Source: Isosphaeraceae bacterium
GTDB lineage: Bacteria; Planctomycetota; Planctomycetia; Isosphaerales; Isosphaeraceae
Assembly (NCBI GenBank): GCA_025356435.1
Contig: JANXSY010000233.1
Coordinates: 7-64,006 of the forward strand
Reading direction: 5' to 3'
DNA length: 64,000 nucleotides
Shown: in pieces, positions 1-64,000 of the stretch
Numbering within the stretch: position 1 is the stretch's first letter
How the letters are laid out: each line of letters starts with the position of its first letter
Position numbers and translations under genes: made by a program
The notes under the pieces: model-generated
Databases searched by the model: none
What the model saw: the letters and a program-made list of their open reading frames with translations, nothing else
Told to the model about the DNA's origin: nothing

Positions 1-190
1 GGCCGTGATCGTTGAAGCGGCGGATCCAGGCATACACCGTGGGACGCGAGCATCCCAGAGCCGTGGCGATGACCGGAGCGGACTGCCCCTTGGCGGCGGC
101 CTGGATGATCCGAGCGCGCTCCACCGAGCGAATCGGGGCGGTGCGTGACTGGATGAGGGCGGCGATCGCCTGATCTTCCTCAGGTGCCAT
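1..190 (-). CDS. IS630-family transposase, N-terminal helix-turn-helix part only (gene runs off the left edge)
   Basis: Reverse-strand ATG at 188-190. Translation MAPEEDQAIAALIQSRTAPIRSVERARIIQAAAKGQSAPVIATALGCSRPTVYAWIRRFNDHG has the HTH N-terminus typical of IS630-like transposases. It is absent from the ORF track because there is no stop inside the window. Confidence 0.6.
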   Translation of the reverse strand, partial: MAPEEDQAIAALIQSRTAPIRSVERARIIQAAAKGQSAPVIATALGCSRPTVYAWIRRFNDHG

Positions 191-611
191 GCAGCGGAGA
201 TAGACGCGGGCGGCCATGGTGCAACTCTCCAGGGGTTACTTCGATCCACCTGTAAATCACCTGCCGGATGCACCAATTAGTAAAACCCGGGGGGTCGGCC
301 GGCAGCCGAGAACCTGGTCGTATCGGTTGAGTTTGGCTCGGACTTTGTGTCATTCGCATCGATCTCCTACTCATCGCCCGCGAACGGGCTAACCGAAGGC
401 TTAACTACAAAGATGCAGGTTAGGAAGAACATTCGAGGGAAATGGCCAGACAAGGGCCGAAGTCGTGCAGACACCCGGCGGAATTCGCCATGAGAACGAA
501 ATTCAGGCTTGCTTCGAAGGATATTTACAAGAGAAAAAAGCCCTGAGCTTGCGAAATGGGTCGCTTTCGGCGATGCTTCCGTGACAAAACCACGATGCTG
601 AAGGACGACCC

Positions 612-1520
612 ATGCTTCCCGACGAGCCCAATAGCGACCCCACAGAGGAGTCGAATTTCTCTGATACGACCCGCGTCGAGACGGCGGGCCACGGCGACGA
701 CCGGCCGATCGTGATCCTGCCGATCGAACTTCGCGTGCTCGATCAGGCGGAACTTGACGAGGAGTTCGACGAAGACGAGATGGAAGACGGGCCACGCACC
801 GTCTTGATCACGGGCGCTTGCGGCAATATCGGCAGCAAGCTCCGTGCGACGCTCGGCGAGAACTACGACCTCGTCCTGATCGACCTCTATGCTCGCCCCG
901 ACGACGAGGAGGTGATCGTCGCCGACCTCGCCGAGTGGGACGAGTCGTGGGTCTCCCAGTTTGAAGACGTGGACACCGTCATTCACCTAGCGGGGAATCC
1001 GGACGAGTTCTCGTCATGGGACGACCTGGTGCAGCCAAACCTTGACGCGTTGGCGAACGTCCTCAACGCGGCGGCCTATGGTGGCGTTGAGCGTGTAATC
1101 TTCGCTAGTTCCAACCACGCAATGGGCGGCTATCGCGACCTTGGCGACATGCCAATCACCGTCGACCTACCCCCGAAGCCCGACGGCCCGTACGGCAGCC
1201 TGAAACTCGTCGGAGAACGGCTAGGGCGCAGCCTCGCCGCAGCCTTCGACCTGACCTTCATCGCTCTCCGGCTCGGGTGGGTTCAGTCGGGCGACAATCT
1301 CCCCAAGACTCTACCGGACGAGTGGTCGCGATTGTTGTGGCTCTCGAACAATGACCTCACTCATCTGGTCGAGTGTGCGATCGAAGCCGACCTCAGCGAC
1401 CGGAATTTTTTGGTCGTCAACGGAATGTCAAATAATCAAGGGATGCGATGGGATCTCTCCGAAACCGTCGAATGGCTCGGCTATGAGCCCGAAGACGACT
1501 CGGGGGCTGAAGCGATCTGA
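612..1520 (+). CDS. NAD-dependent epimerase/dehydratase (SDR family) with acidic N-terminal extension
   Basis: ORF track 302 aa. Rossmann motif VLITGACGNIGSKL. GC3-rich codons begin at 612, so the long form is plausible; an alternative start is the ATG at about 780 (MEDGPRTVLITG). Confidence 0.8.
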   Translation: MLPDEPNSDPTEESNFSDTTRVETAGHGDDRPIVILPIELRVLDQAELDEEFDEDEMEDGPRTVLITGACGNIGSKLRATLGENYDLVLIDLYARPDDEEVIVADLAEWDESWVSQFEDVDTVIHLAGNPDEFSSWDDLVQPNLDALANVLNAAAYGGVERVIFASSNHAMGGYRDLGDMPITVDLPPKPDGPYGSLKLVGERLGRSLAAAFDLTFIALRLGWVQSGDNLPKTLPDEWSRLLWLSNNDLTHLVECAIEADLSDRNFLVVNGMSNNQGMRWDLSETVEWLGYEPEDDSGAEAI

Positions 1521-1560
1521 GCGGCGAGTGATCGGCCAACCTCAATTCTACCACGATTAA

Positions 1561-1599
1561 GGGCCTCGGTCTCCTCCGCAAAGAAGGTGGCCGAGGCCC
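1561..1599. terminator. GC-rich hairpin between convergent genes
   Basis: GGGCCTCGG (1561-1569) pairs perfectly with CCGAGGCCC (1591-1599). It lies between the epimerase stop and the DUF1328 stop. There is no strong U-tract. Confidence 0.4.
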
Positions 1600-1632
1600 G
1601 TCTCGTTGAGGCTTACGCCGTGAAAGACACGG

Positions 1633-1809
1633 CTAGACGGTAGGCCCGCCCATGACTCGCCCGCCAAAGATTAGAGCGATCACGAACAGGACGAGGAAGA
1701 CCAGGGCGAAGATTTTGGCGATATAGGCAGAGGTCTCGGCAAGGCCGAAGAAACCGAGAGCACCGGCGATCAGGGAGATAATCGCGAAAGCGATGGCCCA
1801 GCGAAGCAT
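1633..1809 (-). CDS. DUF1328 (UPF0391) small membrane protein
   Basis: MLRWAIAFAIISLIAGALGFFGLAETSAYIAKIFALVFLVLFVIALIFGGR is the characteristic DUF1328 two-helix sequence. Start taken at the internal ATG 1807-1809 of the 83-aa track ORF. Confidence 0.85.
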   Translation of the reverse strand: MLRWAIAFAIISLIAGALGFFGLAETSAYIAKIFALVFLVLFVIALIFGGRVMGGPTV

Positions 1810-1902
1810 GGGATGGTCCTTTTTCGAGAGGTCAGGAAAGGAAGCCCAACCGAGGCCGCTCGCGTCGATCGAGGGTCGACGCAATCGAAGGACTCACGGA
1901 TT

Positions 1903-2325
1903 TCAACGCGACCGAAGCGCGAGGCCCACGATGAGTCCCGCGACGAGCCCGATGCCGAACGCGGCGGCGACTGACTGGCCCGGGTTGTGTCGGACGAGAT
2001 CCTCGGCCGACTCATAACGCTCTCGGACCTGCTCGGAGACCTGGCCGTAACCGTCGCGGAGTCGGTCGCCAGCAGTGTGGGCGAAGTCACCGACCGCTTG
2101 AGCAGCGTGGGCGACGGTCGATCCACCGTGTTGGGTCAGGTCGGTGAGGAACTTCTCGACGGCCTCACGAGCGATACCGGTCTTTTGCTGAATGCGACCG
2201 ACGAGTTGGTCAACGTTCCCACCCGTGATCTGAAGATCATCATCCGTGAGTTGGCCCCACTTCTCCTTAACCTGCCCCTTGAGCTTGTTCCACTGCCCCT
2301 GAAGTTCCTGTGCGTTGATGGCCAT
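1903..2325 (-). CDS. CsbD-like general stress domain fused to a DUF883 (ElaB/YqjD-type) C-terminal membrane anchor
   Basis: N-terminus MAINAQELQGQWNKLKGQVKEKWGQLTDDDLQITGGNVDQLVGRIQQKTG matches the CsbD pattern. C-terminus VRHNPGQSVAAAFGIGLVAGLIVGLALRSR is a DUF883 tail anchor. AGGAG lies 8 nt before the ATG at 2323-2325. Confidence 0.85.
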   Translation of the reverse strand: MAINAQELQGQWNKLKGQVKEKWGQLTDDDLQITGGNVDQLVGRIQQKTGIAREAVEKFLTDLTQHGGSTVAHAAQAVGDFAHTAGDRLRDGYGQVSEQVRERYESAEDLVRHNPGQSVAAAFGIGLVAGLIVGLALRSR

Positions 2326-2384
2326 CGTCATAGCTCCTGAAATCAATCCTGCCGACACCGCGGTCGGCCATGAAGGTTGAAGGA

Positions 2385-2400
2385 TGCAAGAGTAATGCCA
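2385..2400 (-). promoter_or_regulatory. sigma-54 type -24/-12 promoter (TGGCAT-TACTC-TTGCA)
   Basis: The reverse complement of 2385-2400 reads TGGCATTACTCTTGCA with exact GG-N10-GC spacing. It is about 55 nt upstream of, and co-oriented with, the CsbD-DUF883 start. Confidence 0.7.
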
Positions 2401-2466
2401 ACCGTGGCGTCAAAAACTCTGAAAATCTTATCTGTCGAACAATCAGCATGTTCTGTTATGAAAAAA

Positions 2467-2494
2467 GCCTCCCGGAATGATCCGGGAGGCTTTT
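2467..2494 (-). terminator. Rho-independent terminator (works on both strands) after the lipoprotein gene
   Basis: AAAAAA-GCCTCCCGGA-ATGA-TCCGGGAGGC-TTTT: a perfect 10-bp stem flanked by A and T runs, about 25 nt downstream of the minus-strand stop at 2518. Confidence 0.8.
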
Positions 2495-2517
2495 GAGGAA
2501 TTTAGAACCATCGCCAA

Positions 2518-2685
2518 TCAAGGCTTCTTATCGCCTGTCTTCGTGTCTTTCTCGGTGATGGTCTTGGTGTCGGTGCCACCTGGGCCCTTCTCGGTCACTT
2601 TGACCTCTTTCTTCGTCTCTTCGCCACAGCCGGTGAACATTGCGGTGATGCCGAGCATCAGGGACGAAATGATAAAGCGTTTCAT
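2518..2685 (-). CDS. small lipoprotein (hypothetical)
   Basis: MKRFIISSLMLGITAMFTGCGEE has a lipobox (FTGC). The mature part is Lys/Thr/Glu-rich. AGAGGA lies 8 nt upstream of the ATG 2683-2685. Confidence 0.7.
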   Translation of the reverse strand: MKRFIISSLMLGITAMFTGCGEETKKEVKVTEKGPGGTDTKTITEKDTKTGDKKP

Positions 2686-2771
2686 CGATCGATCCTCTTG
2701 TATACGGTTTCCGCTTCGCCAACCGCAGCCCAATGCCGCCAGCTTCGTAGCGTCGCTGAACGAAGGAAATA

Positions 2772-2787
2772 GGCAAGCGGCGTGCCA
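2772..2787 (-). promoter_or_regulatory. sigma-54 type -24/-12 promoter (TGGCAC-GCCGC-TTGCC)
   Basis: The reverse complement reads TGGCACGCCGCTTGCC with exact spacing. It is about 90 nt upstream of the lipoprotein start. Confidence 0.7.
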
Positions 2788-2900
2788 TACGCATGCGCGC
2801 CTTATCCGGCCTGTTGTTCTTGACTAATTTCCACTTCGCACTAGGAACGGTGGTTCGCCTAGTCGCGCAGCGGAATACGCGAAATGTGCAGGCCGATTCG

Positions 2901-2916
2901 CGGCATGACCCTTGCA
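2901..2916 (+). promoter_or_regulatory. sigma-54 type -24/-12 promoter (CGGCAT-GACCC-TTGCA)
   Basis: CGGCATGACCCTTGCA with exact GG-N10-GC spacing, about 75 nt upstream of the ATG at 2992. It sits back-to-back with the minus-strand element at 2772-2787. Confidence 0.6.
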
Positions 2917-2991
2917 ACACTTTAAACATCGTTGGACCTCATCAGGAGGTTTGGTCAGTTCTCCAATCATTAAAATGAAGGAGCCTCGGCA

Positions 2992-3432
2992 ATGCCTTCA
3001 GGAAACAAGGGCGGACAGAGTCAAGGGCAGAACCGGCAGAACGGTGGAGTGCCACGTCCCGATGAGGATCAGGGGTGGAAAATCGCCCAGCAGGTCCGCG
3101 AAGGGGCCGAAGGTGCAAGCAATCGGTTGCACGAAGGCTACGACGCGGCTCGTGAAGGGATCACTCACGGCTATCGTCGGGCTGAAGACGCGATCGCACG
3201 CAATCCCGCCCCGAGCGTCTTGCTGGGCTTTGGTCTCGGATTCGGCCTCGGCCTCGTGCTCTATCAGATGTTCGCCCACGAAGAAGAGAGTTGGACCGAG
3301 CGGAATATTACCGGGCCAATCCGCCACATGCATGTCCCCGAATCGGTCAAGCACGTACCGGAACACGTCCATCACTTGGCCGACGCCATCGTCAGCCGCC
3401 TGCCGCACTCGGTCCGGAAACACCTCGGTTGA
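2992..3432 (+). CDS. DUF883 (ElaB/YqjD-like) membrane-anchored stress protein with His-rich C-terminal extension
   Basis: ORF track 146 aa. AEDAIARNPAPSVLLGFGLGFGLGLVL is the DUF883 anchor motif. It is followed by HMHVPESVKHVPEHVHHL. GGAG precedes the ATG. Confidence 0.8.
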   Translation: MPSGNKGGQSQGQNRQNGGVPRPDEDQGWKIAQQVREGAEGASNRLHEGYDAAREGITHGYRRAEDAIARNPAPSVLLGFGLGFGLGLVLYQMFAHEEESWTERNITGPIRHMHVPESVKHVPEHVHHLADAIVSRLPHSVRKHLG

Positions 3433-3468
3433 TTTCTCGAATGCGTTGATGCGAAAGCTGGCGAGAAC

Positions 3469-3505
3469 GAGGCCGTCCCCGATCCGATAGGGTTGGGACG
3501 GCCTC
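3469..3505 (+). terminator. strong hairpin between the DUF883 gene and the next gene (terminator or attenuator candidate)
   Basis: GAGGCCGTCCC (3469-3479) pairs perfectly with GGGACGGCCTC (3495-3505). The downstream U-tract is weak. Confidence 0.4.
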
Positions 3506-3512
3506 TCCCCAT

Positions 3513-5132
3513 TTGACGCCCGGCCGTGGTCAATCGACAATGCTTCGACCGAGTTGTCGAATCACTGGATATGGCCGGTCTTCCCTCGACGCGTATGACG
3601 ACAGGCGGTGGGTTGTGCTCAAGTCGTGGAAAACGTGGGTATTGATCGTCCTCCTGATCGGCCCTTACGCGGTCTATATCGGGCTGGGGTTTCTCTGGCT
3701 CTTCGAGCGGGGATGGCTGCTGGCGAGCCTCGCCGGGCTCCTTGGCTTCGGCGGAGGTGTGCTCTTCTATGTGCTCGCCGCGCGATGGACTCGGACCAAC
3801 CGAGATCTGCTGCCGCCGATCGACTGGAACACGCCCTCAACCTTCTCTCCAATCGATCGCCAGGCATGGTCGATCGTCGAAGGGGAGTCGGATGTCGGAG
3901 AAGGCGTACCGCTGGAGTCGCTTACGGGTGCCGACCTCTATATCGATACCGGACGCCGTCTCGCGAATCGGCTGGCGAAGCATTATCACCCGCTCTCGGA
4001 CGACCCGATCGAAAATGTTCCGGTGATCGAGCTGCTCACCGCCCTCGAACTCGCGGCCGAAGACCTCAACGGCCTTTGCCGCCAGGTACCGGGCGGAGAC
4101 ATGATCACGGCTGGGCACTGGAAAACCGCCATCCAGGCTGCAGGATATATCACGAAGGCAAATAATCTCTATTCTTACATTCTCCCGCTCTTCAATCCGC
4201 TCACCGGAATTTCTCGCCTCGCCTCGCAACACCTCATGGTGAAGCCGGCTTGGAAGACGATGCAGCAGAATCTCCTTCGCTGGTTCTTCCAGGCTTACGT
4301 GAACCGACTTGGCATGCACCTGATCGAACTCTACAGCGGTCGGCTGGTGATCGGGTCTGCACAGTATCGTCGCCTGGTGCGGAAGATGGGCCAGACTCCG
4401 ACCGAGGTCGTCACCGAAGCCGGTCCGCTCACGATCACAGTGGCCGGGGCACGCGACTCGGGACATGCGGCTTTCGTCGCGGCGATTGTCGCGGCAAAGG
4501 AGGGTGATCGAACCTTGGTCTCCGCACGGCTCAAGGGCGCGGGAATGAGCGAGGAGGTGCTCAACAAACTTCTGCTGGCGAATTGGGTCGAGGCGACTGG
4601 CTATACAACAAAGCCAGATACGGAAACCGCACGCGACCGATCAACACGGCGGCACGCGGTCGCTGAGGCGACCGAGGTTGACCTGCTCCTCCTGTTCATC
4701 GACGACCGCCACGGCACTCTGACGGCCGACGCCGCGTTCGCCACCGCCTGGGACCGTTGGTTCATCGAGCACCCGTCCCGAGAGCGCCCGCCGATCGTCG
4801 TGGCCATGTTTGCGACCGACCGTTCTCGACTTGAAGCCGCGCGGGCGGTCTTGCCCCCGAGTGTGATCGATATCCTCGCCGTCGACCCGAACACGACCTC
4901 CGAGATGGATCGGATCGGCTCGATCCTGCCGACGGTCGCGACCCAGTTGCCGCGCGCCGAGCGGGTGTCGATCCTCCGCCATCTCCAGAGAATCTCGTCC
5001 CGATCGAAGGCGGGTCGGCTTGTGAGCCAGGTCGGCGAGAGCGGAAAATGGATCTGGGAGAACCTTCGGAAGCCAAAATCTGCCGGTATGGCCCAGCCCA
5101 AACACGAGCCGGAGAGCACGACACGGATCTGA
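3513..5132 (+). CDS. hypothetical membrane protein (2 N-terminal TM helices, large soluble part with a GTPase-like but P-loop-less core)
   Basis: ORF track 539 aa. TM segments WVLIVLLIGPYAVYIGLGFLWLF and LLASLAGLLGFGGGVLFYVLAA. Segment PLTITVAGARDSGHAAFVAAI followed later by DLLLLFIDD. Exact start uncertain (ATG about 3540 is also possible). Confidence 0.6.
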   Translation: MTPGRGQSTMLRPSCRITGYGRSSLDAYDDRRWVVLKSWKTWVLIVLLIGPYAVYIGLGFLWLFERGWLLASLAGLLGFGGGVLFYVLAARWTRTNRDLLPPIDWNTPSTFSPIDRQAWSIVEGESDVGEGVPLESLTGADLYIDTGRRLANRLAKHYHPLSDDPIENVPVIELLTALELAAEDLNGLCRQVPGGDMITAGHWKTAIQAAGYITKANNLYSYILPLFNPLTGISRLASQHLMVKPAWKTMQQNLLRWFFQAYVNRLGMHLIELYSGRLVIGSAQYRRLVRKMGQTPTEVVTEAGPLTITVAGARDSGHAAFVAAIVAAKEGDRTLVSARLKGAGMSEEVLNKLLLANWVEATGYTTKPDTETARDRSTRRHAVAEATEVDLLLLFIDDRHGTLTADAAFATAWDRWFIEHPSRERPPIVVAMFATDRSRLEAARAVLPPSVIDILAVDPNTTSEMDRIGSILPTVATQLPRAERVSILRHLQRISSRSKAGRLVSQVGESGKWIWENLRKPKSAGMAQPKHEPESTTRI

Positions 5133-5172
5133 CCCGCGTCGGGATCGGTCGTTGTGTCTCTTCCACACTTTT

Positions 5173-5188
5173 TGGCACTGAGATTGCG
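5173..5188 (+). promoter_or_regulatory. sigma-54 type -24/-12 promoter (TGGCAC-TGAGA-TTGCG)
   Basis: TGGCACTGAGATTGCG is a near-perfect consensus. It is 41 nt after the upstream stop and about 70 nt before the GTG start at 5255. Confidence 0.75.
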
Positions 5189-5254
5189 TAACTATTGGAC
5201 AAGTGGGGCGGTCGTGAACCGCCTGCGGTTTGTCACGCTGGAGAGGAACGCAAC

Positions 5255-5773
5255 GTGGCGACGGCTCCTAACGAGATCGACGACATTCGCCGCCAGATGG
5301 CCCGGATACGCCGCGAACTCCACGAAGATGTTCGCGACGTGGTCAAAGGGGCCGAGGCCGTCTCCGATTGGCGTCACTACATGCGCATGTATCCGTGGGC
5401 GACGGTCGTCGCGGCGGCTGCGATTGGCTACTTCGTTGTCCCGAAGCGGAGGAAGCCGGCAATCAAGGCGGCCGAGGTGGCCCAAGCAGTCGCTGCCGTG
5501 ATGCCCCAAATGGTCCTCCCGACACACGCCGCTTCCCCGAAACCCAGCAAGGGTTTAATCCGTGGTGCCCTCGGCCTTCTCACGCCGATCGCCTTGCGGG
5601 CCGCACAGAACTATGCGACTCATTTCGCCTCGAACTGGATCGCCCAGCAGCAAGCTCAGATGGCCGCAGCCGGGATGGCACCCCATCCCGAATCGCCCTC
5701 TCCCGGCGTCACGATGCCCGGTGGTCCTTCTCGTCCCGTCCAAGCGGGCCGTGGTGACGGATCGAGGATCTAA
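5255..5773 (+). CDS. hypothetical tail-anchored/one-TM protein (coiled N-terminus, first gene of a yqjD/yqjE-like trio)
   Basis: In frame with track ORF 5195-5773. GTG at 5255 is preceded by GGAGAGG at 8-nt spacing. NEIDDIRRQMARIRRELHEDV, then TM PWATVVAAAAIGYFVV. Confidence 0.6.
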   Translation: MATAPNEIDDIRRQMARIRRELHEDVRDVVKGAEAVSDWRHYMRMYPWATVVAAAAIGYFVVPKRRKPAIKAAEVAQAVAAVMPQMVLPTHAASPKPSKGLIRGALGLLTPIALRAAQNYATHFASNWIAQQQAQMAAAGMAPHPESPSPGVTMPGGPSRPVQAGRGDGSRI

Positions 5774-5785
5774 GGAGATAAAACG

Positions 5786-5968
5786 ATGGTCGATCGAGTC
5801 CAATTCGGTGCCAATAACCAGGCTCTTGAGGTCATGGCCACCGCCCGTGAGACCTTCACAAACAGCACCCGAACCGTCAAGGAATACATCAGCAAACAAC
5901 CCGCGCGTGCCATCGGCATCGCGCTCGGAATGGGGGTCCTCCTGGGATGGCTCATCAAGCGTCGATGA
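5786..5968 (+). CDS. DUF883 (ElaB/YqjD-like) small membrane-anchored protein
   Basis: ORF track 60 aa. The C-terminus KQPARAIGIALGMGVLLGWLIKRR is the DUF883 anchor. Confidence 0.8.
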   Translation: MVDRVQFGANNQALEVMATARETFTNSTRTVKEYISKQPARAIGIALGMGVLLGWLIKRR

Positions 5969-6402
5969 ATGGCGGACTTCGGTTTCGAGGCAGGCGCGAA
6001 AACGTCCTCGAAAGTCTCAGCGACCTCGGTGGAGACGTGGCCTCGCTCGTCGAGTTGCAGGCGAAGCTGACGGCGATCGACCTCAAAGAGACGATCGATA
6101 AGGCGACCTACCCGTCCGTGACACTCGCAGTTGCGGCGGTAGTCCTGATCGGGGCGATACCTGTCATGTTCATAGGACTGGCTTTTGTCCTTGCCATAGC
6201 ATTGTCAATCAGCCAGGGTGCCTCACTGTTGATCGTTGGGGTCACATTCGCCCTGATCGGCGGGGTCATCGGATGGATCGCGTTGATGAAAGTGCTCCAG
6301 AGCCTCCAGAGCTTCCGCCGCTCCCGCGAAGAGCTTATCCGGAACATTGCCTGGGTCAGGACTGTCATCGCCCAAAGTGGACGCGAGACCCATCGTTCGT
6401 GA
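5965..6402 (+). CDS. YqjE / Holin-X (PF07332, former DUF1469)-like membrane protein
   Basis: ATGA start/stop overlap with the preceding gene. LSDLGGDVASLVELQAKLTAIDLKE followed by two long TM helices, which is the family layout. Confidence 0.7.
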   Translation: MNGGLRFRGRRENVLESLSDLGGDVASLVELQAKLTAIDLKETIDKATYPSVTLAVAAVVLIGAIPVMFIGLAFVLAIALSISQGASLLIVGVTFALIGGVIGWIALMKVLQSLQSFRRSREELIRNIAWVRTVIAQSGRETHRS

Positions 6403-6421
6403 AGTCATAAAAATCGCATTC

Positions 6422-6456
6422 GGACGCGGCACAGCTCAAGAGTTGTGACCGCGTCC
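6422..6456 (+). other. hairpin downstream of the YqjE-like gene
   Basis: GGACGCGG (6422-6429) pairs with CCGCGTCC (6449-6456), with a further CACA/TGTG extension. Confidence 0.35.
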
Positions 6457-6487
6457 GGTCAATTGCATTTCATTACGAAAAACGAAT

Positions 6488-6527
6488 GGACGCCGCAGCC
6501 ATGTCTCAGGCTGCGGCGTCCGTTTTG
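6488..6527. terminator. bidirectional Rho-independent terminator between convergent operons
   Basis: GGACGCCGCAGCC-loop-GGCTGCGGCGTCC is a perfect 13-bp stem. GTTTTG follows on the plus strand and TTTTT follows on the minus strand. Confidence 0.85.
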
Positions 6528-6550
6528 CAGACCGAGGTCATACCGAGCGA

Positions 6551-6970
6551 TTAGGGCTTCTCGACCACGTCCGAGACGACCCGTCCGAGTTTCTGGGTCG
6601 AGATGTATGGAGACACGTCGGACCAGGCGATAATCCCGACGAGTTGATCTGAGGAGTCGGTCACGAGCAGGCGGCGGACAGTCTTCGAGGCGAAGCCCGA
6701 CTCGATCTCTTCGAGCGATGCTCCGGGACGGACCGCGATAACGCCACGGGTCATAATATCGGAGACGGGAAGGTCGATCAGATCGGCCCCTTTGTCGATG
6801 AGCGAGAGGGCCACGTCGCGATCGGTGAGAATACCAACCGGCTTGCCGTCTTCGGTGATCGGCACAGCACCGCAATCCGCGTCGCGAAAGATCATCGCGG
6901 CTTCGAGGACGGTGCTAAAGGTCGAACAGGTTCGAGGGGCCGGGGTCATCAGGTCGGCAGCGGTGGGCAT
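6551..6970 (-). CDS. CBS-pair domain protein
   Basis: MPTAADLMTPAPRTCS...AVPITEDGKPVGILTDRDV...DIMTRGVIAVRP...RRLLVTDSSDQLVGIIAWSDV: two CBS motifs. Start at the internal ATG 6968-6970. Confidence 0.85.
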   Translation of the reverse strand: MPTAADLMTPAPRTCSTFSTVLEAAMIFRDADCGAVPITEDGKPVGILTDRDVALSLIDKGADLIDLPVSDIMTRGVIAVRPGASLEEIESGFASKTVRRLLVTDSSDQLVGIIAWSDVSPYISTQKLGRVVSDVVEKP

Positions 6971-7027
6971 CGAAACGTTCTCCGGTAAATCGGACAATCT
7001 CGATCCACGAGACATAAGAAAAGAAAA

Positions 7028-7043
7028 TGCAAGTCTCGCGCCG
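7028..7043 (-). promoter_or_regulatory. candidate sigma-54 promoter (CGGCGC-GAGAC-TTGCA)
   Basis: The reverse complement is CGGCGCGAGACTTGCA with the correct GG-N10-GC spacing, about 58 nt upstream of the CBS gene start. The -24 half is weaker. Confidence 0.45.
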
Positions 7044-7059
7044 CTGCAACCCGTCCGAT

Positions 7060-8454
7060 TTAGGTTGACTTGAAAGGATACTTGTCGATTTCATACTGAC
7101 TGATCTTGCCAGAGACCGAGCGTCTCGACAGTCCGCAAAGTTCGGCGCAGCGGCCGACGTTGCCCCTGCTTTTTTCGAGCGCCTTGGTGATGTATTCTCG
7201 CTCAATCTGTTCGGTCGCCTTCTGTAAATAGAAGGGCAGCGGGTGCTTGAGATCGATCTCGAACCTCGGCTTCTCTTCGGACGTCGCCCCGCTCACCCTT
7301 GGGGGGAGGAACTCCGGGAGAATCGTGTCGCCCACGGTAGTAACCGCGGCGCGTTCGATGGCGTTCTCCAGTTCGCGGATGTTGCCCGGCCACCGATAGG
7401 CGAGCAGGCGTTCCATCGTCTCGGGCGAGACCTTCTTCGGCTGTTCGTTTGTTCGCGTGTACTTGTTAAGAAAGTGCGTGACGAGCAGGGGGATGTCTTC
7501 GGGCCTCTCGCGGAGTGGAGGGACGTCGATCTTAATGACGTTGAGGCGGTAGTAGAGGTCTTCCCTAAACTTCCCCTCCTTGACCAACGTTTCGAGGCTC
7601 TTGTTCGACGCGGCCACGACCCGGATATCGACCTCAATGCTCTCATGGCCGCCGACTCGCTCGAACTTCCGCTCCTGAAGCACGCGAAGGAGCTTCGCCT
7701 GCATGGCCTGGGAGATATCGCCGATCTCGTCGAGGAAAATGGTGCCCTTGTCGGCGAGTTCGAAACGCCCCTTCCGTCGCGCATCGGCCGAAGTGAAGGC
7801 ACCTCGTTCGTGCCCGAAAAGCTCCGATTCGAGCAGGCTTTCGGGCAGGGCCGCGCAATTGATGGCGATGAGGTTGCCCTGCCTGTCCTCACCAGAAAAA
7901 TGCACAGCCTTTGCAATCAATTCCTTGCCAGTTCCCGTCTCTCCCTCGATGAGAACGGTGCTCTTGGTGCCTCCGATATGCCGCACTAGCTCGAAGATCG
8001 AGTACATCTTCGGGTTTTTGCTGATGATGCTATGGAAGCTGAAGTTTTCCTTGAGTTGCTGCCGGAGTTGGAGCACCTCATCCTGAAGCGCCCGCTTCTT
8101 CAGGGCCCGGTCGATCACGATCTGGAGGTTGGTCGGGTCGATCGGCTTGGTGAGAAAGTCATATGCACCAAGTCGCATCGCCTCCACGACCCGATCAATC
8201 GAGCCGAAGGCGGTCGTTACGATCGTGGTGACCATCACGCGACGCTGCGCGACTTCCCGGATCAAGTCCATCCCCCCCATGCCGGGCATGCGGAGGTCGG
8301 TAATTAGCACGCTGTAATCGGCGGCGGCCAGCGCCGTAAGCGCGTCTTGCCCATTAGTGACTGCGTCGACACTTAGCGATTCCGACTCCAGGAGTTTCCG
8401 CAGCTGCGTCGTACTGTAGGCATCATCGTCGACTAGAAGCACTTTCCTGCGCAT
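7060..8454 (-). CDS. sigma-54-dependent response regulator (NtrC family enhancer-binding protein)
   Basis: Start MRRKVLLVDDD at 8452-8454. Receiver domain (VLITDLRMPGMGG). AAA+ domain with GETGTGKELIAKAVH and the sigma-54 contact loop as GAFTSA. C-terminal HTH (GNVGRCAELCGLSRRSV). Confidence 0.95.
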   Translation of the reverse strand: MRRKVLLVDDDAYSTTQLRKLLESESLSVDAVTNGQDALTALAAADYSVLITDLRMPGMGGMDLIREVAQRRVMVTTIVTTAFGSIDRVVEAMRLGAYDFLTKPIDPTNLQIVIDRALKKRALQDEVLQLRQQLKENFSFHSIISKNPKMYSIFELVRHIGGTKSTVLIEGETGTGKELIAKAVHFSGEDRQGNLIAINCAALPESLLESELFGHERGAFTSADARRKGRFELADKGTIFLDEIGDISQAMQAKLLRVLQERKFERVGGHESIEVDIRVVAASNKSLETLVKEGKFREDLYYRLNVIKIDVPPLRERPEDIPLLVTHFLNKYTRTNEQPKKVSPETMERLLAYRWPGNIRELENAIERAAVTTVGDTILPEFLPPRVSGATSEEKPRFEIDLKHPLPFYLQKATEQIEREYITKALEKSRGNVGRCAELCGLSRRSVSGKISQYEIDKYPFKST

Positions 8455-8543
8455 ACAACGTAGTTCCTTGTAGAGATGGCGGAGATCCAGGCGATTGATC
8501 GACTCATATCCAAGCCGATAGAGAGAGTCATTGCGCGACAATG

Positions 8544-8559
8544 GGCAAATTCGATTCCA
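8544..8559 (-). promoter_or_regulatory. weak sigma-54-like element upstream of the activator gene (TGGAAT-CGAAT-TTGCC)
   Basis: The reverse complement is TGGAATCGAATTTGCC. Spacing is right and the -12 is good, but the -24 lacks the C after GG. It is about 90 nt upstream of 8454. Confidence 0.25.
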
Positions 8560-8697
8560 ATCCACCAACACTTAACTCTGATTTTCGCACAAGAGCAATG
8601 AAATTCCAGTTCTTCTATCTTCACAAGCAATCATGTGCCCTCTCGCGGGTATTCTATCGCTTTCAAGTCGAAGGTATGTTAGTGGTGTTTGATTTAG

Positions 8698-8713
8698 TGG
8701 CATATCCTTTGCA
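8698..8713 (+). promoter_or_regulatory. sigma-54 type -24/-12 promoter (TGGCAT-ATCCT-TTGCA)
   Basis: TGGCATATCCTTTGCA with exact spacing, in the AT-rich divergent intergenic region about 180 nt upstream of the kinase ATG at 8896. Confidence 0.7.
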
Positions 8714-8895
8714 GACTGATTTTTCTATTCCGACTCTGAGAGCATCTTTGTCTTGAATAGAGTGTGAAGAGTTTTGCCTCAGGCCCCTTCATAAGTATTA
8801 CGACAAATGGGTTCATCACTCCAGTCAGCGCCATGATTGGCTCAACAGACCTAACCTCACCTTCACGGAGCGTCCAATAGGGCGCAGCCACCACG

Positions 8896-9591
8896 ATGAT
8901 CCCGTCTCCGATCCCCATCGACGTCGAGCTTCTCGCGACCATCGTCCACGATATTCGCAATCCCCTTAACGTGATTGGTCTCACGTTGCGGGTGATCGAG
9001 CAAATGCCTGATCATCTCCGCTCCGAGATTCAGGAAGACGTGGATTTCCTCCGCGATAACGCCGGTCAGATCGAGAAGATGCTCTCGCTCCTCAGCGATT
9101 TTTGCCGCCTAAGCGAGTTGGAGGACCCGGGCACCCCGGCCTCGTTCGATCCGAGGCGTTTCATCGAAGAAGTGCTCGCTGAGCGTGCGCATCGGGGGAA
9201 CGATAAAGCGTTTCCGGCCATCTTTACGAGAGACCCGTCCACCCCTGCTTCGGTGAATCTCGACCCGGTTCGAGCGAGGATCGCACTGCTGTGTGCTCTG
9301 ACCAATGCTGCGGGGGCCTCAGATTGCCCTCTCTCCGTTAGGACTTCGGGAACGGCTGACCGTTTGACGATTGCAATCATCGTGAAAAAGCCGCCGCCCT
9401 CCACGGTGTTCGCGAGAAGGGTGAATCCCGAGCAGTACGAGCGGCTTATTGCGACGCAAACCGAGCGGCGGGGCCTCGACCTGGCCATCGCCTCGTCCAT
9501 CTCGGCCCAGTTCGGCGGGTCGCTCCATCTCGATGTCGCGCCGAATGAAGGAACGACCATCGTGATCGACTGGCCCGTCAATTCGGCCTGA
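8896..9591 (+). CDS. cytoplasmic histidine kinase-like protein without sensor/TM domain
   Basis: ORF track 231 aa. H-box LLATIVHDIRNPLNVI. N-box-like LLCALTNAAGA. The G1 (DxGxG) box is not recognisable and the G2 reads RRGLDLAI. Confidence 0.75.
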   Translation: MIPSPIPIDVELLATIVHDIRNPLNVIGLTLRVIEQMPDHLRSEIQEDVDFLRDNAGQIEKMLSLLSDFCRLSELEDPGTPASFDPRRFIEEVLAERAHRGNDKAFPAIFTRDPSTPASVNLDPVRARIALLCALTNAAGASDCPLSVRTSGTADRLTIAIIVKKPPPSTVFARRVNPEQYERLIATQTERRGLDLAIASSISAQFGGSLHLDVAPNEGTTIVIDWPVNSA

Positions 9592-10267
9592 GTCCGGAAG
9601 TCAATCGGGCGGGAAGCTCATCGAGCATGCCGAAATCGAGGAGTCGCTCGCCTGTCCCCGCCCAACAGCGCAGCGAGCGGCCCGACCAGCGCTTCGGGAC
9701 GGGCATCTGGGCCACGTTAAGCCCTGCCGCGTTGTTGCTGAAGGCCGGGAGGACGATCGTCGATGGCCCGACGAGCAGGCACCGCGCCACCGTCCGTCCC
9801 ACGCGCAAGATCGGGTGATCGTGCCCCGAGATGGTGCAAGCTGCCTCGATCGGCCGATGCCCATGGGCGATTGTCCACCCGTCAACCTCGATCGTGAGCG
9901 GCGATCTCCGGCCGTGCTTGGGGTCGTGGTTGCCCAAGACTCGGATGAGTTCAACCCCGCGCACCTTCATCCAGCGTTCGAGCTCGACGAGATCCGCGGT
10001 GGTTCGCCGACACGGTAGGGGCGACTCGACGAGATCTCCCGCGACAATCAGTCGCGTGATTGGGCCTCTATCGAAGAGCGAGGTCAGCGACCGGATCGTC
10101 TCCGTGAGCGAATGGGCGGGCACGATATCTCCACCGGTCCCCCTTGCCCACTCATAACCGAGATGCACGTCGGCAATCACCGCCGTTCGCTCGGCGCGAT
10201 GTATGACAGCCCCCTCCGGCGCGAGCCACCAGCGACCGGGCCCTGGGACAAGGACGGATTGTGTCAT
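9578..10267 (-). CDS. pdeM: ligase-associated DNA damage response endonuclease PdeM (metallophosphoesterase)
   Basis: ORF track 229 aa. AVIADVHLGYEW...IVAGDLVES...VLGNHD...ISGHDHP are calcineurin-like motifs. ATGA overlap with the upstream helicase gene. Confidence 0.85.
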   Translation of the reverse strand: MTQSVLVPGPGRWWLAPEGAVIHRAERTAVIADVHLGYEWARGTGGDIVPAHSLTETIRSLTSLFDRGPITRLIVAGDLVESPLPCRRTTADLVELERWMKVRGVELIRVLGNHDPKHGRRSPLTIEVDGWTIAHGHRPIEAACTISGHDHPILRVGRTVARCLLVGPSTIVLPAFSNNAAGLNVAQMPVPKRWSGRSLRCWAGTGERLLDFGMLDELPARLTSGLRPN

Positions 10268-12867
10268 GATCCATCGGCTCGGGTGGTACCGAGGAGTCGG
10301 GCGTGAAGCCGGCCAAGCGCGTCGTCGGCGGTCTCGAAAGAAATGGCTTCGCGTCTGGACGAGGAGATCCAGGCCAGGGCGAACGGAGAGAGAGAGGGGA
10401 GCGATCGAAACCTGACCGTCGGCCCGGAGGCGAGCCAGTCGAGGGCCGAACGGGTATCGAGCAGGTCTTCGAGGACTTCTCGACGGGTCTCGCGGAGCAG
10501 GGGGTGGTCAGGGCACGCCGCCCGAACGAGAGGGTAGAGCCTGTTGCTCACCCAGAGCATCCCCCCCACACGCGTCCTGCCTCCTTCGGGATTGCGGAGC
10601 ACCATCAGGGCCGTCGCGGCGACGTGTCGGAATCGTCGGGCTATCAGTTCGCCCCGATCCAGGCCATCGACGACGTCATCGGCGAAGTCAACGGGCGAGA
10701 CGAGGGCAGGAATGTCGGCCGTCGCGAGCCGAAACCCGTCGGGTAGGCTGATCGACCAGCCGAGGTCGGCGATGGAGAGGGCAAGGTCGCGGCCGAATCG
10801 ACGTCCCAACCTCGCCCCCATGGCGCGGGCGAGGGCTTCGATGGCCGAACGCCCGAGGGGGGCGTGAAAGGTGTAGGTAAAGCCGGAGTCCTCTTCCGAC
10901 GGCGATTCCTCGACGAGGAGTAAGTCATCGGAAGGAACCTCACTCTCCCGCTCCTGCGCCGTGATGAGCGATTCGATGACGCCCGCAGCCTCGGGATCGA
11001 GGTCGTGCGTTTCCATCAACCATGAACGGAGCGACGAGGGCCCGTCGGCAAGAAGACTCGCGGCGCGGGTTCGAAAACCGGCGAGGTCGCGAGCCAGCTC
11101 GGGCGAAAGGCCCTGCCGGTCGCTCGACCAGCGAGGCAGATTGGGCTCACCGCCAGATGAGTTTGCGTGGACAACGGTGCCCTCGATGCGGCGAAATTCG
11201 AGCGATTGACCATCAAGGACGAACCGATCCCCAGGCTGGAGACGCTCGGCATAGGCCGATTCGAGGGTGCCTATTGGCGTCCCATTGGCGATGACGCGGC
11301 AAGACTCCTCAGAGGTGATCGTGCCGACGTTGCCCCAGAACCAGCGGATCACCCGACGACTCCTGATCCCAAACCGGCCGCGTGCCTTCCAGATTCGCGG
11401 AGCCGTCCACCGAGGGGCTGCGCCAGGTTCTGACTCATAGGCTCCGCTCGGCGCGGCGAGGTCTCCAGCGAGGAAATCGAGGCAGGCGTCGTAATCGGCA
11501 CGTGAAAGCCCAGACATCGGCCCCGCTTTGCTCACGAGGTTGTAGGAGTCGTCGGATTCGCATTCGCCGCCGCAGGCCATCCCGATGAGTTGCTGGCAGA
11601 GCACATCGAGCGGATTCTCCACCATCCGCAAGGGCTCGATCCGCCCCTCACGCGCCGCGTGGGCGGTGACGACGCCTCCGACCAATTCGGCTGGGGTGGC
11701 GGCGAGCAATAGACCACGCGTCGTCTCCCCGGGACGGTGCCCCGCCCGTCCGACTCGCTGGAGACAGCGTGAGGCGCTGCCGGGAAGGCCGACCAGAATC
11801 GAGAGGTCGGCGTCTCCGATATCGACCCCGAGTTCAAGGCTGGTGCTGGTGACGACCGCCTTGAGGTCCCCCGCCTTGAGCGACGCCTCGACCGCGCGTC
11901 GGCGATCCGCATCGAGCGCCGAGTGATGGGCGGCGATCGCGGCGGGCTCGACCGTACCCATCGCGCGGAGGTCATGAGTGACTTTCTCCGTGAAGGCCCG
12001 GGTGTTGGCGAACACGATCGTGGTCCGGTTCGCGGAGAGCGCCCGATCGAGGCGGCGGAGCAGGCGGCGATACGTCAGGCCGCGATGCGGCGATTCGTCG
12101 GCCTTGAGGAGCGATTCGACCTCGATCACGAGGTCTGAGCTTGGAGCCGGATCGGCCTCCAGAATCCGACAACGGCGGCCAGGTCCGACGAGAAATCGCG
12201 CGACCGGCTCGGCCGGACGACAGGTTGCGGAGAGGCCGATCCGGACTGGGTCAGAACCGGCCTTGGCCGCGAGTCGTTCGAGCGAGATGGCGAGGTCGGC
12301 CCCTCGTTTGTTCGGAACGAGCGAATGCACCTCATCGACGACCAGATGCGTCACACCTCGCCAGAGGGGAGTCCATGCGGATTGGCTGAGGAGGAGCGAG
12401 AGGCTCTCCGGCGTCGTGATCAGGAGGTGAGGGGGCTTGTCTCGCTGCTTCCGCCGATGATAGGCCGAGCTATCGCCAGTCCGGACGCCGACCTGAATTG
12501 GGCTCGAATCGAGGCCGAGTTGAAGGCGGATCGACTCAAGCGGGAGGCTCAGGTTTCGCTCGATGTCGTAACTGAGGCTGCGGAGCGGCGAGACGTAGAC
12601 GCAACGCAAGCCCGACGTGAGCGAGCCGGCCTCATGCTCGAGATAGAGTCGGTTGAGGATCGCCAGGAAGGCGGCGAGCGTCTTGCCAGTCCCGGTCGGC
12701 GAGACGAGCAGGGTATGCTCGCCAGCGTCGATGACGGGCCAGGCCAGCCGTTGCGCGGAGGTCGGACCCATCGGGAAGGTCGCCGCGAACCAGGTTCGGA
12801 CAGAACCCGAGAGCGGACCGAGTTCGGAGGGCGTGACAGGCTTATCAGTACGCATCCGAGCGGGCAA
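10264..12867 (-). CDS. ligase-associated DNA damage response DEXH-box helicase (Lhr-core type)
   Basis: ORF track 867 aa. Walker A SPTGTGKTLAAFL, DEVH box (LVVDEVHSL), helicase C motifs (VTSTSLELGVDIG, QRVGRAGH) and the Lhr-type C-terminal domain. Confidence 0.9.
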   Translation of the reverse strand: MPARMRTDKPVTPSELGPLSGSVRTWFAATFPMGPTSAQRLAWPVIDAGEHTLLVSPTGTGKTLAAFLAILNRLYLEHEAGSLTSGLRCVYVSPLRSLSYDIERNLSLPLESIRLQLGLDSSPIQVGVRTGDSSAYHRRKQRDKPPHLLITTPESLSLLLSQSAWTPLWRGVTHLVVDEVHSLVPNKRGADLAISLERLAAKAGSDPVRIGLSATCRPAEPVARFLVGPGRRCRILEADPAPSSDLVIEVESLLKADESPHRGLTYRRLLRRLDRALSANRTTIVFANTRAFTEKVTHDLRAMGTVEPAAIAAHHSALDADRRRAVEASLKAGDLKAVVTSTSLELGVDIGDADLSILVGLPGSASRCLQRVGRAGHRPGETTRGLLLAATPAELVGGVVTAHAAREGRIEPLRMVENPLDVLCQQLIGMACGGECESDDSYNLVSKAGPMSGLSRADYDACLDFLAGDLAAPSGAYESEPGAAPRWTAPRIWKARGRFGIRSRRVIRWFWGNVGTITSEESCRVIANGTPIGTLESAYAERLQPGDRFVLDGQSLEFRRIEGTVVHANSSGGEPNLPRWSSDRQGLSPELARDLAGFRTRAASLLADGPSSLRSWLMETHDLDPEAAGVIESLITAQERESEVPSDDLLLVEESPSEEDSGFTYTFHAPLGRSAIEALARAMGARLGRRFGRDLALSIADLGWSISLPDGFRLATADIPALVSPVDFADDVVDGLDRGELIARRFRHVAATALMVLRNPEGGRTRVGGMLWVSNRLYPLVRAACPDHPLLRETRREVLEDLLDTRSALDWLASGPTVRFRSLPSLSPFALAWISSSRREAISFETADDALGRLHARLLGTTRADGS

Positions 12868-13081
12868 AGGTCTGGCCCTCGCCTCGACTCCTGGTGACTT
12901 TCCTGGGGCGGACAGCGAGCGGGTCTAGCCTTCAACATATCGCAAGCCTGACCGCTTGGCCAGGTGGCGGGTTCAGGCCGATTTCGTCGCTCCGCCCTTG
13001 GGAACGTCTCCGGGCCTCTCGGTGAAACTTTCGAGACTCCGACGGAGGACGGGAGCAAGTGCGTCAAATCGCCCCGATTTG

Positions 13082-14590
13082 GACACTGTAGCAAGATTAC
13101 CGGGTCATGCCGCTCTCGCCTCGTGCAGGGTCTTGGTCGTTTCGGCCCGAGTTCGGGCCTGCTGCTCCCGGAACAGGTCCAATGCCAGCCGGACCTCGAT
13201 CGCTCGATGGGTCCGCACACGGTACACCGTCTTCTGCATCTTCCGGTAACGCCGATTCCCTCGCTCCACCGCGTTCGATGTCGCACCCAACTGCGTCTCG
13301 TCCAGGAACACCAGTGCCTTCGCCAGGCCCGGCATGAACAGCTTCTTCAAAACCTTCCGGAGTCGAACGAATCGCCGCAACCGCGCCCGCAATCGGGCCA
13401 GCTTGTCTAACGCGGTCGCCATCCGGCATCGCCGGTCGAAGAGGCGATAGACCTCTTCCATCAGACCGCGCAGACTGCGGAGTTGCGGCTGGCCCCGGCT
13501 GATTCGAGCCAGAACCTTCCGTTGCGAAGCCGTGAGGTGGTGTCGCACGAAGAGATAGCGGTGCTCGAACAGCGCACCGACCTTCCCCGCGATCCGCTTT
13601 TTGCGCCGGGCGGCTTGCCGTGCCGCCTTCGAGCCGGGACGGCCACGCGCCAACTTGGGGGCGGCCGACGCCAAGTCCTTGCGGAGCTTGGCCACCGCGC
13701 CGAGAACCGCTCTGGTCACTTCCTTGAGGATGTGGAAGGTGCAGAGTTGATGCGGCACCTGACCGAAGACCGTGGCGATCGGCTCGGGATACAGCGGCGA
13801 GCCGTCGGTCGTGATCCCCTTGAGGGTCAACCCTCGTGCCGCCAGGGCCGCCTGGAAACGGCGGAAGAACGCCTCGATATCGACGTGGATCGGGTCGTGG
13901 TCGAGAACCTGATAGAGCAGCCGCTTGAAGGTGCGGTTGTCGACGATCGAGAGGATGCAGAACGGGCCGTCATACAGCTCATCGGCGGCGATGTAGCCCG
14001 AGAAGTCCGACAGTGCCCAGTTGAGGTAGTCGGGGTCGATCCGTCGCGCCGCCTTTTTCCCCCCCGGCCTCGACCCAGTTTTGGATCGTTGCGAAGGGGA
14101 CGAACACGCGGTGCTCTCGCCAGAGGGTCCAACTGGCGGAGCGATAAGGCAGGCCGTCTTCGATGACGAATCGGACGGCGGCGGCGATGACACGTCGCGT
14201 GTAGTGACTGCCCGGGTCGGCGAGGTCGGTCATGTCGGCGTTGAAGTACTTATGGCAGGGTATGCAGTAATGTTGCGAGTAGATCAGTAGGATATCGCGA
14301 GGCCGTCCCGTGAGCGAGTTACCCAGGTCGTGGAGTGTGCGTCGCGCGACGCGATCGCGGTAGGAACTGTGACCGCAATGCGGACAAGGCCGTCTGCGGT
14401 AATTTCGGCTCCGGCACGCGACCTTGGTTTTGGGCAGGTCGTCGATACAGGTTGTGCCCTCGGTGGAATCGGGACGATATTCGCCAGGCCCTGGCATGAT
14501 GAGTCTCCTGGAAGAGCGGTTCTACCAGGAATTACGCTGACTCGTGGTATTTTGTTCACAAAATTGGCCCGGTAATCGTGCTATAGACTC
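13082..14590 (-). mobile_element. insertion sequence (about 1.5 kb) with imperfect terminal inverted repeats
   Basis: Left end GACACTGTAGCAAGATTACCGGG (13082-13104) matches the reverse complement of the right end CCCGGTAATCGTGCTATAGACTC (14568-14590) at 19 of 23 positions. The ends bracket the transposase reading frames exactly. I saw no clear target-site duplication. Confidence 0.7.
13105..14497 (-). pseudogene. DDE transposase split into two overlapping frames (zinc-ribbon N-terminus; ISL3/ISKra4-like, family not resolved)
   Basis: Track ORFs 13979-14497 (CPHCGHSSYRD... zinc ribbon/HTH part) and 13105-14193 (ADELYDGPFCILSIVD...ITTDGSPLYPE...QLCTFHILKE DDE part) overlap in different frames. 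A homopolymer run (plus strand TTTTTCCCCCCC, about 14054-14065) lies in the overlap. Confidence 0.75.
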
Positions 14591-14594
14591 TTAA

Positions 14595-14948
14595 TTGTCA
14601 TTGTTTATCTTGTATGCGAACAAGCCGGTAGTCTTTTTGAGCTTTGCACGATTTCAGGCCGGCTACCAGCCGACGGTTTCGCTTGTGGTGACCTGGGGCG
14701 GTGCCACGGTGTTCTCGGAATTGAACCCCGGGGAACAGCGCTATCACACATTCACCTTCAATGTCGTGGGTACCGGGTCTGATACGCTCCTATTCACTTC
14801 GGCCAATGACACGAGCTACACCTTCCTTGACGATGTCAGCGTCACGCTTGTTTCGACCCCCGAACCTTCAACCCTCATCTCTGCCGCCGTCGCCATCCTG
14901 GCCTGCGTCGGTAATGGTCGGCGTCGTGGTCGGGCGCGACTCGCCTGA
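14595..14948 (+). CDS. PEP-CTERM sorting-domain protein, probably a 5'-truncated remnant
   Basis: The C-terminus VSTPEPSTLISAAVAILACVGNGRRRGRARLA has the PEP motif, a TM helix and an Arg cluster. The ORF opens with a TTG only about 5 nt from the IS end and has no convincing signal peptide. Confidence 0.55.
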   Translation: MSLFILYANKPVVFLSFARFQAGYQPTVSLVVTWGGATVFSELNPGEQRYHTFTFNVVGTGSDTLLFTSANDTSYTFLDDVSVTLVSTPEPSTLISAAVAILACVGNGRRRGRARLA

Positions 14949-15069
14949 TCTCGACCATTGGCTCGTTCATCAACAGCCCCTGTCCTTCGCGGCGGGGGTT
15001 TCTTGTTTCGCTGAGGACAACTTCGGCCCGAGCATGAGTCAGGGGGCTGCAAAGTCTTCTGGCTTATGA

Positions 15070-15957
15070 TTGTCTTCCCGATGGGCCGTCGCGTGTCGTA
15101 GACTTGGGGCACCCCTTGATGTCCCTCGTCACGAGCGCCGGAAGGCTCGATCCGTGTCCGAATTGCCGATCAATAAGGTGTTGCCGCCGGCCGACCGCGA
15201 CCAGGGTCGGGCCTGGAGTCGTCAGGCTGCGCGGTATGGCGACCTGTTTCTCGACCCGTTTCGGCCAGGGGTCGAGAGTCCTCTACTGCCGGCCTTGGCG
15301 GATCTGCCGAGACCCGAGACGCTCACGGTGGCCGACCTCGGGTGCGGGATCGGGCCGCTGTTGCCTGATCTGGTCGGGAAATTTGGGCGAGTGATCGCCG
15401 TCGACTTCGCGCCGGGGATGATCGCCAAGGCAAAGAAACGGCTCGGCAAGGAGGCGGCGAAGGTCGAGTTCCTCGCGCGGCCGATGTTCGAACTCGATGA
15501 CCTTGCCGGTCAGCTTGATGTCGCTATCGCCGTTAACTCGATCGTCATGCCCGACGTCCGGGACATTGATCGCACCCTCTCGGCAATCCGGGCGGCGATG
15601 AAGCCTGACGGCGTCTTCTATGCCGTGTTGCCGGCGATGGACGCGATTCATTATCATACAATGATCCTGCATGACCAGGCGCTGGACCGTGGTCTCGAAC
15701 CCGAGGAGGCCGAGCGGCACGCGGCGTTTCATGCCGAGCATCATTTCTACGACTTCGCCCTCGGCCGATTCGGCTTCCTGGGCCTCCGCCAGAAGTTCTG
15801 GCAACCGTTCGAGGCCCGCCACCGCTTCGCCAAGGCCGGTTTCCGCGAGGTGGAACTCTCGCAGGTCCTCTACCCCTGGGACGATAGCATCGCCGGCTTC
15901 CAAGACTTTACGCACCTCCCCAAGAGCTGGGACTGGTTCGTCAAGGCGCGGCCGTGA
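15070..15957 (+). CDS. class I SAM-dependent methyltransferase
   Basis: ORF track 295 aa. Motif I VADLGCGIGPLLPDL and post-I VIAVDFAPGMI. The likelier start is the GTG at about 15154 (VSELPINK). Confidence 0.85.
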   Translation: MSSRWAVACRRLGAPLDVPRHERRKARSVSELPINKVLPPADRDQGRAWSRQAARYGDLFLDPFRPGVESPLLPALADLPRPETLTVADLGCGIGPLLPDLVGKFGRVIAVDFAPGMIAKAKKRLGKEAAKVEFLARPMFELDDLAGQLDVAIAVNSIVMPDVRDIDRTLSAIRAAMKPDGVFYAVLPAMDAIHYHTMILHDQALDRGLEPEEAERHAAFHAEHHFYDFALGRFGFLGLRQKFWQPFEARHRFAKAGFREVELSQVLYPWDDSIAGFQDFTHLPKSWDWFVKARP

Positions 15958-15997
15958 CCCGGTCGTTGACAACATAACGCCGGGGAGATGTTCCTTG

Positions 15998-17054
15998 TTG
16001 ACGATCTTGTTTTGGAACTTTCCGGGTAAAGAAGATGCCCTGCGTGCCGAGGCCCTTCCGCTTGGCAAGGGCGGTGCAGGATCTCAACGTCGACGTGTTG
16101 GTGCTCGCCGAAACCGCGAAACCGGTAGCGGTCTTGAAAGAGCTGAAGGCTTTCAATGCGTCTTTTGAGATCGCGGAAGAGCCGCCCCTTCCGCATCCGA
16201 AGATCGCGTTCTACACGCGGTTTCCGGCGGAACACCTGCGGCCGTTTCGCGCCGACGGTCGGCTCGACGTGAGACGGCTCAAGTGGGGGGATCGATGCGA
16301 GGTGCTGTTGGGCGCAATTCATTTCTTCGATCGGAAAACCTATTCACCAGACGAGCAAGCGGCTAAAGCCTTCGGCGTTTACTGAACGTTGCGTGACGCG
16401 GAACTCGACGCGAGTCATACTCGAACCGTGCTCTTCGGCGACCTGAACATGAACCCGTTCGATACTGGCATGGTCATCTGCGAGAGCGGTTTCGCCGCGA
16501 TGGCAACACGCTCGCTCGCCTCGCGGCACAGCGGATCTGGCTTCACGGAGCGGCAGCGATTTTACAATCCATCGTGGTCGCGAATGGGTCAAGAGTTGCC
16601 GCAGGCACCCGGTACATTTGCCTTTCATCTTCCGAATCGACCTTCCGAAAGAGTCCATCGATCTCTGAATCCGTCGAGAACTATTGGGGAATCGACGACC
16701 ATCGTGACCCTGCTCAAGCAGCAGGCGGAGATGCTCTCGAAAATCACGAAGGGACGAGTCAAGGGCGTGGTCAAAGAGTCGGCCGAGGCGGGTACCATCT
16801 ACGTCTCGCTCTATGTCGGCGTGCCCGCGCTCGGCGACTACCAATTCAAGCTCTTCACCGCCGCTCATCCTTTCAACGTTGACCCTACGGCACCATTCCC
16901 GATCCGCATCGAAGACACGTTGGGCAACCTGAGAGACGAGATCCTGAGCACGGACCAATTCAAGGTCTTCCTGAAGAACTTCCTCTCCTCTCCTGAGGTT
17001 CGCGACTCCATCGGAAATTTGATGAGGATCGGCGCTGAACGAGTGACGTCCTGA
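15998..17054 (+). pseudogene. endonuclease/exonuclease/phosphatase (EEP) family gene disrupted by a frameshift and an in-frame TGA; the C-terminal about 110-aa module is still open
   Basis: TTG-TILFWNFPGKEDALRAEAL (frame 2) continues as RLARAVQDLNVDVLVLAE (frame 0, track ORF 16035-16385). TGA at 16383-16385 is in frame with track ORF 16389-17054 (TRTVLFGDLNMNPFD). Confidence 0.6.
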
Positions 17055-17100
17055 ATGTCGGGCCGCACGGGCCGAATACCACAGCGAGACGAGCACGACC

Positions 17101-17403
17101 ATGCCCGAAGATCGTTGGACTCAAGAGCAGTCGATCAAGGATCGCAAGAAGCAACTCTATGACACCGACGCGCCTCCCGAAGTCGTGCCCGGCAAGCCGT
17201 TCGTCGACTTCCTCCGCGATACTCCCTCCGCTCCCCTCTCCGGCGGCATGAAGACCGCGCTCTGGGCCGTCGGCGTGGTCGTCGCTCTCTTGCTTGCCGC
17301 TGCGCTGATGAAGGGAATCGGTGGGCCCAAACATCCCGCCAAGCCGGCCGCAAAGGTCGCCGTCCCGTCGGGGCGAACTGCTTCGAAAGTCGGCACGACC
17401 TGA
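17101..17403 (+). CDS. hypothetical small single-TM protein
   Basis: ORF track 100 aa. TM helix ALWAVGVVVALLLAAALM. GC3-rich codons. Confidence 0.55.
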   Translation: MPEDRWTQEQSIKDRKKQLYDTDAPPEVVPGKPFVDFLRDTPSAPLSGGMKTALWAVGVVVALLLAAALMKGIGGPKHPAKPAAKVAVPSGRTASKVGTT

Positions 17404-17423
17404 GGAAATTTGGTCTCAGACAC

Positions 17424-17452
17424 TTGACGGGGGCGGATTGAATTTGTATTAA
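17424..17452 (+). promoter_or_regulatory. near-consensus sigma-70 promoter (TTGACG-N17-TATTAA)
   Basis: TTGACG at 17424-17429, a 17-nt spacer, then TATTAA at 17447-17452. It is about 85 nt upstream of the ATG at 17535. Confidence 0.6.
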
Positions 17453-17457
17453 TACAA

Positions 17458-17497
17458 CGACACAAGAGCTTCGCGGGAGTCTCCGCGACTTGTGTCG
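17458..17497 (+). other. 5'-terminal stem-loop of the predicted leader
   Basis: CGACACAAG (17458-17466) pairs with CTTGTGTCG (17489-17497), with a second inner GC stem. It begins right at the predicted transcription start. Confidence 0.5.
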
Positions 17498-17534
17498 CAT
17501 CTTTGCGCTTTCCGTTGTGAATTAGGAGCGTTCG

Positions 17535-18482
17535 ATGATCCGTCCCTTGGTCGCAATGACGGCGATTGTCTGCGGTTTGGGCCATCTCGCCGAGGCCCAG
17601 GTGAAGCTCGAATACAAGGTCGCTGAAGGAATGATCGAGCGGCAAAAGTTGTCGGCGAAGGTCCACCAGGTGATGACGATCAACGGGATGGACGTCGAGA
17701 CGGACGTTGATCAGGGGGCGGTTACGGTCTCGTCGAACGGCAAGCGGAAGCCCGACGGGACTCTGCCGATCGAGATCACGCTCGAATCGTTCAGGATCAA
17801 GATGACGCTCCCCGGCGGCATGGAGATCAACCTTGACTCCGCCGACAAAGACCTCAAGGTCGACCTCCCGCAACTCGCCTTCATCGGCGACTTACTCAAG
17901 GCGATGCGAGGGGCGAGCTACACCGTGGTGCTCGACGCGAAGGACCACGTCAAGTTCGTCGAGGGGACCGAGAAAAACCTGACCAAGGCGGCCGATCTGC
18001 CGAAGCAGGCCGCCGAGGCGCTCAAGGCCCGCTTCAATGCCGATCGGATCAAGCGAGAGTATGAACAAGTCTATGGAAACCTTCCCGATGTGCTCGTCCG
18101 CGAGGGTGAGCCGTGGGAGCGGACCGAGACGAATGACATCGGCGGCGGGCAGACACTGACATTCAAGCGCCAATACGAGTACAAGGGGACGGTCAAGAAG
18201 GGGGACAAGACCCTCGACAAGATCGCGGTCAAGGCGATCGAGGTCTCCTACAAGCAGGACTCGAACGTCGAGTCTCCGGCGAAGGTGACGAAGAGCGACC
18301 TCAAAATTCAATCGTCCGAGGGAGCCATCCTCTTCGACCGCGAGGCCGGGGCCGTCGTCGAGCGGCAGGACAAGACTCGCATGAAGGGCGGAATGAGCTT
18401 GAATGCCGGGGGCATGGATCTTGACGTCAAGCTCGACCTCACGCTCGACAGCAGCCTGACCGTCGAGAAGGCCGCTAGGTAG
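17535..18482 (+). CDS. hypothetical secreted protein
   Basis: ORF track 315 aa. Signal peptide MIRPLVAMTAIVCGLGHLAEAQ. AGGAG RBS. Beta-rich Lys/Asp/Thr composition. Confidence 0.7.
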   Translation: MIRPLVAMTAIVCGLGHLAEAQVKLEYKVAEGMIERQKLSAKVHQVMTINGMDVETDVDQGAVTVSSNGKRKPDGTLPIEITLESFRIKMTLPGGMEINLDSADKDLKVDLPQLAFIGDLLKAMRGASYTVVLDAKDHVKFVEGTEKNLTKAADLPKQAAEALKARFNADRIKREYEQVYGNLPDVLVREGEPWERTETNDIGGGQTLTFKRQYEYKGTVKKGDKTLDKIAVKAIEVSYKQDSNVESPAKVTKSDLKIQSSEGAILFDREAGAVVERQDKTRMKGGMSLNAGGMDLDVKLDLTLDSSLTVEKAAR

Positions 18483-18566
18483 GCGGGGGGCCGCAGTGAG
18501 GGACATTGACGCCGGCCTCCGCGCGCCCGGCGCTCGCGCCGCATGCACGACGAGGGGTTAAGATCT

Positions 18567-18983
18567 GTGCAGATTCACATCTCAACCACTGATGGTGTGC
18601 CGATCTATTTGCAGATCGTCAACCAGGTGAAATATCTCGTGGCCTCGGCCCGTCTGGCACCCGGCGAGGAAATGCCGCCGATCCGGGTCCTGGCTGAGCG
18701 ATTGCTGATTAACCCAAACACCGTGGCGCGGGCCTATCGCGAGCTGGAGGTCGCCGGGGTGGTGACGAAGCGTCGTACGGCCGGGACGTTCGTCTCGGAA
18801 GGCGGTGCTCCGCTCGGCCTCGACGACAGGCTGGAGATCGTGGCGGCGCGCGTCGACGGATTGGTCGCGGAGGCTCGACAGCTCAACATCGGCCTCAATG
18901 CCTTGATCGGGCTCATCCGCCGTCGAGACGCTGCGCTCGGTCCTCAGACCAAGGGAGGAGATGGACGCGATGACCAGCCCTGA
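18567..18983 (+). CDS. GntR-family transcriptional regulator, YtrA subfamily
   Basis: VQIHISTTDGVPIYLQIVNQVKYLVASARLAPGEEMPPIRVLAERLLINPNTVARAYRELE is a winged HTH followed by a short C-terminus. GTG start at 18567 after GAGGGG. Confidence 0.85.
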   Translation: MQIHISTTDGVPIYLQIVNQVKYLVASARLAPGEEMPPIRVLAERLLINPNTVARAYRELEVAGVVTKRRTAGTFVSEGGAPLGLDDRLEIVAARVDGLVAEARQLNIGLNALIGLIRRRDAALGPQTKGGDGRDDQP

Positions 18984-19908
18984 ACTCGAGCCAACCGTTA
19001 TTGAGGTGCGCGGGGTGAGCCGGCGCTTTGGCAAACAACAGGCACTTGAAGACGTGAGCTTAACTGTTCCTCGTGGCGTCGTCTTCGGCCTGATCGGCGA
19101 GAATGGCGCGGGGAAGACGACGCTGATCCGACACATCCTCGGCCTCTTTCGGCCTCAATCAGGGACGGTCCGCGTCTTCGGGCTCGACCCGACCCGCGAC
19201 CCCGTGGGGGTATTCTCTCGCCTCGGCACCCTCTCTGAAGATCGCGACCTGCCCGGATGGATGCGGGTCGAAGAGCTGATCCGTTACGTGAAAGCGTTCT
19301 ATCCGAGCTGGGACGATGCCTACGCCGAGTCCCTTCGCGACGCCTCCGAGCTTGATCCCAAGGCGAAGATCCGCCACCTCTCGCGAGGCCAGCAGGCGAG
19401 GGCCGGGCTGCTCGCCGCGCTGGCGTTCCGGCCCGAATTGCTCGTGCTTGACGAGCCTTCGTCAGGTCTCGACCCCGTCGTCCGTCGCGACATCCTCGGC
19501 GCGATTATCCGCACCATCACCAACGACGGCCGGACCGTGCTCTTCTCGTCGCACCTGCTCGACGAGGTCGAGCGCGTCAGCGACCACGTCGCCATGATCG
19601 ATCGCGGGCGGATCGTCATCGACGGACCGCTCGATGCCGTCAAGTCAAAACATCACCAGGTCAACATTCAATTCGACGTTCCGCGATCCGACGCCCCGCC
19701 GCTCGATACGGCGATCGCGATTCAGGGGTCGGGCCGCGAGTGGTCGGCGATCTGCGAGGGAGACCTCGGCGCGATCTCGATGCGGGCCGAGGGGCTCGGC
19801 GGCCGGGTCGTCGAGGCGAGAGGGGCAACGCTCGACGAGATTTTCGTCGCGAGGATGGCCGGCCATCGCCGCAAGCCGATCGTCCCGAAGGAGGCGGCCG
19901 TCTCATGA
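18961..19908 (+). CDS. ABC transporter ATP-binding protein
   Basis: ORF track 315 aa. Walker A GENGAGKTT, signature LSRGQQ, Walker B LLVLDEPSSGLD. Confidence 0.95.
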   Translation: MDAMTSPELEPTVIEVRGVSRRFGKQQALEDVSLTVPRGVVFGLIGENGAGKTTLIRHILGLFRPQSGTVRVFGLDPTRDPVGVFSRLGTLSEDRDLPGWMRVEELIRYVKAFYPSWDDAYAESLRDASELDPKAKIRHLSRGQQARAGLLAALAFRPELLVLDEPSSGLDPVVRRDILGAIIRTITNDGRTVLFSSHLLDEVERVSDHVAMIDRGRIVIDGPLDAVKSKHHQVNIQFDVPRSDAPPLDTAIAIQGSGREWSAICEGDLGAISMRAEGLGGRVVEARGATLDEIFVARMAGHRRKPIVPKEAAVS

Positions 19909-21551
19909 AATCCCCCGCGATGGCCATGCTCTGGGAGTCGTTCACGCGGCAGCGATGGCTAACCCTCACTATCTCCGCCGAATTCGCCATCCTCTTCGTG
20001 CTCGCGCGCGTAATGCCGCACGAGTGGCTCGAAGACCCATCGGTGAATGTGATCGGGCTGCTGTTCGTCATATACTTTTTCCTTGGCGTCGCCGCCATGT
20101 TCGGCGTCAGCGCCGAACAGCCCAGGACGGGCAGGCAGGGGTATCCAGAACGAATGTATTTGTATCCGATCTCAACGCGCAGGCTTGTGATGCTTCCGAT
20201 GCTCTTCGAGATGGCGGCGATGGTCGTCTCGTGGGTTGTGATGGCGATGCTCATCCTCCGGCCGATGGGATTCCACCCACCTGTCGCGACCGTCGCGATC
20301 GCCCTCGCGGCGGCGATGGCCTGGCTCCAGGCGGCCGTGTGGTGGCCGTTCCGGTCCGATACCTCCGCCCGCCTCGTTGCCTTCTTGGTCATGCTCCCCG
20401 CGTTGGCGATGGCGGTCGCCTGGCCGATGATCGTCCGGGCGGGAGGCACGGCGGTCGGCCTCGCGATTTCGATTGCGTATATCATCGCAGCATTGATCGT
20501 TGCCATGATTGGGGTCACGCTCGACCGTTGCGGCGCGAGGCAGGGCGACCGCGAAGCTTCGCGATTCCGCGATCGATTCGAGTCGCTGATCGAGGTCATT
20601 TCGGGTCCACAGGGGCCGTTCCGCTCGGCGTCTCGGGCGCAGTTCTGGTTGGAGTGGCGCACCAAGGGCAGGGGGGTGGTGATCCTCGTCGGCAGCCTTG
20701 CGTTCGTCACGGCGACCTTCCTTGCGGTCTTCTCCGGGGTCGTAGGCGGGGTACGGATCTTCTTGCTGATCCTGTTTGCAGAACATTGCTTCATATGCTC
20801 AATATTTGGCGTTATCTTCGCGAAGGATGATCCGTCCAAAAGGTCGATCCTCCTCTCGCCGTTCGTCGCGACTCGTCCCATGACGAGCGGTCGGATGGCC
20901 GGTCTCAAGATTGGCGCGGCTGCGGCGAGCCTGCTGGTCTCGTATGCGGTCGTCCTCGCGCTGATACCGATCTGGCTCATCGCGACGGGCAACCTTTCCT
21001 CTTTCGGTCTCATGCTCAAGCCGGTCGTCGAGTCGAAGGGGGTGGGGTTCGTCGTGCTCATCGCCGCCCTGGGACTGGTCGTCGTGCTGGGCACGACCTG
21101 GAGGGGAATGATCGGCGGGATGCTCCCGGTCCTGACGGGTCGGCACTGGGTTTCGAATATGCTCGCATTCGCATTGATTTTGGGTCTCATCGTTGTGCTC
21201 GGCCTCACCCTCTATATGACGCTCCACCAAACCCAGCGTATGGCCTGGGCGACGTGGGCATTGGCCGCGATCCCGTGGTTGATGGGCGGCGTGTTGGGCC
21301 TCAAGCTGATCGTCGGCACCGTAGCGTTTCGCAAGGCGCTCCGACGGGGGTTGATCTCCCTGGAGATGCTGGCCGGGAGCGTGGCCGTCTGGGCCGTCTT
21401 CGCCGCGTGCGTCATGGGCTTCATGGCCCTGCTGCTCAGGCCGATCGAGGTCTCGACCTGGATCACGCTGGCGATCGGCTCCGCGATCGTCCCGCCGTTC
21501 GGCCGCCTGGCGCTCGCGCCTATGGCTCTCGACTGGAACCGGCATCAATGA
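19905..21551 (+). CDS. polytopic membrane protein, presumed permease partner of the ABC ATPase (internally duplicated)
   Basis: ATGA overlap with the ATPase stop. About 12 hydrophobic helices. Both halves open with a similar amphipathic motif (MLWESFTRQRW and AQFWLEWRTKGRG). Confidence 0.75.
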   Translation: MKSPAMAMLWESFTRQRWLTLTISAEFAILFVLARVMPHEWLEDPSVNVIGLLFVIYFFLGVAAMFGVSAEQPRTGRQGYPERMYLYPISTRRLVMLPMLFEMAAMVVSWVVMAMLILRPMGFHPPVATVAIALAAAMAWLQAAVWWPFRSDTSARLVAFLVMLPALAMAVAWPMIVRAGGTAVGLAISIAYIIAALIVAMIGVTLDRCGARQGDREASRFRDRFESLIEVISGPQGPFRSASRAQFWLEWRTKGRGVVILVGSLAFVTATFLAVFSGVVGGVRIFLLILFAEHCFICSIFGVIFAKDDPSKRSILLSPFVATRPMTSGRMAGLKIGAAAASLLVSYAVVLALIPIWLIATGNLSSFGLMLKPVVESKGVGFVVLIAALGLVVVLGTTWRGMIGGMLPVLTGRHWVSNMLAFALILGLIVVLGLTLYMTLHQTQRMAWATWALAAIPWLMGGVLGLKLIVGTVAFRKALRRGLISLEMLAGSVAVWAVFAACVMGFMALLLRPIEVSTWITLAIGSAIVPPFGRLALAPMALDWNRHQ

Positions 21552-21661
21552 CCTGACGCGACGAATTGTCCCCGGCTTTGAATAGTCGGCCCAGCCGGGT
21601 GTCTCTCGATTTGAAGAAGATCGTCGCTCAGCCCTGGCATCGAAATCTCGGAGGTCGTCCC

Positions 21662-23035
21662 ATGCGTCTCGACGCGAAATCGGGCGGTGTTCTGTCATGG
21701 CTGTGGATCGGTCTCGCGCTGGCTGCGGCGGGCGGGGCAAAGGGGGCGGATCGCGGCACGCTCTCCCTCGCCTATGTCGAGGCCCGGGCGCTGTTCGAGA
21801 AGACCTGGGAGCCGACCCCCGGCGAAGGCCACGGAGACGGCCTCGGACCCCTCTATAACGCGACATCCTGCGTCGCCTGCCACCACCAAGGGGGGCCGGG
21901 CGGCGCGGGGAAGAATGAGCATAACGTCACCCTCCTCAGCCTCGTCGCAGGCGTCCCTGCGACGAGGCTCGGCGATGGCGTGTTTGTCGGAGAACCCGAA
22001 GACCTCCACCCCGGCCTGCGGAACAGCACCACCGTCGTGCTCCACGACCACGCGACCTCGGACGACGATAGGAAGCGACTTGTCTTCATAAATAGACTCG
22101 TATCAATCCAGACGCGTGATGATCTGCTGGCGATTCGCAAGTCACGGCGGAGCACTCCCGCACACGACATCTTGCTCAAGGCCGAGGCACGCAAATATCC
22201 CGGTTTTCCCGAGATCAGCGGCCGGGTCAGTCGGCTCAAGGGGGGTCAGCTCGGCCGATTCGGCTGGAAGGGCCAGACGGCGACGCTCGAACACTTCGTC
22301 ATCGCCGCCTGCTCGAACGAGCTGGGGCTGGAAGTCCCCGGCCGTCACCAGGTGAGCCTGGCCTCCGCGAAAGACTTCAACGGTTCCAAGATCAAGCTCG
22401 ACATGGATGAGAGGCAGACGCAACGTCTTGTCGACTTCGTCCAGACTCTTCCCCGTCCGACCCTCCACCTCATCGATCCGATCGCGCCCCTGCGTGGCCG
22501 GGTGGCGTTTGAGGCGATCGGATGTGCGGCCTGCCACACGCCGAAGCTCGGCAGCGTCGACGGCCTTTACACTGACCTCCTGCTCCACGACCTCGGCGAC
22601 CGGATCATGGATTTCGGCTCGGGATACGGTGGCCCGGCACACTCCTCGGGGTTTATCAATCTGGCGAAGACCGAAGCCGGCGACCGGCCCACTCCCACGG
22701 GCGAGGCCGCGCCGACCGAGTGGCGGACACCTCCGCTCTGGGGAGTCGCCTCCTCACCGCCCTACCTCCACGACGGCCGCGCCGGCACCCTCGACCAGGC
22801 GATCCGCCTCCACGGCGGCGAGGCCACCGCGACCGCCAAGCGTTACACCCAACTCTCGTTCGCCGACAACCAGGCCCTCCTCTCGATGCTCCACTCGCTC
22901 GTCGCCCCGCCGCAGGCCTTGCGACTCGTCGACGCGGCGGGGCGGACGGAAGTAACCGACGGTCGCCATCCGCTGGTCTTCGGGATTTCCGGGACGCCCC
23001 GGACGCCACCTCCGATGATAAAGCTTGCTCTTTGA
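21662..23035 (+). CDS. di-heme cytochrome c oxidoreductase/peroxidase-like protein (DUF1111 family)
   Basis: Signal peptide after the ATG at 21662. Two CxxCH sites (SCVACHHQGG and GCAACHTP). C-terminal PPLWGVASSPPYLHDGRAGTLDQAI. Confidence 0.85.
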   Translation: MRLDAKSGGVLSWLWIGLALAAAGGAKGADRGTLSLAYVEARALFEKTWEPTPGEGHGDGLGPLYNATSCVACHHQGGPGGAGKNEHNVTLLSLVAGVPATRLGDGVFVGEPEDLHPGLRNSTTVVLHDHATSDDDRKRLVFINRLVSIQTRDDLLAIRKSRRSTPAHDILLKAEARKYPGFPEISGRVSRLKGGQLGRFGWKGQTATLEHFVIAACSNELGLEVPGRHQVSLASAKDFNGSKIKLDMDERQTQRLVDFVQTLPRPTLHLIDPIAPLRGRVAFEAIGCAACHTPKLGSVDGLYTDLLLHDLGDRIMDFGSGYGGPAHSSGFINLAKTEAGDRPTPTGEAAPTEWRTPPLWGVASSPPYLHDGRAGTLDQAIRLHGGEATATAKRYTQLSFADNQALLSMLHSLVAPPQALRLVDAAGRTEVTDGRHPLVFGISGTPRTPPPMIKLAL

Positions 23036-23086
23036 CAATTTGGAGGGGCGAGAGCGCATGTTGAATCGAAAGAGGCCATTCACGCA

Positions 23087-23575
23087 GCGCCGACCGAACC
23101 CAACGCCCTGACCAGCCTCGATCGCGCCGACCGAAGCCAATACTCTGACCAGCCTCGATCGCGCCGACCGAACCCAACACTCTGACCAGCCTCGATCGCG
23201 CCGAACGAAGCCAACTCTGGTCCCCTCCCCCACAAGGGAGGAGGGGATCAGAATGCCGTCAGAGTGAGGGACTTACCGCAATACAATCGCCGCACCGACC
23301 GAAGCCAACGCCGGATCAGCCTCGATTGCGCCGAACGAACCCAAGGCCCTGGGCAGCCCCGATCGCGCCGAACGAATTTTTCCTGTGCCCTTGGGACACC
23401 CGACCCCATGAAAGGAGAACGAGATGGATGCATGTGCCTAGTAATTGCCGGGCATTCCTCAGATTGTGCAGATCACTCACAATTAAGACTTTCAGAGCAA
23501 CCCAAGGCCCTGGCCAGCCCCGATCGCGCCGAACGAACCCAACGCCCGGCCCCGGCCTGCCGTCGATCGCGGCGA
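23087..23575. repeat. field of 37-bp repeats (3 exact-register tandem units plus 5-6 degenerate or interrupted units)
   Basis: The unit GCGCCGACCGAAsCCAAnnnCTGACCAGCCTCGATC occurs at 23087, 23124 and 23161. There is an interrupted copy at 23198, further copies at about 23289, 23328 and 23365 (truncated), and at about 23497 and 23525. A hairpin TCCCCTCCCCCACAAGGGAGGAGGGGA sits at 23221-23247. Confidence 0.85.
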
Positions 23576-23608
23576 CATGCCGGGTATTAGTGATCTTGCA
23601 CATGCAAA

Positions 23609-25189
23609 TTATTGGATGGACTTTGCGGATGGGGCCAACCCGAGGCGGGCCTCGCTGGGCCGGGGGATCGGGCCGGGACCGGTGTAGCCGAAGGGGTAGG
23701 GGGCGGTCTGGCCGACGCATCGGAAGACGCGGACGGTCTGCATTGGGAAGCCGGCACGCACGATCGGGATGTCCGGGAGCCGATCGATCCGGGTGAACCA
23801 GGGGGCGAAGTAGGCGTCTTCGGCGACGCCTTCGCCGGTCCGGATCAAGATCCCGTCGCGGCCAACCCAGTCTTCGGGACGGCTCCAGAACGTGAAGCTG
23901 CGGGCGTCGCGGTGATAGCAGGCGACCGGGAGTTCATGCCGAGTGGCCAGCGATAATTCGGCACTATAACGCCAGTTACATGTGAACAGAAACGTGTTTG
24001 GGGCGTTCGAGAGGCCTCGGTGCTTCAATTCGGCGGCGACCTGGTCCCAGAGGATGGTGTCGACTGTCAGGTCGTCCTTAGGCGCGATCAGGCCCGCCAG
24101 ACGGCCGTGGCGATCCTGGAAGATCCCGTAATTCGCCTGCGCGACGAACAGGCACGCGAACACAATAGGGACCGCGACGCAGAAGGCCATTAATCGTCGC
24201 ATCAGCACGGGTCGAATGTCGAGATGTCTCGCCAGGTCTCGACCCAGGAGCGGCATCAGGGTGACGAATCCGATCAGCGGCCAGTGGGTCAAGATCTGGC
24301 TGTAGGAGGCGACCCCCAGGAACAAGAACGGGGCCGGCAGCGCCTGGCAGATCAGGAACGCTTCGCCATTGCTCCAGCGTCGAGGCCCGCGACGGATCAG
24401 GCCGACCGCGATGACCACGAGCCAGAGCCAGATCCCCGGCAGGAGATAGAAGACCTGCCCGACAATCGCCTCGATCAGATAATCAGGTCGGAATCCCTTG
24501 AAGCCGCCCGATCGCGTTCCCTGAAAGAGGAATGAGGCCCAGCCGTGCGAGGCGTTCCAGAGGATGACAGGAGAGAAGACGGCGAAGCCGACGAGCGTCG
24601 CCAGATATGGTCCCGGCGTCCGCAGGCAGCGGCGGGCTGAGGGCCGCAGCAGCAGATAGAGCAGGGTTCCGGCGGGGAGCAGCACCGCGTGGTACTTGCT
24701 CAACATCGCGCCTCCCCAGGCGATCCCGACCGTTGCCCAGACCCATGTCCGGCGTTCGCCGTCGAAGGCTGCCGCGAGCCGGTCGAGGGTCAGCAGCCAG
24801 AAGAAGAGCAGGGGACCATCCGGCCCCGCCATGGTCCCGACGACGAGGCCGTAAAAGACCGTCGCGTTCAGAACCAACGCGGCCAGCACCGCCGCCCGAG
24901 GGCCGAAGAACCGCTCGGCAAGCCGGGCCATGAGCCACGACGACCCGGCGAACAGGAGGATGAAGCCGAACCGGAGGCCGACCACCGGGCTGATCCAACC
25001 GACCAGCGCCTCGCCGATGGCCGCGACAACGCCCACCATCGGCGGATGGTCGAAGAACGCCCAGTCGAGATTCCGGGCGTAGAGAGCGTAATACGCCTCG
25101 TCGGTCAGGCCGCCCATGCTGACGGCGAAGGCCAGCCGGAGGGCCGTCGAGATCCCAATCACCGACCAGAGCGCTTGCCGCGTCGACAT
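23609..25189 (-). CDS. GT39/ArnT-like dolichyl-phosphate-mannose-type glycosyltransferase
   Basis: ORF track 526 aa. N-terminal GGLTDEAYYALYARNLDWAFFDHPPMVG motif. Many TM helices and a soluble C-terminal domain. Confidence 0.85.
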   Translation of the reverse strand: MSTRQALWSVIGISTALRLAFAVSMGGLTDEAYYALYARNLDWAFFDHPPMVGVVAAIGEALVGWISPVVGLRFGFILLFAGSSWLMARLAERFFGPRAAVLAALVLNATVFYGLVVGTMAGPDGPLLFFWLLTLDRLAAAFDGERRTWVWATVGIAWGGAMLSKYHAVLLPAGTLLYLLLRPSARRCLRTPGPYLATLVGFAVFSPVILWNASHGWASFLFQGTRSGGFKGFRPDYLIEAIVGQVFYLLPGIWLWLVVIAVGLIRRGPRRWSNGEAFLICQALPAPFLFLGVASYSQILTHWPLIGFVTLMPLLGRDLARHLDIRPVLMRRLMAFCVAVPIVFACLFVAQANYGIFQDRHGRLAGLIAPKDDLTVDTILWDQVAAELKHRGLSNAPNTFLFTCNWRYSAELSLATRHELPVACYHRDARSFTFWSRPEDWVGRDGILIRTGEGVAEDAYFAPWFTRIDRLPDIPIVRAGFPMQTVRVFRCVGQTAPYPFGYTGPGPIPRPSEARLGLAPSAKSIQ

Positions 25190-25290
25190 CCATGTCCTCC
25201 CGGGTAAATTCAGGGGTTTTTACATCGGACGCGACGCGACGTAAAGGCGGATTCGCGATCGGCCTTGCATTTCCCCTTCGAACGCGAGGA

Positions 25291-25326
25291 GGGCCGTGTA
25301 CAGGGATCGATCCCCGTACACGGCCC
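25291..25326 (-). terminator. long palindromic hairpin just downstream of rne
   Basis: GGGCCGTGTAC...GTACACGGCCC is a perfect 11-bp stem extended by GGG/CCC, about 25 nt after the rne stop. There is no clear U-tract. Confidence 0.45.
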
Positions 25327-25351
25327 TTGATGTTGATCAGACCCTTTTACC

Positions 25352-28300
25352 TCAACGTCCCCTGCGCGGCGGTGCTGCCGGCTGGGGGATGAGGCGGATC
25401 TCGTTGTTGTTGGCGTCGAAGCAATCGATCTGGAGATGCTCCGGCGGGGCTTCGTCCTCGTGGCGGATGTGGATGGTCATGTTGGCCTCCACCTCGAAGC
25501 GGGTCAGGTCGCTGCGCTTGCGGTTGTTGAGATAGTTGGCGACAGCGAGGCAGACGCCGATGTTCACGCGGCGGACGTCGGCACGGTTTGACGCGAGCGC
25601 GAGCAACCTCATGACGTCGATCGACATGCTTTCAACCGTCTTCACCTGACCCATCCCGGCGCAGTGCGTGCAGTCTTCGTAGACCGAACGCTTGAGGCTG
25701 GGCCGGATGCGTTGGCGGGTCATCTCGATGAGGCCAAACTGGCTCATCCTGAGGACCTTGGTGCGGGCGCGATCTCGCTTGATCGCGTCGCGGATGGCCT
25801 TCTCGACGCCTCGGCGGTTCTTCTCGTCCCGCATGTCGATGAAGTCGTTGACGATCACGCCGCCGAGGTCGCGGAGCCTGAGCTGGCGGGCGATCTCCTT
25901 CGCGGCGCGGAGGTTCATCTCATAGGCGGTGCGCTCGGGATCGTTCTCGAACCGGAAGTTGCCCGAGTTCACGTCGATCGCGACGAGGGCCTCGGTCTGG
26001 TCGATGACGATTGAGCCGCCTTCGGGAAGGTCGACCCGCCTGCGCTGGATCTTGGCGATCTCGTCTTCGATGCCGTACTTGTGGAAGAGCGGCACCTTTT
26101 CGTCGTAGAGCTTGAGCCGGTTGACGAACCGGGGCATCACGACGCGGAGGAACTCCTGAGCCCGTTCGAAGGCGGCGGGCTCGTCGATCCAGATCGTGTC
26201 GATCTCGGCGGTGAAGATGTCGCGGATGGTCCGCGTAATCATGTCCGACTCTTGATAGATCGGCGTCGGGCCCTTGGCCACTTTGATCCGGCGGAGAATC
26301 ACCTTCCAGAGCCGGAGCAGGTAGGCAAGGTCTCGGGCGAGGTCGCGCTTCGAGCGGTCAAGCCCAGCGGTCCTGACGATGAATCCGAGCCCCTTGGGGG
26401 GGTTCAGGTCGGTCATGATCTCGCGGAGCTTCCTGCGCTGACCCTCGTCGGCGATCTTGCGGGAGACGCCGACCCGGTTCAGCCCAGGCATCAGGACGAG
26501 ATAGCGACCGGGGATGCTGATGTAGGTCGAGAGGGTCGGACCTTTGGTGCCGATGCTCTCCTTGATGACCTGGACGAGGACTTCGTCGCCCCGGCGGAAG
26601 ATGTCCTGAAGCGGGGGCTTGACCGTGCCACGGCCTCGGGGCGACTTGCCACCTCGGCCGCCGTCGGCCTCGGAGTCGTCGCCGCGACGGGGTCGCGCTT
26701 CGACCGGCCCTCGCAGGCCCATCTCGCGTTCGAGTTCGGCGATCTCCTCGATCTCTTTGCGGATTTCCTCTTCGAGCTCGGGGTCGATCTCGTCGTCGGG
26801 GTTCGGGGCGCCGCGCGTTGCGGAGGCCTCGTCGTCATCGAAGTCGTCTTCGTCGTCATCCTCGTCGTGGCGGGCCTCGTCGCCGAAGTCGAAGTCGTCG
26901 GCGTGCGGTCCCTCGTCGGTCAGCGGGGGGACCGATTCGTCGAGGTCGAGGTCGAGATCCAGGTCATCAGCCGGGGCCTTGGCCACGTCTCGCGTCGGGC
27001 GGTCCCCTTCGCGGCGACGGCGACGGCGGCGACGACGACGGGTACCCGCCGCGCGGTCGGCCTCAGACTCGGGCTCGTGCTCACTGTCGCCCGCCGCATC
27101 GAGGTCGTCGCCACGATCGTCGTCGACATCAGACCAGCTAGCCGGGCTGGGCTCGGGATCAAAGAGTGAATCGCCCGCCCGCATCCGGCGGGGGACATAT
27201 CCCTCTTCGCCTGCGCGGTCGGTCGGTCGGTTGGGCTCGCGGTCCCGGGTTGAACCGGGGGCCGGCCGCTCGGGCTCGACGGCCCGACGACGCTCGGGGG
27301 CCGAGGGCCGCTCGACGACGGGGGGCCGTTCGGCAGCGATCGGACGGGGTGCCTCGATCGGACGCGAACGTTCACGGGTCGGCTCGGCGACCCGCTCCTC
27401 GGCGACGGGGCGGAATCGTTCAGGCTCGCGCGGGGCGACCGGAGCTCGCGGGGCGACCGGCTCACGCGGGACCGACGGCTCACGCGGCGCTGCAAGCTCA
27501 CGCGGCGCTGACGCCTCACGATCGCCGCCTCGGCCGCGGATGGCGTCGCGTCCGCCTCGCCGGCGTGGGGCCTCGGGACGATCGGTGTGGGCCGGCTCGT
27601 GAGCGACCTCGTCGTGCAGGATCGGATCTACGGTCTCGGGCTCTGGCTGGAATCGGGCCTCGGCTTCGGGTCGAGGCGTACGGGCGGGCCTGCCGCCTCG
27701 GCCCCGGCGAGGCTCACGCTCTTGGACGTCAGCCGGTTCAGACACGGGCTCGCGGTCGCGGATTGGGGCAGGGGCCGCAGTCCGGGTGCGTGGGGCGTCT
27801 TCCCCTTCGATCGACCGGGAAGCAGGGACGGCGCGGGTGCGTGGGGCGTCTTCCCCTTCAATCGACCGGGAAGCGGGGACGGCGCGGGTGCGGACTTCGC
27901 GAACTTCGCTGACCGGCTCGGTCGGGCGGGGCGGGGGCATTGGTGCCCGCTGGCGATTCGTCCGGCTCGGCGGCAGGTCGATCTCGAACGGGTCGGCCGG
28001 GGGGCGTGAGACGCGAGCGCGAGGCTCGTCGACCGGCGTGGCAGACCTGACGGGCTCATACGCGTCGGGGAGCCGGGGGGCGCGGGCAGGCGGCTCGGGC
28101 GGCCTCGACGCGGGGGGAGCGACCTCGGAACGACGACGGGCCTGCGGCTCCTCACGCTCGAACCGCTCGGGCTCGGGCTGGCGGACGGGCGGCGGCTCGG
28201 CGGCTCGGGGCGGCGGTGGGCTGGGACGCCAGTCTTCCTGGTCGGCCAATCCTTCGCCAAACCGGCGTTCGGTGCGGTCGCGATGGCCCTTCTCAGATCG

Positions 28301-28723
28301 GTCGGGGCGTTCGGGGCGCGACGTCCGGTCGTCGGGATAGCTCGGCGGCGGGGGGAGCGGGTCGCGGTCTTCAGCCGACGCGGGGGGACGGGGACGACGG
28401 CCTCGATCGCCGCCTGAGGCCCGCTCTCGGTCTCGTCTCGGCTCGCGGGCGGGGGCTGCTTCCCCTTCGTCTCCGCCCTTACCGCGATAATACTGGGGCT
28501 CAACGTCGGAGACGTGGAGGAACCCGTTACGGCCGACGGAGAAGTCGACGAACGCAGCCTGGATCGCCGGTTCGAGGTTGACGACTTTGCCTTTGTAGAT
28601 GTTGCCGGTATAGCTCTCGTGGCTGGTTCGCTCGACGTAAAGCTCTTCGAGGATCCCATCTTCAAGGATGGCGATCCGGCACTCCTCCGGCTGGAGTACG
28701 TTGATCAACATTTCTTTTTTCAT
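25352..28723 (-). CDS. rne: ribonuclease E with an insertion of about 620 aa, low-complexity, inside the S1 domain
   Basis: ORF track 1123 aa. N-terminus MKKEMLINVLQPEECRIAILEDG...NIYKGKVVNLEPAIQAAFVDFSVGRNGFLHVSDV. The catalytic core resumes at IFRRGDEVLVQVIKESIGTKGPTLSTYISIPGRYLVLMPG. DNase-I-like VAIDVNSG. Zn-link CTHCAGMG. Confidence 0.95.
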   Translation of the reverse strand: MKKEMLINVLQPEECRIAILEDGILEELYVERTSHESYTGNIYKGKVVNLEPAIQAAFVDFSVGRNGFLHVSDVEPQYYRGKGGDEGEAAPAREPRRDRERASGGDRGRRPRPPASAEDRDPLPPPPSYPDDRTSRPERPDRSEKGHRDRTERRFGEGLADQEDWRPSPPPPRAAEPPPVRQPEPERFEREEPQARRRSEVAPPASRPPEPPARAPRLPDAYEPVRSATPVDEPRARVSRPPADPFEIDLPPSRTNRQRAPMPPPRPTEPVSEVREVRTRAVPASRSIEGEDAPRTRAVPASRSIEGEDAPRTRTAAPAPIRDREPVSEPADVQEREPRRGRGGRPARTPRPEAEARFQPEPETVDPILHDEVAHEPAHTDRPEAPRRRGGRDAIRGRGGDREASAPRELAAPREPSVPREPVAPRAPVAPREPERFRPVAEERVAEPTRERSRPIEAPRPIAAERPPVVERPSAPERRRAVEPERPAPGSTRDREPNRPTDRAGEEGYVPRRMRAGDSLFDPEPSPASWSDVDDDRGDDLDAAGDSEHEPESEADRAAGTRRRRRRRRRREGDRPTRDVAKAPADDLDLDLDLDESVPPLTDEGPHADDFDFGDEARHDEDDDEDDFDDDEASATRGAPNPDDEIDPELEEEIRKEIEEIAELEREMGLRGPVEARPRRGDDSEADGGRGGKSPRGRGTVKPPLQDIFRRGDEVLVQVIKESIGTKGPTLSTYISIPGRYLVLMPGLNRVGVSRKIADEGQRRKLREIMTDLNPPKGLGFIVRTAGLDRSKRDLARDLAYLLRLWKVILRRIKVAKGPTPIYQESDMITRTIRDIFTAEIDTIWIDEPAAFERAQEFLRVVMPRFVNRLKLYDEKVPLFHKYGIEDEIAKIQRRRVDLPEGGSIVIDQTEALVAIDVNSGNFRFENDPERTAYEMNLRAAKEIARQLRLRDLGGVIVNDFIDMRDEKNRRGVEKAIRDAIKRDRARTKVLRMSQFGLIEMTRQRIRPSLKRSVYEDCTHCAGMGQVKTVESMSIDVMRLLALASNRADVRRVNIGVCLAVANYLNNRKRSDLTRFEVEANMTIHIRHEDEAPPEHLQIDCFDANNNEIRLIPQPAAPPRRGR
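27784..27885. repeat. 51-bp direct tandem duplication inside rne
   Basis: Units 27784-27834 and 27835-27885 differ at 2 of 51 positions. They encode RAVPASRSIEGEDAPRT twice. Confidence 0.85.
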
Positions 28724-28892
28724 GCGCGCGTACTTTCTGACGCAGTCGTGGATGTGGCGATGGGTCGGTATAGCAGCATCCGGTCCCGAGGCGAGGAGAG
28801 TCGCGAAACCGCCAAGGCCCTCTCAGGGCGAGGCGCGGGGGGCCGGGGAGCCGAGGTCTTCGATCGGAGTCGCTTTTCGGGCGATGGGCGGT

Positions 28893-29543
28893 TCAAGAGG
28901 TCAGCTCCAGGTCGGTGCGAGCCAGGAACGAACCTTCGCGGAGCAGGTCGCTCAGGCCGAGGACGTCGACGACGTCCTCCGGACGGGCGGCGGCACCGCT
29001 GTTGGTCACCTTCAGGCGGAAGCGAAGGACACCTTCCGGGTCAATCGCCGCATCGAGCAGGAACGGACGGAGGTCAAGCTCAACGGTCTTGTCGGGCCGT
29101 CGGCGTGCATAAGGCCGGGTCTCGGCGGCGAGCAGTTCGGCCAGGGAAGCGTTTGCACCGGCGAGCCGGTCGGACGGAAGGGCAAGGCAGTACCAGACCG
29201 CGCCGGCCTGTGCGGCGCGGGGAGAAAAGCTTGGCTCGGCTTCGAGCCATTCGAGGCCCGGCGGTGAGGTCGCCGCCAGGCGAGAGAGGACCTCGGCCGG
29301 CTCCAACGGCTCGGTCAGGTCGATCTCTACCACTTCCCGACAGCCCTCGATCCCCAGTGCCAGCGACAGGGTGAACGTGACTTTCGGGCGAGGGTTGAAT
29401 CCTTGAGTCACCGCTACCGGGATCTCGGCGCGGCGTAACGCACGCTCCAGGCAGCGCACCAGATCATGGTGGCTGACAAGGCGAAGGTCGCCGCGTTTGG
29501 CGAATCGGAGGCGGATTTTCAAGATGGGGGCAGCTGCGGTCAT
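28893..29543 (-). CDS. DUF2344 (TIGR03936) radical-SAM-associated protein
   Basis: LKIRLRFAKRGDLRLVSHHDLVRCLERALRRAEIPVAVTQGFNPRPKVTF is the family signature. Start at the internal ATG 29541-29543. Confidence 0.85.
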   Translation of the reverse strand: MTAAAPILKIRLRFAKRGDLRLVSHHDLVRCLERALRRAEIPVAVTQGFNPRPKVTFTLSLALGIEGCREVVEIDLTEPLEPAEVLSRLAATSPPGLEWLEAEPSFSPRAAQAGAVWYCLALPSDRLAGANASLAELLAAETRPYARRRPDKTVELDLRPFLLDAAIDPEGVLRFRLKVTNSGAAARPEDVVDVLGLSDLLREGSFLARTDLELTS

Positions 29544-29840
29544 TGCGGCGCGTCGGACCCGTCCGGGGGTCCGTTCCGGCCCGGCCACGCGATACGACGA
29601 CGCCGACCTGGCGGCCATATGGCCAGGGTCGATGCGCGGTCGATGAGCGAGGCGAGGGTGGTTCCTGGTGTCAGTCCGTGTGTCGTCGGATCTTCCGGGC
29701 GGGCCGGGCTACGAGCCTCAGCATCGCCATTGTCTCGGTCGATTTCGGTGTTGCTTGTCCGGTGTCGAGGTGATCGGGCGCGATGGCCGGTCGTCCGGCG
29801 ATCGTCTCTTCCTTTGTTTTCGCGGAAACGGAGCGTCGCG

Positions 29841-31625
29841 TCAACGGGTCGGTGCCGAGCATTGTCCGGGCGGGCCATCGGGGAGGGTCAGCTCGAGCGC
29901 CGCACGGAGCATTGTCACGACGGCACAGGCCGAGTCGAGCCCCAGCGCTTCGGCGGCCAGCGAACGGGCCTGGTCGAGCCGGACGGCGCGGATCACCCGC
30001 TTCATCTCGGGGAGTTGGTGTGGCGGCATACTGAGGTTGCGGACCCCCAGGCCGAGGAGCAGGAGGGCGTGGAGCGGCTCGCCCCCCATCGTCCCGCAGA
30101 CGGTGACCTCAATGCCCCGGGCGTCGGCGGCGGAGACGACCATCTTGATCAGGCGGAGCACAGCGGGGTCGGCCGCGTTGTAGAGGTCGGCCACCGCCTC
30201 GTTTGTGCGGTCGACAGCGAGCGTGTACTGGATCAGGTCGTTGGTGCCGATCGAGAAGAAGTCAACTTCCTTCGCGAGCTTGTCGGCCATGATCGCGGCG
30301 GCGGGCACCTCGATCATCGCGCCGACGGGGAGGTTGGATCGGACGGAGTGCCCTTCGGCCAGGAGTTCGCCGGTGACTTCCGCGAGCAGCCGCCGCGCGG
30401 CCCGCAGCTCGTCGAGGCTTGTGACCAGGGGAAACATCAGGCGGACGTCACCCGACGCGGCGGCCCGGAGGATGGCGCGGAGCTGGGTACGGAACAGGGC
30501 GGGCTCGCGGAGTGAAAGCCGCAGGCTCCGCAGGCCGAGCACCGGGTTGGCCTCGACAAGTCCCCGACCCTGGTACGACGGCAGCTTGTCGGCCCCGAGG
30601 TCGAGGGTGCGGATCGTGATCGGCTGCCCCTTGAGCGAGCGGACGACTGTCGCATACGCCTCGTATTGCTCGTCTTCCGTCGGCGGTCGATCGGCGTTGA
30701 GGAAGAGGAACTCGGTGCGGTAGAGCCCGACGCCAATCGCGCCCCGCTCCAGGCAGGGGGAGACTTCGGCCGGGAACTCGATGTTGCCCCAGAGCCCGAC
30801 GTTGCAGCCGTCGAGCGTGACGGCCGGCAGTGTAGCGAGGTTGGTCAATCCCTGGAATCGCGCGACGCGCTCGGCGGCGAGACGGCGATAGCGGTCGAGG
30901 GTCGGCTCGTCGGGGTCGAGGATCACGAGGCCGTCGTCGCCGTCGATGATCACCGCCAGGGCGTCGCGTGCCTGGTCGAGGAACCGGCCGAGGCCGACGA
31001 CAGCGGGGATCTCCAACGCCTCAGCGACAATGGCGGTGTGGCTGGCCCGGCCCCCCGCCTCGGTGGCAAAGCCGAGCACCAACGCGGGGTCGAGGCCGGC
31101 GGTCTCGCTCGGCGAGAGGTCGGCCGCGAGGACGATGATCGGCGTGTCCGAATCGACCGTGCCGCCGGTCGGGCTCGGGGCGTCGTCGGCGGGCTGGAAG
31201 TGGCCGAGAATCCGGCGTTGGATGTCGCGGACATCGGCGGCGCGGGCGGCGAGGTGGGGGTCGGGCATCGCTTCGAGCCGCGACGCATAGGCGTCAAGCA
31301 CCTCGGCGACAGCCTGTTCCGCGTTGACCCGCTCGCGTTCGATCCTGGCCCGCGAGTCGCGGAGCAGTGAGGGGTCGGCGATCATCCTGGCGTGGGCCCC
31401 GAAGATGTCGGCATATTGCGGACCCAGGCGGAGACGAGCCTCGGACTCGGCGGCTTCGGCGTCGACCTTGGCGAGGCAGATGGCGAGGTCGAGCCGCTGG
31501 AATTCGCCGGGCACACCCTCGGCAGTGATCGAGCGGCGCGGGGCGGAGACCCGGCGGAGGTCGATTACCATCGCCGGGCCGATCGCGATGCCAGGGCTGA
31601 CGGCGATCCCTCGTAGGGTTTTCAT
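29841..31625 (-). CDS. ptsI: phosphoenolpyruvate-protein phosphotransferase (PTS enzyme I, no GAF domain)
   Basis: [22 protein letters not shown]...[21 protein letters not shown] (active-site His region)...[15 protein letters not shown]. Start at the internal ATG 31623-31625. Confidence 0.95.
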
Positions 31626-31726
31626 CGTGGTGGATACGGCCGGAATCGGGACTCTGCCGGATGGGTTGGGAACCGCCTCGGATTGGCCGCGGTCAGGCCG
31701 GGTTCGGCGTCGGTCCCCGGGGGACT

Positions 31727-32062
31727 TCAAGACTCTTGCTCGACGCTGTCGCCGTCGTCGTCTTCGTAGAATCTCGCGAAAGCGAGGGCGACGAGGGCCG
31801 TGACGGCTTGCTCGGCGTCGGGGCCTCGGGCTTCGACTTCGAGGACGGTGCCTTGCTCGGCGGCAAGCATCGCGAGAGAGAGGATACTCTTTCCGTCGAC
31901 CTCTTCGCCGTGATTCTCTTGCCCATTGCGATAGACCCGGATTTCGGATTGAAATTCGGAAGCGAGCTTCACGAACTTCGCGGCCGGGCGCAGGTGCAGC
32001 CCCAGCGCGTTGAGGATCTCAATCGGGCGGCGGGCGAAGCGCGTGTCGTCCTGGCTCATCAT
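31727..32062 (-). CDS. ptsH: HPr-family phosphocarrier protein with acidic C-terminal tail
   Basis: [16 protein letters not shown] (His15 region) and [11 protein letters not shown] (Ser46 region). Start MMSQD at 32060-32062. The tail is [13 protein letters not shown]. Confidence 0.9.
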
Positions 32063-32187
32063 CGGCTCGGTCGGCCTTGGGGCGGGAGACGGGGAGTGGG
32101 GGGAATGACTCGCACTACCGTCGCTTTCGCGTGGAATCACCTGGCCGCCTCCGCCGTCGCGCTCGCCGACGGCGGGGCGATCTCGGT

Positions 32188-32670
32188 TCAATGGGTTCCC
32201 TTGTCGGCCTCGTCGAGCACGTCGACGACCTGCTCGCGGGTCTTCGCCTGCCGGAGGAAGCTGACGAACCGGTCATCCTTCAGGTGCCGCGAGATGTTTT
32301 CGAGGGCCCTGAGGTGGTCGCCCGGCTGGTTGGGCGGGGAGATAAGCAGGAAGAAGATATTGACGGGGTCGCCGTCGAGCGCGGCGAAGTCCACCCCTTT
32401 TTTCGAGAGGGCAACCGTGCCGACGAGCCGGCTCACAGTTGGGTGCCGGGTGTGCGGCACGGCGACTCCCTGGCCGATGCCGGTCGAGCCGAGTTCCTCG
32501 CGGCCGAGGATTGCCCGGATCACGCTCTCGAGGTCAGCCTCGCCGAGCTGCCCGGAGGCGTGGAGGCTGCCGACGATCTCACGGATCGCCTCCTCTTTCC
32601 CGGTCGCCTTGAGTTCGACAACGATCGCGTCGCGGACCACGAAATCCGAAAGCTTCATCCGGTTCTCCAT
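32188..32670 (-). CDS. ptsN: PTS IIA-Ntr-type protein (PtsN-like)
   Basis: MKLSDFVVRDAIVVELKATGKEEAIREIV...GSTGIGQGVAVPHTRHP (phospho-His motif). The start is either MENRM (32670) or MKLS (32658). Confidence 0.9.
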   Translation of the reverse strand: MENRMKLSDFVVRDAIVVELKATGKEEAIREIVGSLHASGQLGEADLESVIRAILGREELGSTGIGQGVAVPHTRHPTVSRLVGTVALSKKGVDFAALDGDPVNIFFLLISPPNQPGDHLRALENISRHLKDDRFVSFLRQAKTREQVVDVLDEADKGTH

Positions 32671-32794
32671 CGTCGCGCCACCGGGCACTCGGGCCGCGAC
32701 TCAATCGTCGCGGCGGGGCCACGGGGCTGGCTGCGTTTCAAAGCGTCTGGACCGCTTGGCCGGGAGAGGGCCAAACAAGACGCCGGCCGACTCA

Positions 32795-33136
32795 TCAGTC
32801 CGACTTGATCACTTCATCCGCGATCGCGTGGATCGACGGGTCGCCCTTATGGTCTTGGACCCGTTCCTTGTAACGGCGGAGCTGGTGCTCGATCTTGTGG
32901 ACGCAGAGGTCCATAGCCGTCTGGGGATTGGGACCTTCCTCTTTGGCGACAAAGTCGTGCTTATGCTCGGCGGAGACGAGGATTTCAACTTCCCAGGCGT
33001 GCTTGATGTGATCAACCGCCACCTCGATCGCCATGATCCGGCCGAAGTACTTTAGTAGCTTCTCGGCTTTATCATGGATGTAGGTGTGCTGCTCTGGAGC
33101 CAGTTCACCGTGGCGGGTCGAGACCTCGATATGCAC
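32795..33136 (-). CDS. hpf: ribosome hibernation promoting factor (short HPF/RaiA type)
   Basis: (V)HIEVSTRHGELAPEQHTYIHDKAEKLLKYFGRIMAIEVAV...KIEHQLRRYKERV. GTG at 33134-33136 is preceded by AAGGAG. Confidence 0.9.
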   Translation of the reverse strand: MHIEVSTRHGELAPEQHTYIHDKAEKLLKYFGRIMAIEVAVDHIKHAWEVEILVSAEHKHDFVAKEEGPNPQTAMDLCVHKIEHQLRRYKERVQDHKGDPSIHAIADEVIKSD

Positions 33137-33372
33137 CGTCAACTCCTTGCCTAAGCATGCCGCCGTCCCGGACTTCTCCGGGCGACTCTGACAGACTAAC
33201 GACCGTCCGTCGCTCTGGTCAAGGGGGAGCCACCGGCCCATAACCGCGATTGCTCGGGGGGCTGGCAGGGGCTTTCGCTGGACTTGGAATTGCCGTATCT
33301 TCTCCCGGCCTCACGTTTCCCCGGACGCGTACCCATTCCGCCTCATCGCCACAAGCCCGGAGGTCATGCTCC

Positions 33373-35046
<1,674 letters not shown>

Positions 35047-35187
35047 CGGCGTTGATATTGCTTCGCGAGGGGCTGTTCCCGGGAATGGAATTTGCCCTGG
35101 GAATCCCCGCGCGCTGCCCATATCATTTTAGGTTCATGAGTCAAAGCGCGGAGACCGATAAGACGCTCACCGAACTCGCCGAGAGCG

Positions 35188-35679
35188 TCATCCGGCCGGC
35201 GTGTCGAGGTCGATGACCAGTTCTCCGTCTCTCTTCACCTCGCGGACGATGGGAGACGAGTCGAATCCGTATCGGTCTTTGAGCGTGTCGTCCTCGCGAT
35301 CGGGACCTTTCTTCTTGCGCTTCGGATTGCCCAGGTCGAATGCTTCCCGCTTGATCTTCTGGGTGACGGCCACGCGGTATTTTCCCGGAGGGATGCCAGC
35401 TCCGTCGGAACCCGGGACGTTGAATGTCCCTTCGGCCAGGTCGTATTCAGCCCGGTACTGATCGCCGACGTGGGCCTGCTTGTCGGGGCCTTCGAGCATC
35501 ACGAAAGTGATGCCGACGAGTTGGTCGGTCGGGGGGACGTATTTCGCTCCCCCCTTCTGGAGCTTGCCATAGACTCGCAGGGTATTGCCCGATCTACCGC
35601 AACCCGAGAAGAAGCAGGATGTGGCGATCGGGATAATCAGGGCGAGTGCAAGCCTATAGCGCCGTATTGGAAGGGGCAT
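35188..35679 (-). CDS. lipoprotein (hypothetical; the usual small partner downstream of DUF1559 genes)
   Basis: MPLPIRRYRLALALIIPIATSCFFSGCG has a lipobox. Start at ATG 35677-35679. Confidence 0.7.
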   Translation of the reverse strand: MPLPIRRYRLALALIIPIATSCFFSGCGRSGNTLRVYGKLQKGGAKYVPPTDQLVGITFVMLEGPDKQAHVGDQYRAEYDLAEGTFNVPGSDGAGIPPGKYRVAVTQKIKREAFDLGNPKRKKKGPDREDDTLKDRYGFDSSPIVREVKRDGELVIDLDTPAG

Positions 35680-35758
35680 AAATCCTCGGTGTCTGGAGGG
35701 GCCAGGGCCGACCACTGCGGGACGGTGATCGGCCCTGGCGAGTTGTCGTCGGGGGGGA

Positions 35759-36940
35759 TCAGTACTGGTCAGAGCTCATGACCGTGCCGTCTTTCCGGAC
35801 CAGGAGATTGAACCAGACGCGCTGGGAGACGGAGTCCTTGATGAACCTGACGCTGCCGTCGCCGAACCCGACGTTCACTCCACCGGCGTGGAGGCTGCGA
35901 GATTGCCCGCCGCTGTTGAAGTTGCCGCCGCTGCAGTTGAATCCCATGCCCTGTTGTGCGGCCTTGGGATAGAGCATGCCCATCACGTCTCCGGCCTGCA
36001 TCTCGTCGCCACCGTCGTTGCAGTTTCCGGGGGGCAGGCCCAACTTATTGTTGGGGGTCGGGTTGTAATTCTTGGCGTGACCGGCAAGGCTCGCCGAACC
36101 GAGGCCGATCGCCCAGGTTCCGCGGATGTCCATCGACCCGAGACCGACTCGCAACTCGGCGATCGCAGCGGTATTCGACAGGCCGTCGGTGACACCCGCG
36201 ATCGTCGTCCCAAAATTGAGGGACATCATCCCGCTCTTCGACACGCCCGGGAACGGCAGGTAGGGGTGTCCGCTCGAACTCACGAGCCCATCGACCCCGT
36301 TCATGACGTGGTCGGGGTCGGTCGCTCCCTGAACGGCACCGTAATTCCCCCGCGCCCAGTTGGTCAGGATGGCACCGGTCCGCTGATCTTTGGGTGCATA
36401 TTGTGGGTAGTTGGATGCGTCGCTCGGGGTGCAGAAGAACTTGTCCGCACCGTTATTCGGGTCGGTCGGGCAGACGAAGACGTTGACCCGGGTCGAGCGG
36501 ACGGTCGCATTCGCCCAGTCCATGTTGTACATCGACGCGTTCGGGGCGCTGCTCGCTCCGGGGACCGAGTAGGGACCGGCCCATCCGGGATAACCGAGGA
36601 CGTTCGAGGCGTTGTAGAGGGCCTGCTGCTCGATGAACGGCAGGATCATGATGGCCCAGTTCGGCCCGAACGGCTCGGTCTGGTCGCTCCCCAGCGAGTC
36701 GGAGCCCGTGATCTGGTCCAGCCCATTGAGAAAGGGCTGATTGACGCCCTTCGGGAAGGCCCCGTTGGCCGACTCGAAGTTGTGCAATCCCAAGAGGAGT
36801 TGCTTCATGTTGTTAACACACTGCGAGCGGCGGGCAGCCTCGCGAGCGGCCTGGACTGCGGGCAAAAGCAGGGCGATCAGCACGGCGATGATTGCGATCA
36901 CGACCAGGAGTTCAATGAGGGTAAACGCACGACGACGCAT
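35759..36940 (-). CDS. DUF1559 domain protein with prepilin-type N-terminal methylation motif
   Basis: [48 protein letters not shown], and near the C-terminus [19 protein letters not shown] (the H-X9-DG motif). Confidence 0.95.
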
Positions 36941-37258
36941 AAATGCCTCTTGAGAGGGAAGGGCCGGGAAAAATCATGGCTCCGTGAAGGTATACGCGGC
37001 CCCGCGCCAGTGTCGAACAAAGATATAGTGAAGATTTTATGACGGAGGCGTCATGTCCATCCTGGGTTCCAGAAACGAGGCGTGACCTGGCGTGTGTCGT
37101 GACGATTATGCGCATGCTTGTGCGTGCATGCGTTGCTCTGTCGTTTCGAAGTCGGCAATTCCTCCGGAAATTTGATGACATTGCTCACTGGTCCCACGAT
37201 CATGGACGATATCTGGCAATGCTCGCGGTCGAATCCGCACGTTTTCACGGGGGTCGTT

Positions 37259-39082
37259 ATGGTACGTCGCACAACGGGGTCGGGGGCTGTTGGTTCGTCG
37301 ATCTCTCTGCTTGTCGTCGCGCTCGTGGGATGGGCCGGTATCCCAGACCGGGCGGAGGCTCAGCAAACGACGAAGCAGAAGATGGCGAAGCCCGCGACAC
37401 CCGCCAAAGGGGCGGCCACGGCTAAGGGGGCGAACGCGTCGACCGGCTGGACTGTTACCGCCGATCCGCCGGCCGAGCCGATCAAGGTCCCGACCGAGGC
37501 GGGCTATACGATCCCGGTGCCGATGGGGCAGGGGGTTCTCTATCCGCCAACCCCGAGCAACTTCGTAGCCCTCGGGAAGAATGAGAAGGCGAGCGACGTT
37601 CGCCAGGTGTTTGACCTTCGAACGAAGGAAGTGGTCGGCGAGATTGGTGGGAAGCACGACTTCTCCCGCGAGGTCAAGCTCAGTCCCGACGGCCAGTTCC
37701 TCATGACCGAGGGCAAGCCGACAGCCGCGCAGTCGCGATCGATCGAGATCTGGTCGTTCAAAACGGGAGGACTGATCCAGACGATCGTGGCGAGCCCGAC
37801 CCCCGCCTTCATCGGACTTCTCGGCTTCGCCAGGGGGAATCAGGCGGTCACGGCGCGTTATATCGGCAAAGGTGACCTGATTTCGGTCTGGGACGTCGAG
37901 ACGGGCAAGCTCGCCCGCGAGGTGCTCGGCCCGCCGTCGTTCCGCCGAGAGGCAACGGCGATCAGCCCCGGAGGGCGGTATCTGGCGCTGATCTCGAACG
38001 ACCCGAGCCTGGTCGTGTTCGACCTGACGACGGCGAAGAAGGTCGGCGAGAAAGCGCTCCCCAAATCGGGCTCGGGCTACGTGAACCCCGAGGGGCTTAG
38101 CTTCTCGCCCGACGGCAGCGAACTCGCCGGCCTCTTCACGAGCGGGACCGAGTCGAAGCTCTGGGTCTGGGATGTCGCCAAGGGGACGGTCGTGGTCGAT
38201 CACACGTTGAAGGGAAACGTGAAGCTGAACGTGCCGGGCGCGCAGAGCTATAAAGGTCGAGCGATCGAGTGGCTACCCGACGGCAGCGCGTGGCTGCTCA
38301 GCGGCCATACGATCGTCGACCGCGCGGGGGGACGTCCGGTCTGGATCTTTCGATCGGGAGAAGGCGATTTCTACCCCGAGCCGCGTCTCCTGGTCGACAA
38401 CGACCACATGCTCACTGTAGGCGGCCCGACCGACGACCGGAGGCTGGAGGTCGTCGCTCTGCCGTGGAAGCAAGTTGACGCGGCGTTGAAGGCGATCGAG
38501 GCGAAATCGCCGGCCTATATCTGCCCCGGCCAGCCCGTCAGCCTCAAGATAGATATCGGGGACGTCCGGTTCGGCTCGGCCGACGAGACCCACGCCGGGA
38601 TCACCAAGACGCTGGTCGAACGGCTCCAGTCCGAGGGAATCCCGGTCGCGGAGGGGCAGTCTGCCGTCCTCCACATCCGCTACGGCGAGGCGGCCGGCGA
38701 GACTTTACGCGAGATGAAGAGCAAAGGCCCACTCCCGGGTTTCGGGGGCACGCCGACCGGCCGGACGATCCAGGCCACGAAGGCCCTCTGTTCGATCTCC
38801 TGGGAACTGGAAGGGCAGAAGACGCCGATCTGGGCCGAAAAACTCGACTTCGACCCCACCAACCTCATGGTGTCGGGCGAGGCCACCGACGCCAAGGCCC
38901 GCGAGAGCGCGTTCGGCGTGCTGAAGTTACGGCTCGCGGGCGTGCCGCTCCCTTACTTCGTCCCCAAATTCAGCTCGCTCAGCACCCTGCCGGGCGTCAC
39001 CGTGCTGAGCACGGCCAAGGGGAAACCGGTCAACAAGGCGACGACCAAGCCGACCACGCGGGGGAAGGCGAAGACCCCGTAA
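37259..39082 (+). CDS. secreted WD40/PD40-like beta-propeller repeat protein
   Basis: Signal peptide after the ATG at 37259. Repeats such as LSPDGQFLMTEG, SVWDVETGKLAREV, ISPGGRYLALIS and LSFSPDGSELAGLF...LWVWDVAKG. Confidence 0.75.
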   Translation: MVRRTTGSGAVGSSISLLVVALVGWAGIPDRAEAQQTTKQKMAKPATPAKGAATAKGANASTGWTVTADPPAEPIKVPTEAGYTIPVPMGQGVLYPPTPSNFVALGKNEKASDVRQVFDLRTKEVVGEIGGKHDFSREVKLSPDGQFLMTEGKPTAAQSRSIEIWSFKTGGLIQTIVASPTPAFIGLLGFARGNQAVTARYIGKGDLISVWDVETGKLAREVLGPPSFRREATAISPGGRYLALISNDPSLVVFDLTTAKKVGEKALPKSGSGYVNPEGLSFSPDGSELAGLFTSGTESKLWVWDVAKGTVVVDHTLKGNVKLNVPGAQSYKGRAIEWLPDGSAWLLSGHTIVDRAGGRPVWIFRSGEGDFYPEPRLLVDNDHMLTVGGPTDDRRLEVVALPWKQVDAALKAIEAKSPAYICPGQPVSLKIDIGDVRFGSADETHAGITKTLVERLQSEGIPVAEGQSAVLHIRYGEAAGETLREMKSKGPLPGFGGTPTGRTIQATKALCSISWELEGQKTPIWAEKLDFDPTNLMVSGEATDAKARESAFGVLKLRLAGVPLPYFVPKFSSLSTLPGVTVLSTAKGKPVNKATTKPTTRGKAKTP

Positions 39083-39170
39083 GGGTCGTCCGCCGTTCGC
39101 GATTCCAGAGCGCATACTTGGTCGGATTCGATCGATGAGACCGACTCCGATCCGCGTCAAAGGAATCACG

Positions 39171-39506
39171 ATGAAAAACGTCTTCCCGCTGCTCCTGCTG
39201 ATGGCGGCCCCGGCCGCCGCGCAGGACTTTCGGTCCGCTTGCTGCGAAGGTCGCGGAAACGTCAGTTATTGGCCCGGGGTCTGCCAGGCCCGCTACGAGG
39301 CGTCGCTCTGCCCGGCCGAACTGATGTCGCTGATCGACCGTCAGCAGATGGCGCTCACCTATCAAAGCCCCACCGTGAAGTTTCAGCCCTTATCAAGCGG
39401 CTACCAGACGGTCCCCGCTCGGTCGGCTTCGGCCCCGCTGGCACCGATGATGCCGCTCCCGAGTCAGACTTCGCCGTTCCGCCCCGAGGGAACGAGGGAC
39501 CGATAG
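39171..39506 (+). CDS. small secreted Cys-containing hypothetical protein
   Basis: MKNVFPLLLLMAAPAAAQD signal peptide, then four Cys (CCEGRGNVSYWPGVCQARYEASLC). Confidence 0.55.
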   Translation: MKNVFPLLLLMAAPAAAQDFRSACCEGRGNVSYWPGVCQARYEASLCPAELMSLIDRQQMALTYQSPTVKFQPLSSGYQTVPARSASAPLAPMMPLPSQTSPFRPEGTRDR

Positions 39507-39531
39507 CGTCCGTCGCGGGCCGTTCGTCATC

Positions 39532-39863
39532 CTCATTCCATCGGGGGCAATCCAAGAGCAATCTTGTCGATCGCCTCGTCGCCCTGGTTCATGACATTCC
39601 CGACCGCCTCGGTCTCCGGGATGAACAGGGGGACGAACTTGCAGAGCGAGATGTCGTTCTGGGCGTGTTGAAACGCATCATGATCCCGGCGACTACCAAG
39701 ATCCAGAATCGATAGAGGGGAGTTGGCTTGACCGGCTCAATGGCCTCTTCAAAGGCCTTGAGCATCTGCGCGGACCAACTCAAATTCATCGACGATTTCA
39801 ATCCCGTCGTCGCCGGTCGCGACGTTCACCGCGTCCTTGCAGTTCGGGTACCGGTCCCCCACC
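39532..39863 (-). pseudogene. remnant of a gene of about 110 codons broken into three frames, immediately downstream of the Rrf2 gene
   Basis: GC3-rich segments (V)GDRYPNCKDAVNVATGDDGIEIVDE / SAQMLKAFEEAIEPVKPTPLYRFWILVVAG (part of track ORF 39589-39801) / DHDAFQHAQNDISLCKFVPLFIPETEAVGNVMNQGDEAIDKIALGLPPME lie consecutively in different frames. Confidence 0.35.
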
Positions 39864-39869
39864 CGCCGC

Positions 39870-40325
39870 TCAACTCACCCCGATGATTTCTCGGGGCCGG
39901 GGCGGGAAGTCGCAGAGGGGGACGCTCGTCGTCGGCTCGGCGAGCACCTCGGCCAGAGTCGACTTGCTGAACGCATCCTCAACCATCGCCAGGGCATCAT
40001 CCAGCCGCCGGTGCAGGGGACAGAGATTGATCCCGTGCGACGCAAGGCCAAGCGGGCATTCCTTGATCCGACCGATCGGTTCGACAGCATTTACCACTTC
40101 CAGGATCGTCAGCGACTCCGGAGACCGGGTCAGCGTCATCCCCCCTCCAAGCCCCCGCTGCGAATGGACGAGGCCCGCCCGGCCCAATCCCTGAAGCACC
40201 TTCGATAGATAAGCCTTCGGGACACGAGTCGCCAACGCGATCTGATCCGTCGTCCGGGGCAACGGCGCTTCCCCGGCAAGGTAGATCGCGGCCCGGAGTG
40301 CGTATTCGACGGTCTTTGAGAACAT
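39870..40325 (-). CDS. Rrf2-family transcriptional regulator
   Basis: MFSKTVEYALRAAIYLAGEAPLPRTTDQIALATRVPKAYLSKVLQGLGRAGLVHSQRGLGGG is the Rrf2 wHTH. Candidate ligand segment KECPLGLASHGINLCPLH. Start at the internal ATG 40323-40325. Confidence 0.9.
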   Translation of the reverse strand: MFSKTVEYALRAAIYLAGEAPLPRTTDQIALATRVPKAYLSKVLQGLGRAGLVHSQRGLGGGMTLTRSPESLTILEVVNAVEPIGRIKECPLGLASHGINLCPLHRRLDDALAMVEDAFSKSTLAEVLAEPTTSVPLCDFPPRPREIIGVS

Positions 40326-40353
40326 GAACGATCCTTTTTCGATAAATTGGACC

Positions 40354-40391
40354 TTGACATCCAGTTTGACAACGTTATCTTCTCTTAAGAG
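40354..40391 (+). promoter_or_regulatory. candidate sigma-70 promoter plus a 10-bp perfect palindrome (possible Rrf2 operator)
   Basis: TTGACA (40354-40359), N16, TATCTT (40376-40381), immediately followed by CTCTTAAGAG (40382-40391). A second TTGACA is at 40366. Confidence 0.4.
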
Positions 40392-40459
40392 GACAATTTG
40401 ATCCAATTGTCTTCTTTGGTGAACAGGTCGTCAAGTCACACTGGATGGAGGGCAGGTCA

Positions 40460-41116
40460 ATGCGTCGGATCGACGAAGCGCGTCTGGAGTTGGATCTTGA
40501 GTATCGGTTCAGCTATCTCACCGAGTTCATGGGGTTCGGCCAGGCCGACATCGACGCGATCCATGGAGCGGCCGCCCACCTCGCCCCTCTGGTTCCGTCG
40601 TTGGTGGATGCGATCTATGAGAAGCTCCACACCTATGACGCGACCTGGAGGCACTTCGTTCCGCGCCAGTCGGGATATGTAGGGGAGGTTCCTGACCGGT
40701 TGGAGGATCTGTCGATCGACCACGATCAGATCAAGTTCCGCAAAGGGCACCTCGGCCGATACCTTGAAGCCCTGGTGACGCGGCCTTACGACCAGAAGAT
40801 GATGTACTACCTCGACATGGTCGGCAAGATGCACACCCCCAAGGCCGGCTCCGCAGACCTTGACGTGCCGCTGGTGCAGATGAACGTCTTGATGGGTTTC
40901 GTGGCCGACACGTTCAACGGCGTCATCTTCGGGCTTAACCTGCCGCGTGAGGTGGAGATGCAGACGCTTCGTGCGTTTAGCAAGTTGCTCTGGATTCAGA
41001 ATGATCTGATTTCGCGGCACTACCAGGCGACTTCTTCGGAGCTTGCTCTGGCGTCATCGGGAGATCATCGTCCCCAGGTTGGCCTGTCTCGGAACCAGGC
41101 GAGTACGACCTTATGA
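40460..41116 (+). CDS. protoglobin-family (globin-coupled-sensor-like) single-domain haem protein
   Basis: MRRIDEARLELDLEYRFSYLTEFMGFGQADIDAIHGAAAHLAPLVPSLVDAIYEKL...IKFRKGHLGRYLEAL...LWIQNDLISRHY matches the protoglobin pattern. GGAGGG lies 7 nt before the ATG at 40460. Confidence 0.8.
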   Translation: MRRIDEARLELDLEYRFSYLTEFMGFGQADIDAIHGAAAHLAPLVPSLVDAIYEKLHTYDATWRHFVPRQSGYVGEVPDRLEDLSIDHDQIKFRKGHLGRYLEALVTRPYDQKMMYYLDMVGKMHTPKAGSADLDVPLVQMNVLMGFVADTFNGVIFGLNLPREVEMQTLRAFSKLLWIQNDLISRHYQATSSELALASSGDHRPQVGLSRNQASTTL

Positions 41117-42102
41117 CGGTGGCAGAACAACCCCTGGCGGCGGAGGACGATCATCGCGGTGTAGAGGAAGATCACCCAGTAGAGCCAGATGAAGATCACG
41201 CTGAGCAAAGAGTTGTTCACCATCTGGATCAGAGCGTGCAGGCCACCCATCCCCAGAATGAACCCCGCGCCGAGGAGGCTGATGCCGACGTAATCCCAAC
41301 CGACGCGGATGATGGCGGGAAGGACGGTGATCGGGTTGGCGGCGAACGGGTCGTCGTGAAGCAGGGTGGCGAGCAGAGCCATCTGGGCATAGGCTGCGCC
41401 CAGGGCCGTGAGGTTCAGGAGCATCAGGCGGTCGACCCAGTCGATCTCACCACAGTTGATCCAGTAGGCCACGGCCGGAACGAACCCGATCGCGAACCCC
41501 ATCAGGAACGCCCAGAACCATCGGCCGAGGACGCGGAAGATGCTGCCGTCTTGCAGATTCGGGGCTCGGGGGGGCAAGGGCTCGCCGAAGGCGCTGGATG
41601 TGAGAACGTGACTCATAAAGGCAAGCGTATACCCGCCGATCGCGGCACAGCCGAGCGTGGTGGGTATGAGCAAGATCAGCGATGCGATACTGAACGGCGT
41701 ACCTCCCGAGAAGATTCCCAGGAGGAACGTCAACGGTGAGGAGACGATCGCCAACAGAGGTGGCAGGAAAATCAGGATTGCGACGCTCGACCAGCTCCAG
41801 AGCGGATATGCGAGGCTCTCGCGAAACCTCTTCTCCAGCCGTTTCGGTGCCTTCAGAGGGCCGTGATCGGCCGGGATGGCCAGGCGTTTGACGCCACGGC
41901 GAGACGGGGATTCGAGGGTTGGGCTCGCGTGGAATGAGGGCCGGGAGATCGTCGCTTCGGGCGGGTCTGTCGGCGTCGTGGTGAAATCCTCGGGCACGCG
42001 GAGGAGCGAGCCGCATCGGGGGCACTTCCCCACACGCCCCGGCCTTGCCCCGGCCGCTTTGAGCGTCATCCCGCAAGAGCAGACAAGCGTCGTCATGCTC
42101 AT
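41065..42102 (-). CDS. zinc-ribbon-containing polytopic membrane protein (hypothetical)
   Basis: ORF track 345 aa. N-terminal CSCG...CPRCG ribbon, a Pro/Ser linker, then about 6 TM helices. Confidence 0.65.
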   Translation of the reverse strand: MSMTTLVCSCGMTLKAAGARPGRVGKCPRCGSLLRVPEDFTTTPTDPPEATISRPSFHASPTLESPSRRGVKRLAIPADHGPLKAPKRLEKRFRESLAYPLWSWSSVAILIFLPPLLAIVSSPLTFLLGIFSGGTPFSIASLILLIPTTLGCAAIGGYTLAFMSHVLTSSAFGEPLPPRAPNLQDGSIFRVLGRWFWAFLMGFAIGFVPAVAYWINCGEIDWVDRLMLLNLTALGAAYAQMALLATLLHDDPFAANPITVLPAIIRVGWDYVGISLLGAGFILGMGGLHALIQMVNNSLLSVIFIWLYWVIFLYTAMIVLRRQGLFCHRHKVVLAWFRDRPTWGR

Positions 42103-42193
42103 GCAATGGTCCCGAAGTCGTCGAACGAAAAGGCCCTCCCCCGCGACTGGGGAAGGGAGGGCCTGAGGGCTGCGACGTATCGTGAGCGACGTC

Positions 42194-43516
42194 TCACTTG
42201 GCCGCCGTCCGGACGGGGGCGAGGGCCGACTTCGGCGCTTTCAGGGTCTTGAGGAAGGACAGGACCTCGTCCTGCTCGCTCGATTTCAGGGCTTTGAAGT
42301 TCGCAGTGACGTTGGACGCCTCGCCGGCATGGGCGAGGATGGCCTCGTTCAGGGTCTCGGCGCGGCCGTCGTGGAGGTAGGGGGCAGAGTCGGCGACGCC
42401 CCAGAGCGGGGTGGTCTTCCACTCCGACGCGACCGGGACTGTCGTCGATCCGGGCGGGGTGACAGCCTCGCCGTAGGAGCCGGTCCCCCCGGCGAGCACG
42501 CCGCCGAGATCGTGGAGCAGGAGGTTCGAATAGAACCCCTTGATCGGGCCGAGGTCAGGCGTGTGACAGTCGGCACAGCCGATCTGGGCGAACGCTTTCT
42601 CGCCCCGCTCGACATGGGCCAGTGTCTGCGGATCGGCCGGTTTGACCTGCGTCGGGGCGTCGAGGGCACGGATGAAGTCGGTCATCGAGGCGCACTGGGC
42701 CTCGCTCAGGTCAACGCCCGGCTCCTTGTAACCGCGACGCGGCATGGGCGTCGCCTGTGGACGGCCGGGGTTGGAGAGCCCTAGTTCGTTGGCGCAGGCG
42801 GCCTTGACGAACTCGTTGAGCGTCGCGAACTCGGCCTTCCAGCCGAACCGACCCAATCGCCCGTCCGGGAGCCGCCCGACGCGACCGCGGATGTTGGAGT
42901 CCTTCGCCCGGCTCAGGCCGACGAGCCTCGCGGCGGTCGAGTTCCTGCGCTGCTCGCGGTGGAGTTCGTCTTCGGGGATCAGGTCGAGGAGGCCGTCGCC
43001 GAACAGGGCGGGGGTGTTCCGTTGCGTGATCGAGACGCCCGCCGGGATCGTGCAGATGAAGTTGGGGTCGATCAGGCGATCAAGCTCGATCCGGGGCGTG
43101 CCGGGGAGCGAGCTGAGCACATGGGCGAGGCTTTCCTGATACTCGGGCTTCACCGACTTGAGGTGGACGACCCCAATATGCGCGATGCCCTGCGTGGTCG
43201 GCTTTACCTCGGGCTTGAGTCCGTAAACCGTCACGTTCTTGTCGACCGGTCCGCCGCCGCCTGGGCCTCCCTGGCTATGGCACTCGACGCACGAGCGGGC
43301 GTTGAAGACCGGGCCAAGCCCGTCGCCGCCGGCGAGCGGGTCTTTAGGCGTCCACTCATGGTTGAACAGGTCCTTGCCGGCCGCGATCGACTCGGGCTTC
43401 GCGGGTGCCGGGGCCGGGGCCGAACCCCTTGCCCATTCGGCGAGCTTGACAATCGGGGGCAAGGCCAGCGCCAGGACGACCAGATAGGCTGGTCGGATGC
43501 GGGGACGTGCGGCCAT
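42194..43516 (-). CDS. di-heme cytochrome c oxidoreductase/peroxidase-like protein (DUF1111 family), paralogue of 21662-23035
   Basis: ORF track 440 aa. Signal peptide. SCVECHSQGGPGGGG and GCADCHTPDLG haem sites. TPLWGVADSAPYLHDGRAETLNEAI. Confidence 0.85.
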   Translation of the reverse strand: MAARPRIRPAYLVVLALALPPIVKLAEWARGSAPAPAPAKPESIAAGKDLFNHEWTPKDPLAGGDGLGPVFNARSCVECHSQGGPGGGGPVDKNVTVYGLKPEVKPTTQGIAHIGVVHLKSVKPEYQESLAHVLSSLPGTPRIELDRLIDPNFICTIPAGVSITQRNTPALFGDGLLDLIPEDELHREQRRNSTAARLVGLSRAKDSNIRGRVGRLPDGRLGRFGWKAEFATLNEFVKAACANELGLSNPGRPQATPMPRRGYKEPGVDLSEAQCASMTDFIRALDAPTQVKPADPQTLAHVERGEKAFAQIGCADCHTPDLGPIKGFYSNLLLHDLGGVLAGGTGSYGEAVTPPGSTTVPVASEWKTTPLWGVADSAPYLHDGRAETLNEAILAHAGEASNVTANFKALKSSEQDEVLSFLKTLKAPKSALAPVRTAAK

Positions 43517-43746
43517 CGGGCGTTCTCCGTGATTTCAGCCACGTGATGGGGGCGAACGAGATCGGGAATTGCCCCTCGGGGGTGCAATATCTCTGACCGG
43601 GCGACGAATGCCGAATGGCTAACGTTGTGCGGAAGACGTGGAGATCGAGTTTGAAGACGTGCGGCGGCGCGCAACCCGATCCAGGCGGCTGGATGCCGCC
43701 GAGGGTTCCTGGTCGATAGAGACCTCTCCGATCGGACTAGGTTCGA

Positions 43747-44148
43747 TCAGGCGTTGTTCGGGTCCGGCATCTTGGTCATGTCATCAAGGATGGCACGGAC
43801 TTCGCTGGCTTGCTTGGCGTCGAGGGGGTGCGACTTGAGCAGGTGGAGCACTAGAAGGCCCGGCTCGCCCTGATAGAGCTTCTCGACGAGGCTCTTGACC
43901 CGCTTCTGCTGGACTTCGTGAGCTGTGATGGCGGGACGATAGACGAAAGCCAGCTCAGACCGGTCGCTCGTGACGACGCCCTTGGTTTCGAGCCGATCGA
44001 GGAGGGTTGCAACGGTCGCGTACGACCATTCACGCCCGACCAATCGGAGGGATTCAAGCACCTCGCGGACCGTGGCTTTTTCCCGGTCCCAGAGGACTTT
44101 CAGAACATCAAGCTCGGAGTCGGGTATTGTCACGGGTCGCTTGGCCAT
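43747..44148 (-). CDS. BlaI/MecI/CopY-family transcriptional repressor
   Basis: MAKRPVTIPDSELDVLKVLWDREKATVREVLESL...WSYATVATLLDRLETKGVV...FVYRP is the family wHTH. Start at ATG 44146-44148. Confidence 0.9.
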   Translation of the reverse strand: MAKRPVTIPDSELDVLKVLWDREKATVREVLESLRLVGREWSYATVATLLDRLETKGVVTSDRSELAFVYRPAITAHEVQQKRVKSLVEKLYQGEPGLLVLHLLKSHPLDAKQASEVRAILDDMTKMPDPNNA

Positions 44149-44247
44149 GGGCGGTCGTCTCATCTCGGGTCATAGGGGTATTCACGCGGGGCCAACCGAC
44201 GCGAACGGCAACCGGGTTGACCGTAATCCCCGGCTAACGTATCCTAA

Positions 44248-44291
44248 GACAACTGTCGTCACGTCGTCAAGTCCCCAATCGGACATTTGTC
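44248..44291. promoter_or_regulatory. two GACAnnTGTC dyads (cop-box/bla-operator-like) in the divergent intergenic region
   Basis: GACAACTGTC at 44248-44257 and GACATTTGTC at 44282-44291, with centres 34 bp apart. They lie between the BlaI-like gene and the M48 peptidase gene. Confidence 0.5.
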
Positions 44292-44338
44292 TGAAATTCG
44301 TCCGAGACGCGGGAAGCCGTGGCGAGGGAGTCGGGTCG

Positions 44339-45571
44339 ATGGGCGATGGCGAGGTCCCGCGTGGGTTGCCATGTCCGAGGTGCGGGAAGGGCCTTGAGCC
44401 GCTGGGTGGTCCCGCGCCTGGCGCGGTCGGACACCGCCTGCTCTGTCGGTCCTGCGGCGAGGTTTTTCGGGCGCGTCGACGCGGCGGCGATGCCCCGAAG
44501 CGTGTTGCCGAGCCGAAGCCGCTCGGAGACCTCTCGCTTCGCTGGCGGTCGCTGGCGGTGCGGATGCTCTCGCGGATCTACCCGACGGGCGTTGTCCTTG
44601 GCGCGGCGGTGATGCTGCCGCTAGGCGGTTTCATCCCGGTGATCCGGGGCTGGCTTCGCGACGAGGTGACGGATTGGGGCGGGGTGGTCGAGGCGCTCGG
44701 CGGAACCAGGATCATCACCGCGACCCGCGACCCTGACGCCGACCTCGGCCCCGTGCTTGTCCGGCTCGACGCCCCGACGCTCTTCCAGGAGGTTAACCTC
44801 GTCGCGAGGCGTCTGGGAGTCAAGCCTCCCGACCAGATCCGGCTCGCCTATCTGCCTTGCTGCGGCGTGGTGGGCTGGCGTCGGTCGCGGATCTTGCTCA
44901 TCGGCCTCCCGCTGCTCCAGGTGCTGAACATCGCTGAATTGCGGGCCGTGATCGCCCACGAGCTAGCGCACCTCGCGAGGGGCGACGTCTCGCACTCGAC
45001 CGGTGCGTCACGGTTCGTCGAAGGGCTGGGCCAGGCGATCGAGAGATCAGAGGGGCGGCTACGCGGCCCGCTCAGCCTCTGGACACGTGTGTGCTGGCGG
45101 GCGGCCAACCGCTGCGAGACCCCCATCGCTCGCGGCCAGGAAGCCCGCGCCGACCGCACTTCCGCCGCGATTGCCGGGGGAGGCGCGGCGGCGTCGGCCC
45201 TCGTGAAGGTGGCGATGATCCAGCCCCTCTTTCGCGAGGTTCTCGATCGCCACGACCCTGATCGCGACGACCTCCCCAACCTCTATGCGTTCTTCCGCGC
45301 CTTCTGGCGATGTCTTCCGAATGAGATGCGCGAGGCCATGCGGCTCCAGATTCTCGTCGACGGCACGCCCCTGACCGACTCTCCGCATCCCGCCCTCCCC
45401 GACCGCCTTGCCGTGCTCCAGACGTTCCCCGAGCAGCACGAACCGGCCAGCGACCGCAGCCCGGCGTCGACCCTCATCGGCGACCTCGAAGCCTTCGAGC
45501 AGCTCCTTCATAACCGCCTTTTCGGGGAGATGACGCTCGAAACCAGCGTGTTTCACCGGTTGAGAGGCTAG
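44339..45571 (+). CDS. M48/M56-type zinc metallopeptidase with N-terminal zinc ribbon (BlaR1-like signal-transducer candidate)
   Basis: In frame with track ORF 43970-45571, from MGDGEVPRGLPCPRCGKGLE...CRSCGEVF. TM segment. HEXXH as VIAHELAHLARGD. Confidence 0.75.
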   Translation: MGDGEVPRGLPCPRCGKGLEPLGGPAPGAVGHRLLCRSCGEVFRARRRGGDAPKRVAEPKPLGDLSLRWRSLAVRMLSRIYPTGVVLGAAVMLPLGGFIPVIRGWLRDEVTDWGGVVEALGGTRIITATRDPDADLGPVLVRLDAPTLFQEVNLVARRLGVKPPDQIRLAYLPCCGVVGWRRSRILLIGLPLLQVLNIAELRAVIAHELAHLARGDVSHSTGASRFVEGLGQAIERSEGRLRGPLSLWTRVCWRAANRCETPIARGQEARADRTSAAIAGGGAAASALVKVAMIQPLFREVLDRHDPDRDDLPNLYAFFRAFWRCLPNEMREAMRLQILVDGTPLTDSPHPALPDRLAVLQTFPEQHEPASDRSPASTLIGDLEAFEQLLHNRLFGEMTLETSVFHRLRG

Positions 45572-45699
45572 CCCAGATCTCGCGGCGTTGAAAATTGGAG
45601 ACAAGACTACACATTTGTGGTTTTCCGATGACCGATGTCGTACCGTCTTTGACGTCGACATTTTTAATCGAGCCAAACCAACCGGAAAGGCAGCGATCG

Positions 45700-46107
45700 A
45701 TGACGATCGGATTTCGCCGTGGCGCGTTCATCTCCCTCTCAATGGGACTGGTGATCGCCGCCAGTTCGTTCAGCTCCTTGGCACAAGACGCCGCCAAGAA
45801 GGCCCCTGAGAAATCCGCCGGAACTCCGGTCGTCAAGAAGAAGGGCGACCCTTCAAGGCGCGTGCCCGATCACTTCGGCCAGATCGGCCTTACCCAGGAA
45901 CAGCGGGAGTCGATCTACAAGGTTCGCAAGTTGCATCAGGAACAGATCGACGCCTTCAAGAAGCAGATCACCGAGGCCGAATCGAAGTCGTTGAATGAGT
46001 GCGAGGCCGTGCTGACCGAGACCCAGAAGAAGCTCCTCGAAAACCTTCGCACCGGCAGCCCGAAGGCCACCGCCAAGGCGACCGAGACATCCAAGTCCGC
46101 GAAGTAA
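45700..46107 (+). CDS. periplasmic Spy/CpxP-like protein (LTxxQ motifs)
   Basis: Signal peptide MTIGFRRGAFISLSMGLVIAASSFSSLAQD. GLTQEQRESIYKVRKLHQEQ and LTETQKKLLENL repeats. Confidence 0.65.
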   Translation: MTIGFRRGAFISLSMGLVIAASSFSSLAQDAAKKAPEKSAGTPVVKKKGDPSRRVPDHFGQIGLTQEQRESIYKVRKLHQEQIDAFKKQITEAESKSLNECEAVLTETQKKLLENLRTGSPKATAKATETSKSAK

Positions 46108-46296
46108 TCATCGAAATCGTCAGGGATGGGGACCGACCCGCTCCATCCCTGACGGCGATCTGGTCGCCCAGACTTCGAGACTCTCAACGCTGTCCCGAGA
46201 CCTTCTCCCACGACTTGCGGGCCTCCGGCTCGATGACCGACCACTTGGCTTGGTCGGCGTAGTCGAAGCCGGTATCGGCCCGGCGGACCTTGTCCT

Positions 46297-46923
46297 TCAC
46301 GGTCTTGTCGCTGTCTTCGTCTTGGCGACGGTCGCCTCTTCGTCCCGATCATCGGTCGACTTGCTGCCGCCCATCTCCGTACTCCTGTCGATGTCATACT
46401 GGAAGTCGGGATTCTTATCCCACTGGGTCTGGTGATATTTCGTATCCTTCATGCCATTCTCTTTGAGGATGCGATGGACCTCGTCCTCGCGATTCTTGGC
46501 CGTCTTGACGGTGATCAGGATGCCCCCCCGCTCGACGGCTGAGGAGTAGAATCCGGCCTCTTCCTCGGAGACGCCGTGATGGATCAAGGCCCCCGCCACG
46601 CCGCCCGCCGTCGCGCCGACGGCCATCCCCGTGAGGGCCGCCGCGATCGGGCCGGCCGCGAGGAAAGGGCCGATCCCCGGGATCGTGATCGCCCCGAGGC
46701 CCACCAGGAGCCCGGCCATCCCGCCGAGCACGCCGCCACCCAAGGCCCCGACCCCCACAGCCTCGCTGTTGTCGGCCCCCGTATCCTCGGCGACTTCCTC
46801 GGCGAGCGAGCGATCGCGCATCATGATGCTCATGTCTTCCGAATCCAGTCCCGTCGCCTTTAGCGCCTCGACCGCGCGTCTCGCCTGGTCGCGCGTCTCG
46901 AACAGTCCCACGACGTTCGTCAT
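46297..46923 (-). CDS. general stress protein (YflT/GsiB-neighbour type N-domain plus glycine-zipper membrane segment)
   Basis: ORF track 208 aa. MTNVVGLFETRDQARRAVEALKATGLDSEDMSIM, a Gly-zipper GVGALGGGVLGGMAGLLVGLGAITIPGIGPFLAAGPIAAALTGMAVGATAGGVAGAL, then EEEAGFYSSAVERGGILITV. Confidence 0.75.
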   Translation of the reverse strand: MTNVVGLFETRDQARRAVEALKATGLDSEDMSIMMRDRSLAEEVAEDTGADNSEAVGVGALGGGVLGGMAGLLVGLGAITIPGIGPFLAAGPIAAALTGMAVGATAGGVAGALIHHGVSEEEAGFYSSAVERGGILITVKTAKNREDEVHRILKENGMKDTKYHQTQWDKNPDFQYDIDRSTEMGGSKSTDDRDEEATVAKTKTATRP

Positions 46924-46987
46924 TCGAAGTCCTTTCGCTGTTGAGGATCTCGATCCGGCTGTATGTATCGGTCGGAGAGAGATCCGT

Positions 46988-47004
46988 TTGCAAACCGGAT
47001 ACCG
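46988..47004 (-). promoter_or_regulatory. candidate sigma-54 promoter (CGGTAT-CCGGT-TTGCA)
   Basis: The reverse complement is CGGTATCCGGTTTGCAA with the correct GG-N10-GC spacing, about 65 nt upstream of the stress protein start at 46923. The -24 half is weak. Confidence 0.35.
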
Positions 47005-47292
47005 TTGATGTCTTGATCGAAGGCGTCGCGGAATCCGCAGGAATCACGGCGGGGTCGGCCCGTCGCGCTTGACCTTGCCACGCTCGACCTTACGCGTGCC
47101 GACCGTGATTTCTTCGGCGACGACCGGGCGGCGGTGGCTTGGACCCGCAGGACTCGTGCCATTTTCGACGATCTTTCATCAAGGAGATTCTGAGAAGATT
47201 CGCGGAACGGCGGTCCAGGTCGTTGGCCTGTCGCTATCAAGCCGCTACTCTGGAGACCATCGGGAAAGAACTTGCGGGTGTGGAGCAGACTC

Positions 47293-49737
47293 ATGACGCA
47301 GCGATATTGGTTGACGGTCGGGATCGGTTGTCTTGCGGTCGTCCTCGTCGGCCGGCCGACTCTCGGCGACGAGCCCGTCAGGCCCGAAGCCACCTGGCCC
47401 GGCCTGACGCCATCGGGCTCGGTGCTGCTCCCGAACGGCTGGTCGCTGAAGCCGGCGGGGTCGCAGACCGTCCTCGGTGACTTTCCCGTCGCCACCGCCA
47501 CGCACCCAACCGAGCCGATCCTCGCGGTCCTCCATGCCGGCTACGGCACGCACGAGGTCGTCACGGTCGACGCAGGCACGGGCAAAGTCATCGCCCGCCT
47601 CACGCTCAAGGAGACCTTCGCCGGGCTGCTCTGGTCGAAGGACGGCAAGAGTCTGTATGTGGGCGGCGGGTTTGACGACGTGATCTATCGGTTCGACCAC
47701 GACAAGGGCCTGCTCTCGAACCGGACGGCGTTCGCCTATCCGAACAAGACCGAATCGGCCCGCGTCCCGGCCGGCCTGGCCCTATCCGGTGATGGTTCGC
47801 TCTGGGTCGCCAACGCGTTCGGACATACTCTGGCGAAGTTCGACACCGAGGGGAAAGTCCTCCTCGAAAAGTCGCTCGGCAAGGATTCCTATCCGTTCGG
47901 CCTCGCGCTCGACGAGGCGAGGGGGCGGCTCTATGTGAGCCTCTGGAATCGCGCTGAGGTCGCCGTGATCGACACGAAGACGGGCGAAGCCGTTGCCCTC
48001 TGGCCGACCCAGGAACATCCGAACGAGTTGCTGCTGACCCCCAGCGGCAAGCGTCTCTACGTCGCCAATGCCAACCGCAACACCGTCTCGGTCTTCGACG
48101 CCGAGGCAGGTAAGCCCCTGGAGACGATCGGCACCTCGATCGACCCGAAGGCCCCGGCCGGATCGATGCCCAGCTCGCTCGCTCTGACGGCCGACGAGAA
48201 GGTGTTGTTCGTCGCCAATGCCGCGACAAACGACCTGGCCGTTGTGAACGTCACCCAGCCCGGCGCAAGCACTCCGCTTGGCTTCATCCCCACCGGCTGG
48301 TATCCGACCACTGTGCGACTCTCGCTCAACGGCAAGACTCTCTTCGTGACCAACGCCAAGGGCACCGGCTCGAAGGCCAACCGAGACGGCCCGAACCCCT
48401 TGGTCCGCAACGAAGGCACCCGGGCCTATATCGCCGGGCTTTTCCAGGGCACGCTTGGCCGGATCAACCTCCCCGGCCCCTCGGAGATGGCGGCGTATAC
48501 GAAGACCGTCTACGAGTGCAACCCGCTTCAGTCGGCGAAACCCGAGGTCCGTCCCGAGGGACACCCGATCCCGGCGAAGCTCGGAGACCCCTCGCCGATC
48601 ACGCACTGTGTCTATGTCATCAAAGAGAACCGGACTTACGACCAGGTCTTCGGCGACATCCCGGAAGGCAATGGAGATAAGTCGATTTGCCTCTTTCCTG
48701 AGGTCGTGACGCCAAACCACCACGCCCTCGTCCGCGACTTCGTTCTGCTCGACAACTTCTACGTCGATGGCGAGGTCAGCGCTGATGGCCACGAGTGGAC
48801 GATGGGGGCGTTTGCGACCGACTACGTCGAGCGGACCTGGCCCCTCAGCTACCGAGGGAACCGCCGCGTTCCGTATCCCTCAGAAGGAGCCCTGGAGATC
48901 GCCCGGCCCGCCGGCGGCTACCTCTGGGATCGCGCCGCGGCAAAGGGGGTGAGCTATCGGAGCTACGGCGAGTTCATCGCCAACGGCGCGACCCCGGCCG
49001 ACCCCTCGACGACGAAGGTCGCCGCCTTGCAGGGACACTTCGACCCCCAATTTCGCAGCTATGACCTCAACTATCCCGATGTCAAGCGGGCCGAGCGGTT
49101 CCTGGAAGAGGTTGCCGGGTTCGAGAAAACAGGCGACATGCCCCGCCTGACGATCGTCCGCCTGCCGAACGACCACACCTCGGGCACCGCCCCCGGCCGG
49201 CCGACGCCGACGGCGATGGTGGCCGAGAACGACCTGGCGCTGGGCGTGCTGGTTGAAGGTCTCTCGAAGTCAAAATTCTGGCCCCACATGGCGATCTTCG
49301 TCGTCGAGGACGACGCCCAGAACGGTCCCGACCACGTCGACGCCCACCGCACGGTCGCGCTGGTTATCAGCCCTTACGTCAAACGCAAGTCGGTAGATTC
49401 GTCGATGTATTCGACATCATCGATGCTCAAGACGATGGAACTCTGCCTCGGCCTCGACCCGATGAGCCAGTTCGATGCCGCCGCCCGGCCGATGGCCAAC
49501 GCCTTCACCGTCAGGCCCGACTTCACCCCGTACGCCCATCGCCCCGCGAGCGTTGATCTGAAGGCCAAGAACCTCCGCACGGCCTGGGGAGCCGAGAAGT
49601 CTCTCAAGCTCGACCTCGACGAGGCCGAGGACCGCGCTGATGACCTCGTGTTCAACGAGATCATCTGGAAGTCGATCAAGGGTGCGAATTCGCCCTTACC
49701 TGCCCCGGTGAGGTCGGCGTTTCTGATCCCGAGGTGA
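47293..49737 (+). CDS. bifunctional beta-propeller (YncE/YVTN-like) / phosphoesterase (PLC-AcpA family) secreted protein
   Basis: Signal peptide after the ATG at 47293. Propeller repeats (LYVSLWNRAEVAVIDTKTGE, LYVANANRNTVSVFD, LFVANAATNDLAVVN). Phosphoesterase motifs HCVYVIKENRTYDQVFGD, DGHEWTMGA, NDHTSG and VVEDDAQNGPDHVDAHRT. Confidence 0.85.
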   Translation: MTQRYWLTVGIGCLAVVLVGRPTLGDEPVRPEATWPGLTPSGSVLLPNGWSLKPAGSQTVLGDFPVATATHPTEPILAVLHAGYGTHEVVTVDAGTGKVIARLTLKETFAGLLWSKDGKSLYVGGGFDDVIYRFDHDKGLLSNRTAFAYPNKTESARVPAGLALSGDGSLWVANAFGHTLAKFDTEGKVLLEKSLGKDSYPFGLALDEARGRLYVSLWNRAEVAVIDTKTGEAVALWPTQEHPNELLLTPSGKRLYVANANRNTVSVFDAEAGKPLETIGTSIDPKAPAGSMPSSLALTADEKVLFVANAATNDLAVVNVTQPGASTPLGFIPTGWYPTTVRLSLNGKTLFVTNAKGTGSKANRDGPNPLVRNEGTRAYIAGLFQGTLGRINLPGPSEMAAYTKTVYECNPLQSAKPEVRPEGHPIPAKLGDPSPITHCVYVIKENRTYDQVFGDIPEGNGDKSICLFPEVVTPNHHALVRDFVLLDNFYVDGEVSADGHEWTMGAFATDYVERTWPLSYRGNRRVPYPSEGALEIARPAGGYLWDRAAAKGVSYRSYGEFIANGATPADPSTTKVAALQGHFDPQFRSYDLNYPDVKRAERFLEEVAGFEKTGDMPRLTIVRLPNDHTSGTAPGRPTPTAMVAENDLALGVLVEGLSKSKFWPHMAIFVVEDDAQNGPDHVDAHRTVALVISPYVKRKSVDSSMYSTSSMLKTMELCLGLDPMSQFDAAARPMANAFTVRPDFTPYAHRPASVDLKAKNLRTAWGAEKSLKLDLDEAEDRADDLVFNEIIWKSIKGANSPLPAPVRSAFLIPR

Positions 49738-49771
49738 AGAACGGTTAACCCACTGTGTTCGGAATGATCTC

Positions 49772-52255
49772 ATGAACCGCAAAGTGCTCGTTGGTATCGC
49801 CGTCCTCGCCTTCGCGGTTGCGGGCATGGCGAGGTTGGCGACGATCTGGATGGGCAAGCAGCCCGACGGCTCTTATATGGTGTCGTCGGGCCAGCGGATC
49901 GAGGGCGGGTCGATCGGGTTCGACGGCCGCCCGATCGACCTGGCGCTGCACCCTTCGGGGCGGTTCTACGCGGTCCTTAACAAGGGGGACGTCTTCCTGG
50001 GCACAGCGACCGGGGTCATCAAGGGGTCGCAAGTGCCGCTCGGGGCGAATGCCGGGTTCCGGGGGCTGGCGTGGACTCCCGACGGCAACCGCCTCTTCGC
50101 CAGCACGGATAAGGGCTACCTGCTCTCGTTCGGCCTCGAAGGAGGGAAGCTCGGCGCCGGGACGAAAGTGGAGATCAAGTCGGGCCACAATGCCGACAAC
50201 CCCGTCCCCGGTGGGATCGCGATCACGCGAGACGGCAAGCGCCTCTTCGTGGCGGCGGCCAACCGCAATGCGGTGGTCGAGATGAATCTCGCGACGAATC
50301 AAAGGTTGCGCGAATATCCCGTCGAAAACCTCCCGTTCGAGCCCCGGCTTTCGGACGACGAGAAGACCCTGATCGTGAGCAACTGGGGCGGGCGCATCCC
50401 CCGGTTCGGCGACAAGACGGCCAAGAGCCAGCAGCTCAACATCGTGATCGACGATCGGGGGTCGCCTGCGTCCGGGACGGTCAGCCTGATCGACCTCAGG
50501 TCGGGGAAGACCCGGAACGTCGACGTCGGCATCCATCCGACCGCGATCGTCGTCAGGGGCGGCAAGGCTTACGTCGCGAACGCGATGAGTGACACGGTCT
50601 CCGAGATCGACGTCGCTTCAGCACGAGTCACTCGCACGTTCCAACTCCGCTGGGGTCCCGTTCGTGTCCTCGGCGGCATGCCGAACGCGCTTGCGATCGC
50701 GGGCGAGACTCTCTACGTGGCCGACGGCGGCGACAACGCCGTGGTCGAGGTCGACCTCCCGACGGGGCTGGTCCGGGGCTATCGGCCCGCCGGTTATTTC
50801 CCGACCGCGATCGCGCTGGCCCACGACGGCAAGGTGGCGTTCGTGCTCAACACCAAGGGCAACGGGTCGGTCGGGCGCACCTCGCTGGGGCTGTCGGGCA
50901 ACGCCCACGACTTTCAGGGGACGGTCACGGTCGTTGACCTCACGAAAGACCTTGGCGCGACGACCGCCATCGTCGCCCGCAACAATCGGTGGGAGGCCAA
51001 TCCGGGCCGACCGTCGGCGAAGGTTTACAACGGCGGGATCAAGCATGTCCTTTATATCATCAAAGAGAATCGAACGTATGACGAAGTGTTTGGTGACCTC
51101 CCGCAAGGCAACGGTGACCCCAAGCTCTGCTCGCTAGGCGAGAAGGTGATGCCCAACCACCGCAAGATTGCCCAGGAATTCACGCTGTTCGACAACGGCT
51201 ACGTCAGCGGGACCAACAGCGCCGACGGTCATAATTGGTCGACCCAGTGCCTGGCCAACGATTATCTCGAACACTTCTATGTCGGCTATTCTCGCACCTA
51301 TCCCGACGACGGCGACGACGCGATGGCGATCTCGAACGGCGGTGCCCTCTGGGACGCCGCCGCAAAGGGGGGGAAGTCGATCCGCGTCTACGGCGAGTTC
51401 TGCGACAACGAACTCGCCCGGATCACCCCCGCCCCCAAGGATTGGTTTGAGGTCTGGGAAGATCGGAAGGCCGGCACGCATAAATTTCAGTTCACTGCCG
51501 ACACCGCCCTCGCCGGGCTCAAGCCGTATATCAATCACGAGATCCACTACTGGCCGCTGCTCATGAGCGATCAGCAGCGAGCCGACATCTTCCTTCGCGA
51601 GTATGAGCAATTCAGCAAGCAAGATAAGGTTCCCGATTTGATGATCCTCAGCCTCCCTTGCGATCACGGCGAAGGCTTGAATCCCCAGTACCCTACCCCT
51701 CGCGCCATGATGGCGGACAACGACCTGGCACTCGGCCGGATCGTCGAGGCGGTTTCCAAGAGTCCGCAATGGAGCGAGACGTGCATCTTCGTCGTCGAAG
51801 ACGATGCGCAGTCTGGCCCCGACCACGTCGACGGCCATCGCACCGTCTTCATGGCGATCAGCCCGTACAACAAGCGGAAGTCGGTCGATTCCACATTCTA
51901 TACGCAGACGAATATGATCCGCTCGATCGAGATGATCCTCGGCCTTGATCCCATGAATAAGTTCGACTCCGTCGCCGATCCGATCGTTGCCCCGTTCGCC
52001 GATATCCCTGATCTCACCCCCTATCGTGCTGTGCCGAACAACGTCCCCCTCGATGAGCGGAACTTTGCCGGTATCAAACTCGGCGAACGAGACCGCTACT
52101 GGCTGGAGAAGTCGCTGGCGCTCGACTGGGGCCACATCGATGCGCCCGACCCTTACTGGCTCAATCGGATCAACTGGTACAGTCTTTTTAGAGACACTCG
52201 CCCCTATCCTGCGCGGCTGGGCGAGGAGCCTGGACGGGTCGACACCGAAGATTAA
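49772..52255 (+). CDS. second beta-propeller/phosphoesterase protein (tandem paralogue)
   Basis: ORF track 827 aa. Same architecture as the preceding gene: HVLYIIKENRTYDEVFGD, DGHNWSTQC, CDHGEG and VVEDDAQSGPDHVDGHRT. Confidence 0.85.
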   Translation: MNRKVLVGIAVLAFAVAGMARLATIWMGKQPDGSYMVSSGQRIEGGSIGFDGRPIDLALHPSGRFYAVLNKGDVFLGTATGVIKGSQVPLGANAGFRGLAWTPDGNRLFASTDKGYLLSFGLEGGKLGAGTKVEIKSGHNADNPVPGGIAITRDGKRLFVAAANRNAVVEMNLATNQRLREYPVENLPFEPRLSDDEKTLIVSNWGGRIPRFGDKTAKSQQLNIVIDDRGSPASGTVSLIDLRSGKTRNVDVGIHPTAIVVRGGKAYVANAMSDTVSEIDVASARVTRTFQLRWGPVRVLGGMPNALAIAGETLYVADGGDNAVVEVDLPTGLVRGYRPAGYFPTAIALAHDGKVAFVLNTKGNGSVGRTSLGLSGNAHDFQGTVTVVDLTKDLGATTAIVARNNRWEANPGRPSAKVYNGGIKHVLYIIKENRTYDEVFGDLPQGNGDPKLCSLGEKVMPNHRKIAQEFTLFDNGYVSGTNSADGHNWSTQCLANDYLEHFYVGYSRTYPDDGDDAMAISNGGALWDAAAKGGKSIRVYGEFCDNELARITPAPKDWFEVWEDRKAGTHKFQFTADTALAGLKPYINHEIHYWPLLMSDQQRADIFLREYEQFSKQDKVPDLMILSLPCDHGEGLNPQYPTPRAMMADNDLALGRIVEAVSKSPQWSETCIFVVEDDAQSGPDHVDGHRTVFMAISPYNKRKSVDSTFYTQTNMIRSIEMILGLDPMNKFDSVADPIVAPFADIPDLTPYRAVPNNVPLDERNFAGIKLGERDRYWLEKSLALDWGHIDAPDPYWLNRINWYSLFRDTRPYPARLGEEPGRVDTED

Positions 52256-52262
52256 CCCGGCG

Positions 52263-52727
52263 TCAGGCTCCTTCGACGGCCCCGCCGAAGAACGTCTCGG
52301 CCTCGGCGACGACGTCGTGGAGGACTCGCTCGGCCTCGTCGTCGGGAATCTGGAGGAGTTCGCGGGCGAGGTCGAGCTTGCGGTGCTCGGCCTCCGTCAC
52401 CACGCGGTCGGCGACGACCTTGCGAACCAGCAGCGCGAACTCGTCGCGGACCCAGGTTGCGAGCTGGTCTGACTTGATCCCCAAGGCGTGGGCGTCAGCC
52501 AGGTGGGTGGGCCACTCGCCCTGCGACGCGGGGAGATCGTCGAGGATGCGCTTGAGCTTCTTCCGCCAGTTCTTCAAGTCGTATTCGCCGCCGTGGAACG
52601 GCTCGGGCTCGGCGTGCAGGCCATGATCCTTCTCGTCGGTGTCGTTTAGGTTCCAGGCGGTGGCGAGCCGCTTGTCACGAGAGGCGTTGGCCCCGAGGGC
52701 GTGTCGGAGGCTATCAAAGAATCCCAT
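52263..52727 (-). CDS. hypothetical protein
   Basis: ORF track 154 aa. GC3-rich. MGFFDSLRHALG N-terminus and a helical acidic C-terminal half. I did not recognise a family with confidence. Confidence 0.5.
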   Translation of the reverse strand: MGFFDSLRHALGANASRDKRLATAWNLNDTDEKDHGLHAEPEPFHGGEYDLKNWRKKLKRILDDLPASQGEWPTHLADAHALGIKSDQLATWVRDEFALLVRKVVADRVVTEAEHRKLDLARELLQIPDDEAERVLHDVVAEAETFFGGAVEGA

Positions 52728-52751
52728 CGGCTGGTCCTTTCGTGGCGTCTC

Positions 52752-53648
52752 TCAGGGTTTCGGCTCGGGCGGGAAGGCGTCATACACCGCCTTGGCCACG
52801 TCGGCGCAGAGGCGGTTGCCTGCGTTATCGGTGACATATCGGCCGTCTTCGTGGCCGGTTGAGAGCACGCAAATCGCCACCGGCCCGCGCCCGGTCGTGA
52901 GGATGCCCGCGGCGGTCCGGGTGCCGTCGACGCTCCCGGTCTTGAACGCCAACTTGGTCCCACTCGGGAGGAATCGGGGGAATTTGTCTTTATCATCGCA
53001 AGCGAGCATGTGTTTGAGCATCTCTTCGCTCGCAGACTTGCTCACCAGCGTTTTGCGGTGCAACGCCTCGCAGAGCCGGAGCATGTCGAGGGCGGTCGTG
53101 CTCCCGAGGCCGAACTCTTTGCTCCGCTCGGGGAAGACTGAGGTGTCTCGGCGGAAGACCTTGGAATTCAGCTTGGTGTTGGGAAAGCCCATTGCCTCCA
53201 TCGCCTTCGCCGTCGAGAGGATGCCGATCGCGTCGACGACCAGGTTGGTCGCGGTGTTGTCGGAATAGACGATCATCAGGTGAACGGCGTCGCGGAGCGG
53301 GAAGGTCGCCCCGTCGGAGAAGTGGTAGGTAAGAATGCCCGACCCGGGAACCTTATCCTCCGGCTTGAGTCTGATCGTCTTCGCCAGGTCAATCTTACCC
53401 GCCTCGGCCTGTCGATAGGCCTCGATCATGACCGGGAACTTGATCAGGCTCGCCGTCGGCATCGGGTCGTTCTCATGCCAGAGGAACGTCTCGCCGGTGT
53501 CGAGATGCTTGACCGCGATCGCGACCTTCCCCTTGAATCCGTCGATCAACGGCCGGAGGCGTGCCTCCAGGGTGTCGGCGGCCTGGGAGGCGAAGGGGCT
53601 TGCCAGGATGGCCAGGATGACGCTAAGAGTGCGGATGCGTGAATTCAT
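52752..53648 (-). CDS. class A beta-lactamase-related serine hydrolase (secreted)
   Basis: ORF track 298 aa. Signal peptide. SxxK as ASLIKFPV, SDN as YSDNTATN, KTG as FKTGSV. Confidence 0.85.
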   Translation of the reverse strand: MNSRIRTLSVILAILASPFASQAADTLEARLRPLIDGFKGKVAIAVKHLDTGETFLWHENDPMPTASLIKFPVMIEAYRQAEAGKIDLAKTIRLKPEDKVPGSGILTYHFSDGATFPLRDAVHLMIVYSDNTATNLVVDAIGILSTAKAMEAMGFPNTKLNSKVFRRDTSVFPERSKEFGLGSTTALDMLRLCEALHRKTLVSKSASEEMLKHMLACDDKDKFPRFLPSGTKLAFKTGSVDGTRTAAGILTTGRGPVAICVLSTGHEDGRYVTDNAGNRLCADVAKAVYDAFPPEPKP

Positions 53649-53815
53649 GACGTGTCGGCTCGCGAGGACGGCACAGGTCGGATCGTCGCCATTCTCGCAG
53701 GTCGGTCGCGCTTCGCCAACGGCGTTGAGCCTTGACCCGGACGGCCGGCGCGGCGATGGTCAAGCGATGCCCGTCGGCCGGTCTCGGCGGGCGACTGACG
53801 ACGGAGAAGCCCGCC

Positions 53816-55102
53816 ATGCGTCTCGTTATCGTGCTGACGCTCCTTGTCGCGATCCCATCGAGCCGCGCGCAGGACAGGCCCCGGGCCGCCTGGTTCGCCG
53901 ATGCCAAGCTCGGCCTCTCGGTGAATTGGGGCCTCCATGCGCTCGTCGGCAAAGGCGAGTGGGTGATGGAGCGCGACAAGCTTCCGGTCGAGGAATATGA
54001 GAAGCTCACCGCGCGGTTCAGCCCGCGCCTGTTCAATGCCGACGATTGGGCGAAGGCGGCCAAGGGGGCGGGTGCGCGCTATCTGATCGTCACCGCCAAG
54101 GGGCACGACGGCTTCTGCCTCTTCGACTCGAAGCTGACAACGTACGACGTCGTCGACGCCACTCCCTTCGCTAGAGACCCCCTGAAACCTCTTGCCGAAG
54201 CCTGTCGCGCCCAGGGGATCAAGCTCATCCTCCGCTATTCCCTCCTCGACTGGCACCATCCCGACTCCTTCCCCCGGGGCAAGACTGGCAAGGCCACAGG
54301 CCGACCCGAATCGGGTGACTGGTCGAAATATGTCACTTACTATCGAGAACAAATTCGGGAGCTTTGCACGAACTATGGCGAGATCGGCGGCCTCTGGCTC
54401 GACGGTGTCTGGGACCGCCCCGACGCCCGCTGGGACCTCGCCGCGACTTATGAAATGATCCACAGGCTTCAGCCCCGCGCGATCGTTGCCAATAACCATC
54501 ACGGCCCCGTCGCGCCCGGAGAAGACGCGCGGATTCTCGACGAAGACCTCTCGGAGCGGCCGGGCTTGGGGGCCGATACGACCCTGCCCATCGAGACGAC
54601 AACGCCCCTCCAGCGGTCGCGCGGATTCGGCGGCCTCGACCGCGAGCTGAAGTCGACCGAGACCCTGATTCACGCCCTTCTCGATTCGGCGGGCCGGGGG
54701 ACAAATCTGTCGCTGGGCGTCGCCGTCAGGCCCGACGGGTCGATCGCCCCCGACGCGGTCGAACGGCTCCGCGACCTCGGGGCGTGGCTCGACAAGAATG
54801 GCTCTTATGTCTACGAGACGACCCGAGGCGTGATCGACCCCGCCCCCTGGGGCGTCTCGACCCGCAAGGGTGTCAGAACCTTCCTCCATGTGACGAATCC
54901 GGGCGTGCCTGTCGTCGTGCCTAAACGTGTCGAAGCGTCTGACTTCACCACCCTCTCGGGAGACAAGCTGGCGACCCATCCAACGCCCATTGGCCTGCGT
55001 CTCGACATCCCTGAGACCGCGCGGACGCCGATCGACACCATCCTCCTGATGCGGCCGCTCCTCTTCATCCCAGACGTGCCTGCACGCAAGACCGATCGTT
55101 GA
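53816..55102 (+). CDS. alpha-L-fucosidase (GH29)
   Basis: Signal peptide from the ATG at 53816. AWFADAKLGLSVNWGLHAL...ARYLIVTAKGHDGFCLFDSKLTTYDVV...LDWHHPD. Confidence 0.85.
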   Translation: MRLVIVLTLLVAIPSSRAQDRPRAAWFADAKLGLSVNWGLHALVGKGEWVMERDKLPVEEYEKLTARFSPRLFNADDWAKAAKGAGARYLIVTAKGHDGFCLFDSKLTTYDVVDATPFARDPLKPLAEACRAQGIKLILRYSLLDWHHPDSFPRGKTGKATGRPESGDWSKYVTYYREQIRELCTNYGEIGGLWLDGVWDRPDARWDLAATYEMIHRLQPRAIVANNHHGPVAPGEDARILDEDLSERPGLGADTTLPIETTTPLQRSRGFGGLDRELKSTETLIHALLDSAGRGTNLSLGVAVRPDGSIAPDAVERLRDLGAWLDKNGSYVYETTRGVIDPAPWGVSTRKGVRTFLHVTNPGVPVVVPKRVEASDFTTLSGDKLATHPTPIGLRLDIPETARTPIDTILLMRPLLFIPDVPARKTDR

Positions 55103-55192
55103 CACGGGCTCGCCGCAAACCTCGGGGCTGAATACGATGTCGGTTACATTGTGAAAAGGATCACGAAGAGGCATTCGCGAGGTCCGCCGATC

Positions 55193-56434
55193 ATGCATGT
55201 GTTGCTCGTGCCCTATGGAAGTCACGGCGATGTCCATCCGTTTATCGGGTTGGGACAGGTGTTGAAATCGCGCGGGCACCGGGTCACGTTCTTCCAGCCC
55301 GAGTATTTCGGCCCCCTGATCCGGGGCTTGGGGTTCGAGATGGTCCCATTCGGCGAAGAGGGCCGGATGGAAATGGCGATGCGAAACCCCGACCTCTGGC
55401 ATCCCGTGCGAGGGTTCCAGGTGGTGGCAGCGGGCATGCTCGACGGGGCCAGGCTGGTTTACGACCTGATTGCCGAGCATTATGAGCCGGGCGAGACGGT
55501 CGTCGTCGGCGGCTCGATCGCGCTGGGCGTGCGGTTGGCACACGAGAAGCTGGGGATTCCCGCCGCGACCGTCCATCTCCAGCCGGGCGTGATCCATAGC
55601 AACGAGTCCACGCCCAACTACGGCGGCTTCGACTCGAACCGCTGGCCGAAGTGGCTCAAACGGGTCTTCTACAATTTCGTCTATGCAAAGATGATTGATC
55701 CGCACATCGAGCCTGGTTTGAATGCGATCCGGGCCGAGATCGGCCTGCCGCCGGTCAGAGACGTGATGCGCGGCTGGATGCACTCGCCGGACCTGGTCTT
55801 GGGCTTCTTCCCCGAGTGGTTTGGCCCGCCGCAGTCTGATTGGCCGGCAAACGTGAAGCTCGTCGGCTTCCCGCTCTACGACGAGCGCGACGCCACCGCG
55901 CTCTCGCCCGAGATCGGTGCCTTCCTCGATTCCGGCCCCCCGCCGATCGCCTTCACCCCCGGCTCGGCCAACATTTTCGGCCGGCCGTTCTTCGAAGCGG
56001 CGGTCGACGCCTGCGTCCGTATGGGCCGTCGCGGGCTTCTGCTCACGCGATTCCCCGAACAGGTGCCGACCGGCCTCCCCGACGGCGTTCGCCACTTCGC
56101 CTATGCCCCGTTCGGTCAGATCTTACCGAAGGTCGCCGCCCTGGTGCATCACGGCGGGGTCGGCACGGCGTCGCAGGCGATGGCTGCGGGCGTTCCCCAA
56201 CTGGTCATGCCGCTCGCCCATGACCAGTTCGACAACGCCTCGCGGATGGAGCGCCTCGGCATCGCCCGGTCGCTCGTGCCCAGGCGGTTCAAAGGCCCGG
56301 CGATCGCCAGGCGACTGGTGGGATGGATCGACTCGCCCGAAGTCCAGACGAGTTGCCGCGCGGTGGCGGATCGGATCGCCAAGGAGGACGGCTCGATGGA
56401 ACGTGCGGCCGATGCGATCGAGGCGATGACGTAG
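55193..56434 (+). CDS. GT1-family glycosyltransferase (MGT/UDP-glycosyltransferase-like)
   Basis: MHVLLVPYGSHGDVHPFIGLGQVLKSRGHRVTFF N-terminal motif. C-terminal HHGGVGTASQAMAAGVPQLVMPLAHDQFDNA nucleotide-sugar motif. Confidence 0.85.
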   Translation: MHVLLVPYGSHGDVHPFIGLGQVLKSRGHRVTFFQPEYFGPLIRGLGFEMVPFGEEGRMEMAMRNPDLWHPVRGFQVVAAGMLDGARLVYDLIAEHYEPGETVVVGGSIALGVRLAHEKLGIPAATVHLQPGVIHSNESTPNYGGFDSNRWPKWLKRVFYNFVYAKMIDPHIEPGLNAIRAEIGLPPVRDVMRGWMHSPDLVLGFFPEWFGPPQSDWPANVKLVGFPLYDERDATALSPEIGAFLDSGPPPIAFTPGSANIFGRPFFEAAVDACVRMGRRGLLLTRFPEQVPTGLPDGVRHFAYAPFGQILPKVAALVHHGGVGTASQAMAAGVPQLVMPLAHDQFDNASRMERLGIARSLVPRRFKGPAIARRLVGWIDSPEVQTSCRAVADRIAKEDGSMERAADAIEAMT

Positions 56435-56450
56435 GGACGCACGACCTTCG

Positions 56451-57977
56451 CTACGCCTCCAAACGACCTCGAAGGGCGGCGGCGGCCTTTCGGGGGTACT
56501 CGGCGCGGACGACTGCGGCGCTCACCGCTACGCGGGATGCTCCGGCTTCGATGACGGATTCGATCGTCGACTCGTCGATCCCGCCGATGGCGAACCAGGG
56601 GAGGGTGGTCGACTCTGCGGCCCTGCGGACGAGTTCGAGGCCGGCGTAGGCGTCGAAGTCTTTGGTGAGGCTGGAGAAGACGGGGCCGACACCGAGGTAG
56701 CTGGCGGCGTCGAGGGTGGCCTTTTCGAGCTGGGCAGGGTCGTGGGTTGAGACGCCGATGAGGGCGTTCGGGCCGACGATCCGCCGGGCGTCGCGGACGG
56801 TCACGTCGTCCTGGCCGAGGTGGACGCCGTCGGCCCCGGCGAGGCGGGCGAGGTCGGGGCGGTCGTTGACGATGAAGCGGGCCTTGGCCTGCGCGGTGAG
56901 GATGCGGACTTCACGGGCGCGACGGAGCCATTCGCGGTCGTCGATGTTCTTCTCGCGGAGCTGGATCACGTCGGCCCCGCCCGCGAGCGCCTCGCCGACG
57001 ATCCAGGTGAGGTCGCCTATCGTGGGCAGGCCGCCGACCAGCACCATCAGCTTCGCGTCTCCGAGGCTACGGTGAGACGACGCGGCGGTGAGGGTGAGCT
57101 TCTCCAAGGTGTAGACGTCATAGCGCAAGACCTCGAACCGGCCGGCGACCCAGGCGTCGATCAGCTTGCCGTATTCTTCGAGGGTACGGAGGGCCTCGGC
57201 CGTGCGTTTGAAGTTGGCGACGAGCACGGCGCGGGGGCTCTCGCGAGTCGACTCGGCGGCCGTCATGATGTGGGTGCCGACGTCTCCCCGGGTGTCGCGC
57301 GAGCTGATGAGCAACTCGGGGTCGATCCCGCGCAGGGCCTCGGCCAGGCGGTGCCGCACTTCTTTAAGGCGGCGAGTGAGGCCGGGGTCGTTCAGGACGA
57401 ACCGAACGTAGTCTTCGACGACGCGGAGCCCTTCGCGGGCGCGGTTGGCCGAGGCGTCGAGGATGCGGGCGATCTCGATTGCCTCGCCGGGGTCGGCGAG
57501 TTCGAGCGGGCCGATTTCGGCGGCGATCGGGATCGGCCTCGTCTCGCCGACGGCTTCCTCATTCATCCGATCGAGCAGGCTGTCTCGGTCGAGCCCCGTC
57601 CCGACGAACAGCGCCCCGTCGTCTTCCAGCAGGAGTCGGGCGAGCAGGTCTTCGGTGCCGACGTGTCGGCTCCGGTCGTGGCCGCGTGCCTGCTGATTGG
57701 CGTCCCTGAGCAGTGTCCGGAACCGGGCGGAATGCGGGATCGCCTCGGCGTCGGCCTCGTCGTCGGGGGGAGGGGACGTGGCTTGCCCGAGCGCGGCGAA
57801 GAGCCGGGCGGGATCAAGGCCAAACTCGGCGAGTCGTGCGGCGGCCCGGCTCTCATCCTCGTCGACCAGGGCGGCGACAAGGTCTGCCAATTCGACCCGA
57901 CCCGCGCCTCGCAACCTGGCGCGCGCCTCGGATCGACGGATCGCCCGCAAGGCACCGGCGGTGAAAGACTCTAGCAT
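56451..57977 (-). CDS. thiE: long-form thiamine-phosphate synthase: Clp_N-like double repeat + helical middle domain + ThiE
   Basis: ORF track 508 aa. The N-terminus FTAGALRAIRRSEARARLRGAGRVELADLVAALVDED...HVGTEDLLARLLLEDDG resembles Clp N-terminal repeats. C-terminal ThiE motifs ADVIQLREKN, IVNDRPDLA, GADGVHLGQDD, IGVSTHD and PWFAIGGI. Confidence 0.85.
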   Translation of the reverse strand: MLESFTAGALRAIRRSEARARLRGAGRVELADLVAALVDEDESRAAARLAEFGLDPARLFAALGQATSPPPDDEADAEAIPHSARFRTLLRDANQQARGHDRSRHVGTEDLLARLLLEDDGALFVGTGLDRDSLLDRMNEEAVGETRPIPIAAEIGPLELADPGEAIEIARILDASANRAREGLRVVEDYVRFVLNDPGLTRRLKEVRHRLAEALRGIDPELLISSRDTRGDVGTHIMTAAESTRESPRAVLVANFKRTAEALRTLEEYGKLIDAWVAGRFEVLRYDVYTLEKLTLTAASSHRSLGDAKLMVLVGGLPTIGDLTWIVGEALAGGADVIQLREKNIDDREWLRRAREVRILTAQAKARFIVNDRPDLARLAGADGVHLGQDDVTVRDARRIVGPNALIGVSTHDPAQLEKATLDAASYLGVGPVFSSLTKDFDAYAGLELVRRAAESTTLPWFAIGGIDESTIESVIEAGASRVAVSAAVVRAEYPRKAAAALRGRLEA

Positions 57978-58009
57978 CGTCGCGGCCTCGTCCCCTCTTT
58001 GACCTTATA

Positions 58010-58025
58010 CGGCGCTTGATTTGCT
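58010..58025 (+). promoter_or_regulatory. candidate sigma-54 promoter (CGGCGC-TTGAT-TTGCT)
   Basis: CGGCGCTTGATTTGCT with the correct GG-N10-GC spacing, about 110-130 nt upstream of the glutathione peroxidase start. Confidence 0.35.
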
Positions 58026-58134
58026 GAAAGTGGAAGGCCATCATAACCGGTGGACAATCTTCAAACCGCCCGAACTTGTGGACCGCCCGCGCGGTCCCGC
58101 CCCACCCCCAGCCCCATTCAGGAACGTACCCACC

Positions 58135-58737
58135 GTGATCGCTCGACTCGTCTCGATGGTCGTGGCCCCCGCGGCCCTGATCGGCCTCGTCGCCTTCTCG
58201 GCGATGGCCGAAGCCCCCGCAAAGGAGAAGTCTGCCGTGACCGACTCCGTCTTGAAGTTCCAAGTCAAAGACATTGACGGCAAGCCCGTCGACCTGGCCA
58301 AGTACAAGGGCGAGGTCATCCTGATCGTCAACACGGCCAGCATGTGCGGTTATACCGACCAGTATACGGGACTGGAAGCGATCTACGAGAAGTACAAGGG
58401 CAAGGGCTTCGAAATCCTCGCCTTCCCCGCCAACGAGTTCGGCAAGCAAGAGCCCGGCTCGAACGCCGACATCAAGACCTTCTGCTCGACGACCTATAAG
58501 GTCTCGTTCCCGCTCTTCTCGAAGGTCGTGGCCAAGGGCGAAGGGATCGACCCGCTCTACAAGTTCCTGACCAGCCCCGAGACCGACCCTAAGTTCGCAG
58601 GCGAGATCACCTGGAACTTCAACAAGTTCCTCGTCAACCGCAAGGGTGAGGTCATCGCCCGGTTCGCGTCGGGTGACGCACCCGAGTCGGCCAAGGTCGT
58701 CAAGGCCGTCGAGTCGGCTCTGGCCGAGGCGAAGTAA
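58135..58737 (+). CDS. glutathione peroxidase (Cys type), secreted
   Basis: In frame with track ORF 58021-58737. VNTASMCGYTDQY...LAFPANEFGKQEPG...WNFNKFLV. Signal-like N-terminus from the GTG at 58135 (the ATG at 58156 is also possible). Confidence 0.9.
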   Translation: MIARLVSMVVAPAALIGLVAFSAMAEAPAKEKSAVTDSVLKFQVKDIDGKPVDLAKYKGEVILIVNTASMCGYTDQYTGLEAIYEKYKGKGFEILAFPANEFGKQEPGSNADIKTFCSTTYKVSFPLFSKVVAKGEGIDPLYKFLTSPETDPKFAGEITWNFNKFLVNRKGEVIARFASGDAPESAKVVKAVESALAEAK

Positions 58738-58820
58738 GGTTGAGGTGACCGTCAATGATCGGGAGTGATGCCTTCGGGCGTGACTCCCGATCTCCTTTGC
58801 GGAGACGCTTTACCCTAGCG

Positions 58821-60167
58821 TCAGACCAGTTCCTTCATCGGACTCTGGACATCAAGGATGCTCATCGGCCGACCCGCGTGGTTGGGGAAGCTGGCCGAGG
58901 GGTCGATGCCGAGGTTGTGGTAGAGGGTGGCGAAGATTTCCTGCATCTTCACCGGGCGGTCTTTGGGGACTTCGCCGAGCCGGTTGGTCGAGCCGATGAC
59001 CTGACCCGTTTTCATGCCGCCGCCCGCGAGCAGGGCACACGAGGCAGGGGCCCAGTGGTCGCGCCCTCCCTGAGCATTAATCCTGGGTGACCGGCCGAAT
59101 TCGCCCCAAACGACAACGGACACGTCCTTGTCGAGCCCCCGGACGTGCAGGTCTTCGATCAAGGCCGAGAGCGCCATGTCGAGCTTGGGCAGGCGCATCC
59201 GACACTGGGCGAAGTTGCGCGAGTGGTAGTCCCACCGACCGAAGCCGATCGTGACGACCCTCGCTCCGGCCTCGACCAGCCGACGCGCCATCAGAAAGTG
59301 ATCCATGCAGCAGGGGGGGCCGTCGTCGACCGGGTCCAGGTCGCCGATCCCATACTTGGCACGCAGGCGAGGGTCTTCCTTCGAGAGGTCAAGGGCGTCG
59401 ACCATCTTGCTCGACGTGAGGATCTCGAACGACCGGCGGGTGAAGACGTCGAGGCCGTCGAGCGTGCCTGAAGAGTCGATGTCGCGGCGGAGGTGGTCGA
59501 ACGCGGCGAGCAGCCCCTTGCGGCCGTCGAATCTCGACCGGCTGAAGCCTTTCGGCAGCGTCATGCTCGCCAGTTCGGGGCCGTTCGGAGTGAACGGCGC
59601 ATGGGCCAGGCCCAGGTAGCCAGGGGCGCCCGGATTGCCCCAGGGGGCGTGGATCGTCTTGGGAGACAGGCCGACGAACGGTGGGACGGCCGGGTCGACC
59701 GGGCCGTTCAGCTTCGAGACGACCGCGCCGAGGCTCGGCCGACCGCCCGCGATTCGGCTCTCGTCGCGGGAATAGCCCGTCAGGCAGATCGAGGCGTCGT
59801 GTTCGTCGCGGCAGTCAGCGATCGACCGGATCAGCGCGATCTTGTCCATGATCTGGGCGAGCCTCGGCAGATGCTCGCAGATCGAGATCCCGGGGACGTT
59901 CGTCGCGATCGGCCGGAACTCGCCGCGAATCTCGGACGGAGCTTCGGGCTTGAGGTCGAACATGTCCTGATGCGGCGGCCCGCCCGCCAGGAAGACCATG
60001 ATGACCGCCTTGTGGGACGACTTCGTCCCCGACGACATCGCCTGCTCGGCCCTCAGCAGCCCCGGCAGGCTGAGCCCGCCCATCGCCAGCCCGCCCATCC
60101 GCAGCATGTCGCGACGGGTCATGCCGTCGCAGAACCCACGATACGGCTCGCCCTCGACTGTGAGCAT
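58821..60167 (-). CDS. DUF1501 domain protein (sulfatase-like fold, Tat-type signal)
   Basis: MLTVEGEPYRGFCDGMTRRDMLRMGGLAMGG twin-Arg N-terminus. WDYHSRNF and GRDHW motifs. Start at the internal ATG 60165-60167. Confidence 0.85.
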   Translation of the reverse strand: MLTVEGEPYRGFCDGMTRRDMLRMGGLAMGGLSLPGLLRAEQAMSSGTKSSHKAVIMVFLAGGPPHQDMFDLKPEAPSEIRGEFRPIATNVPGISICEHLPRLAQIMDKIALIRSIADCRDEHDASICLTGYSRDESRIAGGRPSLGAVVSKLNGPVDPAVPPFVGLSPKTIHAPWGNPGAPGYLGLAHAPFTPNGPELASMTLPKGFSRSRFDGRKGLLAAFDHLRRDIDSSGTLDGLDVFTRRSFEILTSSKMVDALDLSKEDPRLRAKYGIGDLDPVDDGPPCCMDHFLMARRLVEAGARVVTIGFGRWDYHSRNFAQCRMRLPKLDMALSALIEDLHVRGLDKDVSVVVWGEFGRSPRINAQGGRDHWAPASCALLAGGGMKTGQVIGSTNRLGEVPKDRPVKMQEIFATLYHNLGIDPSASFPNHAGRPMSILDVQSPMKELV

Positions 60168-60277
60168 CGACGACCCCCGGCCGGCTGGAGAGATTGGACG
60201 AGCCTGACGATAAGTTGGCCCATTGTTTAACAATGAGATCAGAAACGAACGATCCTGGCAAGGGAAGCCCAGACGGA

Positions 60278-60847
60278 TCATCGGGTTCGGTAGGTCCGAG
60301 AGATCGACGGTTCGTCGTTGACCTGAGAGGCGAAGACCCGCCGGGCGGGAGGGACTGCAAGATGGTCTTCGACCTGGAGCACGCCCCGCACGTCCCTCGT
60401 CAGGTCGACAGCGGCATCCTTGTCATCAGCGGTGGGGACCAGCCCTTTCAGGACCACGACGCCCTCTGCATCGACCTGGACGTCGATATTCTGAGCATTC
60501 AACGACTTATCCTGGAGGAGCCGGGCCTTCACCTGGCTGATGAGGTCTTGATTACGGCCCGAAGCCCTGGCCCGAGAGACCCGATCGCGGACAGTCGTCG
60601 AAACGTCCTGCACCCCCTGGGCGACCTTGCGGACAGTCCCGTCGATCGTGCCTTCCTCCTCATTCGACGTGACCGCAGCGCCATCGGATGCCCTTGGACC
60701 GCCTCGGCCGACGCCGACCCACGACGACCCGAGGACGCCGATCACGATCCCGACGACGCCCCATCGCGATCGGGCGAATGGCAGCCCACGACGGCTCGAA
60801 CCTTCGCCCTGTTCCAAACCCTCGGTCCGCGACGAGATCCTGCGCAT
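60278..60847 (-). CDS. BON-domain protein with N-terminal TM anchor
   Basis: ORF track 189 aa. DLISQVKARLLQDKSLNAQNIDVQVDAEGVVVLKGLVPTADDKDAAVDLTRDVRGVLQVEDHL is a BON domain. Confidence 0.8.
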   Translation of the reverse strand: MRRISSRTEGLEQGEGSSRRGLPFARSRWGVVGIVIGVLGSSWVGVGRGGPRASDGAAVTSNEEEGTIDGTVRKVAQGVQDVSTTVRDRVSRARASGRNQDLISQVKARLLQDKSLNAQNIDVQVDAEGVVVLKGLVPTADDKDAAVDLTRDVRGVLQVEDHLAVPPARRVFASQVNDEPSISRTYRTR

Positions 60848-61225
60848 CGTTTTCGTCCTCCCATGACGAGTCTTGGTCAGTCAGTCCGTCTCGGCATTCT
60901 TACAAAGACTTGCAAAGACATCAACCTCTTTATCGGACGACCGCGCAGGAAAAATTGAAGGAACGGAGGCCTGTCCCAACGCGATCCGGTCCACCCGTCA
61001 CAAGCCGTCGATCCGGCAGGGAACCCTCGAACCAGACGATTTTCAAGTCGCCAAGCCCAGGGCTTTGTGACCTATCTACCGACGCGAATCGGGTCTCGGC
61101 TGATTTATCGCACAGTTTTTTGTCAAAAAGGGCGACTTCCGGTGGACGACGGCGGAACGCTTGCCATACAATAGGAAGCTAGAGGCGTCGCACAGTCCCG
61201 TCGAAGCCTGGCCCGAACTTGGGGG

Positions 61226-61873
61226 ATGACGATGTCGGAATCGTCGGACCGTCCGCTCCTAGACCTGATCCGCCGCGAAGGCCCTGTGACCGTCGCCGAA
61301 ATGGCCGGCCGCCTCGGGGTCACGGCGACGGCGGTCCGTAACCGGCTCGTCCGGCTGGTCGATTCGGGGCTCGTCGAGCGTCGGGCCGAGCAGGGGGGAC
61401 GTGGGCGTCCGCGTCATACCTACAGGGCGAGCGTCGAGGCTCAGAAGCAGATCGGCCAGAATTACGCGGAGCTTGCCGTCGTGCTCTGGGACGAGCTGAT
61501 GAGCGCGGTCGAAGATCGCAAGCTTCGGCGATTTCTCTTCGGCCGGATCACCGAACGGATGGCCAACCTCTACCGCTCACAGCTTCAAGGCGACGAGTGG
61601 GAAGGGCGGCTGGTCCAGCTCGGGACGATCCTCCACGACCGAGGGATCGAAGCGGAAGTCACCCACGCTGGCGTTGGGGCGTTGCCAGTGCTCAAGCAGC
61701 ACTCGTGCCCCTACTATGCCTTGGCGGAGGTTGACAGAGCCGTGTGCGCGATGGAACGGAAGATGTTCGAGAAGGTCGTCGGACGGAGCCTGCGGCTTAG
61801 CCAGTGCCGTCTCGATGGCCATCGGTCGTGCGACTTCGAAGCCAAGCCAATGCTCGTCGGTCTTCCGGCGTGA
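61226..61873 (+). CDS. sufR: SufR-like Fe-S cluster biogenesis transcriptional regulator
   Basis: ORF track 215 aa. N-terminal wHTH (LLDLIRREGPVTVAEMAGRLGVTATAVRNRLVRLVDSGLVER). C-terminal Cys set CPYYALAEVDRAVCAMERK...QCRLDGHRSC. Located upstream of sufC and sufB. Confidence 0.75.
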   Translation: MTMSESSDRPLLDLIRREGPVTVAEMAGRLGVTATAVRNRLVRLVDSGLVERRAEQGGRGRPRHTYRASVEAQKQIGQNYAELAVVLWDELMSAVEDRKLRRFLFGRITERMANLYRSQLQGDEWEGRLVQLGTILHDRGIEAEVTHAGVGALPVLKQHSCPYYALAEVDRAVCAMERKMFEKVVGRSLRLSQCRLDGHRSCDFEAKPMLVGLPA

Positions 61874-61905
61874 ATGGCGTGCTTTCTGCGGGATCGGATC
61901 ACACA

Positions 61906-61928
61906 CAGACTTTAATCTTTAGAGTCTG
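61906..61928. promoter_or_regulatory. 23-bp imperfect palindrome between sufR and sufC (operator or hairpin candidate)
   Basis: CAGACTTTAATCTTTAGAGTCTG: 9 of 11 arm positions are complementary. It is 25 nt upstream of the sufC ATG. Confidence 0.35.
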
Positions 61929-61952
61929 CAACCTAGGGCGGAACGCGAACTG

Positions 61953-62768
61953 ATGAGCAAGGTGTTGACGATCGAGAACCTCCACGTCGCAATCGACGGT
62001 AAGGAAATTCTCAAAGGTGTCGACCTCACGATCCGCCAAGGCGAAATCCACGCCTTGATGGGGCCGAATGGGTCGGGCAAGAGCACCCTCAGCTACGCAC
62101 TGATGGGCCACCCGAGCTACGACGTGACCGAGGGGTCAATCAAGATCGACGGCGTTGACCTCATCGACATGGAGGCCGACGAACGTGCCAAGGCAGGCAT
62201 CTTCCTCGCCTTCCAGTATCCGACATCGATCCCGGGCGTGACGGTCGCCAACTTCCTCCGCCACGCGGTCTCGAACGTCCGCAACCCCGAGCGGCTCGAA
62301 GGCCACGACCTTATGCCGATGCGTGACTTCCGCAAGGAACTCCGCGAGCAGATGGCCGACCTCGGTGTCGACCAGGAATTCGCCCGCCGCTATCTCAACG
62401 AGGGCTTCTCCGGCGGCGAGAAGAAGCGGGCAGAAATCCTCCAGATGGCGATGCTCAAGCCGGCGTTTGCCATCCTCGACGAGACTGATAGCGGCCTCGA
62501 CATCGACGCCGTTCGGATCGTCTCCGAGGGGATCAACAAGGTCGCCGCCGAGTCAAAGGCCGGTGTCCTCGTCATCACCCACACCCAGCGCTTCCTGAAG
62601 CTCGTCCCGCCCCAGTTCGTCCACATCTTCTTCGGCGGCCGGATCGTCGAGAACGGTGGCCCCGAGCTGGTCGACAAGCTCGAACGCGAAGGCTACGACT
62701 GGATTCGCGCCAAGTATCCCGAGGCGGCCCAGGTCGAGGACGAGTTGGAACAGAACGCGATCGCCTAG
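61953..62768 (+). CDS. sufC: Fe-S cluster assembly ATPase SufC
   Basis: ORF track 271 aa. GEIHALMGPNGSGKSTLSYALMGHPSYDVTEGSI, LNEGFSGGEKKRAEILQM and AILDETDSGLDIDA. Confidence 0.95.
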   Translation: MSKVLTIENLHVAIDGKEILKGVDLTIRQGEIHALMGPNGSGKSTLSYALMGHPSYDVTEGSIKIDGVDLIDMEADERAKAGIFLAFQYPTSIPGVTVANFLRHAVSNVRNPERLEGHDLMPMRDFRKELREQMADLGVDQEFARRYLNEGFSGGEKKRAEILQMAMLKPAFAILDETDSGLDIDAVRIVSEGINKVAAESKAGVLVITHTQRFLKLVPPQFVHIFFGGRIVENGGPELVDKLEREGYDWIRAKYPEAAQVEDELEQNAIA

Positions 62769-62953
62769 ACCCTGGGTTCCCAGGTTCGAGGCGGGTTCAT
62801 TCCGACCGTTCTTTGCGATGGACCGTTCCAATTTCTCTGCTACGCAAGCGACGGAAACGAGCCTCGGACGCAATCGTGGTTTGGGTCGGCCCGACCTGTA
62901 CACGATTGAATACACTAACACAAGAGTGATCGTTCAATTGAGGGCCGCGTGAG

Positions 62954-63316
62954 ATGATGTCTTTAACTCATAAAGTGGGGTCGCCACACGTCGTCTCCGC
63001 GGCGTTCATGAACCGGGGCACCCGTGTCTCCGTCGAATTGGACGATGGGCAGACCATCGCGGCCCCGCTCGCCTCCTATCACCGCCTCCAACACGGCTCG
63101 CCCAGAGATCGCAAAGATTGGCTCATGGGCGTCGAGACTGGTATCCACTGGCCCGACCTTGACGAAGATATCAGCGTTGAGGCCCTGCGTCTTGGCAGGC
63201 GTTCCCTGGAGAGCCAAAGTTCCATCCGGCGGCGGCTCGACGAGCATGCCGCGAGGACGAAACGGCGGAAATTACGCAATACGCACGCTCAAATTGAGCC
63301 ATCGCACAATATCTAA
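62954..63316 (+). CDS. DUF2442 domain protein
   Basis: ORF track 120 aa. VELDDGQTIAAPLASYHRLQHGSPRDRKDWLMGVETGIHWPDLDEDISVEALRLG matches the DUF2442 pattern (IHWPDLDEDISVE). Lower GC than the neighbouring genes. Confidence 0.7.
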   Translation: MMSLTHKVGSPHVVSAAFMNRGTRVSVELDDGQTIAAPLASYHRLQHGSPRDRKDWLMGVETGIHWPDLDEDISVEALRLGRRSLESQSSIRRRLDEHAARTKRRKLRNTHAQIEPSHNI

Positions 63317-63334
63317 GGAAGGGCGAGAACTCTC

Positions 63335-64000
63335 ATGGCTACCGACCTCGGCGCCCAAGTTCTGGGCATTAAAGACGAATACAAGTACGGCTTCCACGAC
63401 TCCGACGCAAACTACTCGTTCAAGAGCGGCAAGGGGCTCACTCGCGATATCGTCCACCAGATCTCCGAGATGAAGAACGAGCCCCAGTGGATGCGCGACC
63501 TTCGCCTCAAGGCGCTCGACGTCTTCTGGTCGAAGCCCACCCCGCTCTGGGGCGGCGAGCTGAGCGAGCTCGACTTCAACAATATCCACTACTTTATGCG
63601 AGCGACCGACCGCCAGGGCAAGACCTGGGACGACGTGCCGGCCGACATCAAGAACACGTTCGAGAAGCTCGGCATCCCCGAAGCCGAACGGAAGTTCCTC
63701 GCGGGCGTTGGGGCGCAATACGACTCGGAAGTCGTCTATCACAGCCTCAATGAAGACCTTCAGAAGAAGGGCGTGATCTTCGTCGACACCGACACGGCGG
63801 TGCGCGACTATCCCGACCTGGTGAAGGAATACTTCGCCACGATCATTCCGATTCACGACAACAAGTTCGCCGCCTTGAACTCGGCTGTCTGGTCGGGTGG
63901 GTCGTTCGTCTACATCCCTGCCGGGGTGAAGGTTGATATCCCGCTTCAGGCCTACTTCCGGATCAATGCCGAGAGCATGGGCCAGTTCGAGCGGACGCTG
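63335..64000 (+). CDS. sufB: Fe-S cluster assembly scaffold SufB (5' part, runs off the right edge)
   Basis: ATG at 63335. [64 protein letters not shown]...[33 protein letters not shown] is the typical SufB N-terminal half. There is no stop in the window, so it is not in the track. Confidence 0.9.

Follow-up and report, generated by a model that had tools for sequence, protein, structure and literature searches.

A probable sigma-54 regulon of small membrane and stress genes beside an NtrC-type two-component system in the Isosphaeraceae

In other phyla, small membrane proteins of the CsbD, DUF883 and YqjE types are members of general stress or stationary-phase regulons. In the 64,000-nt stretch of DNA analysed here (the window), which comes from a soil planctomycete of the family Isosphaeraceae, genes for such proteins are clustered around a sigma-54 activator, and this raises the question of whether they are transcribed from sigma-54 promoters. 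The initial annotation had placed such promoters before CsbD, DUF883-like, DUF1328 and YqjE-like genes beside an NtrC-type activator, and this core reading was borne out by the comparative data: with a probability of roughly 70%, the region is a conserved sigma-54 regulon, in which seven -24/-12 promoters within approximately 6.3 kb serve five transcription units.

Gene identities were checked against Pfam, candidate elements were scored across the window with a home-made position weight matrix (PWM), and distances were counted from the end of the element to the start codon. At the left end, P2 (2772-2787 (-), TGGCACGCCGCTTGCC, a strict match to GGCAY-N5-TTGC) heads the lipoprotein, CsbD-DUF883 and DUF1328 unit. 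It lies 86 nt upstream of a gene (2518-2685 (-)) for a 55-aa small lipoprotein with signal peptide and lipobox cysteine (MKRF...LVGC(G/S)...), which precedes the CsbD-DUF883 gene in more than 50 contigs and is followed at 2461-2490 (-) by a hairpin and T-run read from the sequence. P1 (2385-2400 (-), TGGCATTACTCTTGCA, PWM 17.7) lies 59 nt upstream of the CsbD-DUF883 gene (1903-2325 (-)), the 140-aa product of which combines a CsbD (YjbJ-like) domain (PF05532, 62 bits, cut-off 40) with a DUF883-type C-terminal anchor (DUF883_C 23.4 bits, under the cut-off of 27; 33% identity to the E. coli YqjD C-terminus), and whose relatives form 1546 clusters in public data at 90% identity. The next gene, in 69 of 80 contigs, is that for the DUF1328 (YtjA-like) protein, here 58 aa with two transmembrane (TM) helices (1633-1809 (-); PF07043, 46 bits, cut-off 27).

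Divergent from P2, P3 (2901-2916 (+), CGGCATGACCCTTGCA, a strict match) lies 75 nt upstream of the gene for a 146-aa DUF883-like membrane protein ending in a His-rich tail (2992-3432 (+), syntenic in eight loci), which had no match in Pfam or NCBIfam and whose homology (30-45% identity, E as low as 6e-9) is to the central and anchor regions of the CsbD-DUF883 protein. The gene at 3615-5132 (+) had been described as encoding a 539-aa membrane protein; the membrane location stands (two N-terminal TM helices), the length is corrected to 505 aa, and orthologue names, alignment and profile place the product in an Era/EngA-like GTPase family. The name 'GTPase' is attached to its orthologues, of which some match PF01926; a profile search returned EngA (E 0.0096), and the AlphaFold model (pLDDT 69.6) had Nog1 and HflX as top Foldseek matches, at TM-scores of only ~0.2. 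The Walker A motif, GxxxxGK[ST] in the Singulisphaera clade, is a degenerate GARDSGHA here, and the alignment contains a K-to-H change and a 37-aa deletion in the window clade; this lineage has lost the Walker A lysine.

P4 (5173-5188 (+), TGGCACTGAGATTGCG, a strict match) lies 66 nt upstream of a three-gene operon (5255-6402), consisting of a syntenic gene for a 172-aa membrane protein with a DUF883_C-like helix (5255-5773 (+); 43% identity over 21 aa to YqjD, and a DUF883_C match at E 0.0028 for the orthologue in the closely related locus L171), a gene for a 60-aa tail-anchored DUF883_C protein with an ElaB/YqjD-type anchor (5786-5968 (+); DUF883_C 24.1 bits, under the cut-off; 37% identity over 43 aa to E. 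coli YqjD, E 2e-7; NCBIfam ElaB, E 0.018), and a gene for a 145-aa YqjE-like membrane protein (5965-6402 (+); Phage_holin_3_6, PF07332, 57 bits, cut-off 28.4), the start of which overlaps the preceding stop codon (ATGA) and the family of which also includes E. coli YqjE. Of DUF883, profile searches of the cluster proteins detected the C-terminal glycine-zipper anchor only, the N-terminal domain being absent. The proposed label 'ElaB/YqjD-like' hence holds for the anchor and is weaker than stated, and the accompanying idea of ribosome hibernation is weak because the anchor is all that is present of DUF883.

P5 (7028-7043 (-), CGGCGCGAGACTTGCA) is located between the activator stop codon and the gene for a 139-aa stand-alone CBS-pair protein (6551-6970 (-); PF00571, 82 bits, two copies), which adjoins the activator gene in nine orthologous loci. 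P6 (8698-8713 (+), TGGCATATCCTTTGCA, PWM 18.4, the best in the window) lies 182 nt upstream of the kinase gene (8896-9591 (+)); in L171 and four other loci its orthologues are followed by a 65-aa tail-anchored gene and then the kinase gene, and the long leader here is the remnant left by the loss of this small gene, which relatives keep. All six elements of the initial annotation matched in letters, coordinates and strands, and all are co-oriented with a start codon, with the proviso that the CBS gene starts at 6970, as backed by the orthologue alignment, and not at 7015, leaving P5 57 nt upstream of the ATG.

The set of six was incomplete, as two more conserved elements were found. P7 (8544-8559 (-), TGGAATCGAATTTGCC) lies 89 nt upstream of the activator gene, and its GG and TGC are invariant, at the right spacing, in a five-way alignment of the kinase-activator spacer; it is present in locus L162 and is the least secure of the elements because the -24 half in L171 reads GA instead of GG. 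P8 (46989-47004 (-), CGGTATCCGGTTTGCA) is located 38 kb from the cluster, 65 nt upstream of a gene for a YflT-domain 'general stress protein' (46297-46923 (-)). Its form GGTATC-N4-TTTGCA recurs 100-116 nt upstream of the YflT orthologues in four loci, and the counterpart in a further locus is CGGCACCAACTTTGCC.

The activator gene (7060-8454 (-)) encodes a 464-aa NtrC/AtoC-type sigma-54 enhancer-binding response regulator with REC, Sigma54_activat (232 bits), AAA_lid_14 and HTH_8 domains, for which AtoC was the best NCBIfam model, with a score under the cut-off. Its loop reads GAFTSA, is GAFTSA or GSFTSA in the orthologues and recurs in many enhancer-binding proteins of Acidobacteria; the protein is intact and has the full domain set of a group I bacterial enhancer-binding protein, with a conserved natural loop variant. 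The kinase is a soluble, core-only protein of 231 aa (HisKA and HATPase_c) with neither sensor domain nor TM helix, and L171 has a core-only kinase of 235 aa; the orthologues in Singulisphaera and Tundrisphaera have 379-388 aa and an extra N-terminal domain. By eye this extra domain resembles REC, with no match in Pfam.

Neither the window nor the orthologues yielded an upstream activator sequence or dyad common to the promoters, and the assignment of the activator to all promoters thus rests on conserved co-location. The order of the 11-gene cluster is shared by Singulisphaera acidiphila DSM 18658 and several metagenome contigs, being kept in full in L171, L162 and four other loci. It is conceivable, although unlikely, that the promoters are real but that only some of them answer to the adjacent two-component system (those of its own and the CBS genes, for example), the stress genes being driven by other enhancer-binding proteins from elsewhere in the genome; the cluster would then be a 'sigma-54 island' rather than a single regulon. 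Such a division would fit the lack of a common activator site, the presence of an element of the same type far from the cluster (P8), the Tundrisphaera arrangement, in which the CsbD/His-DUF883 half does not adjoin the activator, and the two styles of -24 half, GGCAC/T in P1-P4 and P6 vs GGTAT/GGAAT/GGTCC in P5, P7 and P8 (off consensus as GGCGC in P5, GGAAT in P7 and GGTAT in P8). Against this, at least seven independent loci have retained the entire arrangement, the activator at its centre, and the activator is the sole regulator gene that Pfam identified in the cluster; moreover, enhancer-binding proteins can work over hundreds of bases, and their binding sites are often degenerate. We therefore infer one activator for all the promoters.

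We consider conservation among relatives to be the decisive evidence for the elements, which keep their place while spacers and flanks vary around a constant GG and (T)TGC. P1 was found 40-140 nt upstream of the CsbD-DUF883 orthologue in 67/71 orthologous metagenome contigs, the spacer varying and GG, CA and TTGC staying fixed, vs ~0.45 expected from a background of 0.0064 matches per 100 nt, and is also carried by L162 and L171. P2 is kept in ten loci and degraded in L140 and L162, and P3 is kept with its unusual 5' C in eight, the version in L140 reading TGGCAT. P4 is conserved in nine orthologous loci, and in a four-way alignment no other sizeable block is conserved ahead of the start codon, a short GGGCG downstream of P4 being likewise invariant. 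P5, with a low PWM score of 9.3, has GG-N10-GC and TTGCA invariant in 7/7 aligned sequences (the window and six orthologues) within unalignable flanking DNA, and GG and TTGCA are kept in an eighth locus, L171. P1-P6 are all present in L171, and S. acidiphila DSM 18658 has P1 and P3-P7 with a degraded P2. Other genes beside the same two-component system in relatives, namely BrkB/YihY genes and that for an unannotated 172-aa protein, likewise have sigma-54 elements in front of them.

Contig ends point in the same direction, with 5' ends concentrated in the ~20 nt that follow the start site predicted from P2. Contigs of ~1.2 kb start just past this site, with 3' ends 16-70 nt after the DUF1328 stop codon; among 52 short contigs, 44 begin 32-80 nt before the lipoprotein ATG, on the predicted start site or slightly past it. 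The ~1.2-kb contigs look like transcripts, the alternative being assembly breaks at variable DNA. These ends also bear on the view, which we consider very improbable, that the motif is an operator of another DNA-binding protein such as a repressor, with transcription starting at unrecognised sigma-70 or ECF promoters. That view draws on the start sites being predicted from the elements alone and on rpoN being implied by the activator, but the motif is asymmetric and always faces the same way as the gene, whose start codon is 57-182 nt away, and it agrees with the sigma-54 consensus in both halves and in the exact GG-N10-GC spacing; only the bases contacted by sigma-54 are conserved, a sigma-54 activator adjoins the set, and sigma-70-like promoters are not enriched in the cluster region (2 vs 2.3 expected). 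Use of the elements by sigma-54 is thus the probable reading.

The clustered elements are real and beyond chance. GGCAY-N5-TTGC had six matches in the window vs 0.79 +/- 0.80 in 100 dinucleotide shuffles (maximum 3), in agreement with the earlier estimate of about one, and the five claimed within 6.5 kb are found at 2386-8712 (~6.3 kb), every one non-coding and together taking PWM ranks 1-5 in the window (18.4, 17.7, 14.8, 14.2 and 13.85). The sixth match (33470-33483 (-)) was rejected as a promoter, being within a lactate permease ORF as an expected chance match. That the others are likewise chance matches in AT-richer intergenic DNA, where 41-50% G+C vs 63.5% for the whole window shifts the local expectation, can be dismissed, since none of the 100 shuffles reached six matches, a Poisson expectation of ~0.08 per 6.5 kb gives ~1e-8 for five, and position-specific conservation in dozens of diverged orthologues refutes it.

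In the resulting model of a sigma-54 regulon, the soluble core kinase would phosphorylate the NtrC-type regulator, and the AAA+ domain of the regulator would remodel promoter-bound sigma-54 holoenzyme via its GAFTSA loop. P2 and P1 would drive the lipoprotein, CsbD-DUF883 and DUF1328 genes, P3 the His-tailed DUF883-like gene and probably also that for the membrane GTPase-like protein, P4 the three-gene YqjD/YqjE-like operon, P7 and P5 the activator and CBS genes, and P6 the kinase gene, with at least one further promoter elsewhere in the window (P8, before the YflT stress gene). The position of P7 suggests positive autoregulation, and P6 and P7 together would make the circuit self-amplifying, its output being a burst of membrane proteins that are small and for the most part single-helix. 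These may serve to adjust membrane or translation during stress or dormancy in soil, a role that is uncertain because only the DUF883 anchor is present and the GTPase-like protein has no P-loop lysine in this lineage.

Searches of the window and of the compared loci did not turn up rpoN, so that its presence in the host genome is no more than implied by the activator; Planctomycetes have functional sigma-54: R. baltica carries rpoN (RB6491; PMC2754498), and P. limnophilus rpoN is cited as complementing a Salmonella mutant (Leary 1998, cited in PMC3906078). A limited literature search found no paper that treats DUF883 and sigma-54 together, and the papers that it found on CsbD and RpoN were not relevant; within this scope, the suggestion that a sigma-54-driven regulon of these tail-anchored proteins is novel survives. 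A regulon of sigma-54 and a two-component system is of a known kind; the one described here is well supported, and its set of targets is new: in other bacteria these stress genes are under control of RpoS or sigma-B, whereas the DUF883/CsbD-type genes here are preceded by sigma-54-type elements.

The initial annotation placed six near-consensus sigma-54 (-24/-12) promoters at the left end of the window, and all six could be read in the sequence: P1 (2385-2400, -) before a gene for a CsbD-DUF883 fusion protein, P2 (2772-2787, -) before a lipoprotein gene, P3 (2901-2916, +) before a gene for a His-tailed DUF883-like protein, P4 (5173-5188, +) before a three-gene operon (5255-6402), P5 (7028-7043, -) before a CBS-domain gene, and P6 (8698-8713, +) before a kinase gene. 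We added two further elements, P7 (8544-8559, -, TGGAATCGAATTTGCC), which lies 89 nt upstream of the gene for an NtrC-type activator, and P8 (46989-47004, -, CGGTATCCGGTTTGCA), which lies 65 nt upstream of a gene encoding a YflT-domain 'general stress protein' (46297-46923, -). All eight are intergenic, co-oriented with the gene that follows and located 57-182 nt upstream of its start codon, in line with the placement originally described. P1 to P4 and P6 are close to the TGGCAC-N5-TTGCW consensus with GG and GC exactly 10 nt apart; P5, P7 and P8 retain GG-N10-GC and (T)TGC and have weaker -24 flanks. The strict pattern GGCAY-N5-TTGC has six matches on the two strands of the window, compared with a mean of 0.79 (sd 0.80, maximum 3) in 100 dinucleotide-preserving shuffles of the same sequence, and five of the six fall in the non-coding DNA of the 2386-8712 interval, in agreement with the clustering noted earlier. 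The sixth (33469-33484, -) was rejected as an element 'upstream of hpf', as it is located within a lactate permease ORF at a distance of 330 nt from the true start of hpf, and is the match to be expected by chance. The five clustered strict elements also take ranks 1-5 in the window (18.4, 17.7, 14.8, 14.2 and 13.85) with a simple position weight matrix (PWM), which is modelled on the published sigma-54 consensus and is only heuristic; the next-best scores are 13.8 and 13.5, and P5 scores only 9.3. Matches to sigma-70-like promoters were not enriched in the region (2 observed vs 2.3 expected). Elsewhere in the window, TGGCACGGACTTCGCT at 43791-43806(+), with a PWM score of 13.8, has an intergenic position, 165 nt ahead of the gene for an M48 (HtpX-like) peptidase (43970-45571), and a PWM match at 16063(+) sits inside an ORF.

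The decisive evidence is the conservation of these elements across orthologous loci, where the alignments show their contact bases to be under purifying selection. A metagenome scan with the CsbD-DUF883 protein gave 80 distinct loci with 60-91% protein identity, and in the 71 loci for which 150 nt or more of upstream DNA were available an element was counted if it had a PWM score of at least 11.5 and was located 40-140 nt upstream. P1 was present in 67 of these 71 loci, where the background elsewhere in the same contigs (0.0064 per 100 nt) gives an expectation of about 0.45, and the GG, CA and TTGC bases are invariant in 67/67, whereas the spacer and flanks are variable. P4 is kept in nine orthologous loci with differing spacer bases, and no other sizeable stretch ahead of the start codon is conserved in a four-way alignment of the spacer, in which a short GGGCG block downstream of P4 is likewise invariant. 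For P5, both GG-N10-GC and TTGCA are present in 7/7 aligned sequences (the window and six orthologues), surrounded by DNA which cannot be aligned. P3 is kept in nine orthologous loci, with its unusual 5' C retained in eight of the nine, P2 is kept in ten and degraded in two (L140 and Singulisphaera acidiphila), and equivalents of P6 were found in five loci. The elements are real and the interpretation in the initial annotation was largely right, and we put the probability that these -24/-12 elements are functional sigma-54 promoters at about 0.9.

The GG and TGC of P7 are invariant in a five-way alignment and P7 is also found in S. acidiphila, but its -24 reads GA in one relative, which makes it the least secure element; together, P6 and P7 would make the circuit positively autoregulated. 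P8 probably extends the regulon beyond the cluster, as judged from its conservation: the sequence GGTATC-N4-TTTGCA is kept before four YflT orthologues, and a GGCAC version precedes a fifth (five orthologous loci). A match at 47146(-), also before the YflT gene and higher-scoring than P8, was rejected for its lack of conservation; what is conserved is the lower-scoring P8 at 46989. Relatives have strong sigma-54 elements before two genes located just past the kinase gene, which encode a 172-aa protein without annotation and a membrane protein of the BrkB/YihY family (17183-17198 and 17945-17960 in the S. acidiphila locus L162, 8085-8100 and 6211-6226 in L019, 12060-12075 in L002), and both genes are absent beyond the kinase gene of the window. 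In a Planctomycetia metagenome-assembled genome of a different lineage (L005, 2554-2922), with an activator 54% identical to that of the window, the related activator gene adjoins a DUF1328 gene and a gene for a 166-aa membrane protein, each preceded by a sigma-54-like element.

The closest orthologues of the activator are from Isosphaeraceae (Tundrisphaera lichenicola with 86% identity, several metagenome-assembled genomes with 78-87%). Enhancer-binding proteins of other phyla with 40-48% identity have no such neighbouring genes. The complete gene order is kept in S. acidiphila DSM 18658 (CP003364.1, 1,241,514-1,263,139), with the DUF1328, CsbD-DUF883 and lipoprotein genes on the first side, followed by those for the His-tailed, GTPase-like, 172-aa, 60-aa and YqjE-like proteins, the CBS protein and activator, and the kinase. 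The same order is found in the close relative L171 and in four metagenome contigs (L095, L126, L137 and L139), partial copies of the cluster are present in L140 and L157, and the half from kinase to GTPase-like gene is kept in Tundrisphaera, with parts of that half in L008 and L019. Among the matches listed in a homologue search with the CsbD-DUF883 protein, the relatives all have at least 75% identity, plus one at 63%. The regulon is conserved across the Isosphaeraceae.

The initial annotation also recognised the gene at 7060-8454(-) as a sigma-54 enhancer-binding response regulator with a GAFTSA loop, and both the domains and the loop are present. The activator is complete as an NtrC-type enhancer-binding protein, with receiver, sigma-54 AAA+, lid and HTH_8 domains and with Pfam scores above the cut-offs for the receiver (92 bits), AAA+ (232 bits) and HTH_8 (41 bits) domains. 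In its GAFTSA loop the essential F and T are intact; as the orthologues retain GAFTSA or GSFTSA and more than 15 enhancer-binding proteins of Acidobacteria have this variant as well, we regard it as natural variation rather than decay. The best NCBIfam models are AtoC, NtrC and ZraR, all below the equivalog cut-offs, and hence the activator is orthologous to none of the named regulators.

The kinase (8896-9591) consists of 231 aa with HisKA and HATPase_c only, and neither a sensor domain nor a transmembrane segment was found. It is likewise core-only in L171 (235 aa), whereas the kinases of Singulisphaera and Tundrisphaera (L162, 16021-17160; L004, 8319-9485) have 379-388 aa, with an N-terminal extension which looks REC-like by eye and in which Pfam detects no domain. 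Relatives also have a gene for a 65-aa DUF883_C-like tail-anchored protein (...ALWA.GIGFVLGWKLKPW*) between P6 and the kinase gene (L171, 12511-12708; L162, 15470-15667), which the window has lost, leaving a 182-nt leader (8714-8895) with approximately 41% G+C. Candidates for signal input are the CBS protein, whose gene comes immediately after that of the activator and is transcribed from P5, and, in relatives, the small anchored protein. In L171, a REP-like palindromic repeat (GTTCCCAYGG...CCGTGGGAATGCCGTCTGCGACGCTC) occurs several times in the spacer between activator gene and P6 (about 11900-12380); these copies are absent from the window. On its other side the kinase gene is abutted by an Lhr-type DEAD-box helicase gene (867 aa) overlapping a PdeM-like phosphoesterase gene (9578-12867, -), two genes that form a known module of the ligase-associated DNA damage response. 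Further along there is a weak ISL3-type transposase remnant (13105-14193, -).

We think it reasonably probable that the adjacent activator drives most of the promoters. A binding site shared by them was not found by five simple approaches, with which degenerate sites could be missed: a search of 1500-9000 for repeats in direct or inverted orientation, a comparison of seven upstream regions for common 9-mers (one mismatch allowed), counts of k-mers in the DNA preceding 68 P1 orthologues, an alignment from nine loci of the spacer between the divergent P2 and P3, and 5+5 dyad enumeration in the window and S. acidiphila. The k-mers upstream of the 68 P1 orthologues returned only the lipoprotein terminator hairpin and coding sequence, and a GAACA-N7-TGTTC dyad upstream of P1 was rejected as an activator site since it is unique to the window. 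An Rfam scan of the whole window gave no matches. Outside the cluster, an Rrf2 regulator gene is divergent from a protoglobin gene (39870-41116).

The presence of sigma-54 in this genome is only implied by the activator. Planctomycetes are known to have a functional sigma-54: Rhodopirellula baltica carries rpoN (RB6491; PMC2754498), and the rpoN gene of P. limnophilus is cited in PMC3906078 as complementing a mutant of Salmonella (Leary et al. 1998). Pfam scans found no sigma-54 gene among approximately 50 ORFs of the window, and an RpoN-box regular expression gave nothing in all orthologous loci collected. In proteobacteria rpoN is followed by a gene set of the hpf, ptsN and HPr type. The window contains four such genes in a row (29841-33241, -), encoding an EI-type PEP-utilising enzyme, an HPr/NPr-like protein, a PTS EIIA-2 (PtsN-like) protein and the Ribosomal_S30AE 'sigma-54 modulation protein'/HPF; there is no rpoN upstream of this set, and a divergent L-lactate permease gene (33250-35046) takes that place.

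The identities initially given to the DUF1328, CsbD, YqjE-like, CBS-pair and response regulator genes agree with Pfam and NCBIfam. These searches assign a DUF1328 protein (1633-1809, -), a CsbD domain fused to a DUF883-type C-terminal anchor (1903-2325, -), a 60-aa DUF883_C-type tail-anchored protein (5786-5968, +), a CBS pair (6551-6970, -) and a Phage_holin_3_6 protein (PF07332, 5965-6402, +, 57 bits), the latter from the same Pfam family as E. coli YqjE. The CsbD domain (PF05532) scores 62 bits vs a gathering threshold of 40, and matches the YjbJ model PRK10428 with an E-value of 4e-18. The 55-aa lipoprotein (2518-2685, -) has a signal peptide and lipobox conserved in more than 50 orthologues, and the His-tailed protein (2992-3432, +) has no family match in Pfam or NCBIfam; its homology is to the CsbD-DUF883 protein, over the middle and anchor part of the latter. 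What had been described as a 539-aa membrane protein is indeed a membrane protein, but starts at 3615 and has 505 aa (3615-5132, +), with two N-terminal transmembrane helices and orthologues annotated as GTPases. Some of these orthologues match PF01926 and a profile search gives EngA with an E-value of 0.0096, so that the family relationship is weak. In the window clade the Walker A motif reads GARDSGHA, departing from GxxxxGK[ST], vs GARGAGK[ST] in the Singulisphaera clade; the Walker A lysine is lost (residues about 277-285) and a 37-residue segment is missing (about 400), and the protein may therefore be a pseudo-GTPase in the window lineage. Its structural model has medium confidence (pLDDT 69.6), and the best Foldseek folds, Nog1 and HflX, are a hint only because their TM-scores are only about 0.2.

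The comparison with ElaB and YqjD made in the initial annotation stands in part. The C-terminal anchors match E. coli YqjD in pairwise searches (E-values 2e-7 and 9e-5), score 23-24 bits with DUF883_C, just below the cut-off of 27, and have the DUF883-type arrangement of a glycine-zipper transmembrane anchor preceded by Pro and with a basic end (...KRR and ...RSR). YqjD, ElaB and YgaM are C-tail-anchored ribosome-inactivating proteins, of which yqjE and yqjK are conserved neighbours in a DUF883-then-yqjE syntenic block found across the family, with about 300 DUF883 proteins in the PVC group (bioRxiv 10.1101/2024.08.16.608256), and this adjacency is reproduced in the window, where the YqjE-type gene at 5965-6402 follows a DUF883-type gene. 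Ribosome inactivation needs the N-terminal DUF883 domain, according to the same preprint (bioRxiv 10.1101/2024.08.16.608256), and none of the DUF883-like proteins (four in all) matches that domain (PF05957) with a threshold as loose as E <= 5, while E. coli YqjD matches it at 4e-13. The DUF883-type anchor and the YqjE neighbour therefore hold, but the hibernation reading is weak because all four proteins are without the domain on which inactivation is reported to depend.

Most of the 80 CsbD-DUF883 loci are contigs of 1.0-1.4 kb, and 69/80 contain the triad of lipoprotein, CsbD-DUF883 and DUF1328 genes. In contigs which include P2, its -12 GC sits 87-101 nt upstream of the lipoprotein ATG, so that the predicted start site is 75-89 nt upstream of this ATG. 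The 5' end lies 32-80 nt upstream of the ATG in 44/52 short contigs with the whole lipoprotein gene (mode 59-72), and in these assemblies of unverified sample type the 5' ends thus pile up within about 20 nt downstream of the P2-predicted start site. At the other side, 36/64 short contigs end no more than 70 nt past the DUF1328 stop codon (32 of them at 16-70 nt), where there is a hairpin in the window. The contig shape is as RNA-derived assemblies would have it and suggests a putative P2-to-terminator transcript of about 1.2 kb. Alternatively, contig ends may be breaks at variable DNA rather than transcript ends; of the three contigs available for the unit of His-tailed and GTPase-like genes, one fits a transcript shape and two do not. 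The very many public contigs of about 1.2 kb with this operon suggest strong expression in soils, which we regard as probable. The search with the CsbD-DUF883 protein gave 1546 related clusters at 90% identity; among the 120 listed, almost every protein has 140 aa and most of the contigs have about 1-2 kb, consistent with high abundance. Near the 5' end of the putative P2 transcript, many orthologues have a conserved stem-loop (GGNCC-AGCG-GGGNCC, L083-L161 lipoprotein 5' UTR), represented in the window by CTTCGT...ACGAAG at about 2725-2755(-), and this hairpin could be mRNA-stabilising or regulatory.

Taken together, this is a sigma-54/two-component regulon with targets not previously linked to sigma-54. 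The initial statement that such a regulon has not been described agrees with a limited literature search, which found no paper naming both DUF883 and sigma-54 and no relevant paper on CsbD and RpoN. The CsbD, DUF883, YqjE, DUF1328 and YflT families are stress-induced in many bacteria, their functions are poorly understood, and their genes are usually scattered in very large sigma-factor regulons. Here an 8-kb cluster gathers such families under a dedicated, self-contained sigma-54 circuit, together with a membrane GTPase-like protein, a CBS protein and a small lipoprotein as new partners, in a compact co-regulated set that one activator could switch on and that can be studied as a unit. It would be the first defined regulon for the Isosphaeraceae, which are common soil and peat bacteria. 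A role in general stress or dormancy is a tentative suggestion, for which we would give slightly less than even odds. More speculative, and on balance doubtful, is the wider proposal that sigma-54 and the autoregulated kinase/activator pair form the stress/dormancy master switch of soil Isosphaeraceae, with the effectors acting jointly at the cytoplasmic membrane and the lipoprotein/CsbD-DUF883/DUF1328 transcript among the most abundant planctomycete mRNAs in soil. The CsbD-DUF883 fusion, the other DUF883-type anchors, YqjE, DUF1328, YflT and the membrane-anchored ribosome-type GTPase would then work together, for instance in ribosome tethering or silencing, and if this is true, sigma-54 would do in Isosphaeraceae what RpoS, sigma-B or EcfG do in other phyla.

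With regard to known systems, the effectors are from the same families (CsbD, DUF883-type anchor, YqjE (PF07332) and DUF1328) as the RpoS-controlled small proteins of E. coli and Salmonella (yqjCDEK, elaB, ygaM, yjbJ and ytjA). The RpoS control initially cited for the E. coli ElaB group is supported for ElaB, which is controlled by RpoS and OxyR (PMC6389858), and yjbJ (CsbD-like) and ytjA (DUF1328) encode sigma-S-controlled small proteins in Salmonella (PMC5437024). In enterobacteria control is by sigma-S and the genes are scattered in E. coli, whereas in the window they are clustered behind sigma-54 promoters with a dedicated two-component activator; in addition, YqjD-type proteins of E. coli have an N-terminal DUF883 domain, whereas no such domain is detectable in the window and one of the copies has a CsbD domain in its place. 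The sigma-B regulon of Bacillus includes CsbD and YflT ('general stress protein 17M'), and both sigma-B and the EcfG of Alphaproteobacteria depend on partner-switching control of a sigma-70-family factor. The window shares the CsbD and YflT effectors with these systems, but has them behind conserved sigma-54 elements, on which an ATP-dependent enhancer-binding protein would act.

The regulatory design most resembles, by analogy, that of ZraSR-ZraP, Psp and chlamydial CtcBC/sigma-54. In ZraSR-ZraP and Psp (PspF) a sigma-54 activator is located beside divergent sigma-54 promoters of membrane or envelope stress effectors and is autoregulated, and the window too has its activator beside divergent sigma-54 promoters. 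Membership of either system was rejected, as PspA/IM30, PspBC and ZraP were not found in the cluster with Pfam and NCBIfam, the activator scores 380 bits with the ZraR model and 283 bits with the PspF model (cut-off 444 bits), below the equivalog cut-offs, and it has a receiver domain, unlike PspF. Moreover, ZraS is a membrane sensor, whereas the window kinase is soluble and consists of the catalytic core only, and there are 7-8 promoters in the window vs one or two in ZraSR-ZraP and Psp. The CtcB-CtcC/sigma-54 system of Chlamydia trachomatis, an AtoS/AtoC-like pair with a regulon of mostly membrane proteins (PMC7482065), is similar by description, being a two-component pair with sigma-54 from the same PVC superphylum. 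Its targets are developmental-stage membrane and type III secretion proteins, in contrast to the CsbD, DUF883 and DUF1328 genes of the window. CtcC reportedly is without a DNA-binding domain, whereas the window activator has HTH_8. Finally, sigma-54 has been proposed to control the cell exterior (Francke et al., PMC3162934), a theme which the window regulon fits and which it extends to general-stress-type genes.

Follow-up and report, generated by a model that had tools for sequence, protein, structure and literature searches.

A planctomycete RNase E with a large, predicted disordered insert inside its S1 domain and no terminal extension

The window analysed here, a 64,000-nucleotide stretch of contig JANXSY010000233.1 from an Isosphaeraceae bacterium, carries on its minus strand an uninterrupted reading frame of 1123 aa whose product is an RNase E of the Isosphaeraceae-type planctomycetes. 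The gene, its parts and its upstream neighbour are as follows.

25352..28723, minus strand: rne, 1123 aa, RNase E with an S1-embedded, predicted disordered region and no terminal extension (open reading frame, Pfam, PDB match, Foldseek)
28481..28723, minus strand: residues 1-81, RNase H-like subdomain and first half of S1 (strands 1-3, short helix), by alignment to E. coli 2-80 and pLDDT 87-98
26621..28480, minus strand: residues 82-701, insert of ~620 aa, predicted disordered, in the connection between S1 strands 3 and 4 (gap at E. coli 81-86, pLDDT, charge blocks, dN/dS)
25352..26620, minus strand: residues 702-1123, second half of S1 (strands 4-5), 5' sensor, DNase I-like catalytic domain, Zn-link, small domain and stop, by alignment to E. 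coli 87-466 and pLDDT >90
28893..29618, minus strand: DUF2344 protein, upstream neighbour of rne (Pfam, 5.1e-39)

In many bacteria, RNase E governs mRNA decay globally. As judged by alignment, the catalytic machinery of this enzyme is complete. Pfam placed RNase_E_G (PF10150) at residues 736-1005 (2.8e-100) and the thioredoxin-like small domain (PF20833) at residues 1018-1100 (1.9e-18), and a phmmer search of the PDB matched structures of RNase E from E. coli (7.5e-112). The S1 RNA contacts F58 and F68 (E. coli F57 and F67), K727 (K112), the 5'-monophosphate sensor residues R784 and T785 (R169 and T170), the catalytic D917, N919 and D960 (D303, N305 and D346) and a Zn-link of the CPxCxGxG type (C1018 and C1021) were all aligned, and each is invariant or at least 90% conserved across 120 close homologues drawn from NCBI, JGI, ENA and Logan, the three catalytic residues being invariant. 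Identity to E. coli RNase E is 38-42% over ~410 aligned core columns (Foldseek), with all functional residues conserved. The features that define the RNase E/G family, namely metal-binding Asp/Asn, S1 contacts with the 5' sensor, and the Zn-link with the small domain, which serve tetramer formation in RNase E, are therefore present. No rne 5'-UTR-like element was found upstream of the gene with Rfam, and no genes for PNPase, a helicase or enolase were found within 10 kb on either side among most of the large open reading frames of the window.

The S1 domain, which spans residues 36-118 in E. coli (PMC4245959), is split. Pfam recognised only half of it (residues 39-75, profile positions 4-38 of 74), and phmmer aligned residues 3-81 with E. 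coli 2-80 and residues 702-1080 with E. coli 87-466, such that ~620 residues (82-701) stand where E. coli has a six-residue loop (81-86) between S1 strands 3 and 4. A construct with the insert deleted aligned in a single piece to E. coli 2-211. An AlphaFold2 run with the 120 close homologues alone gave a mean pLDDT of 50 and left the N-terminal fold unmodelled, while a rerun with a diverse alignment modelled five S1 strands, split three and two around the insert (42-51, 56-60 and 66-70; 714-721 and 730-732), with pLDDT >90 in both halves. The best Foldseek match (2bx2, 3.5e-41) aligned the C-terminal core alone and did not bridge the 620-residue gap, so closure of the S1 barrel was judged from the sequence alignment together with secondary structure and pLDDT. 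The alignment to Caulobacter RNase E (4OXP) breaks at the same S1 site. The initial annotation had assigned both conserved blocks to one S1 domain, ~620 residues apart, and had likened the site to that of the Caulobacter insertion; the split alignments and the single-domain model bear this out, placing the insert within the S1 fold with borders at 82-701 that agree within 5 nt with the earlier coordinates (26625-28485).

Most of residues 85-640 had pLDDT <50, consistent with the predicted disorder, and the one confident element is a helix at residues 648-668 (block-mean pLDDT 82-92 in the close-homologue run and 90-96 in the diverse-alignment run). Residues 82-701 gave no Pfam match, and for this reason, with a single helix as the sole predicted structure, the insert was judged to be neither an intein nor a mobile element and to hide no folded domain. 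Beyond the core there is almost nothing: the protein stops 23 residues past the Pfam small-domain match, rather than the ~30 first estimated, and the 120 homologues likewise end 12-40 aa after R1110, so the reported absence of a C-terminal scaffold stands. With no N- or C-terminal extension, the insert is the sole non-catalytic region. The enzyme thus lacks the long disordered C-terminal region of a classical RNase E, but also differs from RNase G, which has ~490 aa and consists of the catalytic domain without a long non-catalytic region, in its 1123 aa, including the 620-aa insert; the absence of terminal extensions is common to both this enzyme and RNase G.

A layout of this kind might arise from collapsed repeats, a chimeric contig or frameshift-fused genes, and the region is low in complexity, 72-77% GC and contains tandem repeats. 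However, the frame is unbroken, both parts of S1 lie in it on either side of the insert and were modelled as one domain, and the same architecture occurs in the 120 independent homologues, whose inserts range from 461 to 721 aa. The closed isolate genome of Aquisphaera giovannonii (CP042997.1, L082) has the same layout and gene order, and the order PtsI-DUF2344-rne is kept both there and in a second homologous locus (L081). Misassembly, which had been named as a possible refutation, is excluded as the cause because the homologues and the closed genome carry the same architecture, and an artefact of any of these kinds has a negligible chance of explaining it; the large S1 insert is real. GC3 was uninformative about the frame within the insert, where amino-acid composition dominates codon-position GC.

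Comparison of the 120 homologues revealed about nine near-invariant short motif islands separated by variable linkers. These islands, together with the insert's charge blocks and one tandem duplication, are listed from the N-terminal end.

28244..28315, minus strand: residues 137-160, island RPDRSxxGxRDRxxRR-FGEGL-acidic, containing the FGxGL motif, with conservation of 90% or more across the 120 homologues
27947..27997, minus strand: residues 243-259, island DPxxxDLPPSRTxRxR, P251 and R254 invariant, found in 111 of 119 homologues
27783..27892, minus strand: tandem duplication of 51 nt, 2.2 copies, 17-aa unit VPASRSIEGEDAPRTRA, in this genome only (TRF, 96% matches; single-copy in homologues)
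27671..27712, minus strand: residues 338-351, Arg/Gly-rich island PRRGRGGRPARTPR, R339, R342, R345 and R348 at least 90% conserved
27524..27568, minus strand: residues 386-400, Arg-rich/RGG island PRRRGGRDAIRGRGG, candidate RNA-binding segment, G391, I395 and R398 invariant
27179..27217, minus strand: residues 503-515, island RAGEEGYVPRRMR, A504, G505, E506, G508, Y509, P511, R512 and R515 invariant in 120 sequences
27008..27040, minus strand: residues 562-572, poly-arginine run (RRRRRRRRRR), within a block (561-580) of net charge +9
26789..26983, minus strand: residues 581-645, acidic block (DLDLDLDLDE, DDFDFGDE, DDDEDDFDDDE), -6 to -10 per 20 residues
26681..26788, minus strand: residues 646-681, amphipathic helix island IDPELEEEIRKEIEEIAELEREMGLRG..EARPRRG (conservation and pLDDT)
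26627..26638, minus strand: residues 696-699, RGRG directly before S1 strand 4, at least 90% conserved

The FGxGL motif was present in all 119 homologues compared and exceeded expectation in distant giant inserts (19 observed versus 0.40 expected) and in terminal disordered regions, whether N- or C-terminal, of RNase E from other lineages (6 versus 0.70); in Gemmataceae inserts it is likewise followed by acidic residues. The island at 503-515 has the Gemmataceae counterpart GDEEGFVF, a run of at least five arginines occurs in 112 of 119 homologues, and every Planctomycetia insert has a basic run ahead of KPPIQ. Along the helix, the hydrophobic stripe I646, L650, I654, I661, L664 and M668 varies little or not at all across the 120 homologues. 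Gamma-proteobacterial RNase E is reportedly similar in that its microdomains sit in variable linkers. Conserved microdomains have been reported in the non-catalytic regions of these enzymes (PMC4435900).

The insert is rich in R (18%), P (17%), E (13%), A (11%) and D (10%), as first described, and its first-codon-position GC of 0.85 reflects the codons for R, P, A, G, E and D. Charge is arranged in blocks of +9 at residues 561-580 and -6 to -10 at 521-560 and 581-660, with a net charge of about -32 over 581-660. The alternating charge patches claimed for the whole insert were upheld in its C-terminal third only (residues 521-701, kappa 0.37, z = 6.0; whole insert 0.22, z = 3.7), whereas the first two thirds (residues 82-520) form a proline-rich polyampholyte with its charges well mixed (kappa 0.13, z = -1.1). 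Tails from four sampled alpha-proteobacterial genomes, none of them a species with demonstrated BR-bodies, had kappa values of 0.25-0.38. Charge-patched disordered regions are necessary and sufficient for BR-bodies (10.1101/272286). The insert has predicted disorder and Arg-rich/RGG sites, with significant charge segregation in 521-701 alone. Estimated dN/dS was 0.18 for the insert, a rough value given near-saturated dS (~1.3) and a low-complexity alignment that favours matches, compared with 0.045 for the core and 0.013 for the N-terminal block, suggesting purifying selection on the insert that is relaxed relative to the core. Taken together, the disorder, Arg-rich/RGG segments, acidic blocks, motifs and weaker selection support the view that the insert has features typical of a non-catalytic region of RNase E.

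These same data bear on whether the insert is mostly a tolerated low-complexity expansion, produced by replication slippage at a permissive loop in a high-GC genome, with few functional motifs. Many micro-repeats, the genome-specific 17-aa duplication (copy number as assembled), the variation in length (461-721 aa within the family and 307-780 aa beyond it), the first-codon-position GC of 0.85 and the evident viability of relatives with 23-70 aa inserts are all consistent with such growth. However, neutral expansion would be expected to give a dN/dS near 1 rather than 0.18, the ~9 islands are near-invariant across genera, and no sampled giant-insert lineage has shrunk within its clade, the large size being kept across two labelled orders; we regard this reading as quite improbable.

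Among the RNase E sequences sampled, giant inserts were found only in Isosphaerales-like and Gemmatales-like clades (307-780 aa) and in one unlabelled clade, with taxon labels taken from contig loci and a neighbour-joining tree, and no tail-less giant-insert lineage was reduced to a short loop within its clade. The closest cores outside these clades are those of the Pirellulales and Planctomycetales (L002-L013; 62-70% core identity), which are tail-less like the Isosphaeraceae enzyme, except for one representative (P0145, tail of 164), and carry at the same site a small charged insert of 23-70 aa (23-66 aa in L002-L013) with a basic run before KPPIQ. They differ in this small insert and in a total length of ~510-560 aa, the size of RNase G. 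As they have no long disordered region, such a scaffold is evidently dispensable in close relatives. Phycisphaerae-type outgroups mostly have a C-terminal tail and no insert, while L015 and a member of the Brocadiaceae (L019) have neither. The suggestion that the scaffold had moved into S1 is therefore not sustained: the Planctomycetia relatives have small inserts and are nearly all tail-less. Taken with the recent tandem micro-duplications seen in the insert, this phyletic distribution fits expansion in place, a direction that rests on an unsupported neighbour-joining tree.

Insertions at this site are known from other RNase E enzymes. Caulobacter and other alpha-proteobacteria have a charged, largely disordered insert with a helical element at the identical S1 position, and published S1 inserts measure 50-150 aa (PMC4245959) or, in another account, ~50 aa. 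The planctomycete insert belongs to this class as a charged disordered insertion between strands 3 and 4, but departs from it in its ~620 aa and in the absence of terminal extensions, whereas alpha-proteobacterial enzymes combine a short insert with a C-terminal disordered region (4OXP; PMC4245959, PMC3045602). This region, of 200-450 aa, carries degradosome sites and drives BR-bodies (10.1101/272286), and a Caulobacter RNase E fragment containing the S1 insert binds the helicase RhlB (PMC4245959). The planctomycete insert has its helix at the C-terminal end, the alpha-proteobacterial inserts have theirs at the N-terminal end, and no sequence motifs common to the two were found. Chloroplast RNase E (Arabidopsis RNE; PMC2486463) similarly has an S1 insertion and no long C-terminal scaffold, but its insert is of the 50-150 aa class and it has a long N-terminal extension, which the planctomycete enzyme lacks; deletion of the chloroplast insert lowers activity, according to work cited in PMC4245959. 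The non-catalytic region of E. coli RNase E is similar in size (~530 versus 620 aa), disordered, and has Arg-rich segments and short motifs, but is C-terminal rather than internal to S1 and includes a membrane-targeting helix. No hydrophobic or basic membrane-type helix was evident on reading the insert sequence, whose single helix is acidic on its polar face. Ait-Bara and Carpousis are said to have classed the plant chloroplast enzyme as 'type III' in 2015. In actinobacteria (Mycobacterium, Streptomyces), disordered regions flank the central catalytic domain and are terminal, with no folded domain interrupted, which shows that scaffold position is evolutionarily plastic; in mycobacterial RNase E, both the N- and the C-terminal disordered region help to bind RNA and to recruit partners (PMC12767347). 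Searches of partial open-access literature found neither a description of planctomycete RNase E architecture, including the present layout, which is conserved in two planctomycete orders, nor a paper on RNA decay in Planctomycetota.

On the basis of its sequence, the structural models and these analogies, we think it reasonably probable that the S1 loop is the scaffold-type region of this RNase E, grown in place. The loop would do the job of the proteobacterial C-terminal region, with Arg-rich/RGG and poly-Arg segments binding RNA, and FGxGL-acidic, DLPPSRT, GEEGYVPRR and helix 648-668 recruiting partner proteins. Segregated basic and acidic blocks could provide multivalent interactions with RNA and between copies of the protein, possibly leading to condensate formation, and tethering at both ends beside the RNA channel may keep partners and RNA near the S1/5'-sensor clamp, access to which the acidic block may modulate. 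Such a loop could have arisen by stepwise in-place expansion of a small S1 insert through tandem micro-duplication, in the largely tail-less enzymes of the Planctomycetia. Two observations count against the scaffold reading: the charges of residues 82-520 are not segregated, and the Pirellulales and Planctomycetales manage with no long disordered region.

The acidic block also raises the alternative that the insert is mainly a regulatory gate, in which this block and the helix act as an RNA mimic on the basic S1/5'-sensor surface and autoinhibit the enzyme until displaced by a partner or RNA, with scaffolding secondary. In Caulobacter, helices of the S1 insert sit where RNA binds, and it has been proposed that acidic side chains on them mimic RNA (PMC4245959); here a charge of about -32 (581-660) and a conserved helix lie 35-120 residues before S1 strand 4, at an insertion site that adjoins the RNA channel. 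However, tens of residues would suffice for a gate, leaving 460-780 aa unexplained, as are several distant conserved basic motifs and the occurrence of FGxGL in terminal disordered regions elsewhere, and the helix and its alpha-proteobacterial counterpart sit at opposite ends of their inserts. We consider a primarily gating role unlikely, although gating and scaffolding are not mutually exclusive.

To our knowledge, the disordered scaffold that organises the degradosome and BR-bodies is a free terminal extension in every RNase E studied. The Isosphaeraceae enzyme would be a natural variant in which the whole putative scaffold is a closed loop inside an RNA-binding domain, extending the size range of S1 insertions ~4- to 12-fold (620 aa versus the published 50-150 aa). 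It would allow a direct test of how scaffold position and topology affect partner recruitment, condensation and substrate channelling, with the loop-poor Pirellulales and Planctomycetales as built-in controls. More tentatively, the 300-780-aa doubly tethered S1 loop of Isosphaerales and Gemmatales might be the sole degradosome or condensate scaffold, holding partners and RNA at the substrate channel and also serving as a gate, and FGxGL-acidic might be a portable motif for a putative conserved partner, one that different bacterial lineages display on an S1 loop or on an N- or C-terminal extension. The conserved short motifs, FGxGL-acidic in particular, offer handles for finding degradosome components in Planctomycetota.

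The rne gene of the window encodes an RNase E with a predicted disordered region embedded in its S1 domain, which confirms the initial annotation: it had described a disordered stretch of about 620 residues within S1 at 26625-28485, coordinates that are right to within 5 nt of the borders found here.

25352-28723, minus strand: rne, open reading frame for a 1123-aa protein
26621-28480, minus strand: insert inside S1 (residues 82-701), delimited by the gap in the alignment with E. coli RNase E

Alignment to the E. coli PDB sequence fell into two pieces (residues 3-81 with E. coli 2-80, and 702-1080 with 87-466) and, because the E. coli S1 domain spans 36-118 (PMC4245959), approximately 620 residues stand in for a six-residue loop within S1. 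Only half of the S1 profile was matched by Pfam (residues 39-75, profile positions 4-38 of 74), and an insert-deleted construct gave a single unbroken alignment to E. coli residues 2-211. The alignment with the Caulobacter S1/5'-sensor crystal structure (4OXP) breaks at the identical point (chain residues 21-105 and 163-288), so the insertion site is one already known in alpha-proteobacteria. In an AlphaFold2 model built from a diverse 78-sequence alignment, residues 1-80 and 701-1110 had pLDDT >90, with S1 strands modelled before the insert (42-51, 56-60 and 66-70) and after it (714-721 and 730-732). Disorder was predicted for the insert (pLDDT <50 over most of residues 85-640), except for a single helix at 648-668 (pLDDT 90-96). 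Pfam also placed the catalytic domain of the RNase E/G family at residues 736-1005 (E = 2.8e-100), followed by a thioredoxin-like small domain at residues 1018-1100; the chain stops 23 residues past the small-domain match, leaving no C-terminal non-catalytic region, as had been noted from the sequence. Alignment to E. coli RNase E showed no N-terminal extension.

The enzyme appears catalytically competent, judging from residues placed by PDB alignment. The E. coli S1 RNA contacts F57, F67 and K112 correspond to F58, F68 and K727, the 5' sensor residues R169 and T170 to R784 and T785, and the catalytic residues D303, N305 and D346 to D917, N919 and D960, while the Zn-link cysteines are C1018 and C1021. 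Each of these positions is either invariant or conserved in no fewer than 90% of 120 homologues.

The layout is not an artefact. Misassembly, raised initially as a possible objection, is contradicted by the presence of the insert in the best 120 database matches, all 888-1222 aa long and, where named, from Isosphaeraceae (Tundrisphaera, Paludisphaera and Aquisphaera). In the alignment of these homologues the S1 insert had a median length of 594 aa (range 461-721) and R1110 was followed by a tail of 12-40 aa, and the same RNase E architecture occurs on the closed chromosome of Aquisphaera giovannonii (CP042997.1).

The insert contains R (18%), P (17%), E (13%), A (11%) and D (10%). The alternating basic and acidic patches reported initially were borne out in residues 521-701, where charge segregation is strong (kappa 0.37, z = 6.0 versus shuffles) and a poly-Arg run (+9) has acidic blocks on both sides, but not in residues 82-520, a well-mixed polyampholyte with 20% proline (kappa 0.13, z = -1.1 versus shuffles). 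The entire insert had a kappa of 0.22 (z = 3.7 versus shuffles); values were 0.25-0.38 (z = 3-9) in four sampled alpha-proteobacterial C-terminal tails and 0.12-0.20 in three gamma-proteobacterial tails. Comparison of the 120 homologues for conserved short motifs recovered near-invariant islands with variable linkers between them:

residues 137-160: RPDRSxxGxRDRxxRR-FGEGL
residues 243-259: DPxxxDLPPSRTxRxR
residues 338-351: Arg/Gly-rich
residues 386-400: PRRRGGRxAIRxRGG
residues 503-515: RAGEEGYVPRRxR, eight positions invariant
residues 562-572: poly-Arg
around residue 612: DDFDFGDE
residues 646-681: amphipathic helix, hydrophobic stripe invariant
residues 696-699: RGRG

Gamma-proteobacterial RNase E carries microdomains within variable linkers. 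Conservation of such microdomains, in a non-catalytic region that is otherwise disordered, is reported for these enzymes (PMC4435900). Relative to the closest homologue with DNA (L081, 74% identity), dN/dS was 0.18 for the insert, against 0.045 for the catalytic core and 0.013 for the N-terminal block. These values, rough because dS is near saturation, place the insert under purifying, yet relaxed, selection. A dN/dS below 1, the conserved islands and the retention of large size across two labelled orders all argue against the second alternative explanation, that the insert is largely neutral low-complexity inflation.

One motif was of wider occurrence:

28247-28261, minus strand: FGxGL followed by acidic residues (residues 155-159), by motif match

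This motif was present in 119 of 119 Isosphaeraceae-like inserts and, in one to three copies, in the Gemmataceae inserts (L011 and L014, where it reads F[GNT]xGL) and those of distant giant-insert representatives, as well as in N-terminal extensions (P0139, P0161, P0166 and P0185) and C-terminal tails (P0150 and P0171) of other RNase E lineages. FGxGL was observed 19 times in the distant giant inserts, where composition-preserving shuffles predict 0.40, and six times in the N- or C-terminal disordered regions of other lineages, where they predict 0.70 and none of 300 gave more than 3. Its recurrence and shuffle excess suggest a putative partner-binding motif that is portable, travelling with the disordered region whatever its position.

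From the observed architecture we infer that the insert is most likely a non-catalytic RNA-binding, partner-recruiting region of RNase E, and possibly also a condensate-forming one. As the insert chain is held at both ends beside the RNA channel, bound factors would be concentrated at the S1/5'-sensor clamp; such double tethering is a feature of this RNase E, unlike the studied cases. A serious alternative is that the acidic block and helix act in gating or autoinhibition, given that insert helices lie in the RNA site of the Caulobacter structure, and this could operate alongside the scaffold role.

N-terminal extension, S1 insert and tail were measured in the proteins returned by a search with only the catalytic core as query, each standing for one 50%-identity cluster. 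At core identities of at least 59%, most complete representatives had inserts of 307-780 aa, tails of at most 48 aa and no N-terminal extension; the exceptions (P0138, P0139, P0141 and P0145) had S1 inserts 27-70 aa long, with tails of 164-171 aa in two cases. More distant RNase E proteins showed C-terminal, N-terminal, double or mixed layouts. A sizeable class (P0152, P0161, P0166, P0172-P0174, P0185, P0193 and others) had a 300-550 aa N-terminal extension without S1 insert or C-terminal tail, and another class (P0154, P0156, P0162 and P0260) an N-terminal extension plus an S1 insert of ~210 aa.

RNase E layouts by group, from species-representative genomes (L, RNase E locus)
L001, Isosphaerales-like MAG: S1 insert 633 aa; tail none
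L011, Gemmataceae: S1 insert 426 aa; tail 34 aa
L014, Gemmataceae: S1 insert 389 aa; tail 77 aa
L002-L013 except L011 (Pirellulales, Thermoguttaceae, Planctomycetaceae, Fuerstiella): S1 insert 23-66 aa; tail none; protein ~510-560 aa
L016, L018, L020, L021 and L025, Phycisphaerae-type: S1 insert none; tail 226-433 aa
Alpha-proteobacteria: S1 insert 79-320 aa; tail 204-319 aa

Once the giant-insert clades are set aside, the closest cores are those of L002-L010, L012 and L013. These proteins are about as long as RNase G, have a charged insert but no disordered region at either end, and appear to represent planctomycetes without any long RNase E scaffold. In a neighbour-joining tree of insert-deleted cores, built without support values, the giant-insert clades (Isosphaerales-like, 546-750 aa; Gemmatales-like, 314-587 aa; one unlabelled, 307-780 aa) adjoin the short-insert Planctomycetales/Pirellulales, apart from the tail-bearing outgroups. 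Two repeats lie within rne:

27783-27892: tandem duplication, 51 nt x 2.2, 17-aa unit (copy number provisional)
27423-27520: 18/36-nt repeats encoding APREPx units, near the 51-nt repeat

The 51-nt duplication was missing in all homologues examined and, with the nearby APREPx repeats, suggests that the insert is still growing by slippage. The initial interpretation, that the scaffold had moved into S1, holds for S1 placement and the missing tail but not for relocation: the phyletic pattern, micro-repeats and genome-specific duplication favour expansion of a small S1 insert in place rather than transfer of a C-terminal scaffold. A small pre-existing insert would have grown within a largely tail-less enzyme.

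S1 inserts of about 50 to 150 amino acids are described from alpha-proteobacteria and plants (PMC4245959), with one of approximately 50 aa typical of alpha-proteobacteria (PMC5436854). Published S1 inserts always come with a terminal extension, whereas the RNase E of the window has none. Variation in scaffold position is established: mycobacterial RNase E has disordered regions at the N- and C-terminus (PMC12767347), and a Streptomyces 'shuffling' paper is cited in PMC5436854. BR-body studies deal with C-terminal disordered regions (10.1101/272286). A full-text literature search of limited coverage returned no match for planctomycete RNase E, and an earlier mention is possible. The alpha-proteobacterial loci L062, L064, L065 and L068 (MAGs and isolates) have S1 inserts of 187-320 aa, above the published range, some made of His-Asp (HDHDHD...) or GHADA repeats that might bind metal.

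Around rne, the order PtsI (PEP-protein phosphotransferase)-DUF2344-rne (28893-31730, minus strand) is kept in L081 and in Aquisphaera giovannonii (L082, CP042997.1). In the 169 nt that separate rne from its upstream neighbour (28724-28892), no Rfam family was matched, the enterobacterial rne 5' UTR element included; if this stretch holds an autoregulatory leader, the leader would belong to a type not yet described. At 35759-36940 (minus strand) lies a gene for a DUF1559 protein that bears a prepilin-type methylation motif at its N-terminus; the family has expanded strongly in Planctomycetota, and its presence would fit the taxonomy assigned to the window.
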